From Octopus vulgaris (lineage: Eukaryota), in contig OX597835.1 in NCBI GenBank assembly GCA_951406725.2, forward strand, positions 27,528,001-27,592,000: 64,000 nucleotides of DNA, written 5' to 3'. Under the pieces are notes generated by a model. It did no database searches. It saw only the letters and a program-made list of their open reading frames with translations, and was not told the origin of the DNA. Shown here piece after piece: positions 1-64,000 of this stretch; position 1 is the stretch's first letter, and each line of letters begins with the position of its first letter. Made by a program: the position numbers and the translations under genes.

Positions 1-906
1 TGCTAACCTTTCTGTGGGCTCATCATTTTGTACAAATAATATATCCTTTTCTGCTCTAAGCACAAGGCCAGAAATTTTGGGGGAGGCGGGACAGTCGATT
101 AGATCGACCCCAGTACTCCACTGGTACTTAATTTATTGACCCCGAAAGGATGAAGAGCAAAGTTGATCTCAGCGGAATTTGAACTCAGAACGTAAAGACA
201 GATGAAATACCGCTAAGCATTTCACCTGGCATGCTGACGTTTCTGCCAGCTCGCCACCTAGAAAATATTACTATAAAAATGTTGGCAACCCAGCATGGCC
301 ACAACCTCTGGCAGAAACTCGTAACAGAATAATATAATAGAATAAATAAATAATGTAACACAGGTGACAAAAATACAATCAAAAGCACATTTTATTCTCT
401 CACAGAGACATCCTTGCTAATAGATTCAAGGTCTCTTGTTTTCTCCCGGCTCACACTTGCCATTTAAGCATCGACTCAAATGTATGTCATATCTAACAGA
501 CACAAAAGCAAACCCATGTTCAGCATAATTAATAAACCAACTATACTGATATATATATATATACATACACATGGTGTGGCGTGTGTTGTTATATATTTCT
601 CCATCTTGCACTGAAGTATTTTAAGTAGCAGCAGCCAGCAGCAATCACTTGTCTGCTATTGTCATGGCCTTCAAAGATTTAATAATCCTAGCTGTATAGG
701 TATTACTTTCTATTCAGCATTGCATAAAAAAAATAAGATAATAATAATAATAATAATAAAGATAATAATGACCTTGAATGTCTATGTTTGCCCTGAACAC
801 GTTTACGTCATGTTTTCTGCGAGGTTATCTAATTATTCTGTTAAGAAAGGAAACTCTCTATATATTTCTCAAACCATGAATGATGATGATGATGATAATA
901 ATAACA

Positions 907-945
<39 letters not shown>

Positions 946-3044
946 CATGTGCCTGGTGTACCTTTATCAGACGGGTAGTCATGAAGGGTATATTGGGCTT
1001 CGTATATTTTACCCCAGTGTCACTTTGATGGCATGAACTGCTCTCTCACTCAATAATAATAATAATAATAATAATAATAATCATCATCATCATTGTTTAA
1101 CGTTCGCTTTCCATGCTAGTATGGGTTGGATGATTTTGACTGAGGTCTGGCGAACCAGATGGCTGCACCAGGCTCCAATCTTGATTTGGCAGAGTTTCTA
1201 CAGCTGGATGCCCTTCCTAACGCCAACCACTCTGAGGGTGTGGTGGGTGCTTTAATCCTTTCTACAATAGGCACTAGGCCTGAAAATTGGTGGTGGGAGG
1301 GGGTAAGTCAATCACATCAACCCCAGAATTTGACTGGTGCTTATTTGATTCCTACCCCCCGCTTCCCTGCCCCCTGAGAGGATGAAAGGCAAAAGTTGAC
1401 TTTGGCGGAATTTGAACTCAGAACATAAAGACGGAAGAAATTCCGCTCAGCATATTCTGACTGGTGTGGCTAACGATTCTGCCAGCTCACCACTTTTGGG
1501 GGGTGGGGGTAGGGAATTATCCTCAAAACGAAGAATATGTAGAGGTCCCCCCCACCACCACCACTATCACTCATTAGTTTGTTCTACAGATTTGAAACAT
1601 GACAAGTAAGAATCTGAAATTAATGCTTTCATCTATCTAAGAACAAGAAGACAAACAACAACAACATCCCTGGTAGGGAAGCTGGAGGAAGCTGGAGGAT
1701 GAGGTCAATTGAAATATATCACGTTTGTCAGAAGGGAATCATTATTCTTACCTACATTGTTATGATTTCTATACTAAGGCCCCAGCATCACCTGTCTACC
1801 AATCCCTGTGAATTCACACTTTTGTAAGCTATGTAACAGCCCCTTGTGGCATTGCTTTTGTAGAGAATAAAAGTTTATCATCATCATCACAATGGCACGG
1901 CTGTGCGGTAAGAAGCTTGCTTCCCGACCACATGATTCTGGGTTCAGTCCAACCATGTGGTACTTTGAGCAAGTGTTTTCTACAATAGCCTCAGGCCGAC
2001 AAAAGCCTTGTGAGTGGATTTGGTAGAAGGAAACTGAAGAAGCCTGTCGGTGGACTTGGTGCATTTTATGGGCACAAGCACTGACCTTACCTGTGCTTGT
2101 ACCATGTAAAAAGCACGAAGTCCACTCTGTTGAGTGGTTGGTGTTAGGAAGGGCATCCAGCTGTAAAAATCCTGCCAAAGCAGTCACAGAAGTCTGGTGC
2201 AGGCTTCTGCCTGGCTGGCTCTTGTGAAACCATCCCACCCATGCTAGAATGGAAGGTGGACGTTAAATGATGATGATGATACATATATGTATGTATTTGT
2301 GTGTGTGTGTGTGTGTGTGTATATCTCCGTTTGTTCCTCCACCATCACTTGACAACCAGTGCTGGTGTGTTTGAGTCCCCGTAAGTTAGCGCTGCAGCAA
2401 AAGAGACTGATAGAATAAGTACTGGGCTTACAAAGAATAAGTCATGGGGAAGGGGGGGGGGTCGATTTCTTCGGTTAAAACCCTTTAAGGTGGTACTCCA
2501 GCATGGCCGCAGTCAGATGACTGATACAAGTAAAAGACTAAAAGAGTCGTCGTCGTTGTCAATATTAGCAGACAAGCTGGCAGAACCATTCACAAACCAA
2601 AGAAAATGCTTAGTGGCATTTCTTCTGATTTTAAGTTCTGAGTTCAAGCTCTGCCAAGATCAACTTTACTTCTCAACCACTCAGAGTCAATAAAAATAAG
2701 TACCAGTCATGTACTGGGGGTTGATGTTATCAACTTACCCCCTTCGCTGAACTTGCTCACCTTGTGCTAAATTTTGAAACCATTATAATTATTATTATAA
2801 CATGAGCAGTCATTGGCAAGCCAGGCAAAATGCCTGGTGGTATTTTGTACATCTTTCCATTCTCAATTCAAAATCCTCCAAAGCTGACTTTGACTTTCAG
2901 CCTCCGAGAGGCAATAAAAATAAGTACCAGTTGTGTACTGAGATTGATGTAATCGATTAACTCCTACCCCCCAGCCTGTGCCCCCCCCCCAAATTGCTGG
3001 CCTTGTGCCAAAATCTAAAATCATCATCATTATTAGTTCTACCA

Positions 3045-3262
3045 TAAGGCGGTGAGCTGGCAGAATCGTTAGCATGCCGGGCGAAATGCTTAGCGGCCTT
3101 TCACCTGTTGTTACGTTCTGGGTTCAAATTTTGCCGAGGTCGACTTTGCCTTTCATCCTTTTGGGGTCAATAAATTAAGTACCAGTGAAACACTGGGGTC
3201 AATGTAATCGACTAGTCCCCTCCCCCAAATTTCAGGCCTTGTGCTTATAGTAGAAAGGATTA
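3045..3262 (+). mobile_element. SINE family A copy; others ~50-257(-), 1255-1492(-), 2575-3020(+, two), 12188-12597(-, dimer), 16403-16492(+), 22685-22995(-), 27020-27222(-), 39170-39375(-), 49030-49465(-, two), 52765-52970(-)
   Basis: Shared head ggcggtgagctggcagaatcgttagc and shared central domain. Confidence 0.9.
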
Positions 3263-3469
3263 TTATTATTATTATTATTATTATAAAGAATAATGATTCC
3301 CTTCTGACGAATGTGATGTATTTCAATTGACCTCCTCCTCCAGCTTCCTCCTCCTCCAGCTTCCCTATAAGGGATGTTGTTGTTGTTTGTCTTATTGTTC
3401 TTAGATAGATGAAAGCATTAATTACAGATTCTTATTTGTCATGTTTCAAATCTGTTTAACTACCAATTA

Positions 3470-4035
3470 CCATCATCACTATAACCATCACCCCCACCAC
3501 AACCACTAGCCCCCTTACTACAATCACCGCCATCGCTGCCGTCACCACCACTACCACCACCACCACACTACCACCAAAGCAACCACTGCTGCCACGACCA
3601 CCACGATCACCACCATGACCACCGTCGCTGTCACCATCACCACCATCGCTGCCACGACGACCACCACTGTTACCACCAAAGCAACCACTGCCACCACGAC
3701 CACCACGATCACCACCATCGCTGCCACCACCACCACCATCGCTGCTACGACCACCACCACAGTTACCACCACAACCACCACCACACTACCACCAAAGCAA
3801 CCACTGCTGCCACGACCACCACGATCACCACCATGACCACCATCGCTGCCACCACCACCACCATCGCTGCCACCACCACCATCGCTGCCACCACCACCAC
3901 AACCACAACCACACTACCACCAAAGCAACCACTGCTGCCACGACCACCACTACTGCTACCATTGTCACCACCACTGTCATCATCATTATCATCACTACTA
4001 CCACCACCACCGCCACCACCACCACCACCACCACT
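3470..4035. repeat. (ACC)n-derived minisatellite with higher-order repeats
   Basis: Recurrent unit ccaccaaagcaaccactgctgccacgaccaccacgatcaccacc; source of the poly-Thr and poly-Val ORFs. Confidence 0.9.
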
Positions 4036-4489
4036 CCCACGTTTGTCCTAGCCAATGCATGGAATACGATGGTCATCGATGAAACAAAAACAAGAAAGAA
4101 ACAAGCAAGAGGAAACCAAACTGAAATCAAACCAAATATATTTCTTATTGCATGCGAACACGGCAGAGCTGCACCGAGCTTCAAAAGAAAACGGCCGGAG
4201 AATTTATAAGTTTATTGATATATTTATTCAGATCTATTTTACTCTCCTGAAGAGGGCACACTGTAGAAGCCACAGGTGAAAAGGGAGATCAAATGGATTG
4301 ATTTGTATTTCTGAAGATGTTCGCTGAAGATATAGTGAAGAGGAGGAGCTAGAGAAGGACACTTTATGTGGTCACCCAAGTTGCTAGAGAGTGCAACCAA
4401 ATCAGCATAATCTTCTTCTTACTCCTTCTCTTTCTTCTGCTTTCTCTCACTCTCTTTCTCCCTCCCTCTCCCCCAGAAACTTCCCTCTC

Positions 4490-4620
4490 ATCTATCTATC
4501 TAGCCATTCTATCCAGCTATCTATCTATCTATCTATCTATCTATCCATCCACCTAGCCATCTATCTGGCTGTCTATCTATCTACCTACCTACCTACGTAC
4601 CTACATTCCTACCTATCTAC

Positions 4621-4675
<55 letters not shown>

Positions 4676-4677
4676 CA

Positions 4678-4739
<62 letters not shown>

Positions 4740-4910
4740 CATACCTATCTATCTATCTATCTATCTACCAATCTATCTATCTAGCCATCTATATGGCTGT
4801 CTGTCTGTCTCTCTTTCTATCTGTCTATCTATTTATCCACCTATCTATCCATCCACCCATAAACAACCCACCCACCCATCCATCCATCCATCCATCTGTC
4901 CATCTATCAT
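4490..4910. repeat. (ATCT)n tetranucleotide microsatellite
   Basis: Direct inspection. Confidence 0.95.
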
Positions 4911-5073
4911 CTTTATAGATACAGTGAGAATGAGTAACCAACATCTCATTGGTGGCTAAATACTCTTTATTCTTTGATTAACAAGGTTACCATTGGGTTC
5001 TATGCAGAGAAATCTCAGCAATTACCAAGCCTGCCACGTAGGACAGTGATACTCATCACTATCTTGGAAGAGA

Positions 5074-5119
<46 letters not shown>

Positions 5120-7237
5120 GTAGAAAGATAGGTAGACAGACAGACAAATAGATAGAAATAGACAGATACATACACACACACACTGAAGCACACACAAACA
5201 CATACAAATGTGGTGCCTCTAATGGTTACAGCTATTATATTGGAGATAACACCATTTCTCCATAATTCAAAGCAGCATTAGAAATTCAAAATTGAAATTA
5301 AGGAAATCTAAGGAAAACCTTGCATAAAATTCACATACTTAATTATTTTTGTCTACCTAATATGAAGTCCTTAGAATTTCAAGTCTTTGGCAATCATGTG
5401 TAGCACTATTCCAATATATAGTATTCGATATTATTGCACTGAAATAAAACTGATAAAACAGTATATGTGTGGGCATGTGTGCGTGTTTGTGTTCCAAGTG
5501 GGGGCAAGTTCAAAAGAAGCTGTATCTGGCCTTAGAGTAAAGTTTTCAAAGATAAGCGCGAGAGTGTATGAAATATTTAATCCATAATGGTTAGTCTGAT
5601 AGAATATATTTTCACCTATGGGCAAAACAAATTATATTTTATTGGACTGTCATGGATTAAATATTTCATATAAATATATGCACACATATATATATATATA
5701 TACTCTTTTACTCTTTTACTTGTTTCAGTCATTTGACTGTGGCCATGCTGGGGCACCGCCTTTAATCGAGCAACTCAACCCCGGGACTTATTCTTTTCGT
5801 AAGCTCAGTATTTATTCTATCGGTCTCTTTTGCCGAACCACTAAGTAACGAAGACATAAACACACCAGCATCGGTTGTCAAGCAATGCTAGGGGGACAAA
5901 CACAGACACACAAATACACACATGCATATATGTATATATATACGACGGGCTTCTTTTCAGTTTCTGTCTACCAAATCCACTCACAAGGCTTTGGTCAGCC
6001 TGAGGCTATAGTAGAAGACACTTGCCCAAGGTGCCATGCAGTGGGACTGAACCCGGATGGAACCATGTAGTTGGGTTGTCCGCAAAGTTCGTATCGATTT
6101 TTAAAGGAAAGAAAGCAAGTTTCTTACCACACAGCAACTCCTGCGCTTACATATATATATATATATTTAAAAAATTAAAAAAAATTTTTTAAATTTTTTA
6201 TATATATATATATGTATGTATATACAGAGGCTATGACAAATGACTGAGGCCTTTGGCAATATGCTATGCTTGAGAAGGAAGGTCCATCAAGCCAAGTGAA
6301 ATTTTAGTTGTGACAGATACTGGTGTCATGCAAGTGGCATGTAAATGCATCCATTATACTCTCAGAGTGGTTGGCATTAGGAAGGGCATCTAGCTGTAGA
6401 AACCATGCCAAATCAGACTAGAATCTGGTGCAGCCCCTCAGCTTAGTAGTGCTGGTCAAACTGTCCAGCTCATGTTCGCATGGACAACAGACATTAAATG
6501 ATGATGATGATGATGATGATATACAAGTGCTAATTTCATACACATGCACACACACCCACACACACAGACGTTTTTAAAACATGTGGCTAATCTGATTCTC
6601 CCATGACATAACTGTTTCATTTACCAACCAATTACAAAGCAGGAAATAATAGTTCTTGCAGTGACCATATTCGACATCTGAGACGCCGATGACAGCAGAG
6701 AAGCTAAACGCTTGCGTTCCTGCGATCTGTGTCTGTCGTGTAGCACGGGCATGAGCTCAATTTCCGCTGAGTCAGATTAGTTGAGTGTAAGTAATTAATA
6801 AAGCGTTATTGATTTAATTAATTGTGTGTAGGTCTATGGCTATAAACGAACATTAGCCTAGCGGATATTGAAACAGAAATCAATAATTTGTTATAAACAC
6901 AAATATTGAGTAAGAAGAGATCAACTAAAACGATTACTTAAAATGTAAAATGTTGGAGATTATTTTATTAGTTTCCAGGAGTCAGACTGTGGCCATGCTG
7001 GGGCACTGCTGTCAAAGGTTTATTTTGCTCTTAGACAGACTACATTGTCGACGCTGTCGCCTCTAATCGTACAGCTCTGCTATTTATTTTATCAGCCTCG
7101 TGAGAAACAATAGACAAGATTTCTACATTGGTGTAAATGGAGATAATTCAAGTTTGACATTTACAGCGCAACAACGTATTCCTGCTTGATAAACTGTTTC
7201 TCTTCTCTCTCCCTATGGTGATAAATTCATGTGTACT

Positions 7238-7271
<34 letters not shown>

Positions 7272-7289
7272 TACAATACAATCATATAT

Positions 7290-7339
<50 letters not shown>

Positions 7340-8176
7340 GGCATAGGAGTGGCTGTGTGGTAAGTAGTTTGCTTACGAACCACATGGTTCTGGGTTCAGT
7401 CCCACTGCATGACACCTTGGGCAAGTGTCTTCTGCTATAGCCTCGGGCCAACCAAAGCCTTGTGAGTGGATTTGGTAGACAGAAACTGAAAGAAGCCCGT
7501 TGTCATCATCATCATCATCATCATCGTTTAACGTCCGTTTTCCGCGCTAGCACGGGTTGGACGGTTTCGACCGGGGTCTGGGGAGCTCGGGACTGCCCCA
7601 GGCTCCAATCTAGTCTGGCAGTGTTTCTACAGCTGGATGCCCTTCCTAACGCCAACCACTCCGCGAGTGTAGTGGGTGTTTTTTACGTGCCACCTGCACA
7701 GGTGCCAGAGGGGTCTGGCAACGGCCACGTTCGGATGGTGCTTTTTATGTGGGGGGGTGGTGCAGAAATATAGGGGAGCACCAGTGGGGAGGGGTGGTTC
7801 AGAGAAATGATGACAGGTTCTAGGCAAGTAGAACGTAGGATATCGAGAGAGGGGTAATGCATGGTGAAATAGCGTATTGAAGAGGGGGTTCGAAGAGTAG
7901 ACACCTATAATGGTGGTGGGAGAAGCGACATCCGGTATAGATGGAGCAAAATATAGAGATATCCAGTATTGGTGGTGGGGTGGGCAGGGCGGGTGAAGAT
8001 ACGAAGTTTGATTTTAGACGAATGAAGATAGATAGATAGATAGATAGAGAAATTAGATAGATAGAGAAATTTGATAAATAGTTAGACAGATAGAGAAACA
8101 TAAATAAATGGTAACCGAAGTGAAAATTAAGCATTCAACTTATCTGCACTCAGGACTACAGCTTGTAGATGAATGA

Positions 8177-8220
<44 letters not shown>

Positions 8221-8809
8221 ATATGTGTATTAGAGGGGACATACTTCAAGATGGCGCGAAGATACGAAGTTTGATTTTAGACGAATGTAGATAGATAGAT
8301 AGATAGATAGATAGAGAAATTAGATAGATAGAGAAATTTGATAAATAGTTAGACAGATAGAGAAACATAAGAGGGATTTGATAAATAGTTAGACAGATAG
8401 AGAAACATAAGAGGGAGTATCCGGTGTAGATGGTGAGAACAGTGTTCACCGGTATTGGTGGTGGGGGTGGGAGGGCGGGCGCACCGCGCATTGGGAGAAG
8501 ATGAGGTTTTAGGCGGCAGAAAAGAAGACAGGATTGAGATGAAATGCTTTGCGGTGTGTGAATAAGTTTTTGTATATATGTATATATATATATGTGTATG
8601 GTTGTGCGTTGTGTTTGCCCCCTCCCCCAACATCGCTTGACAACCGATGCTGGTGTGTTTACATCCCCGTAACTTAGCGGTTCGGCAAAAGAGACTGATA
8701 GAATAAGTACTAGGCTTACAAAGAATAAGTCCTGGGGTCGATTTCCTCGACTAAAGGTGGTGCTCCAGCATGGTCACAGTCAAATGACTGAAACAAGTAA
8801 ATGAAATGA

Positions 8810-8844
<35 letters not shown>

Positions 8845-8918
8845 TCGTCGCCATGAGAGATCGGTAGCTACTGCACACCTTTTTTCTCCCCTTGTTTCAG
8901 TCCTTGTTTTCTGTGTCC

Positions 8919-8954
8919 CTTTCTGTAGAAGAGCATAGGCTCGAAACGTAAAAG
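8919..8954 (+). ncRNA. minimal hammerhead-like motif with CUGUAGA core, inside a ~190-nt repeat (8845-9038)
   Basis: CTTT CTGTAGA A GAGC-atag-GCTC GAAAC GTA^ AAAG. Stems I and II are perfect and the junction ACGT is palindromic. Core position 6 is non-canonical (U). Confidence 0.6.
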
Positions 8955-9568
8955 ACTTTTTCAATTCCTGAGCGTTATACTAATACATTGTTTGTTTTCC
9001 ACACCACCTGTCTTCATCTTGTGTTTTTTGATGAATTCTGTGTGCGTGTGTGTGTGTGTGCTTGCATGTGTCCATGTATATACAATTGTGTGTGCGTATG
9101 TATGAGCGTTTGTCGTGTGGGTGTGGGTTCATTTGCATGTGCATGTGTGTGTATGTGTGTTCATGTGCATATATGTGTGTGCGAGTGAATGCATGTGCGT
9201 GTCTACATGTGTGTATATGTATATATGTGTATGTGAGAGAGTGTGTGTATATATGTGTGTGTGTGTATATGTATATATGTGTATATATATATATGTGTGT
9301 GTGTGTGTGTATCCATCATGCGAAACTGTTAATCCTGACATATCTGTTCTTTTTCTCTCTCCATTTTTTTTTTCACCTGTCATCCCTTTCTGTTGAAGAG
9401 TGTTGGCTAAAACCATCAAACTAAAGACACCTATGTCTTCTTTCCTCACCTGTCTTCTTAGCCTTTTGTTTTCCGTACACAGAGTTCATGGTGAGGTAAA
9501 CAACAACGAAGGTATCAAGTGTTGATAGGAAACTATAAAGATGTAAGTACCAAATTTATATATATATA

Positions 9569-10065
9569 TCATCATCATCGTTTAACGTCCGCTTTCCATG
9601 CTAGCATGGGTTGGACGATTTGACTGAAGACTGGCAAACCAGATGGCTGCACCAGGCTCCAATCTGATCTGGCAGAGTTTCTACAGCTGGATGCCCTTCC
9701 TAATGCCAACAACTTTGAGAGTGTAGTGGGTGCTTTTACGTGCCACCGGCATAAGGGCCAGTCAGGTGGTACTGGCAACAGCCACGCTCAAATGGCGTTT
9801 TTTATGTGCCACCTGCACAGGAGCCAGTCCAGTGGAACTGGCAATGACCTTGCTTGCTCGAATGTTTTTTCATGTGCCACCAGCACAAGTGCCAGTAAGG
9901 CAACACTGGTAACGATCACGTTCAAATGGTGCTTTTTATGTGCCACTGGCACGGAAGCCAGTTAGCCACTCTAGCAACAATCACACTTAGACGGTGCTCT
10001 TAGTGCTCCACTGGCACGGATGCCAGTCATCGAATTTGATATCGATTTCACAGGTCTTCGCAAGC
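9569..10065 (-). mobile_element. retroposon family C with (GAT)n tail (RTE-type 3' end); others ~1082-1250, 2075-2280, 6300-6520, 7503-7750, 21432-21680, 41772-42015, 55180-55320, 58150-58462, 61858-62145
   Basis: Shared catcatcatcgtttaacgtccgctttccatgctagcatgggttggacg...ctggatgcccttcctaacgccaaccactc; internal repeats gcttttacgtgccaccggcac. Confidence 0.85.
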
Positions 10066-10194
10066 ACATGTATATATTTATATATATATACCAGAGTAAG
10101 CACATAAATGTGTAACAAGGTGGAAAAAAGAGTACTCAAATACCAGGGGTAGAGTAATATGCTTTATTTAAAAGCAGCAGAAAATATAACAAAA

Positions 10195-10236
10195 GCCTAT
10201 TACTCAGAGTTTCATGTTCCCGTTCATCGGACAGCA
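10195..10236 (-). ncRNA. degenerate copy of the same hammerhead family, within repeat 10090-10235
   Basis: Minus strand CTGT CCGATGA ACG-ggaa-CAT GAAAC tctga GTA ATAG, with single lesions in stems I and II. Its flank is homologous to 18780-18893. Confidence 0.55.
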
Positions 10237-10822
10237 GTTTGTCGTCACAAGAGTATCTCCTTCACTTGTGAAAGTGTAAACAATCGGCACCGTTTAAACT
10301 TTACTTTAATAAGGTCAATCAATAATCCAATGACGAAGTGATTTCACAACAGCACAATCTGGTAACGGGGTATTATTGTTGTTGTTGTTATTATTATTAT
10401 TATTATTGTTATTCATATATATATATTTAATTATGTATGAAAGCATTATTCTATGCTAATTTAGTTTAATTTTGTCAAGTCCCTCTTCAGTTTGCAAGAT
10501 CCAAATATAAATGTAATAAAATGTTTTATATTTTAATTATAAAAACTTTTGTGCCACCCTGTACATACAACTTATTCACACACACACACGCTACATTTAC
10601 ATTGTTATATGTATTTTGTCAAGCTCCCTCTTCAGTTTGTAAGATGTAGAATATTGTATGTAATGTAATAAATGTATGTTGTTGTGTGTGTGAATTCCCA
10701 CTTGTGAGAAAAAAGAGCTAGCGACTGAGTATTCCAAAGAAAGGCATGCGATGTATCTTTAACCCTTTTGACACTAACCATTCCTGGGATTGCTCTTGGT
10801 TCTATAAGACAAACTTCCTGTC

Positions 10823-10857
<35 letters not shown>

Positions 10858-13224
10858 CAGATAGTTAGATAGACAGATAGATAAACAAATAGATAGTGAA
10901 TTACACAGCTTTGCTTATTCTTCCTTTTCTAAAAGGGTGAATAATTAGAATAAAGTGAGGCAATTTATTCTTGAGTGAGACTACTGCGAGAGAATCATGA
11001 AGAATGTGAAAGAGTGAGAAAGAGAATAGTTCAACGAAAGACAATGTAAATAATTAGATGAAAGCAAAAACAATGAAATCAAATTAAAAACTGTGCGTTC
11101 AGTTTGACTTGTTGATATAATATATTCTTATACAACAGCAGTTTGTCGTCACAAGAGTATCTCCTTCACTTGTGAAAGTGTAAACAATCGGCACCGTTTA
11201 AACTTTACTTTAATAAGGTCAATCAATAATCCAATGACGAAGTGATTTCACAACAGCACAATCTGGTAACGGGGTATTATTGTTGTTGTTGTTATTATTA
11301 TTATTATTATTGTTATTATTATTGTCATGATGGCTTTTTGGGCTTTTGTTGCACTCATGGAGAATAAACAAAATTATTTGAGAGATCTATTGAGTTTTTT
11401 TTTACCACAGTGCATTGATTTCTAACATAAGCACAAGACACCAACCACCACCACCACCACCATCACCACCACCACCACCACCCGGCACTACCTCTACACA
11501 ATAAAATTTTGGTTGGGGCGGTGAAGGTTATAGTGGGTAGGATGGTGAATTCTGTGATGGTTTCAACGATGAACATTCTGTTGTTTTGAACAAGTGAATT
11601 CCCACTTGTGAGAAAAAAGAGCTAGCGACTGAGTATTCCAAAGAAAGGCATGCGATGTATCTTTAACCCTTTTGACACTAACCATTCCTGGGATTGCTCT
11701 TGGTTCTATAAGACAAACTTCCTGTCTTAAAGTGCTCTAATTTAAAACCTTCAATTAAAATTTCCTGTTTACTTATGTATCAAAGATGTTCTACTAAAGG
11801 CACAAGGCCTGAAATTTGGGTGGGGAAGGACTGGTTGATTACATCGACCCCAGTATTTTACTGGTATTTAATTTATTGATCCTGAAATTATATTTCAACA
11901 GAAACTTAGTAAAAAAAAGTTTAAAGAGAAGAGAGGAGGAAATTAAAGTATGAAGAAAAGGAGGGCTTCCAAAGAGTTTCCGCATGTGAATTTCACTCAC
12001 AAAGCTTCAGTCGTCCCCAGGCTATGGCAAAATACACTTGTCAAACTGGATGAGATAGAACTTGGGAACTCCTGGTAACAAAGTGACCTATGCATTCACA
12101 CAGCTGTAGATGAAGCTGGACATGCATACAAACATATAAAGATATGCAAATGTATACAGGTAAAATAGATAGATATATACATATACATTTCTTTACTACC
12201 CACAAGGGGCTAATCACAGAGATGACAAACAAGGACAGACAAATGGATTAAGTCAATTATATTGACCCCAGTGCGGAACTGGTATTTATTTAATCGACCC
12301 CGAAATGATGAAAGGCAAAGTCAACCTCGGCGGAATTTGAACTCAGAACACAACGGCAAACGAAATACCTATTTCTTTACTACCCACAAGGGGCTATACA
12401 CAGAGAAGACAAACAAGGACAGACAAATGGATTAAGTCGATTATATCGACCCCAGTGCGTAACTGGTACTTATTTAATCAACCCCAAAAGGATGAAAGGC
12501 AAAGTCCACCTCGGTGGAATTTGAACTCAGAACGTAATGGCAGACGAAATACGGCTATGCATTTCGCCCTGCGTGCTAACGATTCTGCCAGGTCGCCACA
12601 TGCATAAATGTTGCATGGTTGCGTTGTCAGTGACTAAACAGGAAACCCCACTGAGCTTGTTTGGTGGGGAGGGTGATTGTTGGACACCCTGGGGGACAGA
12701 AAATAAAACATATCAAAGAGCAGAGTAACACATGAACAGCCAACGGTCATCCAACAATATGTACATATGTATATACAGTTTTTATTTTATTCTGTTTATA
12801 TTTTATTTTTATATCATCATCATCACCATTTAATATTTGTTCTCCATGCTGGCATGGGTTGGACGGTTTGACAGGGACTGGGTGGCCAGAAGACTGCGTC
12901 AGCTTTCACTGTCTGTTTTGGCAGGGTTTTCAAACAGTTGGATACTCTTCACAACACCAACCATCACATCCTTAGGTTTACATATCTTTATCTGAGTAAT
13001 ATTTGAAAATATTTTCACTATATTTATTTGCATCATGCTAGCATGGAAGGTGGATGTTAAATGATGATGATGATGATTATATATATACATACACACACAC
13101 AGACATACACACATATATATAGGGTGGATGGGTTTCCTTAGCTGCGGTGAAGGCAACACATCTAGAAGAGGGAAACTCTGATATAAAACCAAGTCTCTGA
13201 CTACTAAGGATCCCTTTACATACA

Positions 13225-13238
13225 TATACATAATACAT

Positions 13239-13269
<31 letters not shown>

Positions 13270-13579
13270 CATGCATACATACATACATATATACATATAT
13301 ATACATGCATACATATATACATACATACATACATGTATATATATATACATATATATATATACATGCATACATATATACATACATATATATACATGCATAC
13401 ATATATACATACATACATGTATATATATACATATATATATATATACATGCATACATATATACATACATACATGTATATATATACATATATATATATATAC
13501 ATGCATACATATATACATACATACATGTATATATATACATATATATATATACATGCATACATATATACATACATACATG

Positions 13580-13642
<63 letters not shown>

Positions 13643-13690
13643 GTATGTGTGAGTGTATGTGTATATGTACATATATGCACACACATGAAT
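13225..13690. repeat. TA/CA minisatellite, ~50-bp unit
   Basis: Repeated acatgcatacatatatacatacatacatgtatatatatacatatatatat. Confidence 0.9.
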
Positions 13691-13967
13691 ATGAATATTG
13701 GTAGAGAGAGAGAGAGAGAAAGAGAGTTGTTATAAGTCAAAGAAGGACAGAAGAAGCAACTAATTAATTAATTAATTATATCAGACACTGCAAGATTAGG
13801 TCCCAGAGATGAGATGAAATGAAACTGGGTGAAACATTAGTGTACTTTACGGTTCCACCCTCCACCACCACCACCCCACATGCATCACGTAGCAATAAGA
13901 ATGCTTAACCAGTGACGATGATGATGATGACAATGACGATACTGATGATGATCACGCTGCTTTTGCC

Positions 13968-14004
<37 letters not shown>

Positions 14005-14063
14005 GGTGAAAAAGAGGAGAAATTCAAAAATATGAAAAAAAAGAATAAAATAATAAAAATATA

Positions 14064-14109
<46 letters not shown>

Positions 14110-14199
14110 ATTAATATTATTATTTTTGACATGTCAAATAGAGATTTTCTTATTAGAACACGTTAACTGGTTTCAGCATTGTTGCGATACGTAAGAACA

Positions 14200-15300
14200 C
14201 ACACACATTTCCACACACACACATATATGTATTCATACATACAATACATATATGTGCACTCACACACATACATGCACTTTTACACAAATGCACACATTCA
14301 CAAGTATACAAGCACTCTTATACATATATAGCTATACTAATGTGCACATACACACACACAGACATATGCACATTCATACATACAGACATGCACATATCTA
14401 CACATATACATGTATTCATACATACATGCAAATGCACATGTGTGTGCATGCATGTATGTACGTGTACTCACATGCACAGGCACACACACATATTCAAATT
14501 TGATTGCACACATGTACTCACACATGCATGTGCACACACACACACACACACACTAATGCACACAACACACATACATACACAGGCATACACATACGCCTCA
14601 TGCGAACACTCACACACATGCACACACATACACACATTCAAATTTACATGCACACATCCACATATACATGTACGTACATGTACTCTCACACACACACGCA
14701 TACACTTACATGCATACACATGCACATATATATATATATACACATTCAAATTCACATGCATATACCCACATGTATATACTTATACTCACACACACGCATA
14801 CATATTTACATGCGTACATGTAGATATGCCTCATGTGAGCACACACAGGCACACACAGGCACACACAACACACACAGGCACACACAACACACACAGGCAC
14901 ACACACACATACACACACTTAATGCTACATATGGATATACCTCATGCAAGCACACACACACATACACACATATTTAATGAATGCATATAGATATACCTCA
15001 TGTGAATACACACATACACACACACACACATACATACACACACACGTACACACAAACACACACACACACATTTAATGATACATATGGATATATCTCATGT
15101 GAGCACACACACACATACACACACACACATTTAACGAATGCATATAGATATACCTCATGTGAATACACACATATACATACACACAAAAACACGCACGCAC
15201 GCACACACACATACACACACATTTAATGAATGCATATAGATATACCTCACGTGAGAGCACACATGCACACGCACACACACACACTCACACACACATTTCC
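14200..15300. repeat. CA-rich degenerate minisatellite; similar array at 26830-27870
   Basis: Recurrent atttaatgaatgcatatagatatacctcatgtgagcacac units among (CA)n. Confidence 0.85.
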
Positions 15301-15791
15301 AACAACAAAACAAAGACAACTGCTTTATTTCTTGAAAGCTAATTCCTTTCTCGCCACAATTTGAACAAAACAACAACAGCTGTAGCTGTCAACATTAGTT
15401 TTATCTGGAATTATGCAATTTATCTCTGGAATATATAATAGGATTAGGACATGAATATATATTCACACACAAACACACAGACAGACACACACACACACAC
15501 ACATACAGACACACATACAGACACACATATGCCTAAACATAAATATATATACACTCACATCTACATGTGTACACACATGCACATACATACTTATATGTAT
15601 GCACACCCATACACACGTGTATAGATATATATCAAAAACTGTCAGTTGACGTTAATAAATTGTTGGATGAACAAAGGAATATTGGAACAGAAGACAAAAA
15701 CCTGAAGACATCGGTGTTTCGGTCATTTTTCACAAAATGTGAAAGCTTTTACTTACAGGAATTGATCAAACTTTCATTGCTGATGTTGTTG

Positions 15792-15794
<3 letters not shown>

Positions 15795-15835
<41 letters not shown>

Positions 15836-16347
15836 GAGTGAGAGAGCAGTGCATGCCATCAAAGTGACACTGGGGTAAAATATACGAAGTCCAGTATACC
15901 CATCATGACTACCCGTCTGATAAGGGTACACTAGGCACATGCATCACAACCATATGTGTACGACATGGTGATCTCATAACAAGATAAATAGCACATGACC
16001 TTGCAGGTGGGGCCCAGTTAGAATTTTCTTCTGGTTGGGTAACCCATCCCATTCAAAAGGTCCCTGATTAAGGGTTGTCTAAGGATGTTGAATGAAACAC
16101 CCATGTTTCCAGAGGTGAATTATTCAAACCCCAAAGAATCCCTCTCAACACATGGCTATGATGCTCCCCCACTACTTCTGCTCATGATCAGAGATGCACA
16201 TATCGTCAGCCACTAAGGGACATGCTCAACTGGTTAAGGTCAAACGACTCACAAGCAAATCTATGGTACTGAGCAGAATATTTGCTGTAGCCCATCTTTT
16301 ATACGTAGCCCATCTTTTATACATAGCCCATCTTTTATATGTAGCCC

Positions 16348-16350
<3 letters not shown>
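15795..16350 (-). mobile_element. retroelement 3' end with (AAT)n tail; short copy at 944-1080(+)
   Basis: 15837-15945 is the reverse complement of 944-1052; both end in (AAT)n. Confidence 0.75.
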
Positions 16351-16386
<36 letters not shown>

Positions 16387-17601
16387 CATCATCATTATTA
16401 TTAAGGCAGTGAGCTGGCAGAATTGTTAGCATGCTGGACAAAATGCTTAGCGGTATTTTGCCCGTTGCTATATTCTGAGTTCAAATTCCGCCAAATGTGT
16501 AGAAAAGGTGAACAAAGTGAGTAGAAAAGGTGAGTGAATAGAATGAGTAGCTGAGTAGGGGGATTGAAGTGAGTAAAATGAACAAGCAGAATGACTGAGT
16601 AAAATTACTAATTGAGTAGAATAAGAGAGTGGAATGAGTAGGTGGGCAGAATGAGCATGTAAAGTAGATAACTGTGTAGAATGAGTAGGTAAAATGAGCA
16701 ACTGAAAGGAATAACTGAGTGGCATGTGCAAAACAAGTAGTTGAGTAATGAGTAAGTAAAATGTGTAAATGAGTAGAAAAAGTAGTAAAATGGAATTGTT
16801 TAGAGAATGAATAACATAATGGCTTAAACCATATGAAAATATTTAGTTTTGTAACAGAGCTGTGTCATAAAATACTATTTCGTTTGATAAATTAATAGTC
16901 AGTTTTATGACAGAGCAGTGTTATAAAAAAAACCATTTAAATATCGTTAGTAAAAGAGACAAGCTCAACACAAGAGTACTGTTTTTAAAAAAAAAAGAAA
17001 AAGAGAAATATTCTGTTCAAACAAAATAATAGAAATCGAGCTAAAAACAAAAACTGAAACAAATAATAAAAAAAAAAACAGAAAAGAAAACGAACCAAAT
17101 TTAAACAAATAAGACACTGAATTAATTAAATCTTCCAAAATAATATTGAATTCCTTCAATTTCAGATTATCTGCTAATTAGATATGAAGAGAAGACTGAT
17201 TCCAAGTTAGATGCCAAACAGACACAAATCTGGTGAGCAGTTAGGTGGTTGACACACATTTAACATAATTTCGCATCCATTAGTTATTTTATTTTAATTT
17301 TCTATTTCAATTTACAATAAACTAGAAAGTTCTAGAAATCCACAAATTCTTGTCAGTTTACTGAATAAATCATTCTATGACAACTGGTGTACAATATTCT
17401 ATATTTCCTTACTAATTCTTCCATTACTGCATTGGTTGGTATAGTGAAGGTCATAGTATGTTGATGAGGTCATAATAACGCTGAAAGATGGCAAGAGTTG
17501 ACTTCCATATTTGTTGAAATAATAACAAAAATAATGTCAGTCCTTGACTATTATTGTTTATTTTTTTTCTCACAGCATAATTATTTCTGATTAGCTTTAC
17601 A

Positions 17602-17747
17602 TATCTCTATATATATAAACGGCAAAATGTCTGTCTGTGTGTGTGTCCTTTATACAAATCCACAATTTTTCAGTTAGAGGGCTTGCACTTTCTATGATCA
17701 TTTAAAACCGTCCAAGGATGGTCGTGCACATCTTTACATTTCCCCAC
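17602..17747 (+). mobile_element. possible non-autonomous Helitron 5' fragment
   Basis: Begins atctctatatatataaacggcaaaatgtctgtctgtgtgtgtgtcc, a TC-start plus microsatellite layout typical of such elements. No 3' CTRR end seen. Confidence 0.35.
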
Positions 17748-17768
17748 TCAGGAAAGGAAAGAAAGAGG

Positions 17769-17803
17769 ATTTAACATTTCGAGCGGACCTCTTCGTCAGA
17801 AAC
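17769..17803 (-). ncRNA. minimal hammerhead-like motif, third family (repeat ~17750-17878)
   Basis: Minus strand GTTT CTGACGA A GAG-gtccg-CTC GAAAT GTT^ AAAT. Canonical CUGANGA core with short stems I and II. Confidence 0.55.
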
Positions 17804-17877
17804 ATAAGAAAAGGAAAGATTCGAGGAAGGGAAGACGGAGATAAAAAAAAATCGCCAACGGTACACACGCGGTCATA

Positions 17878-17937
<60 letters not shown>

Positions 17938-18349
17938 ACAATATCCAACATAAGTAGTTAGAAAAATATATACACATTTAAGACCTAATATCTGGCTTCG
18001 GTAATTAGGAAAATGTACATGCAATAATTTCATGAATTTTTGAGCTTACTTTTTAGCATTTAAACTGGCCATATCTAGCCAAAATAGTCCACCTGTTAAA
18101 AATTAGCCAAATCAAGCCTCCTGCATCTACTCTACAATGTCTCTGTAAAAATAAGCGACCACCACATTGAAATTTCGAAGCAATGATATAATGCACAATT
18201 AATTCCAAGCAATCAGAATACATATACATTTCATTGGACAGAGTAATCTGAATGCCAATGGGTTGATAATTAATTGATTAATTACTGAATAAACATAAAA
18301 TGTGGATTAACATGGAGGATTACTGGGCTGAATTCAAAGGTAAACTTAC

Positions 18350-18456
18350 CCGTAATGGCAATTTTAGCTGACCATTTCGAAGTTCCATCAAGCACACTCT
18401 GTTTCACAGCTTTCATATGACCTGAATGTGATTTCTTATCAACACCAAAAACTTGC
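18350..18456 (-). CDS. unc-13: unc-13 exon entering the C2B domain (107 nt, phase 2-1): [35 protein letters not shown]
   Basis: Munc13 hallmark [19 protein letters not shown]. Acceptor ttttag|, donor |gtaagt. The next C2B exon was not found in 1-18349, so that intron apparently runs off the window. Confidence 0.96.
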
Positions 18457-19005
18457 CTAAAATTGTAAAAAAATGCAGATATATATATATGAAGACATAA
18501 CACGATGTAGATAAAGACATTTGAGAAATTTGAAAAGTTAACACGAAACCGGTAATTTCTTCAAAAACTATGTTACTGTATGAAAAAATTTTATAACATT
18601 CTTCTAACATAATGACTCAAATATATTCTTTAACCTTATAAAACAAGCCTTCTGTGGTTTTTTCACTCTTTACTATTTTCTATATATATATATGTATATA
18701 TATATATACTTTATTTAAAAGCAGCAGAAATTCAATAAAAAGCAGCAGAAATTCAACATCGAACAGGAACGTGAAACTCAGAGTAACAGGTTTTGTTGAA
18801 TTTCTGCTGCTTCTAAATAAAGCATATTACTCTACCCCTGGTATTTGAGTACTCTTTTTTCCACCTTGTTTCACATTTATGTGTTTACTCCGGTATATAA
18901 ATATATATATATATATATAAAGAGTACTCAAATACCAGGGGTAGAGTAATATGCTTTATTTAAAAGCAGCAGAAATCCAACAAAACCTGTTACTCGGAGT
19001 TTTCA

Positions 19006-19054
19006 CAAAACTGTCCGACGAATGGGAACGTGAAACTCCAAGTAACAGGTTTTG
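19006..19054 (+). ncRNA. minimal type-I hammerhead ribozyme-like motif (U4C core), Penelope-like terminal repeat
   Basis: caaaa-CTGT CCGACGA ATG-ggaa-CGT GAAAC tccaa GTA^ ACAG-g-ttttg. Stems I and II pair, GUA cleavage triplet, quasi-palindromic loop 3 (ACTCCGAGT in the sister copy at 18992-19000). Confidence 0.7.
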
Positions 19055-19112
19055 TTGAATTTCTGCTGCTTTTAAATAAAGTATATATATATAGAGATAG
19101 ATAGATAGATAA

Positions 19113-19169
<57 letters not shown>

Positions 19170-19177
19170 GAGAGAGT

Positions 19178-19251
<74 letters not shown>

Positions 19252-21892
19252 AAGAGAGCAAGAAAGATGGAGAAATGTATACAGAAAAATATAAAGATTT
19301 TTGTCAGAAAATTCAAACTTTATAGCTTATTTCATTTTTTGTGAAAATTTTTTTTTATTAAATTTCCAAGGAAAGGAAAAAAAAAGGAAAGATCTTCAGG
19401 GAGGATGGGCAAGAAAAAATATAACAGTATGTTGTAAATATCAAGCCAGAATTAGCAAAACAGCTAAACAAAAGACTGGCAACTAAGAACTCCCTTGTCA
19501 CTTTTGGGATAGATAATATCACTTACAACAATGGTCAGAGTTTGTGATATTGGATGGCTTTAAATAAATTATTTTAAAGTTCAATATATATACATAAATA
19601 TAGAATGGAAATTTCTTGAGGCGAGAATACAGGAAACCCAAAATAACCAGTGCTTGCTATTCTAATGTTAAAATATTGTCAGCCAAAAATAGACAGAAAT
19701 TGACAGAGAAACGGAAATCTCTGGATCAGCTGTTCAATATTGATGTGGTTCCCAGCTGAAGAGGAATTAAGATTTTATTATAAGGTTACAACTAACAGTC
19801 ATCTTAGCTATGCTGTAAATATTATTTCCATGCCATTAACTATGCCAACCTTCACCTGTTTCCAAGTGAGGTAATATTTCCCCATAATCAGACATGCTTT
19901 CAAAGAAAACTGCAAACTAAGGACTTCACTTGCATGATGGTAACAATCATTTACAACTATTGGGCTATGTCAAATAAAAAAGAGAGTACCACACATGCAT
20001 TTGCATGCATGTGCAGACACATACACACGCACACATAAATAATGGGCTTCTTTCACTTTCCATCTACCACAAGGCTTTGGTCAGCCTAGGGCTATAGCAA
20101 AAGACACTCAGCTTTGGTTCCACACAGTGGGACTGAACCCAGACCCATTTGGTTGGGAAGGAAATTTCTTACCACACATCCATACCCACACACACACACA
20201 CACTCATACACATAAATAATAAACTTCTTTCAGTTTCCATCTACCACAAGGCTTTGGTCAGCCTAGGGCTATAGCAAAAGACACTCAGCTTTGGTGCCAC
20301 ACAGTGGGACTGAACCCAGAACCATTTGGTTGGGAAGGAAACTTCTTACCACACAGCCATACCCCCACCCACACACAACACACACACACACACACGCACA
20401 CATGAAATGAAATCCAGAATAAATTATTGTATTGGTGATTTAGACTTGGCAAGAAAAGTCCATAGGAGGGCAACAGAGGAACTTCAGTTGTTTGATGTTG
20501 GAAATGGTTTCTGCTGTGGCATAATATTTCCAATGCATACGCATTTTATAAAATACAGATATCAATTTTTTTCAAAGCTGACATCTATCAATTATTGGAT
20601 GACAGAATTGTGCTCCTGGGTGTTACATCATCCCACACAGTACTTGGCTATGACTGAGTGGTCGATAAGGTTAAGAGAAATGGCATGATGTGTTTTAAGA
20701 GTCAGTTTGTGATAGAAATGAATGCAGGATGATAGATTCACCAGTTGGACTTGAGCCATACATTTATTGCTTTGCAGTTGATAGTGTTACCAACTGCTTT
20801 ACAGAATGCCTGCCATTCCAAATTCTCAAATTAGGAATAAGAAATCATTTCTGATGCATTCTGATCAGAAAACAGGAACTGGAAGCCAGACACAAAGACA
20901 CACATACAATGAGCTTCTTTTAGTTTCCGCCTACCAAATCCACTCACAAGGCCTCGATGTGCCTGAGGCTTTAGTAGATGACACTTGCCCAAGGTGCCAT
21001 GCAGTGGGACTGAACCCAGAACCATGTGGTTGGGATGAAAACGTCTAACCACACAGCCACGTCTGACCCTGTTATATATATATGTTTATTTATTAATTTT
21101 CTTTTTTTTTCTTTCAGACATCACTTACTTAAAGAAGGGAAATATCCATAGCCATTTCCCATAGCCCCTGAGAATGATGGGGGTGGGGAAGGAGGGAGGA
21201 AGTTACCCTCACACCAAAGCTCAGATCTAAATGCAGGTAACAGATTGGACTCCATTAAAGACCCTCTAAGGCCATCTGATGCCAGTAAATTGGGCAATGA
21301 ATTACATCTACCAGCCAGAACTATGAATGGTCCTTGTGACTGGCTTCCTACACAACTGAGGCTGGTTGAATTTCGTCTGCAAGGCTTTAGTGAACCAAAA
21401 ATTATGGCAAAAATGGATGTCATTTTCATACATGCTGGTGGCACGTAAAGAGCACCAACCAATCGTGGATGTTGCCAGCTTCCTCTGGCCCCTGTGTCGG
21501 TGGCACGTAAAAAGCACCCATTACACTTTTGGAGTGGTTGGCATTAGGAAGGGCATCCGGCTGTAGAAACACTGCCAGATCAGACTTGAGCCTGGTGCAG
21601 CCTCCTGGGTTTCCAGACCCTGGTCGAACCGTTCAACCCATGCTAGCATTGAAAACGGAGGTTAAATGATGATGATGATGAAATCAGTTAAAGCCAAATT
21701 TGAAAACAGTTGGAACAAAACTGAATAAAAAAACCAACGAAAATCTGTAGCAGCAACTAAAAAAAACCTGGCATTTGTTCTGGTGGTCATGTGGCGAAGT
21801 TGAACCCAAAACCTTGTTGTTGCAAAGCAAGCTTCTTAACCACACATGCATCAATTATTAAATCTATGGTAAACAAAGAAGTAAAATCTTAC

Positions 21893-22013
21893 CGGATAAG
21901 CTCAAATATTTCAGGTTTATTCTTTTCGCGTGCTTTCATTCTATCTTTCATTGCCATGATTATATTATGGGTTTTATCTTCAGCTCCATGCTTGGAGCTT
22001 TTTTCAGCAGCCC
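21893..22013 (-). CDS. unc-13: unc-13 exon, C1-C2B linker (121 nt, phase 1-2): (R)[39 protein letters not shown](R)
   Basis: Absent from the ORF track in this frame; translated by hand. Acceptor tttacag|, donor |gtaaga. Phases match both neighbours. Carries the Munc13 motif [13 protein letters not shown]. Confidence 0.96.
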
Positions 22014-22270
22014 CTGTAAAATGGAACAGATTTGTAAAATTTCAAGAATGACAAAAAAGAAAAAAAAACAAGGGTTGTCTTTCTAGAACTGAATGCAAAT
22101 CGTTACCTGTGAAATCATATGCTAATGCTAAGCCATCTTTATTTGCACAATTATGTCCAAGAATAACTATTCCATTAAAACTGAATATGTACATGGTTCA
22201 CAGAAAATTAGAAGATTTTTCTCATCACCTTCAGGGGAATAAAGGATCAATAAATAGCCAAAACCAGTAT

Positions 22271-22411
<141 letters not shown>

Positions 22412-23114
22412 TACATATATATATAGATATATTATCTTTTACTTACTTCAGTCTTTAGATTGCAGTCATGCAGGGGCAACACCTTCAAGGATTTTTTTTT
22501 TTTTAGTTGAATAAATCGACCCTGGTACTTATGTTCTTTTAAAGCCTGGTACTTATGCTATCAGTCTCTTTTGCCAAATTGCTAAGTCATGGGAACATAA
22601 ACAAACCAACTATAGTTGTCACGTAATGGTGGGGTACAAACAAACAAACACACACGCACATATAAAACAGGCTTCTTTCAGTTTCTTATTTCTTTACTGT
22701 CCACAACGGGCTACACACAAAGGAGACAAACAAGGACGGACAAAGGGATTAAGTCGATTACATCGACCCCAGTGCGTAACTGGTACTTAAATTATCGATC
22801 CTGAAGGGATGAAAGGCAAAGTCGACCTCGGCAGAAGTTGAATTCAGAACATAACTGCAGACGAAATACCGCTAAGAATTTCGCCCAGCGTGCTACCGTT
22901 TCTGCCATCTCGCCGCCTTTTGAAACGTAACTGCAGATGAAATACCGCTAAGCATTTTACCCGGTGTGCTAACGTTTCTGCCAGCTCGCTGCCTTTCAGT
23001 TTCTGTTGACCAAATCCACTCACAAGGCTCTGGTCAGTGTGATACTGTAGTAGAAGGCTCTTGCCCAAGCTGCCATGCAGTGGAAGTGAACCCAGAACCA
23101 TGTGGTTGGAAAGC

Positions 23115-23159
<45 letters not shown>

Positions 23160-23509
23160 AAAATACATACACATATAGAGGGAGAGAGAGAGAGAGAGAG
23201 AGGGAAATAAGGAGAAACAAATAAAAAAAAAGCTAAGAGAGAAAAAATACAAAATAGTTACAAAGCAAATGAAGAACAAATAAAAACTGTGCATGGTTTG
23301 GCCATTCAGTTTGGATAATTTGTAGAAAGACAAATTTTTTTTTCTCCCTCAAAATGTTCAGCAAGTCAAATTATACAGCCACTACAAGATTATCTTCAGA
23401 ATCTTTTGGCCATGTTGCTGTATCATTTAAAGTGAAACTGACTGAGGCTGGCTCAAAGGTTGCCAATTATACGGTCGTTATAGTTTTCTAATGCTTTTAA
23501 AATGGCATT

Positions 23510-23540
<31 letters not shown>

Positions 23541-23565
23541 TAGATACATAGATGTGTGTGTGTGC

Positions 23566-23607
<42 letters not shown>

Positions 23608-23639
23608 ATGTATATATATGTGTGTGTGTATATATATGC

Positions 23640-23723
<84 letters not shown>

Positions 23724-24554
23724 GTACGTATGTGTGTGTATATATATATATAGATGTGTGTATGTATGTATATATATATATGTATGTGTGTGTATATATA
23801 TATATATGAATGTGTATATATATATATGTCTATTTATGTATGTGTATATATATATGTGTGTGTATTTCTATATGTATGTATGTATGTGTATCTATATCTC
23901 TCTCTTTCTATACATATATATATATATATATATATACACACATGATATAGATATATTTCGTTTCTCATCAGATATCTAATGAGAACTTTTCTTCTACTTA
24001 ACCTATATTAATAGTTGGAAGGAAATCTTCCCGTCGGATAACTTTAAAGTAATTTCAAGTAAAATACTTCACAGAAGAAATTCTTGTAAAAGAAATACAA
24101 ATAAATTGGCAACAGTAGTTTTCTGTAAATTAGTAGCAAGAATGGTGTAAGCAGCTTGGAACAGAACATTTTGCAGATCAAAGGGAACAAGATCAGAGGG
24201 ATAGAATAGAAATAGTTATTTTCTTGACAATGTTACGTAGTTCAGCCACCTCTGCCATTTCCCTCTTCTTAAGTAATAATTAAGTAGTTTGGACCGATAG
24301 CAAATGATTTTACTTGAGATCTTAATACTTTGGGGCTCGGCTCATAGTCAGAAATCACAGATTTTTAGCACTCAAGTAGTAATGGCAAAAGATTTCAAGA
24401 ACAGACTTATTCATCAGAAGAGCGACCAGTTTATCATTGAGAAGGGGCAAGACTGGTAAACTAATTTCTCAACAAAAATAAATAAATAAAAATGTTATCG
24501 TAGAGTGGGTTCAAGTTTCATGCCAATGTATGACACCTTGGGGTGTAAGTTACA

Positions 24555-24985
24555 CTTGAAATCTTCAAAGCCACAATCGAACCAATTCTACTATGTGGTT
24601 CAGAAACCTGGACGTTATCAAAGAAGAGGCGGTTGGATGGAACTTACACTCGCCTCCTTATGAGAGCTCAAAATCTCTCGTGGAAGCGTCATCCAACCAA
24701 AATGCAAATATATGGGAAACTACCACCTTTGTCATCTCTTGTGAAAGGTAGGAGAGTCCAGTTTGCTGGACATTGTTGTAGAGTTGAAAACGAGACAATT
24801 TCTACTCTTCTCCTCTAGAAGCCATCTACTCACAATACCAGAGGGCACACACTCTCCTACATAATCTCTGGGGATACAGGCATCCAGCAACAGGACCTCC
24901 GTAATGCTATGATGGACCGTGAAGTCTGGCATAGCATGGTAAATTCCATTGTCTTGACCACGGTCGAACAATGATGATGATGATG
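24555..24985 (+). mobile_element. RTE-clade LINE 3' fragment, same family as 48124-48705
   Basis: IFKATIEPILLCGSETWTLSK...DGTYTRLLMRAQNLSWKRHPTK...VQFAGHC; (GAT)n tail. Confidence 0.9.
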
Positions 24986-25099
24986 TGACACCTTGTTTGT
25001 GGCTCCTGTTTCAAGAATGCATTCTAAGTGGAATTTTGTCAACAGGAAATGTGTGGATGTCTACTATATACACACATTCACAGACATGCATATATATGA

Positions 25100-25137
<38 letters not shown>

Positions 25138-25774
25138 AGGTGCAGGTATGGCTGTATGGTAAGAATAAGAAGTTTGCTTCCCAACCACCTGGTTCCAGGT
25201 TCAATTCCACTGCATGTCACCTTGGGCATGTGCCTTCTACTGCAGTCTTGGGCTGACCAAAGCCTTATGAGTGGATTTGGTAGATGGAAACTGAAAGCAG
25301 CCCATCATGTATAATGCCAACTCTGTAAAGTGGTTGGTGTTAAGAAGAACATCCAGCCATAGGGACCATGCCAAATCAGGCTGGAGTTTGATGCAGCTCC
25401 TCAGCTCTGTTCAAACCGTCCGAACCATGGCAGCATGGACAATGGACGTTAAATAATGATGATGACGATTTGAGTGTATTTCTATGTGTCTATGTTTGCC
25501 TCCCCCACCACCACCACCACTTGGTAAATGGTGTTGGTGTGTTGACATCCCCATAACCTAGTGGTTCAGCAAAAGATATCAATAAAATAAGCACTATGCT
25601 TTAAAATAGAAAAGTACTGGGGTCGATTTGTTTGATTAAAAATTCTTCAAGGCATACCCCAGCATAGCCAAAAATTCTTCAAGGCGTACCCCAGCATAGC
25701 CACAGTCTAACGATGGAAATAAGTGGGAGACAAATGGTAAAAGATATCATCGAAATCTCAAAGCTACAAGATAA

Positions 25775-26373
25775 GGGCGGTGAGCTGGCAGAATAGTTAG
25801 CATGCCATGCAAAATGCTTAGCAGCATTTCATTCGCCTTTATGTTCTGAGTTAAAATTCCGCCGAGGTCGACTTTGCCTTTTGTCCTTTCGGGGTCGATA
25901 AATTAAGTACCAGTTACGCACTGGAGTCGATGTAATCGACTTAATCCGTTTGTCTGTCCTTGTTTGTACCCTCTATGTTTAGCCCCTTGTGGGTAGTAAA
26001 GAAATAGGTATTTTGTCTGCCGTTATGTTCAGAGTTCAAATTCCGTCATGGTCGACTTTGCCTTTCATCCTTTCGGGGTCGATAAATTAAGTACCAGTTA
26101 CGCACTGGAGTCGATATAATCGACTTAATCCGTTTGTCTGTCCTTGTTTGTCCCCTCTATGTTTAGCCCCTTGTGGGTAGTAAAGAAATAGGTATTTTGT
26201 CTGTCTTCATGTCCTGAGTTCAAATTCCACCGAAGTCAACTTTGCCTTTCGTCCTTTCGGGGTCGATAAGTTAAGTACCAGTTACGCACTGGAGTCGATG
26301 TAATCGACTTAATCCGTTTGTCTGTCCTTGTTTGTCCCTCTTATGTTTAGCCCCCATGTGGGTAATAAAGAAA
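25775..26373 (+). mobile_element. tRNA-derived SINE family A with a triplicated 3' half, inserted into a TTAA MITE
   Basis: A box TGGCAGAATAG, B-box-like GAGTTCAAATTCC. The core gtcgactttgcctttcatcctttcggggtcgataaattaagtaccag is repeated three times (~180-bp unit). TSD agataa on both sides. Confidence 0.9.
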
Positions 26374-29300
26374 CAGATAATGCATGATTAATTCAAAACA
26401 ACGTGAATAAATAAGCGATAGATTTGACAGAGTAATAATTTGAATGCTAAAGGGTTAAGCCTAACAGGCCGTGTCTTATTCACTGTCAGAAACAGGAATA
26501 TTTTCTCTCTCTCTCACGCCCCCACCTGTCACTATGAAAGTGTGTAGCTTCGATCAACTAAATATTGTTAAAGATAAAATGAATTCCGTTTTGGGGAAGC
26601 TTAAGTCTCAATTACGTGTGTAGCACTTAAAATTATCTACAGCTGTATTTGTTAAAGGCGATATTTTAAACAATATTCCAGTAAATGAAATCAATAATAA
26701 TGATTAGTTCAATGTATTTTCGAAAAGTTATTCAGAGCTATATGCACCATATGCTTCGAGCATGTTCGCACGCACAGCAACATTCCCTAACACAGTTACG
26801 GCCACAGATATATAGCAACATACGCTCACACACAGACACACACACACACACGTACTCTCACACAGACAAAGTCACATACTCCCACATGGACACAACCGTA
26901 TATCATCACACAGACACAGATACCTCTCCTCCCACACGAACAGTCACATACCCTCACACACACAGCCACATACCCTCACATGGACACAACCATATACCCA
27001 CACCAGGATATAGCCACATTCCTATTTCTTTATTACCCCCAAGGGGCTAAACATAGAGGGGACAAACAAGGACAGACATAGGTATTAAGTCAATTACATC
27101 GACCCCAGTGCATAACTGGTACTTAATTTATCGACCCCGAAAGGATGAAAGGTAAAGTCGACCTCAGCGGAATTTGAACTCAGAACGTAACGGCAGACGA
27201 AATACCGCTAAGCATTTCGCCCGACCCTCACACAGACACACACAGCCACACATCCTCACAGACAGTCACATACCCTTACAGACATAACTACATACCCTCT
27301 TGCACACACACACACACAGCCACATACTCTCATACAGAGATAGCCACATACCCTCACACACATAGCCATACATCTTACATGCACAGAGCCACACATCTTA
27401 CACACACACCCACACACCCTCATCCTCACATGGACACAACTGTATATCCACACACAGATATAGCCACATACCCTCACACAGACATAGACGCACACCCTCA
27501 CACCAAGCCACACATCCTCACAGACAGTCACATTACATTCACAGACATAGCTACATACCCTCACACACATACATACACACAGCCACATACTCTCACACAG
27601 ATTGCCACACACCTTCACAGTCACACATACTCACACCCCCCACACACAGCCTCACATATAGCCACACACCCTCACACACACAGTCACATACCTCCACACA
27701 CACAACCATGCACCCCAACAGATGATCACATACCCCCTCACAAACATAACTACATACTCACACACACAGCTACATACCCTCACACAGACACCTCCCCACT
27801 ACACACAAACAGTCACACAGACACCTCCCCACACACCTTCACAAAGATATAGTGACACACCCTCACATGGACATATCTACCTATCTTTCACCACATTCAG
27901 TAGCATCTTTCCTTTTGATACTACTGACAGTATGTGGAGGCACAATGGCCCACTGGTTAGGGCAGCAGACTTGCAGTCATTGGATCACAGTTTCGATTCC
28001 CAGACCGGGTGCTATGAGTGTTTATTGAGCAAAAACATCTAAAGCTTCACAAGGCTCTGACAAAGTAGTGGCAAACCCTGCTGTACTCTTTCACCGCAAC
28101 TTCCTCTCTCTCTTTCTTCCTGTTCCTGTTGTATTTCAAAGGGCCAGCCTTGTCACACACTATCTCATGCTGAATCTCCCCAAGAACTACGTTAAGGGTA
28201 CACATATCTGTGGAGTGCTCAGCCACTTGCACATTAATTTCACGAGCAGGCTGTTCCGTTGATTTATATCAACTGGAACCCTCGTCGTCGTAACCAACGG
28301 AGTGCCACAACGACTAAAGGTATGAAATTTCTTTAATAATTTAATGAAAGCAATTTTTTTTCCTCGTTAATGATTATGAATATATATACTCTTTTACTCT
28401 TTTACTTGTTTCTGTCATTTGACTGTGGCCATGCTGGAGCACCGCCTTTAGTCGAGCAAATCGACCCCAGGACTTATTCTTTGTAAGCCTAGTACTCATT
28501 CTATCGGTCTTTTGCTGAACCGCTAAGTTACGGTTATATCCTTATTCTTCGGTAGGTTTATTAAATCTAAACTAGCATAAATCATTTTTATCATAATTTG
28601 AGAAATTGATTTTTACTGATAGTGCTGAAATAATATTTTTTTAAAAAAAAAAAGAAAGAATTATCATTTTACATTTTAATCAGAGGAGAAAGAGTTTCAC
28701 CTAACCATCCTTTACAAGTGCTCGGTAGGAGGAAGTTAGCCACAGATCAAAGAATTACTTGAGATATTTACAAGAGAGTGGACTCTGCTAAAGACATCCT
28801 AGGTAACAGGAGGTGATGTTAAACAGGGAGGGACAAATTAAGCTTGGCCACCAAAAGCAGAGGTAGGGAATCGTTTTATGTTGGGAGGTTGCATTGAAGT
28901 TAATGACCATCTATTAAGATGTCATTGGACTTAATAGTCAAGTGGTAAGACCACAGTAATATTAATTGCCATTTCAAAGGACCTCATTCACATTAACGTC
29001 CATCTGACAAGGTGACAGAGAAGTTAATTGCCATCTGACAAAAATTATACTACCAGGTACAGGCGTGGCCATATGGTAAGAAGTTTGCCTCTCAGTCACA
29101 TGGTTCTGGGTTCAGTCCCACTGCATGGCACCTTGGGCAAATGTCTTCAACTATAACCACAGGTTGACCAAAGCCTTGTGAGTGGACTTGGTCAGCAGAA
29201 TCTGAAAGAATCCACCGTATATATATATGCGTGTCTCTGTGTTTGTTCTCATTCCACCACTTGACAACCAATGTTGGTTTGTTTACATCCCCATGACTTA

Positions 29301-29912
29301 GCAGTTCAGCACAAGGGACAAATAGAATAATAACCAGGTTTCTGTCTGTCTATCTATCTATCTATCTATATATATATATATATATATACATACATATACA
29401 TACATATATATATATGACTCGACTCCATCAGTTATGAATGACCATGGGTGTACCTAAGAGGTTCCCCTCTGGGGTACAAGTCTGTGCAGAAAGTTGCCTC
29501 ACTGGTGAACACACAACCTAGGGTTGTTTTTAATGGAAGACAAGCAGTCGGCCATGCATACCAGCCTCTCCTCTTCCATGCCACCGATGTTATCCAAGGG
29601 AAAGGCAAAGGGGCTGACACAGCTTGGCACCAGTGACGTCACAACTCATTTCAACAGCTAAGTGAACTGGAGCAACATGAAATAAAGTGTCTTGCTCAAG
29701 AACACAACACACAGCCTGGTCCAGGAATCGAACTCACAACTTTATGATTGTAAGCTCGACTCTCTAACCACTGAGCCATGCACTGTCACATATAGATATA
29801 TATATGTGTGTGTGTGTGTGTATGGAGAGTTTACGAAAAAAACAAAAGACGAAGACAGGTGGTGTAAAAAACAAACAGATGTATTAGTATAATGCTCAGG
29901 AATAGAAAAAGT

Positions 29913-29948
29913 CTTTTACATTTCGAGCCTACGCTCTTCTACAGAAAG
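29913..29948 (-). ncRNA. second copy of the CUGUAGA hammerhead-like family (repeat ~29822-29975)
   Basis: Minus strand CTTT CTGTAGA A GAGC-gtag-GCTC GAAAT GTA AAAG. Flanks are homologous to 8900-9038. Confidence 0.55.
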
Positions 29949-30265
29949 GGACACAGAAAAAACAAGGAGTAAAAAACAATATATATATATGAGTGTGTGT
30001 GTGTGTTTGCCCTTCTTCTGCTTGATAACCAGTGTTGGTTTCCTGACATCCCTGTAACTTAATGGCTCAATAAAAGATGACAGCATCAATACCAGACTCA
30101 TAATTTGTTTGACTAAACCCTTGAAGGTGGTGCCCCAGCATGGCTGTTGTCCAATGATTAAAACAATAACAGATAAAAAATAGCGTGAACACAATACTTC
30201 CATAATGTGAAAGATAGCTTTATATTCAACCACGTACAGATTTCGTCATTGCATCATGTTTTTTT

Positions 30266-30492
30266 TAACCCTTTAGCATTTAAACCGGCCATATCCGGCC
30301 AAAAGTATTCTGCCTGTTTTATGGTCAAACTGGCCAGATCTGGTCTCTCACACCAACCCTACAATATTGTTTTAAAAATTAACAGCTACCTCATCAAAAT
30401 CTCATAGCTACAAGATAATGCATGACTAGTTCAAAACAAAGTGGATGAAAAGCATTAATTTTGGTAGAATAATGCGAACACTAAAAGATTAA
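30266..30492 (+). mobile_element. ~225-bp TTAA-flanked (piggyBac-type) MITE; other copies ~18045-18265, 25745-26458 (split), 30935-31152, 32130-32325, 42650-42867, 50309-50535
   Basis: Termini TTAACCCTTTAGCATT...AATGCTAAAGGGTTAA (consensus across copies). Shared internal sequence aaactggccagatc...cacacctaccctacaatgtcattct. Confidence 0.8.
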
Positions 30493-30589
30493 AGAAATCT
30501 TTAGAAGTTAACGAATAGATTCCTGCATGAAAATACATATTGAAGAAAAAAAAAGAAAGAAAAACATCTTTTATGTTTTTAATACTCAC

Positions 30590-30809
30590 TTTGTAGGCAA
30601 TCTGCGTTAAGCAGATCTTTGCATTTTTCATGGCATTTCACTCCACATTCTGTGCAACGAACACCCTGCCGTGCTAAACCCCACAACAACCCCTCACATT
30701 CAAAACAATATGTAGGGGATGTTGCTGTCCAGACAACAAAGTTATGGGGGGTTGTGCTGGATATGGGATAGATTAAGGCTTGCAGAGTTTTCTTGTAAAC
30801 ATGCATTTT
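30590..30809 (-). CDS. unc-13: unc-13 exon encoding the DAG/phorbol-ester-binding C1 domain (220 nt, phase 0-1)
   Basis: [73 protein letters not shown] has exact H-x12-C-x2-C-x13-C-x2-C-x4-H-x2-C-x7-C spacing and closely matches Munc13. Acceptor tttag|, donor |gtgagt. Confidence 0.98.
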
Positions 30810-31275
30810 CTAAATAATAATAAAAAGAAAGAAAGAAAAATTAGATAATTAAAAAGATTTTTAATTAGATTTGAAGTATATTTCATGAGTAAACAATGAA
30901 ATAACTTTTAAAATATATTCTAGAGATACATTTAATCACTTATGGCCATATCTGACCCAAATATTCTACCTGTTTTATATTCAAACTAGTCAGATCCAAC
31001 TTCTCACTCCTACCCTACAATGTCATTCTACATGTAAATAATCATAGCATTAAAATCTTGAATCTATAAAATAATGCATGATTAATAAAAAAGAAACAAT
31101 GTGAATAAATAAACATTACATTCCAGAGAATAATCTGAATGCTAAATGGTTAAAAAAAGGTAGTTTGGATCATGGAAAGAGGGTCAGTCTAAGGTGGGTT
31201 AGTATTAAAAGGGTTGAACAGAAAGATGCAATTGTCAACCAATCACAACTTTTGATATTTCTTACTTGATATATA

Positions 31276-31842
31276 CACTACCGTCAGAAATTAATTAGCA
31301 CCCTTGATTTGCTCACCATGAAGCATGGTGGGGGTGGTCTGATGGTGTGAGGGGCGTTCAGCTACAGTGGTGTTGGGCGGCTCTATGCCGTCGAAGGCAA
31401 CATCAACGCAGCAAAGTACATTGAGATAGTACGGGATACCTCTTTGGTGGCGAGGAGTACGTGCTGGCCAGTCACCTGACCTGAACCCTATTGAGAACCT
31501 CTGGAGTCGATTGGGTAGGGATTTGAATGTACAGCAATACAGGAACCAACACGAGCTGTTTGGGGCACTTCTTGCTGCATGAGGGGCCATCCCTGCACAG
31601 TACCTGCAGGCACTCATAGACAGCATGCCGACCCGCATAGCAGCTGTCATTGCTGCCAAAGGAGGAGCAACAAGATATTGACTAAATTTCACGATTAATA
31701 ACAATTATGTGGTGTGCTGGGATATGTTTTAATAAATTTTTGATTAAAAACGAGTTCGTTTCTGATAATAAGTTAATTAAATTAAGAAAATGTAAGAAAA
31801 TGTAGAAATTTGAGAAGTGCTAATTAATTTCCGACGCAAGTG
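31276..31842 (+). mobile_element. internally deleted Tc1-family DNA transposon
   Basis: 26-bp TIRs (CACTACCGTCAGAAATTAATTAGCAC / GTGCTAATTAATTTCCGACGCAAGTG) and TA target duplication. Relic peptides KHGGGGLMV*GAFSYSGVGRL, SPDLNPIENLW and LIDSMPTRIAAVIAAKGGATRY*. Confidence 0.95.
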
Positions 31843-32389
31843 TATTATTTAAAATAACAAAATTAGAGTACATTAGATGGCATAAGTAGGAATGTAACAG
31901 ATTAGATAGTTGTATCATAGAATCAGGGTCAGTCTAGGGTGGGTTGGTGTTAAAAGGGTTAAACAGAAAAATGCTATTGTCAACCAATCACAACTTTCGA
32001 TATTTCTTACTTGATATATATTATTTGAAATAGCAAAATTAGAGTACATTAGATGGTATAAGTAGGAAAGCACCAGACTAGATACATCATGCTATCATAT
32101 TTGGAAAGTTTTACATTTCTGTGCTCAACTGAATATATCTAACCCAAATATACTACCTATTTAATGAAACTGGCCAGATTCAGCCTCATACACCTACCCT
32201 ACAATGTCATGCTAAAAATAAACGGTCACATCATTGAATTCTCAAAGCTATGATATAATACATTGTTAATTCAAAATGATATAGATAAATATGTATTACA
32301 TTTGACAGAGTAATGCGTATGTTATGAAACAATGTTTAAAATAAATGGATAAAGGAATGAATAAAAGACTGCCTGTCAGGGAAACTTAC

Positions 32390-32467
32390 CAATTCTTCAT
32401 CATTTAATGACTGGCGAGCAACCATGGCTGATGGAACTCCTGCATTGCGTTTTGACGCAACCATTGT
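32390..32467 (-). CDS. unc-13: unc-13/Munc13 exon (78 nt, phase 0-0): TMVASKRNAGVPSAMVARQSLNDEEL
   Basis: Acceptor tttcag| at 32468-9 and donor |gtaagt at 32389. The peptide matches the segment preceding the UNC-13 C1 domain (recalled Drosophila TMAATKRNAGLTSA...LNDEEL). It joins the next exon in frame. Confidence 0.95.
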
Positions 32468-34991
32468 CTGAAATAATATTTCAGAGAATTTAATAACAAT
32501 TTCAAAATACCATGTTAAAGCAAGATTGTGAATAAAGTGAGATAGTTTCAAAGAATTAATGAGTTCTTTTGGGGTTTTTTTTATGAATCTAGCAGTAATA
32601 ATTAAAATTCATGTCTTTAGAGTGGATGATTAAAAACACAGCTGCATTTGATTATTATTATTATTATTATATTTTTTTGGTGGGGAATAGTACCTCTTGA
32701 AGCACATGAAGCAATGAAACAATAACATGTAAATATTTGGTCGAAAAACCTTTTTGAATAGCAAATGTTGAAGGTTGCTGGGCAGCCAATATTTACATAC
32801 TATTATTTATAGCTTTATGGGCTCCGAGATCCATTGTTCCAAAAGTAATTATTTCACATTCTCTTGAAAGTTTATAAATTCTTATGATGTCAACAACAGC
32901 TGTATTTATTTTATTTTATTTTGCAATGACTTTTATGAAGAGTAGAGTTGTCTGGAACTTGTTTCCAAGGGGTCAATCACTGGTTCACTGCACACGGCTT
33001 TTACAATAGCAAGAATGACAAGGGACTTTGTCTGTACAACACAGACAGATCAAATATGTGTATTACTGGTATATTAGTGTGGTAACGAAATTTGCTCAGG
33101 GGGTGCAAACCCAGGTCCATAAATATTTCACAAGCAAGGCTGGTTTTTAAAATCTTTATATCAAAAATGCACCAACATGGACTTCTTTCAGTTTCTACTC
33201 ACAAAGCTTCGGTCAGCTCAAGGGGCATAGCAGAAGAAACTTGCCTAAGGAGACTATAGTAGAAGGAACTTGCCCAGTACCACGTCATTCAGAAGCAAGC
33301 TTCTTACCACACAGCTACATCTGTGCCTGTTTCAAATCAATCTAAAAATGTTTGTATGGTTATTCATTTTGGTGAGGAAGCTTTTCAGAAGGCTATTCAA
33401 AGTATTTTCATCTCCACTCCAAGAATTAATGCAGGTGTGCTTGCACTCTCTGCACCTCCTGTTCCAGAGCCTGTGTACTAGTATCACGGATTCCAGTACA
33501 AGATGACACACGGTCATGTCATCAGTGACTAAACTTGCATTCCAACCAGAATTATAAACAAGACCGCTGCAAAGGATGGATGAAATCAGTGTAGGTTCAA
33601 TGACTACCTACAAATAGCATGAGCACCCAGAAATTCCTGGTTGGCGTCTGGACCACTGGGAGTGAGGCACCCCTCAGCTTTTATTAAAATGGGTTTCTAG
33701 GAGGTCACTCTGATATAAACCCAGATATGCAGGGAATGGCATTGGGAACTTTGGTGATCTCTTGCTTGCAGTTGACATCATGGCACTCATGCATTCCTGA
33801 GCCTGCAACCCAAAATTATAAATATCATTGATCTCTACTATGATATTGAGTACTTATTCTTCTGGCAGTCAACATTAAACACACACACACACAGATTACA
33901 TCTAACCTGAAGGACTTTGCTTTTGCTATCCAAGAAGTGGAAATGATCCAACAGATATGAAAATTAATTATATATGTGTATGTGTATGTGAGAGTGTGTG
34001 TGTATAAATGTGTATATATGTGTGTGTGTGTGTGTAAAATAACTAATTAACAAGTAATACATTTTTTTTATTAATTTTAAGAAATAGACTTAAATTCAAA
34101 TTACATATAAAAAAAATACACTCCCAAAATAATTATGTTATAAAAGCAATTAATTCAAAGAGTTTTAATTATAACACTGCCTTGTCTCTTGACTCATATT
34201 TTCTGCTGATTCAACAAAAGCAGGTTGATCTAGCTTACTTTTTCAGTGTGCTGACACCAAATAAGAGGTCACCATTTGCTTATCATGTCAAATTGTTTTA
34301 CAAAAACAAAAAAAAAATCATAATTACATTTCTGAGAGATTTTATATACTAACACAGATAACAGTTCAATAATAACAAGGTGAGTATTGATCAGCTAGAA
34401 AATGCAATAAAACAAATGCAACTGCTCCATGGAGTTAATTTAGATAAAACGATCCAGCATGTTTGCATTACTTGATCTTTGGGAATATTGATTTTCATGT
34501 CAGAAATTTCCTCAAGATGAACCAAGTGGACTAATTGCAATGGAGGCAAGTTATTTACATTGTGCAGTAAAACGTATTTTAAACTTTCCTTTGAACTAGC
34601 GATAAATACCCACAACTACTCAGTCGAAAGATATTCACATCCCATTGCTTAAAAAAGAAAAAAATCCTTTTGATGTTATAAGGGTAAATAGAGGAAAAAG
34701 AAGAACCCACTACCAAACAGACAACATTTCTTTCAGCTTTAATAAACAGCAAAAAGTATGTTTTGACTATTATTGCTAAATAAAAGTTTTCCTCAAAGTA
34801 CCAACATCATATATATATATATATCTATATATATATATATATATGCTGCCTTAGATGAAGAGACAGTGATGAGTGAAAATTCTGTAAATAATGATAATTA
34901 TAAGCTTTAAGCTTATAAACATTCATTGAGCATTGACTAAAGAAAATAGTCTCCTGGGGAATATAAGCCCTCAACGGGAAAAATGTAGGCA

Positions 34992-35065
34992 TTGGAATGC
35001 ATGGGAATCAAACCCACATCTCTCATATTCGCGATAAGTGTACTAACCAATTACACCAATCTGTC
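34992..35065 (-). pseudogene. tRNA-like pseudogene or tRNA-derived head
   Basis: Minus strand has A box TGGTGTAATTGG, anticodon-like stem CTTAT/ATGAG with a 7-nt loop, and B box GGTTTGATTCC. The acceptor stem is decayed. Confidence 0.6.
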
Positions 35066-35132
<67 letters not shown>

Positions 35133-35171
35133 GTATATGTATATATATATATATTGATAAGTGATGGAGCA

Positions 35172-35223
35172 GTACTACTGATGAGCTTTAATTTCAAGCA
35201 AAATTAGCTCGCTGATTTAGTAC
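35172..35223 (+). ncRNA. full three-stem type-I hammerhead fold with a G12A substitution
   Basis: GTACTA CTGATGA GCTT-taatttc-AAGC AAAA TTAG-ctcg-CTGA TT^ TAGTAC. Stem I 6 bp, stem II 4 bp, stem III present. GAAA reads AAAA. Confidence 0.7.
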
Positions 35224-35420
35224 CCTCACTTGCTATGGGGTGGTTATCTTCCCTGTCAGCACATAGACTTGTGCTGTGTTTATGGCTATAAGGTTTTATT
35301 GACTCTTATCTCTAGCAATGTAGGTACTGCAATGCACCCTCAGTCACTATTAGTGACAGCTGAATTCTTTGTTTTTGATTTTATATTGCGTCTAGCCTTT
35401 ATTAATTTATATATATATAT

Positions 35421-35592
35421 AGGCGCAGGAGTGGCTGTGTGGTAAGTAGCTTGCTAACCAACCACATGGTTCTGTGTTCAGTCCCACTGCGTGGCATCTT
35501 GGACAAGTGTCTTCTACTATAGCCCTGGGCCGACCAATGCCTTGTGAGTGGATTTGGTAGACGGAAACTGAAAGAAGCCTGTCGTATATATG

Positions 35593-35635
<43 letters not shown>

Positions 35636-35846
35636 TTGTGTGTCTGTGTTTGTCCCTCCTAGCATTGCTTGACAACCGATGCTGGTGTGTTTACGCCCCC
35701 GTCACTTAGCGGTTCGGCAAAAGAGACCGATAGAATAAGTACTGGGCTTACAAAGAATAAGTCCCAGGGTCGATTTGCTCAACTAAAGGCGGTGCTCCAG
35801 CATGGCCACAGTCAAATGAATGAAACAAGTAAAAGAGTAAAAGAGT
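35421..35846 (+). mobile_element. tRNA-derived SINE family B, full length, with internal (TA)n(TG)n linker; others ~5703-6150(-), 55858-56280(+), 29058-29340(+), 28388-28532(-) and many fragments
   Basis: Head aggcgcaggagtggctgtgtggtaag...gttcagtccc; tail ...gaaacaagtaaaagagtaaaagag; many near-identical copies. Confidence 0.9.
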
Positions 35847-36861
35847 ATATATAAATGTGTGTGTGTGTATAAATTCCTGTTTTGTTATTTGCTTTAACAA
35901 TCTGAGATTTCTTATCAAATCACTTATTTTTTAGTTATTTTACTCTTTCACTTCTTTTGGTCACTTGACTGTGGCCAAGCTGGGGCACTGCTTTCATTGG
36001 ATTAAAAACCCAACCACACTGACACCCGTACTTGCTGCAGTGATGCTACTTATTTTATCGATTTCTACTTATCAATTTGCTAAGTCATACGACATAGAGT
36101 GATGCAACATAAACAACATAGGGATATTAAAACTGCAATAAACAAAGACACAGACAAGTATGCACAGATGCACGTATGTAAGCTTGTGTCTGTTTATATG
36201 TGCAGCAGTAAAGTGATTGGCAGAGTGAATGAGTCAGTCATAGAAGAGAGAGTGATGATGGTTAGATAGCAACTATCATCACTGATCCTGTTCTGAGCCC
36301 TGATAACATAGCCAAAGGAGGAATTACAACCGTGTTTCGTGGTCTGCTACCACAACAGCTCCTTTATAGGATCCAGTTAGCTCAAGACATCGTCAGGAGA
36401 AACCACATCCCATTTCAGCCCCTACTTCTCTACCGTTTTGACGTGGCGGGGCACCTCCTTTCGGAGGTGTCTTCAGCTCTGGTGTTGGGTGCATGTCTTC
36501 TTTCTTCTGTTCCCTGGCCTCTTCAATGTATCGTCAGCGAGTGTCAGCCGGTGACTGACTGACTTCCAAAAATATTGCCAATTTTATCTGGGATCAGATT
36601 TTTTGTGCCCACTTCCTAGGGGGCTGGGCAGATAAAATACTGCGTTTGTAAATGACAAGGATATAGATGAAGCACAGGTATCAAGGACTGGATGGAGGAG
36701 ACCCTGCTGGGCTCTACAGCTGTATCATGAAACTGATGGTCCAAGTTCCAGTGTTTCTAATCCTGGGTGAGTCCATAGCTAACCTATCATTTATTTGTTT
36801 TAAATCTAAGTAAAAAACAGAAATGCTAAAGTAGCAAACTGTTTGGTTATATACAGCAATA

Positions 36862-37173
36862 CAGGTTAACAGGTTGTTCCTTCTCGAGCCATGCCTGGCT
36901 CATAAGGGCCGGTTTCCCAGTTTCTGAGCGTATAGGTTCCCAACCTGGATGGGACACCGGTCCGTCGCAGGTGAGCTGCAAGATGCAGGAGGAAAGAATG
37001 AGAGAAAATTGTGGTGAAAGAGTCAGCAGAAGTTTCGCCATGATCTTCTGCCAGAGCTGCGTGGAGCTTAGGTGTCTCGCCCATAAACACACACATCGCC
37101 CAGTCTGAGATTCGAACCCGCGATCCCTCGACCGCAAGTATGCTGCTCTAACCACTAGGCCATGTGCCTCCAC
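36862..37173 (-). mobile_element. tRNA(Arg-like)-headed SINE with 13-bp TSD; related head at ~27933-28310(+)
   Basis: A box TGGCCTAGTGG, B box GGTTCGAATCTC. TSD atatacagcaata at 36849-61 and 37174-86. Confidence 0.88.
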
Positions 37174-37526
37174 ATATACAGCAATAACAAGTGATGGAAC
37201 CTTGTGAGGTTATATTCACAGACCACATAACTTCAAACTATTTTACGTGCTTTGAAAGCGCAATGAAACATGACAGCTCATTATGATATGACCTTTGGAA
37301 CCAGCATCTCTGAAATTTGTCAAGGAACAATTGTTACCCTTTAGTCAGCCAGAACAAAACTTGGCACTGGAACTAGTTTTAAGTGTTTAAAATGGAAAAA
37401 AAAAAGGAAATTTTAGAAAAAAAATCACCCAAAATACTTTCTTATCATGAATTTCAAAGAACATGTAAAGTTGTGTTGCAGTAATAATTTAAAATGATCA
37501 AAGAGATGTATAAATATACATAATAG

Positions 37527-37574
<48 letters not shown>

Positions 37575-37589
37575 TATATACACATATAT

Positions 37590-37621
<32 letters not shown>

Positions 37622-38540
37622 GTGTGTTTATATGCATATACAAGTATGTGTGTGTGAACAGAAAATAAATGAAGAGGGAGAGTTGTTGGCTCAACACACA
37701 GACAGACAGATCGACAGACATTTAGTTAACTGGATTCTGCATACTTCACGTCTACCAAATTTCATTAAAATCGCTTCAGTTGGCCCAGTGGCGATGACTG
37801 AAGAGACTTGCTCAAGGTGTTGTGCAGCGGGATGATTGGACTTGGAACTACATTGTTAGGAAATGGCTGTTAATGACACAGTCATGCCTGCGGCAGTTAC
37901 GTTGATTATAAGTTGATAGAATGAGCATAAAAATTAATTGGAAAGTTATTTTGGGTTAGAAACTGTCAATTTAATTTAGAGACAGTATGATAGTTGACAA
38001 ATTAATTCTCCTTTGAGAATGTTCGTTAGTTAGGTTGTTTCAAAATTGGAACTCTGTATAGAGACGTCTCTTTGAATTGTCAAAAATTGGAAATTGATAT
38101 TAATATGTTACAAAGACAGTATTATCTACTAAAGCTTTTTATCAAACTACAGCTTTGAATAATCAAATGCTGTGTAAATAAATATATACAATATAATCAA
38201 TACATATTAATTAGCTCGTTATTAAGGAATACTAAATACCAAAGTTATCTGAGAGTTACATAAAAAAAAATTGAAACCTAAAGAAATGATTTTAAGGAGG
38301 TAGGAGAAGGAATACCAAAAAATGTACAAGATTTATTTCAATGAAAATCTATAATGGGCTTTTGTTTGAGTATATAAATAAAATAAATCTGAAAGCCATT
38401 GAATAAAAGATAAATAAAAAGGTACTTAAATGAAACTTAATATTTTCTTTCTATAAATTTTTATTACTTAGATACTGAAAAAATAGATAATCATAAATCC
38501 AAATGAGTTTCTTTTGTTTTATAAATGTTCCTTCCCATAC

Positions 38541-38564
38541 CTGTAGAGCTACATACAGCCTTAG
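38541..38564 (-). CDS. unc-13: candidate 24-nt microexon (LRLYVALQ), phase 0-0
   Basis: Minus strand ttgtccag|CTAAGGCTGTATGTAGCTCTACAG|gtatgg. Open in phase 0; a GC-richer island in a repeat-free AT-rich tract. The pyrimidine tract is weak and no homolog is recognised. Confidence 0.35.
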
Positions 38565-39535
38565 CTGGACAATATTTTTTAACAAACAATAAATCAATAT
38601 TATATTTGACAATTAAATAAAAGAATCAATTTCTCAAAACCCTTGTGTGATATTTTCTATTTTTACCTTGAGATTACAAACAAACGAAGAAAATAAGAAA
38701 ATTTCTAAGAAAAAGAAAACGACAAAAAAAAAACGAAAAAAAACAATGAAAGAAAATTGATGGGAAATTGAATGTACAAGAGAAAAAATTCTGAAAGAAA
38801 CATTAAAATATAATTGTGCATTAACTGAAGTGCATAAATCTTTTATTAAGGTGTTTCAAGGGAAACAAAATAATAAATAAAATTAGGCTCTAAAAAAAAC
38901 ATTCCGTGTGTATAAAATCCTGGTTAAGTTAAAATTGCTACACTCTATGTGACAGCATGCTAAAACAGAGATTGTCAAAAATCTCTGAGAGATAAATGTG
39001 TGGCATATAAAAAATAAGATCACATAAAAAATACAATATACATTCACATAAAAAAATTATAAAATTTATTATTATTATTGTTGTTATTTATTTTCTTTTC
39101 TTTTTTTTTTCATTATTCATGGCTGAACTATTCTCTATTTTTTGCTTATAATTCTGTAAATAATTGTTTCTAAAGGCCAGTAATTTGGAAGGGAAATGGG
39201 CCTTAGTTGATTCCGTCGTCTCCAGTACCCAGTTAGGACTTTATAATATTGACTCTACCCCTTGCCCTGGATGACTGAAAGACAAAGTTAACCACAACAG
39301 GATTTGAACCCAGAACGCAAAGTGTCAGAAGGCATGCCACATTGCATTTTTCCCAACACTGCAACGATTCTGGCAAATAATATTTTGTTGTATGTATGTA
39401 TGTGTGTGTGCATGTGTGTGTGTGTATATATATGCATACATACACACATATATAAATATATATATTATATATATACATACATATATATATATATATACAT
39501 ACATACATATACATATATACATACATATATATGTA

Positions 39536-39584
<49 letters not shown>

Positions 39585-40707
39585 GTGTATGTGAGTGTGT
39601 GTATTGAATGGATAAGGATAATAGATCCAGGTACTGTTCAAGCACTCTAGAATAATCCAAATCCAACCTAACTGCAACGAATGATATGGTGTGACTTAGG
39701 ATTACTTAAGGTGAACAATCCCAATGTATTTCTCCCAGTCGGTAAATCCTGAGTTTGCTTCGTTGGATTATAACCAATTTACTGACTATAAATATCCAAG
39801 TTATTAGAATAAAGACAAGAAATCCTAAATCTACACAGTTTTTATCAAGTATCATTGTCAAGCTCTGTAGAAGTGGCAAGAAGTACATTTTGACCATGCA
39901 AAAACCTTGATCAGTTTTCATGTCAAGATATATTTTTCCTGTAGACAATTATACACTGTTTGGAAGTTCTGGATGTGAACTCTCTTCTCGTATGCTTTTG
40001 ATCAAAGTCCAACACTTTCATATCATGCAGTTCCCTTAATAGCCATTGTATTTCCACCCATTCATGTTTGTCACAGTTTTGTTTTAGTTTGCAGAATGAC
40101 AGCGCTTGTTCCCATTCAATGCGCTAGAGCACTATAACTAGACTTGGGTTGAAAATGATACAGAAATGAAGAGGGATTCTTTTGTTATATTTTGATATAA
40201 AAATCGATGGGGTAGGCCAGATAACGGTTATGTAATATGAAAGTGAAAATTTTATTATTAATTTTCACTTGGAAAAGAATATATTTTCTTCAAAAATTTT
40301 TTTGCCATAAGAAAGAAAACTTTCTCACGAATTCAATACAGCCATTGCTGAATCAGGCCACAACACAACATACTAGCAAAAAGTGAATAAAAAGGGGAAA
40401 GCTACTGGCACTTTAAAAACTGGTATATCCTAGTGAAATGAGAGTTGAATCTGAACAAATCCAAGGCTTCAAATATCAAGTCTGAGCTAGAATTTCAAGA
40501 AATGGACAAACTAATCAGTAAGTAAATATATATTTTTATGGAAAACAAATGCCCTAAATTGAGCAACGTAAGTATTCTAAATCCCAAAATTAGCATGGGG
40601 GCCATTGTATAGAGAGCATTGTATATCCAATCTTGTTGTTTTAATAAATTTTGAAGTTTTCATAAATTGTATCAGTGCTTAGAGTGCTGCCTTAAAAATG
40701 TTGTCCC

Positions 40708-40775
40708 TAGCCAGCATGGGGCTCAAACCAACAACATTCACAGTATTAGCATGACATTCTAACTGACTGTATATT
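40708..40775 (-). pseudogene. decayed tRNA-Ile(AAT)-like sequence
   Basis: Minus strand CAGTCAGTTAGAATGTCATGCTAATACTGTGAATGTTGTTGGTTTGAGCCCCATGCTGGCTA aligns by eye to eukaryotic tRNA-Ile(AAU). The 5' end is lost. Confidence 0.55.
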
Positions 40776-40831
40776 ATACATTCAGTCTGTTTAAGGGTCT
40801 CAAACTTCTAATATGTAATTTTGTTGTCCTG

Positions 40832-40935
40832 ATTCACCCTGATGAGAATTTTACTCAAAATGTTTCCAAAATATGAATCATTATAAATTAATTTGTTATT
40901 GATTTTGAGTTTGAGTTGAAACAACTGTAGGGATT
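40832..40935 (+). ncRNA. type-I hammerhead-like motif with extended stem II
   Basis: cc CTGATGA (40839-45), then GAATTTTACTCAAAAT...ATTTTGAGTTTGAGTT pairing in register with 3 mismatches, then GAAAC aact GTA gg. Stem I is eroded. Confidence 0.5.
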
Positions 40936-40997
40936 ATTACTATTATGTTAATAAATTAACATATGTTAGTTTGAACTTCCTATTTACCTTTTATCAT

Positions 40998-41032
<35 letters not shown>

Positions 41033-42974
41033 CATATACACACATGGAAATTAAATAATAGTTACATATGTGCACACACACATGCAAGTGTACACATATA
41101 CACACTTTTACATATATATTAACTTGTGTTTTTGTATAATTACATATTTGTTTAGTTTTATGTCAGCCTTTGTCAAACAGACCTCTGATAAAAAGCATTC
41201 CAACCATCCCTGTTTTTCCTTCAGATACAATGTAGTGAGAACAACATTATCCAATGTGTCCTGCACTTTTTAATACCATATGGTATTATTTATGGAAAAT
41301 TTAGCTGCTCCTTGCAAACTAAATGAATTCTCATGCTGAGGGAGGGCTTGGATCGTTTTATACATTAAACTAAATATATAAATTGTTTCAAATTTGAGCT
41401 GTGCAAAAAAAAAAAAAGATTTGGTAATACTAGAAATGCCAGCTAAGTGAATAAATGGAATTTAATTTACATAAACATATTTTTAGCGTTAAGATAAAAC
41501 AAATTAATTTCCAAAAATATCATCATTTTAATGTCCATTTTGTCATGCTAGTACAGGTCAGCCCTGATTTGCTGGAGCAGATTTTTTTTATAGGCGGATG
41601 AGTTTTCCCATTGCCAAACCTTAACAGTTTTTAAATCAGCTAAAATTTTCCCTTGGTGAGAGACATTTTCACCAAAGATTGGTAATGAACAACACTGCTG
41701 TATGAGAGTGACAACTGTCAACTGTTATCAAGACAAGCGGACGCAAACACACACATACATGTGTGTCTGTATCATCATCATCATTGTTTAATGTCCGCTT
41801 TCCATGCTAGCATGGGTTGGACGGTTCAACTGGGGTTTGGGAAGCCAGAAGGCTGCACCAGGCCCAGTCTGATCTGGCAATGATTCTATGGCTGGATGCC
41901 CTTCCTAACACCAACCACTCCGTGAGTGTAGTGGCTGCTTTTTATGTGCCACCAGCACGGGAACCAGGCGAGGCTGGCAACGGCCACGATCGAATGGTGC
42001 TTTTTACGTGCCAGTATACATGAATGTAAATGGCCTTATTTCAGTGTTCAGCTTGCAAATCCACTCACAAGGCTTTGGTTGGCCTGGGGTTAAAATTGCT
42101 TTAAGATACATGGCACATTTTATAAATATGCCTGTTCAAGTATCATAGCAGCATGAAACTATCAGTAGCTCTTTTGGTTGTGCATTTAATTTGATATGTG
42201 CATGTGATGGACTTGTTTCAGTTTCCGTCTACCAACTCCACTCAGAAGGCTTTCGATGGCCCGAAGCTATAGTAACACATGCTAATTCATAAATACAATA
42301 GGATTCTGTACTTTTCCTCCTTCTAAATCCACTTACAAGGACTATGCTAACCCAGGATTATAGTAGAAGTCACTTACTTAAGGTACCATGCAGTGGGGTT
42401 GAACTAAGACCCATGTGATTGCAAAGTAAACTTCTTAAACAAGCAGCCATGCCTGTGCTTACCAGAAACAGAACTTGAATGTTTCTTCCATAAAATTATG
42501 ATGAAAGAATTCAATTTAAATACTGATACACTTAACAACAGTTACTTCAAAATCATAGCGTCAGAGTTGGTCGAAGCTGATTTGGCATCATGGCATCAGA
42601 GTTAGTCTAAGGTGTTTGGCATCAAGAGAGTTCTATGTCTGCATGTAGTCTTAACTCATTAGCATTTAAACTGGCCTTAACCAACCTAAAAATTATGTGT
42701 TTTATGTTCAAATCAACCAGATCTGGTCTCTCACATCTACATAACAATGTCATTCTAAATACAAATTCTCACATCATCGAATTCCCAAAGCTATGAGACA
42801 GAGCCATGGTATATTCAAATAAATAAGCATTACATTTGACAGAGCAATCTGAATACTAAGAGGTTAAAGATGGACACTCATTTACAAAGGGAAAATTTAC
42901 TCTTACAGGACTTCACGTCTTTTTGGTACTATGTTATCAAAATTGGTATTAATATTATTAATAATGTATTAATA

Positions 42975-43315
42975 TGTGAAAGTGCATGGCTCAGTGGTTA
43001 GAGTGCTGGGCTCACAATCATGACGTAGTGAGTTCAATTCCTGGACCAGGCTGTGCGATGTAATCTTGAGCAAGACACTTTATTTCATGCTGCTCTATTT
43101 CACTCAGCTGTAGAAATGGGTTGTGATGTCACTGGTGCCAAGCTGTATCGTTCTTTGCCTTTCCCTTGGATAAATAACATCGATGGCATGCAAAGAAGAG
43201 GCTGGTATGTATGAGTGACTACTGGTTATCCATAAACTACCTTGCCTGCACTTGTGCCTCAGAAGGGAACTTTCATGGTCCTTCATGACGGAAGGGGGTC
43301 TTTACCCTTTTTATG
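42975..43315 (+). mobile_element. tRNA-derived SINE (fifth family); second copy ~29415-29790(-)
   Basis: A box TGGCTCAGTGG, B box GAGTTCAATTCC, core cttgagcaagacactttatttcatg shared with the 29.6-kb copy. Confidence 0.8.
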
Positions 43316-43757
43316 TATTAATAAAACATTACAACAAAGAATCCCAATACCACAACTTCAGATATTAAGTCCTTATTCTTGTTAGGTTTAAACAGCCAAG
43401 ATTATTTCCTGGTTAAGTTTTAAAGAAAACAAATTTAAATTACAAGGCATGTATTTAGTTAAATATGAGTACTGCAGTTAAATAAAAATGGGCATCAGCA
43501 AAAAAATTAGTTGTGCAATTACAGAAAAAAATATATGTAAAGATGCAATATATGTTAAGATGAAAAGAATAAAGAAAATTTGATTACAGTTTTGGTAAGT
43601 GCACAAGAGAATTAGAGGCAAAAATAAACAACGAAAACACTATATGGTCAAAGACCATTCCATGTTAAAAAAGAGGAAAAAAAAAGTGCTTAGCTATATA
43701 TATATAATAAGAAGAATTAAAAAAATTGCATGTATGGAAAGGAGTAATTATAAATAC

Positions 43758-43766
43758 CTTCATGAC
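43758..43766 (-). CDS. unc-13: 9-nt microexon GTC ATG AAG (VMK), phase 0-0
   Basis: Minus strand reads atttttatctttcatttttaccag|GTCATGAAG|gtattt. It preserves frame and lies upstream of the TMVAS exon. It parallels the recalled optional VLK in insect Unc13 (IPLVSEL-VLK-TMAATK). Confidence 0.75.
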
Positions 43767-43987
43767 CTGGTAAAAATGAAAGATAAAAATATTGTAATAT
43801 GTAATCTTGATAACGACTCAGATAATTAGGAATTGGAACAACAAAATCTTATATAATTTTTTAGTTAAGTTTTGATATTACTTTTTTCTTTTGCAACTAT
43901 TATAAATATACGTGTGTGAGTATGCATGTATATATATATATATACATACACTTGTAAATGTGTGTATATATATATATACACTTGTAA

Positions 43988-44028
<41 letters not shown>

Positions 44029-44799
44029 CACACATACATAAATATATATACACACACATATATAAATATAGGATTCATGCAACTGAATGATAAAAAAACA
44101 TTAAAATGTTTAAAAATATTAAATGCATAGATGAAGAGAATTATGAAAATTGACGCTTTTTATAACAACCTTCAGAAAAAAGGTTCAATACACATAAAAG
44201 ACACACTCATACATGTACAATTGGATGAGTGTGTGTGTGTGTAAATATATGTATTCATATATGCATCAATATATATATATATATATATACATATATATCT
44301 ACATTTAAGCATGTACACATATATGTTTGGGTCTATATGACTATATATTTGCACATATACGTGTGTTTGTGTACAAATACAGCTGTCTGTATAACTATAA
44401 CTATATATATATATATATACACACATACATGCAAACATGTATAATTATTTGTATGCATATGTTTATATATCTCTATATACATACACACATATATGTGTTT
44501 ATGTGTGCGAGTGCGTGTGTGCATGTGTGTATATGTATATATTTATATATGTATGCACACGCACACACAGAGTCACACACATATGTCTATATCTATCGAT
44601 TTATAGAAATAAATAGATACATACAAATGCAAGAGGAATAACAATATGGAAACTTTCTAACATGTAGGCGTAAAACATGTATGGAAATATGCTAGAGAAA
44701 TAATTAAAACAATATCTGATAAAGAAGTCAAAAGGATATATAGTGTAATATAGACATTTTTAAATATGATAATAATATATATTGCGATGCATACAAATA

Positions 44800-45841
<1,042 letters not shown>

Positions 45842-45921
45842 ACAATACAATATATGTCTCCATAAATACATAGATGCACACCGACACACGTCACACAGAT
45901 TTGCACACTTACACTTTGACG

Positions 45922-45967
<46 letters not shown>

Positions 45968-46111
45968 TGCATGTTTGTGTCCTGGTATTTCTCATGCACA
46001 CTTCAAGTTCACATTAGATATTTTTCATTGAGTTTTTCTTTTTAATTAGCAGAAAAAAAAATTCCACAAGACTTTAAAATACAGATCATGTATCATTGTA
46101 CCATCAATGAA

Positions 46112-46150
<39 letters not shown>

Positions 46151-46802
46151 CATATATACACACATAAATATATATATATCTATATAACTATATATATATA
46201 TAATTCCACAACCTTGTATAGATTACTATCATGTAATGAAAACAGTCTAAATATCTGAAAAGCTACATAATGAGGTTCATATATATCTAAAAAAGACGAA
46301 CAAAAAAAATTTAACTATAATCTATGGAAAACTAATGTAATAAAATAAATATCTCAATTAACAGAAATAAAGTCAGTGAGTACAGAATACTGAAAATTAT
46401 ATATATATATTTATTTATTTATAAATATATGTAACTATTTTTTTTTTACTCTCAAAAATTGGAATCTAAACTTGAGAAAACAAAATTTGGGTTATTTTAT
46501 GAAATCTAAATAAAATAGAAGGGCTAAAACTGCCTAAAAAGAATTTATGCAAGCAAAGCAACAGCGCTAGTCATGACCAGACTATAAGAGAAGAAAATAT
46601 ACCCACCATTATAAGTATTTAAAAAATATATATATATATAATAGACATAAAATAAGAAATAGCTAGAAATGATCAGCAATATAAATATATATATATGCAT
46701 ATATATATATATATTTATACATACTTGTATATATATGTATATATATACACACACACATATATATATATATTTATACATACTTGTATATATATGTATATAT
46801 AT

Positions 46803-46836
<34 letters not shown>

Positions 46837-46884
46837 TGTATATATATATACTTATACATACATATATATATATGTATGTTTGTG

Positions 46885-46919
<35 letters not shown>

Positions 46920-47157
46920 TTGTATATATATACTTATACATACATATATTTATATATATATAGATATATATAATATATATATTCGCATATTTATAGGTAT
47001 ATATATATACATATATACTTGTGCATATATAGATATATATATATATGTATATATGTGTGTGTATATATATATGTATGTGTGTGTGTATATATATATATAT
47101 GTATGTATGTGTGTGTATGTATGTATGTATGTGTGTATATATATATATGTATGTATG

Positions 47158-47200
<43 letters not shown>

Positions 47201-47465
47201 GTGTGTGTGCATGTATGTGCATATGTGTGTATGGTTGATATCACTGTCCCATGATCAGTAGCAGATGAATGAAATTTAATTAATCAAATGTTTATTGTGT
47301 ATGAAAAGTGAATCATTTAAATAATTGAATAACACCGTTTTTTCCCCTTTTTACTTCTGTATAATACATGCTTGAAATGAATATAGGTGTTAGCTTGGAT
47401 TCAGCATTAAATACGACAGCTATATTTGCTAAAAGTCAAACACACAGGTTAAGTATCATATTTCT

Positions 47466-47502
<37 letters not shown>

Positions 47503-47576
47503 TATAAAAATACACGCACGCATATATTTATATACAGACCATGTTTTAACTTTATTCAACTGATACACACACAAAT

Positions 47577-47621
<45 letters not shown>

Positions 47622-47714
47622 CACAAACATGCATATACACATACTAGATGTATTTGCATAAATATATATACATATATTTAGGTATATATACATAAATGCA
47701 TATATATGTATATA

Positions 47715-47764
<50 letters not shown>

Positions 47765-47899
47765 CACAAACATGCATATACACATACTAGATGTATTTGC
47801 ATAAATATATATACATAAATGCATATATATGTATATATAAACACACACACACACACACACATATGTGCATGCAAGAAACTCTAGAGGAGAGCTTGGTTA

Positions 47900-49010
47900 A
47901 GAATCTAATTCTTCATGTTCTACAGATCTAGTTGCTTCAAAATATTACAGTAGAACTCTCGATCGACAGTGTGGCCATGGGAGATGAATTCTTGATGGAC
48001 AATACCACATTTCCACGGGTGATGCTCATAGCAGGTCTTCCAGGTTGTTCATCATCTTCCAGGGGTGTTCTTCTGCTTTTGAAATGCCTGTGCCACTCAA
48101 AACATTGCGTATGATCCATTGCCTCATCATCATCATCATCATCATTGTTTGACCGTGGTTGAGACAATGGAATTTACTATGTTACACCAGACTTCACGGT
48201 CCATCATAGCATTACGAAGGTCCTGTTGCTAGATGCCTATATCCCTGGAGATTATATCAGAGTAAGAGAGTGTGCGCCCTCTGGTATCGTGAGTAGATGG
48301 CTTCTAGAGGAGAAGAGTAGAAATTACCTAGTTTTCAGCTCTACAGCAATGTCCAGCAAACTGGACTCTCCTACCTTTCACAAGAGATGATACAAGTGGT
48401 AGTTTCCCATATATTTGTACTTTGGTTGGATGACACTTCCACGAGAGATTTTGAGCTCTCATAAGGAGGCGAGTGTAGGTTCCATCCAACTGCCTCTCAA
48501 GCTTCTTTGATAATGTCCAGATTTCTGAGCCGCATAGTAGAATTGGTTTGACTGTGGCTTTGAAGATTTTAAGTTTGAAGTCTCTACTTAGATTTGATGA
48601 CCAGATCTTATGCATGTCATTACAGGCTGGCCAGGCCATACCCTTTCTAGTTAGAAAATCTTTTTCAGATGATGATATGTATGACCCAAGATATTTGTAA
48701 TCAGAAGCTATATTGCTTCATCCCCGTAAGCTTGCAGAAGCATGCTCAATGTCTCTGTAGCAGACTTCCCAAGTTTAACACAAAATTTCACATTGGCTTT
48801 TTGTTCCTGCCCATGACCAAATCACAGACTACAGCACACACGTGATAACAAAAACACAAATTTCACAACTTGCAAAGTAAACACAGCGATGTCACTCAGT
48901 ACACTGCCTGATGGAGGTCACTGCTAGCTCTCACTGCACACACAACCATTTGCTGCCATCTGTTGGTATGCAACAGAACTAGTCTAGGAAAGTTTTGATA
49001 CTACTTCACA
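47900..49010 (-). mobile_element. mariner transposase relic (N-terminal HTH region) interrupted by an RTE LINE fragment
   Basis: EQKANVKFCVKLGKSATETLSMLLQAYGDEA (48712-48805) continues as DEAMDHTQCFEWHRHFKSRRTPLEDDEQPGRP below 48128. Outer boundaries approximate. Confidence 0.85.
48124..48705 (-). mobile_element. 5'-truncated RTE-clade LINE 3' end
   Basis: YKYLGSYISSSEKDFLTRKGMAWPACNDMHKIWSSNLSRDFKLKIFKATVKPILLCGSEIWTL; (GAT)n tail; imperfect TSD attgcctcatc / attgcttcatc. Confidence 0.9.
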
Positions 49011-51449
49011 GTATAAGTACTACTAGTGATTTCACATTCTGGCACAAGGCCAATCATTTTTTTGGGGGTGGTGGGTAAGTCAATTACATTAACCCCAATG
49101 TTCAACTAGTATTTATTTTACTGACCTCGAAAGGGTGAAAGTAAAGTCGACCTCAGTAGAGCTTGAACTCAGAATGTGAAAACAGACAACGTGCTGCTAA
49201 GCCTTTGCCTGGCGTGTTAATGATTCCACCAGCTCACCGCTCTAATACTACTACTAATATTGGTCACAAATTCTGGCACAAGGATAGCAATTTTGGGGAA
49301 GGGGATAAATCAGTTACATCGACCCCAGTGCGTAACTGGTACTTATTTTATTGACCCTGAAAGGATGAAAGGCAAAGTTGACCTCTGTGGAATTTGAACT
49401 CAACAAAAAGGAAGACATAAGGGCATTTTGTTCGATATGCTAGCAATTCTGCCAGCTCATCACCCTAATACTACTACTACTACTAACATTAATAAAATGA
49501 CTGAATCAATCAGATTAACCATCCCTGTACAGAGGCTGACCTGGCTGCTTTATCAAAGAAAATCAATAAACAGCTGAGCAGAAGTGACACTGCAGATAAG
49601 TCACATCATCAATTATGAATTAAAGTAATTATCCTTCATGTGCATGTGTGTATGTGGGAAATCTTTTTTTACCTCATAGTTAGAGAGAAAAGGGCAGCAC
49701 CTTGATCCTATACGCTTCAAGGTCTCTAAGACTGACAGCAACAAGATGTGCTCATGTTGGAGATTGTATTGAACAATGCCATTCTTGATATGCAAACAAT
49801 AAGGGGTTGTTACAAGCGGAACAATTTCCATTATAGTTTTGTTTAACTATGAATGATCTGGGAATTTACGACAACAAAATTTACTTTGAGCTAATGAGGG
49901 AAGGTCTCTCCATGGATATATATGGCCAACCAGCTTCAAATCATGGTCCTTATTACCCTCATCATCGTTGTTTAATACCCATTTTCTAAGCTGGCATGGG
50001 TTGAATAGTTCAATCGGAACTGACAAACGAGAGAACTATGCCAAATTCATGTCTGCTTTGGCAGAGTTTCTACAGCTGGATGACCTTTAGATAGCTTAGT
50101 GGGTGCTTTCCTTGTGGCACTGGCACTCTTGAGGTCGCCAAGTACTTGCAAGACAAGAGGCTTCATCTGAGTGGGATATAGTACTGAAGGAGGTTGAAGT
50201 ATAACATAGCAGCCAAATCTCTCTCAATTTATACCCTGCTAAAGACTTGGCCCAAATGATTGCAATAGAGTTGATTCAGGTAAAACCACCCAAGGGCCAG
50301 GTAGTGGTGTTAACCCTTTAGCATTTAAACCAGCCATATCCAGTCCAACTATTCCACCTGTTTTTATGTACAAACTGGTCAGATCCAGCCTCTCACACCT
50401 ACCCTGGAATGTAATTCTAAAAGTAAACAATCACAACTTTGAAATCTCAAAGCCACAAGATAATACATGATTAATTTTAAAAAATGTAAATAAATAATCA
50501 TTACATTTGACAGAGTAATCTAAATACTGGTTAAATCAGGTGACAGAGAAAGTCTAACATCCAAGAACACAGAATGCAAATATTGGAAACAAACACCACA
50601 AGGTATCTATGTCCACCACTCTGGATCAGTTCTTTGCTTATTAAACCTGAAGGAATGGAAAGTGAAACTAACCTAAGAGAAGGGCTCAGAGTACAGAAAA
50701 CTGGAACAAGGACCACAAGATATTTTGTTCTATGCCTAGCCTGTAGGTCCCTACTGAGTTTGAGAAAGTCATGAACATCACACAATCTCAACTTTTCACT
50801 CTAAAAGAATTCTAAGATCTCACACTAGATACCTATGTAATAAATCAATGTAAATGGTTGAACTTCACCAATTTGAAAATTAATTGATAATTAGAATTAA
50901 TTCAGCTCGAACTAATTACAAGTTAAGTAGAAAGCAACTAAAATAACAGAAATAATCCACAATGAAATTAAGTAAATTTCACTTTGAATTTTACATATTT
51001 TAAAGAGAATCACAATATGATAAAGAAATTTACTTCAAAACCTTTATTAATTTTTTTTTTATATGAAAGAAAAATAATAATTAAATAATACGAGTAATGT
51101 CTGTTTAACTGTTCTTGTAGAATGTCTAAAGATAAATACAAACTATTTTTGATTTAAAGTGAAAGAGACAGTGAGAGTTAGAGAGAGAAGCAGACAGACA
51201 GAGAGATTAGAAATTCACACAGATTAATTTGAAATAATAGAAATAGATAAAATTTAAAAAAAATTAAAATTATGTTATATGCATCTAATTGTTGCAGACT
51301 AAGTACAGTAAACTGAAATTGAATTCTAGAATAAACAGACTATGCATTATTTAATTAAAACTAGATAAACAAAATTATATAATTATATGGTAGTTGTAAA
51401 TTGCTATATTAAATGTATTTATTGAAAATAAAGGATCACACATACATAC

Positions 51450-51586
51450 ACCCACATTACAATGGAGAGCAATTGTTGACCGTTTCGAAGGAAATTCTGC
51501 AGACATACTCTTTAATGAACCGTTTCTGTTTGAGAAATCTTGCGTAAAATTGGACTGTTTGTCTTGTAATGTAGTTTTGGAATGTT
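51450..51586 (-). CDS. candidate alternative upstream unc-13 exon (137 nt, phase 1-0): HSKTTLQDKQSNFTQDFSNRNGSLKSMSAEFPSKRSTIALHCNVG
   Basis: Acceptor ttattctctattag|, donor |gtatgt, stop-free frame. Coding-like island in repeat-free AT-rich DNA. Ends in phase 0, as needed to join the VMK or TMVAS exons. No recognised homology. Confidence 0.45.
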
Positions 51587-52290
51587 CTAATAGAGAATAA
51601 TTAAGTCTAAAGATAGAATGACGAACATCTGATTTTGAATGTGAAATAATGATAAATATTAAATAATAGTAAAAAGAAAAAAATTTGATTTTTTAATATT
51701 TTGGTAGGAATTAACTAAATACAAAACTTCAAAGAAAACTATTTGATTAATGAATTAGTTCCCCTATTTAATGACTGACTATTAATTAAAGTAATGAAAG
51801 CATTTGGCAATCCTTCCAAATTAATAAAGACAAAAACCAATTCCAAAACAAGAAGCAATTCCTACCAAAACTAACAATTAAGTTAGCTGTTACAATTTAG
51901 CTCCAGACCAACTCTGAAGGAGTTGACCTATGATCAAAGATTATTATAAAAAGTCCTTTTCCTTAGGATGTGATTTGAGGCAGATTGGCTGGTGTTTCTA
52001 GTAGGTCAAGGAGCTACTGCATGTTGCCACGGTGTTCCTCATAACAATTTTTAATTAGTTGACTAAGTTGGTGGTTAAATGTAGAAGATGCATCAGCATT
52101 ATTATCACCATTGTGATAAATGCTAGGATAGCTCTACATTTCAAGACCCTTACAAGTCATATCAGAATAGAAAGATGTGAAAAAAAATCTATCTAATGAT
52201 ACTTGTACATGCAATCAGTAAAAGCATGGGTATTGTAGAATTTAGTATCGAGTACAATAAAGTTATCAAAAAATTAATTATATTCTAAAA

Positions 52291-52506
52291 TACAAGTGGG
52301 TGTTGAAAAGTTCCTGGCTTTAAGGGTATTGTGAAAAGCCTGGTTGGAGGCCCAACCTTCTGAGTTCCTTTACAGGGCTTAGAAAAACTGAAGGACTGCT
52401 GCAATAAGTGTGTGAATCTGAGAGAGGAATATGTTAAATAAAATCACAATTAACTGATCCTCTTGTATTTTCTTTTACCCAAAGCTAGGAACTTTTCAGC
52501 ACCCCT

Positions 52507-52510
<4 letters not shown>
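52291..52510 (+). mobile_element. mariner-derived MITE, copy 1
   Basis: TA-flanked TIRs CAAGTGGGTGTTGAAAAGTTCCTGGCTTT / AAAGCTAGGAACTTTTCAGCACCCCTTG. Internal relic KLKDCCNKCVNLRGEYVK*-like, resembling the mariner C-terminus. Confidence 0.88.
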
Positions 52511-52551
<41 letters not shown>

Positions 52552-52731
52552 TGGCTTTGGGTAAAAGAAAATACAGGAGGATCAGTTAATTATGATTTTC
52601 GTCAACATATTCCTCTCTCAGATTCACACACTTATTGCAGCAGTCCTTCAGTTTTTCTAAGCCCTGTAAAAGAATGCAAAAGGCCTTTCATGATACCCTT
52701 AAAGCCAGAAACTTTTCAGCACCCTTTTGTA
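52552..52731 (-). mobile_element. mariner-derived MITE, copy 2 (inverted, one TIR truncated)
   Basis: Reverse complement of copy 1, separated from it by about (TA)20. Confidence 0.88.
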
Positions 52732-53710
52732 TATATTAATGTAAACTTTACAGAGAAAAATAATCCTTTCTGTGATAGGCATGACACCAGAAATTTTGTG
52801 GGAGAGGGCAATTCAAGTGCATCAACCCCAGTGCATAACTGGTACTTATTTTATCAACCTCAAAAGGTGAAAAGCACAGTTGACCTTGGCAGAATTTGAA
52901 CTTAAAATGTAAAACTAGAAGAAACACTGCTGAAGATTTTGTTTAATATGCTAATGACTCTGCTAGCAAGTCAACATTTAAGGGGGAAAAAAATAACAAA
53001 AAGTAAATCATGTATGAATTAAGTGATAACATTTCCAACCGACAGTGATATTATAGATTCTAGACAGGAAATTTTGAGAGAGAACAGAAACAAAACCATA
53101 AACGCTAAGCCTGTCTGTCTCTGTCTGTCTTGTATGTCTCAAATCACAGCTTGTAATGTTGAATATCACTATTATTGAAAAATAAATCATGGCATAAACA
53201 TTGTAGATATTTCAAAGGATTACAAAACGAGACAAAAACATACATTTTTCAAATTCTAAACTTATGTTCTATGCGATTCAAACTTTAAGAAAATTAAGAA
53301 AAATATTTAAAACAGATCGCACAAGAGAATGTTTGGAAATATAGATTCTAAATCTTTTAAAAGTATAACTATCTTTTCTTTGACGTTTCTGTAAGTATTT
53401 TTTTTCCTTTCAGAATTCTTTCCAATCCATGGCAATGAATTCAACACTGACGTTAGATTTCAGGAAGAGAGGAAACAATATCGAAATATAAAACTAAAGA
53501 GAAACCAAGACACGGTTTGCTAGATACTGAACGATATATTATATTCTTGCTTCATTGTATTTGTATGAATAGATATATACGCAAGCATGCACACAACGAC
53601 ATACACACACAAACAAACACATGTTTATCAGTATAGATACACATATACATACATATCTGTACATAAATATATATTTATATATATTTCTGTATACAAATAT
53701 ATATAGAAAA

Positions 53711-53771
<61 letters not shown>

Positions 53772-53784
53772 TATATATATACTC

Positions 53785-53819
<35 letters not shown>

Positions 53820-54195
53820 TATACACATGTATATATAAATATATATATATACATTTATATACATATATATATATACATACATACACACACATACACATAT
53901 ATATATAGGTTGAAGATACAGAGTCACTCTCAAGCAACTCAATCATCATTGAATGACATTATCCACGATAGGTACACATAGAATTAAATCGTAAAATTAT
54001 CAAAATTAATACCTTCAATTCTTAATCTAAATCATATACTTTACATAATATATACTACGCACGTTTCATGACAATATATTCCACAATATTGCTGAAATAG
54101 AGGTCTCAAAATACAATACCATATTAAAACGATTATATTGCCAATCTTCAGGTCTAGATTATATGAACTTATTTTGCTATTTACATCCTATATAA

Positions 54196-54658
54196 AGACA
54201 TGACAATCTAAAATTATATAAGTAGAAGTTGTTGGAGTAATTTTACTTCAGTAAATAATGAACAGAAATGTGGAATAAAAGTAGGAAAAATAAATGTTAA
54301 CTTATCTGTATGGTAATTTTCTCTCCACAAATTAAACATGGCTACCAGTAATCGTATAATCCAACACTTACTTTTGGCTTCTCCTGATTTATTGTTATTC
54401 ACTTCCCTTACACAGTAATTATAAATAATAGTAAATACATTTTAAGAACTTTTAAATGTTAATAAGTATTATCTCCCCTACACAGTAGCTCTCAACGTTG
54501 GATTATACGATTGCTGACAGCTATGTTTAATTCGTGGAGAGAAAATTACCATACAGATAAATTAAAATTTATTTTTTATTTCACATTTCTGTTCATTATT
54601 TACTAAAGTTAAATTATTCCAACAACTTCTACTTATTTAATTTTAGTTTGCCATGTCT
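54196..54658. mobile_element. foldback or MITE-like element with ~165-bp inverted arms
   Basis: 54196-54366 is the reverse complement of ~54495-54658 (e.g. ttatctgtatggtaattttctctccac / gtggagagaaaattaccatacagataa). Confidence 0.85.
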
Positions 54659-55073
54659 AGTGATGCGCTTAATGCTTCTGGCCATCTCTTTAAGGATCAT
54701 ACATTGGGTACTTCTGGACAACGGAGCAACCCCAGCACTTTCAGATATGGAAGCATGTGTGCTACCAAGGTCTTCTCTTACTTATCTACCTATTTTTCAG
54801 ATGTCATGCTGGGATACACTTCTTCTCGAATCTTTATCTCGAACCTTTATTGGCTATCCCTGAATGAGATTTATAATTTTATTTGTGCTTATATATATAT
54901 ATATAGATATATAAACTCACACACACATATGCACCCATGGAAGAGTACCAAAGGAATGAAGAAGGGGTGTTTCACACATATTGTGGAATATATTGTTTAT
55001 TGGAACTGAATGCTTATATTCCACAACTTAGGTTACATGCCACTACAATCAGCAGGCAAGAACAAATTGTGCG

Positions 55074-55151
<78 letters not shown>

Positions 55152-55673
55152 GAGGTCAATGGCAGTGGTTAGGGCATCGGACTCGCTTTCCATGCTAGCA
55201 TGGGTTGGACAGTTCAACTGGGGTCTGGGAAGCCAGAAGGCTGCACCAGGCCCAGTCTGATCCGGCAATGTTTCTACAGCTGGATGCTCTTCCTAACGCC
55301 AACCACTCCATGAGTGTAGTATATATATATATATAAATATACATATAGACACACACACACACACACACATACATATACATACATATATACACACACATAT
55401 ATACATACACACAACTGTACATTAATACTAATGTGTCTACCTTTTACTAGCATCATGTAAAAAATAAATTAATACAGTAAAAAAAAGGGAACAGTTGGAA
55501 GAATCTGTAGCAGTGATGGTGTTATTGGTAATGGTGACTGGAGAAAGAAATAGGGAACTGAAAGAAAAGGGGAGAGAGAGAGAGAGAAAAGAGGGAGAGG
55601 GTGCAAGAGAGAAAGAAAGTAGTAGTAAAATAAAGAGAGTAAATAAGAAAATTGTAAAGGGCATTGGAGATGG

Positions 55674-55723
<50 letters not shown>

Positions 55724-56911
55724 AAATATGAGAGAATAAGTGTGAAAAGAGGGAGAGAGAGATAAAGGTAGTTTAGTATTAGAGTGTAAGAGGAAGTGAG
55801 AGAGATATATATAGAGAGAAGACTGCAGATTTAAAGAAGTGGGAGTTAAAGAAAACATGCGTAGGAGTGGCTGTGTGGTAAGTAGCTTGTTTACCAACCA
55901 CATGGTTCTGGGTTCAGTCCCACGGCATGGCACCTTGGGCAAGTGTCTTCTACTATAGCCTCAGGCCGACCAAAGCCTTGTGAGTGGATTTGGTAGACGG
56001 AAACTGAAAGATGCCCGTCGTATATATGTATATATATATGTGTGTGTGTGTGTATATGTTTGTGTGTCTGTGTTTGTCCCCCCAACATCACTTGACAACC
56101 GATGCTGGTGTGTTTACATCGCTGCAACTTAGCAGTTCGGCAAAAGAGACCGATAGAATAAGTACTAGGCTTACAAAGAATAAGTCCTGGGGTCGATTTG
56201 CTCGACTAAAGGCGGTGCTCCAGCATGGCCACAGTCAAATGACTGAAACAAGTAAAAGAGTAAAGAGTGAAAAGAGAGTATGCAAGGTGAAGGGCAAAAT
56301 TTGAGATGATGAATATGGTATGGAGATGACAGGAAGGGGACAATATGAAATGGACCAAAGCTTGTGATGTCACTGCCTCTTTAGTTAACCCATTCTCTTC
56401 TTTCCTTTCTCTTTAAAGTATGTTTGAAGTGTATCATTGTAGATAAACTTGAAAGTTTTGATACACAAATGATATGATCTTCAATGTATATACGCACATA
56501 AATTTATGTGAAACCAGCATGTTTGTGTATGTAGATATATTTCATGTTTCTCTATGAATTCCTTCCCATCTTCTTGCTGAAATTTTCATGGGTATTGCTA
56601 ATATAGATATAAATATTAATACATATTTATGTGTGTATATATATATATATATATACACACTAAATAATATGTATAGCTCTATATATGTGTATATATGTAT
56701 CCACATGTATGTGTATATTCATACATGTTTATGTGTATACACGCACCCACACACATCCACACACACATATATAGAATAAATTATGTATGGCCATTTGCAA
56801 GGCATCACATCATTTATAGGATATTTATACAGAAGTGAGAACAAAAATATATAAATATAGCAGGAAAGAAGGAAATTCTGAAGATATAAATTCTTGCTGC
56901 CACAAACATTA

Positions 56912-57049
56912 TCTTCTGATGATGTCCTAAGTCATGCATACTGTACTATCTTATTCACAGTATATTGCACCAAGCAACATTATGTATATATAGGTAAAAT
57001 GAACAGATCAGCTTCTAATGTGCACCTACTCCAGAAACAGCTGTAAAGA
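56912..57049 (+). ncRNA. type-I hammerhead-like motif with a ~110-nt stem-II insert
   Basis: TCTT CTGATGA TG...CA GAAAC AGCT GTA^ AAGA. Stem I is perfect and loop 3 is the perfect palindrome ACAGCTGT, typical of dimerising minimal PLE hammerheads. Only 2 bp of stem II are evident. Confidence 0.5.
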
Positions 57050-57398
57050 ACAACCTATACTTTACTATCCATCAATTACAAGATTTCCCACCAGTGATCC
57101 AATGGATTTTACTTACCTATCCAGGTTGAACCAACACTAAGAACCTCTCAAAACCTCTTCTGTTTCATTGACATCTTATTCACAGTAAATTGCACCATGC
57201 AACATTATGTATATATAGGCAAAATGAACAGATCAGCTTCTAATGTGCACCTACCCCAGAAACAGCTGTAAAGAACTACCTATACTTTACTATCCATCAC
57301 TTGCAAGATTTCCCACCATTGATTCAATGGATTTTACTTACCTATCCAGGTTGAACCAACACTAAGAATCTCTCAAAACCTCTTCTACTTCATTGACA
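56948..57398 (+). repeat. 225-bp tandem duplication containing the 3' half of the hammerhead
   Basis: 56948-57172 is nearly identical to 57173-57397. GAAACAGCTGTAAAGA occurs at 57034 and 57259. Confidence 0.95.
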
Positions 57399-58602
57399 AG
57401 ATTATTGCATGATTTTCATGGATATACATACCTGTCTATGCCAAATCACAATAAACTTTTGCCCTCTAGATTTTCTTGGTTTCCTGACATATAGTTTGGT
57501 TTTCTCTTCTGTATAAATATGATGTAAACTATTTAAAACCTAGCAACTGTCTGTTTCTATTTTATGTTATTCTGTTATATCTACATCAGTTCAACCGCTA
57601 GGCTGCCTATAGACAACACTTATTTCTATGGATCCTGTACACTGCACTTAATGTCAGAGTTTAGGCACTTACTCGGGTCTCGGCACTTATTGGCATGTAC
57701 CTATTATATATGTCTATTGATGTTTTCTTACAACATACATATAATTATATGCATTTATATACACATACACACACACACACGTGTGTGTGTGTGCTGCAAA
57801 GGAAATAATCATGCATTTCCTTTGCGGTAACACACCTGTTTCTGACTTCATTTATCTATCTATATATGTATATATATATATGTTTCTGACTTCATTTATC
57901 TATATATATATGTATACATACATACATACATATATATATAGAGAGAGAGAAACAGGTAGATAGATGAATTAAAGAGATATATGTATATGTATATATATAT
58001 ATATAGATCTCTTTCTCTCTCTCTCTCCAGCCAGGTAACCTTGTACCTCCTCAACATCAAGGCACCTGTTTCTGTCTCTCTGCCTCACTATAATCTTACA
58101 TCATCCGACACAAGATCATCTCCTCCAATGCCACCTCCCCTCTCAAAAGAGTTTTTTTGGGCCTTGCAAGTACTTGGTGACCCTCTCAGTGCAGGTGCCA
58201 CTTAAAAGTACCCAGTACACACTGTAAAGTGGTTGGCATTTGGAAGGGCATCCATCACTAAAAACCTTGCCATGGCCTGTGCTTGTGCCAGGTAAAAAGC
58301 ACTAAGTCCGTTCTGCTGGGTGGTTGGTGTTAGGAAGGGCATCCAGCTGTAAAAATTTTGCCAAATCAGTTACAGAAGTCTGGTGCAGGCTTCTGCCTGG
58401 CTGGCTCTTGTAAAACCATCCCACCGATTCCAGCATGGAAGGTGAACGTTAAACGATGATGATATACACATGCACACACATACACACACATATATATACT
58501 TATATGAATATATTTACTCATCTCTATGTATGTATTTATACTTATGTATACTCATTTCTTTGTGTGTATATATACATACATGTATATATATATATATATG
58601 CA

Positions 58603-58651
<49 letters not shown>

Positions 58652-59314
58652 GTATATATATATGTATATATATATCTATATATGTATATATATATATAAA
58701 CACAGACATATGTATGATACTTTTATTGACCTCAGTTTGATCCTGACTGAACTCCCTCCTCTCTTGGACCCTCATCTCCTGTCCTACTTTATTTTGGGAA
58801 CTTTGGTACCTCTCTCAAACCAATTTATCACCACTCAGCCCAGATTTACCTTTGGAATTTTACACTTCTGAAATTCTACCTTCATGGAGCTTACTGTACA
58901 CTGTTGTTGGTTTATACTATAAATCATTTGCTCGTCTCATTTATCACACGGTAATTGCATTTGTGTCTTCTCTTGAAAGTAGACAGAATCCATGGAAGAC
59001 AACAGAGTTGGCATAAACTACCTCACTATGTACATAGTATTCAGAACAATATATATATATATATACTTATATAAATGGGATGAGTAATATTCAATTTATA
59101 GTGAGATGTAAATGGAACGGTAAAATGAGCCATGTTTTGAGATTTTCTTATGTTTTGCATAGTAGAACTACAGCAAAATTATAAAGAAATAATATAACCT
59201 CTTCTTTTGTATATTAAGTTGTATATCTCCTGCTTGCACCTCCAAATCTTTAATCCTTTAATCACACACATAGATATAAATACATATTATATACAAACAT
59301 ACATACATACGTAC

Positions 59315-59352
<38 letters not shown>

Positions 59353-59674
59353 TGTACATACACACACCATACATATATAGATACACACACACACACGCAT
59401 GAATATTTGCCATCAAACTGATGACAGCAAGTAAGCTGTACTTCAAAGACATTGTGCCATCTTTTTCTTTGTGAAGATAATATATACACGTGGTAAGCTC
59501 CTGATAAGAATTTGAGTGACGCATTAATTTATTGTTCAACTGATTTTACATATGACTTTACGTACACATTCATTGACACACACACATATATATTAAATGA
59601 ATATATAAATTCATGTAAATTGTATGCATATATATTTGTATATGTGAAAATATGTGTATATATATATCTATATG

Positions 59675-59710
<36 letters not shown>

Positions 59711-59732
59711 AACAGGTAGATAGATGGATTAA

Positions 59733-59781
<49 letters not shown>

Positions 59782-60084
59782 TAGATAGATAGATAGATAA
59801 ATAGATAGACAGATAAATAGACAGATAAATAGATAGATACATATATAGATAGATAGACATGAATAAATTCATATATGTATACGTGTATATATATACACAC
59901 ATATATATATGCACATATACATGTATATATACATGTATATATATAGATATATTGATAGATAGATGGATAAATTCATATATGTATACACACATACATACAT
60001 ATATATATATATATATACACACACATACATATATATATATATATATGTACTTGTATATATATATATACATATATGTTATATATA

Positions 60085-60132
<48 letters not shown>

Positions 60133-60162
60133 CACACACACACACATATATATATATATTAT

Positions 60163-60203
<41 letters not shown>

Positions 60204-60375
60204 TTCCTACAAACACATACATAGTTATTTAGTGTAATCATTGATGACTGTATTACAGATGTCTTTGTTTCTAAATGAGTGGAATTACATGTGAGACATG
60301 TTGTGTAATGCGCGAAAAACAACAAACAATATACACATCGCTTCTACGTGATACAAGATACATGATGTTCAAAAC

Positions 60376-60441
<66 letters not shown>

Positions 60442-63400
60442 TGTATATATAATGTGTAAGAAGAAATTATGATGATGATAATAATAATAATAATAACAAG
60501 TCCTGAATAGAGAATGTTTTAGCACTGAATGAAATAGAGTAGAGAAAATCCATGTACACCATGCTCAATAGAACAAACAGACTGAGAATTGAACATATAT
60601 ATCAATGCATTTACCACTAATTATACTGATTTATAATACTAATAATAATCTGAGGAATAAATTCGAATTTAACCTCAGGCATTCATTAAAAAAAAAAACA
60701 ATATTTATACATATATATATATATATTATGTACATATATATATATACCACTACATTATTTAACTAAGTTCATTTCTACAAATGTAAATTAACATTCAAAA
60801 CATACTGAAATGATAATTTTTTTTTTTACTTTACATTTTTTTTTCTTTTTTGCATTACGGATCGTCATTGGCTTTACAAAATATTAATTACACAAAAAAA
60901 TATTAATCACACAATTTTTGATAATTTGGTAAATAATTCATTTTAAGTTTGTGTTATTGTTTCCTTTAAGTTTAAAATTGGTATGAAGGTGCATGTGCTT
61001 ATATATATACATACATATATACATACATATTATATATATATTATATATACATATATATATTACATATACATATATATATTACATATATATATTACATATA
61101 CATATATATTACATATATATATTACATATACATATATATTACATATATTTATATATATATATTACATATACTTATATATATATATATATATTACATATTT
61201 ATATGTATATACATATATATGTATGTATATATTCATATATGAATGTACATATATATGTATATATATATATATGTGTGTGTATGTATGTACGTATGTATGT
61301 ATATGTGCACACATATATGTTTATTTGTTAATAATGAAGTGTCATCTTCAGTGATGTAACAATACATTACATTTATGTAGGATGTGAAAGAAGAAGAAAA
61401 TGAAAAAGAAGCATGTGCTAAGTATCTGACCATTTACATATTTTAATATCTTCATTGTAGCTTTATTACTTCATAGAATAACACTTTGTAACATTCATAT
61501 CATAAGGATATTAATAATCTGTAACTGAACACCTAAATTACAAATATATTTAACCTTTGTTATAGCGATCAAAGATTTACGAGCTAGGGATGTCTTTTAC
61601 CTGGTCACTCTGGGGCACAGCCTTGAAGAATTGACCCCTGCCATACTTTTATTTTTATGCCTGGGTACTTATTCTATTGCCTCCCTTTGCTGAACTGCTA
61701 AGTTACAGGGACGTAAAGAAACCAACATCGGTTATCAAGTGGTGGGTGGAGATAAACACAGAGACACACACATAGATAAATCTATCTACCTACCTACCTA
61801 CCTATCTATCTATCTATCTACCTACCTACCAACCTACCTATCTACCTATCTATCTATCATCATCATCTTCATTATCATCGTTCAACGTCTGCTTTCCATG
61901 CTAGCATGGGTTGGATGATTTGACTGAGGACTGGCAAACCAGATGGCTGCACCAGGCTCCAATCTGATCTGGAAAAGTTTCTACAGCTAGATGCCCTTCC
62001 TAATGCCAACCACTCCGAAAGTGTAGCGGGCGCTTTTACGTGCCATGGGCACGAGGGCCAGTCAGGCAGTACTGGCAATGGCCACGCTCAAATGGTGCTT
62101 TTTATGTGCCACGTGCACAGGAGCCAGTCAAGTGGCACTGGCAATATATATATGTATGTACATGGGCTTCTTTCAGTTTCTGTCTACCAAATCTACTCCC
62201 AAGGTTTTGGCTGATGCAAGGCTAGAGGGGAAGACACTTGCCCAAGGTGACACACAGTGGAACTGAACCAGGGACCATGTGGTTGGTAAGCAAACTTTAT
62301 ACCATGCAACCACACTTGTGCCTATGTTTTTATTCCAAGGGAATTACTAACTACAGTCTTTACCTCTGTTGAGAAAACAACAACAAAAACACGAGTTCGT
62401 GCTTTCATTACTATTTTCGCAGTAAGCTCTAATGCAGCAGACCTTTGATTAAAGGTAATACCTTATATCACCTGCATTGCCTAATACGTCTTTTCCTGGT
62501 TTAAAACAGTAGGGTGTGGTTTGAGAAAATCATACTAGTATTTCTGGCAGGTCAGTCAAAACTCTCTCCTTGGCACATAGTTACTATCTATTTCTCTTCC
62601 TGACCTACTGATATGTATGATGATGATGATGATGATCATGATGATGATGATCATGATGATGATGATCATCATCATTGTCATTATGGTTTTAGCACCAACT
62701 TTTCCATGCCTGCATGAGTTAGATGAAATTCGTCAAGGCAGATTTTCTACAAGTGGATGCTCTCCACATCACTAACCCTCAACTGTTTCCAAGTTAAGTT
62801 AATATTTTTCCCCATTGCCAGACAAGCTTTCATAAAAGATTTGAAACAAAGGACACTACTTGTGTGATGGTGAAACTCATTCAGAAATATTGCTTGGTGT
62901 CAAAAGCAAGGAGACACAAATACCCTCTACCCTACTCTTTTTCCCCCACTATATACGTGTGTTTGTGTGTGTGTGTGATAAATTCCTTTCACTTTCCAGT
63001 TACCAAATCTTCTCAGAAGGCTTTGGTCTGCCTGGGGCTATAATAAAAAACACTTGCCAAAAGTGCTGTGTAGTTGGACTGAACCTGAAACCAGGAGGTT
63101 GGTAAACAAACTTCTTAACTACAGAGCAATGATTTCACTTGAGTTTAAAACTTCCATGCTATTCAGGCTTATAAAGGCTACCCATCGATCATCTATCAAT
63201 AACGGAAACCATATCCTTATAAGAGCCAATTTTTGTATCTCTTTGCTTACAACATACAATTTTTTAGTTACATTCAATAATTGAGCTGCAACTGAAAGTC
63301 ATGCTAAATTAAAACCTAACTGGTTAGATACAGAAATTATATTAAACTATATTTAACTATTACAAAATAAAAATAAATAAATAAATAAAAACTTACAAAC

Positions 63401-64000
63401 AAATAATTTGCTAATATTTCATATTTCCAAAACCCATCCCATGTGAGTTAACATTGAAATTGAATATAAAATGTGAAAAACTAAAATTAAATTAAATAAA
63501 TTGATGGAATTTTCAAATTATGCTGATATTTCAACATCCAGAAGGAGTGATATTACTTCAAATTCTGTTTCTAAATCATATATTTTAATAGTTTGCAAAT
63601 GTGAGTAACAAGTTCATTTTCCAAGTGTGGGTAACAAATTTATTTTGCAAGTGTGTGTAACAAGTTTATTATCACCAGCTGTAATATTGTACCAGGGAAT
63701 GCAACATGGGTAACTTTTGAATCAAAGAGGCTATCCTAATTAATAAGCTTAAACCAGCTTTAAACAACAGACAAGTATTACATGAAACAAACTGGCTACT
63801 ATAACACCAGTCTGCATGTGTTAGTACCATTTTCTATCAGGTCATCCCATAAGTTCTGTCCGATTTTACCTTTTTTAAAATTGAATGAAATTTAATAGTA
63901 TTTTAGAATGTCTAATAGAATTAAAAAATATTTTTATTCATTTGTCTACATTTAAACTAATTAAATATTATTTTACAGAATAATAGAATTAAAATTTCTT

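Follow-up and report, generated by a model that had tools for sequence, protein, structure and literature searches.

The unc-13 locus and its nine-nucleotide exon

The window analysed here comprises 64,000 nucleotides of Octopus vulgaris DNA (contig OX597835.1 of assembly GCA_951406725.2, positions 27,528,001 to 27,592,000 of the forward strand), and all coordinates below count from its first letter. Four exons of unc-13, the gene of a synaptic release protein, are located on its minus strand. The first, a 78-nt exon encoding TMVAS...DEEL (32390-32467), is 100% identical to cephalopod proteins, has phase 0 at both its start (32467) and its end (32390), and is the acceptor partner of the microexon described below. 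It is followed by a 220-nt exon (30590-30809) for helix H1 and the C1 domain, with 73 of 73 residues identical to cephalopod Unc13, by a 121-nt exon (21893-22013) for the linker between C1 and C2B, and by a 107-nt exon (18350-18456) on the approach to C2B, the last two likewise matching cephalopod Unc13. Within exon bounds the four exons are 97.5-100% identical to cephalopod Unc13, which identifies the gene as UNC-13/Munc13 of the neuronal type. They match three Octopus species in full and are one residue off Argonauta and Sepia. The unc-13 exon upstream of the microexon lies outside the window, at least 20,234 nt from it, and the introns flanking the microexon measure 11 kb downstream and more than 20 kb upstream. 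No next unc-13 exon was found on the minus strand in 1-18349, and that intron is therefore also longer than 18 kb.

Contigs from runs X4 and X6, presumed to represent RNA, show the TMVAS exon spliced to that for C1 in a comparison that covered 30500-32700, a stretch without the microexon. The contig of run X6 departs from the window sequence precisely at the acceptor, 32467, and has 93 letters more. The X4 and X6 contigs probably come from a relative, as 4 letters differ in the C1 exon. Contigs of runs X3 and X4 extend into the intron 5' of the TMVAS exon (32468-32519, minus strand), and that of X4, spliced downstream yet retaining the upstream intron, resembles partly spliced RNA. Intronic frames at 48331-48717 (minus), 24549-24971 (plus) and 31430-31579 (plus) bear a likeness to what we take to be decayed tails of LINE reverse transcriptases and a piece of a Tc1/mariner transposase.

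The microexon is a phase-0 cassette of 9 nt at 43758-43766, identified by its sequence, by its rank among candidates and by the presence of VMK in octopus protein records. Read on the minus strand from 43766 to 43758, it consists of GTCATGAAG, encoding V-M-K, directly preceded by cag and followed by gtattt. The acceptor (43767-43789) combines this CAG with a polypyrimidine tract, in which 17 of the 20 bases 5' of the CAG are pyrimidines and the next AG occurs only at -41. The GTATTT donor (43752-43757) is weak, scoring 1.35 on our own approximate splice-site matrix against 4.10 and 3.77 for two downstream constitutive donors. A CTAAT at -63 (43825-43829) is a doubtful candidate for the branch point, because AGs at -52 and -41 separate it from the acceptor. 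With AG/GT flanks, a length within 27 nt and a preserved reading frame, the element has the properties of a cassette microexon. It is in frame with the TMVAS exon 11,290 nt downstream; on the upstream side its phase is taken from protein records, the upstream constitutive exon (...VSDL) being outside the window. As the phase is 0 at both ends, inclusion or skipping leaves the frame intact. The pyrimidine tract with CAG, the nine coding nucleotides and the GTATTT donor of the original prediction are all present, on the minus strand, and its phase match with the TMVAS exon some 11 kb away holds at 11,290 nt and phase 0.

Candidates were ranked with our own approximate splice-site matrix over the 31.5 kb of unc-13 intron within the window (32468-64000). 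The microexon is first among 68 open AG-9nt-GT candidates (9.12, with the runner-up at 3.47) and first among 889 open in-frame candidates of 3-51 nt, where the next score is 8.58. The latter score, close to 9.12, belongs to an 18-nt candidate at 36975-36958 (minus strand), to which no insert in the protein records compared corresponds. Under a first-order Markov model of 32468-64000, 0.005 AG-VMK-GT sites and 0.066 AG-V[LMIV]K-GT sites are expected by chance, and one site is observed; a single AG-V-x-K-GT site exists in the 31.5 kb of intron inside the window. Other copies of the microexon 9-mer, at 43289 (minus) and 978 (plus), have neither a preceding AG nor a following GT. A VLK-coding 9-mer at 51041 was rejected, being preceded by AG but not followed by GT after 9 nt. 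The repeat-free island in which the exon had been said to lie does exist (43237-43891, 28% GC), but it is not distinctive, as one of 16 self-match-free stretches of at least 300 nt in 32468-64000; with 15 further such stretches, it was dropped as evidence for the microexon.

RefSeq models lean on RNA-seq. In those of Octopus sinensis, VMK is found at the microexon junction in three of five isoforms (XP_036368120.1, XP_036368121.1 and XP_036368122.1) and skipped in two. Among isoforms X1 to X5 (XP_036368120.1 to XP_036368124.1), X3 contains VMK alone, X1 and X2 contain VMK after longer inserts, and X4 and X5 have no insert. The O. bimaculoides protein UVH70864.1 has a 9-residue insert and then VMK at the same junction. 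VMK is absent from the protein models compared of O. vulgaris (two), Argonauta (one) and Sepia (five). The claim that gene predictors would miss the exon consequently stands for these last three and fails for RefSeq O. sinensis, whose included and skipped forms, though predicted, agree with the proposal of an optional VMK exon in unc-13. VMK is almost certainly a real optional exon of octopus unc-13, its inclusion being known from predicted models.

The octopus models also contain other optional inserts before VMK, namely 10 residues, with or without VVK, in O. sinensis and a different set of 9 residues in O. bimaculoides. When these were sought in the window, the best matches had 5 mismatches in 10 and 4 in 9, and no VVK with a splice flank was found. 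VVK could represent either another 9-nt exon or a lengthening of the 10-residue exon at its donor. At 1226-1242 residues the O. sinensis models are short, and the two that were checked start 28 residues before the conserved linker and do not possess the calmodulin-site-like upstream helix of the long forms, which may reflect an alternative start or an assembly gap.

Inserts at the same junction in other animals

The junction was surveyed in 221 named records that were labelled, of which 205 were scorable, from 55 taxa. The remaining 16 were left out as fragments, as records with the upstream part missing, or as hagfish records missed by the pattern. The survey drew on at most 15 members per cluster, and absence from protein models is a weak observation. 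A V-[L/M/I]-[K/Q] insert is present in 14 of the 55 scored taxa, which include three mollusc classes, a brachiopod, crustaceans and insects, and in all carriers it is located between VS[DE]L and the TM/SM exon of the protein records. The conservation in molluscs that had been predicted is seen in 8 of 40 mollusc taxa scored: VMK in two octopuses, Pomacea, Candidula and Mactra, VLK in Haliotis rufescens and Gigantopelta, and VIK in Mizuhopecten. The brachiopod Lingula possesses VMQ, single or doubled. Arthropods carry a V-x-K/Q insert in 5 of 12 scored taxa, and the wasp Copidosoma, in addition to the 55 taxa, has VLK at the junction. VLK-type inserts are distributed amongst Lepidoptera, Coleoptera and Hymenoptera in the records and Diptera from papers, along with decapods; the insect VLK of the original prediction is found at this junction in records of both insects and crustaceans. 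Included and skipped forms occur together within O. sinensis, Pomacea, Mizuhopecten, Lingula, Penaeus and Photinus.

The insert is missing in 41 of the 55 scored taxa. Isoform-rich sets also lack V-x-K/Q in the records listed, namely Mya (0 of 13), Dreissena (0 of 14), Patella vulgata (0 of 10) and Biomphalaria glabrata (0 of 8), as do one annelid taxon (0 of 3 records), one nemertean (0 of 1) and the one myriapod scored. Several molluscs possess unrelated inserts of 4-23 residues at the junction, each confined to one lineage. The spiralian examples comprise inserts of 8 and 15 residues in abalone, 5 in Dreissena, 9 in Mercenaria, 4 in Mizuhopecten and 13 in Mytilus, a pattern that marks the junction as an insertion hotspot in spiralians. 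The next junction, before the C1 exon, contains small inserts in Littorina (3 residues) and a mayfly (8 residues), which are perhaps shifted splice sites.

A short optional insert before C1 had also been put forward for vertebrate Munc13-1, and vertebrate records contain one, AM or VM, at the same junction. Among 119 records, taken from the best 120 of 586 matches to an AM-carrying hagfish query (which biases the share of AM) and vertebrate where named, the insert is AM in 51, VM in 3, VQ or VR in 9 and lacking in 44, with 12 unscored. VQ or VR is perhaps donor read-through. The hagfish record has AM at the junction, and in hagfish two different upstream exons lead into this one junction, one of them with AM. 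Some turtle and carp records have VM rather than AM, which corresponds to VMK minus its final residue. Of 10 entries looked up from a set of 50% representatives in which 49 junctions were compared, none was identified as an invertebrate deuterostome.

Descent of the exon

Two counterparts have been described. In C. elegans, unc-13 contains a 9-nt VLK exon between the calmodulin (CaM) site and C1 (PMC12287369), and in Drosophila a 9-nt unc-13 exon, DmeEX0010016, is listed as eMIC-dependent (PMC8797185). The exon type is known from worm and fly and VMK is already in RefSeq models of a congener, so its presence in octopus is no surprise. Common descent is suggested by the same junction, the same length and the same V-hydrophobic-K/Q pattern. 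Position and phase agree in the protein records, with the downstream phase also read in the window, the exon has 9 nt, and VMK is aligned with VLK. On this sequence evidence the octopus exon is quite probably orthologous to the VLK microexon, with one protostome origin followed by losses or missed annotation. The existence of a spiralian V-x-K exon at the shared junction shifts the likely origin to the protostome ancestor. It also bears on the late origin proposed for the fly exon in PMC8797185, which is weakened by records of wasp, beetle, moth and shrimp that carry the insert.

Convergence at a tolerant linker hotspot, with separate origins for spiralian VMK, for the VLK of arthropods and nematodes and for vertebrate AM, is the less likely account. 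It is the reading preferred in PMC8797185 for the fly and mouse unc-13 exons, where the 9-nt fly exon and the 6-nt mouse exon occupy a shared position and are interpreted as convergent, the exon not having been found in all other insects studied. According to a 20-species preprint that includes octopus (10.64898/2026.09.05.749416), neural exons commonly recur, and the patchy presence of the insert (14 of 55 taxa) and the many unrelated mollusc inserts at the junction are both consistent with repeated gain. The latter are, however, each bound to a single lineage, whereas inserts alike in length and pattern are found in nematodes (from the published work), four insect orders, decapods, three mollusc classes and a brachiopod. 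The likeness of the inserts could in principle follow from the preference of acceptors for G as the first exon base and of donors for AG at the exon end. Splice-site bias accounts for little of it, since a rough model gives V-[LMI]-[KQ] a frequency of about 0.008 per independent 9-nt exon, and hence per origin, although convergence could be made more likely by selection at the protein level.

The word ancient in the original prediction is probably apt for protostomes and less certainly so for bilaterians as a whole. A bolder proposal, possible but put forward here only tentatively, dates the exon to the last common bilaterian ancestor. The vertebrate AM/VM would then be a trimmed descendant of V-M-K, and the exon would be a third ancestral neural microexon beside those of APBB and MADD, the only ones considered confidently ancestral in the same preprint (10.64898/2026.09.05.749416), from whose main text unc-13 is missing. 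Molluscs would further stack optional mini-exons that set the length of the UNC-13 linker synapse by synapse. The stack in question consists, in molluscs and the brachiopod, of 9, 10 and 3+3 residues in octopus, 8 and 15 in abalone, 4-13 in bivalves and the doubled VMQ of Lingula. PMC12287369 describes the Unc13b exon as apparently unrelated to that of the worm and locates an exon of Unc13c at exactly the worm's position.

Regulation, proposed mechanism and known counterparts

Regulation of the worm exon has been described in PMC12287369, whose main text contains neither "mollus" nor "octopus". The VLK exon is included in motor neurons and left out in olfactory neurons, and its inclusion is promoted by the ELAV-type EXC-7, the muscleblind-type MBL-1 and PRP-40, which they recruit (PMC12287369). 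Forced skipping reduces inhibitory transmission, and the authors speculate that inclusion corresponds to higher activity (PMC12287369). Among the matches listed in our literature search, whose coverage of subscription journals was slight, no paper concerned a mollusc unc-13 microexon.

By analogy with these systems, the VMK exon is likely to be neurally regulated in octopus and has a somewhat better than even chance of measurably affecting release there. It is improbable that an exon so real and so old would have no neuron-type regulation in octopus, being included at a steady or low level with release unaffected. Such a reading would fit the absence of the canonical upstream UGC and of the worm's exact motifs. 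Targets of eMIC are enriched for UGC upstream of the acceptor, and fly eMIC exons are flanked by short introns (PMC8797185). In octopus no TGC occurs within 128 nt 5' of the acceptor, the nearest upstream being at -129, and the element thus does not possess the UGC close to the acceptor that characterizes eMIC/SRRM3/4 targets, a feature that is enriched and not obligatory. It resembles such targets in its long pyrimidine tract, AG-free zone and weak donor, with 17 of 20 pyrimidines, the next AG at -41 and a donor of 1.35 compared with 3.8-4.1. The exact EXC-7 and MBL-1 motifs of the worm were not found in the 500 nt downstream of the microexon, where generic YGCY occurs four times and U-rich runs three times. 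The U-rich downstream intron at 43438-43757 (minus strand) contains nine TGC where 3.8 are expected, four of them YGCY; these are possible regulator sites, the signal being weak and noticed post hoc. Against an unregulated exon stand the regulation of, and need for, the worm counterpart (PMC12287369), the eMIC dependence of the fly counterpart (PMC8797185) and the preservation of the frame across phyla.

Two further readings concern the splicing event itself. A recursive-splicing ratchet, in which AG/GT at the exon start removes a very long intron stepwise and leaves VMK as a by-product, is very unlikely; the exon does open with GT, in an intron more than 31 kb long, but the regenerated donor scores between -1.3 and -7.7 (all six Leu codons) compared with 1.35 for the real donor, and the VMK-type peptide is conserved. 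Chance intron sequence or a pseudo-exon, with the VMK of the database models encoded elsewhere, would draw on the location of the upstream exon and at least 20 kb of upstream intron outside the window, and is still more improbable in view of the expectation and first rank given above and of a peptide identical to models of two congeners.

The best explanation, held with reasonable though not high confidence, is that VMK is orthologous to the VLK of worm and fly, neuronally regulated and tuning release through the linker before C1. The sequence supplies a frame-neutral cassette with a strong acceptor and a weak donor, and database models of two Octopus species comprise forms with the exon and forms that skip it. 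Descent is probably shared with the arthropod and nematode VLK. As in worm and fly, the exon would be skipped by default, and its inclusion in neurons would need helpers and vary between neuron types. Candidate helpers are an eMIC-bearing Srrm234, as in the fly, and an ELAV-type EXC-7 with a muscleblind-type MBL-1 recruiting PRP-40, as in the worm. The three residues, placed between the calmodulin site and helix H1, would lengthen the linker before C1. They would likely alter how far the upstream calmodulin region extends on the core or in which register it lies, and the insert may thereby modify the restraint that the N-terminal regulatory region exerts on the C1-C2B-MUN core and so tune transmitter release. 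The solved 5UE8 construct starts 8 residues after the end of the insert, and helix H1 is reported to pack on the MUN domain (PMC11991699). An AlphaFold model of the Candidula VMK protein places a short helix over the insert and was not used, its mean pLDDT being 42.6, with values below 50 for residues 1-212. For cephalopod neurobiology, VMK is a candidate presynaptic tuning switch that is missing from the O. vulgaris, Argonauta and Sepia models compared.

Among known systems, the vertebrate Unc13a/b microexons resemble the octopus exon as optional inserts at the same protein junction, and differ in having 6 nt rather than 9 and in missing the final K. The mouse Unc13a/b microexons of 6 nt, MmuEX0050589 and MmuEX0050598, are eMIC-dependent (PMC8797185), and AM may be the product of the exons with these VastDB identifiers. 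RefSeq O. sinensis X1-X5 already model VMK as optional at the junction; they are predictions without remark on homology or regulation, and the inserts of X1 and X2 are not encoded in the window. The C. elegans VLK microexon shares with that of octopus the gene, the length of 9 nt, the preserved frame, the interval between CaM site and C1, the V-x-K pattern and optional use. Octopus differs in having M for L, introns of 11 kb and more than 20 kb, extra optional inserts stacked at the junction, and no exact EXC-7/MBL-1 motifs downstream. Regulation and function are experimental for the worm exon, whereas for octopus they are proposed from sequence and analogy. Drosophila DmeEX0010016 and the octopus exon have in common the 9 nt, a weak donor, a long pyrimidine tract and an AG-free zone; the octopus exon differs in having no UGC near the acceptor, an acceptor that is strong rather than weak (own matrix) and long flanking introns. 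Finally, other insects possess VLK at the junction where octopus has VMK.
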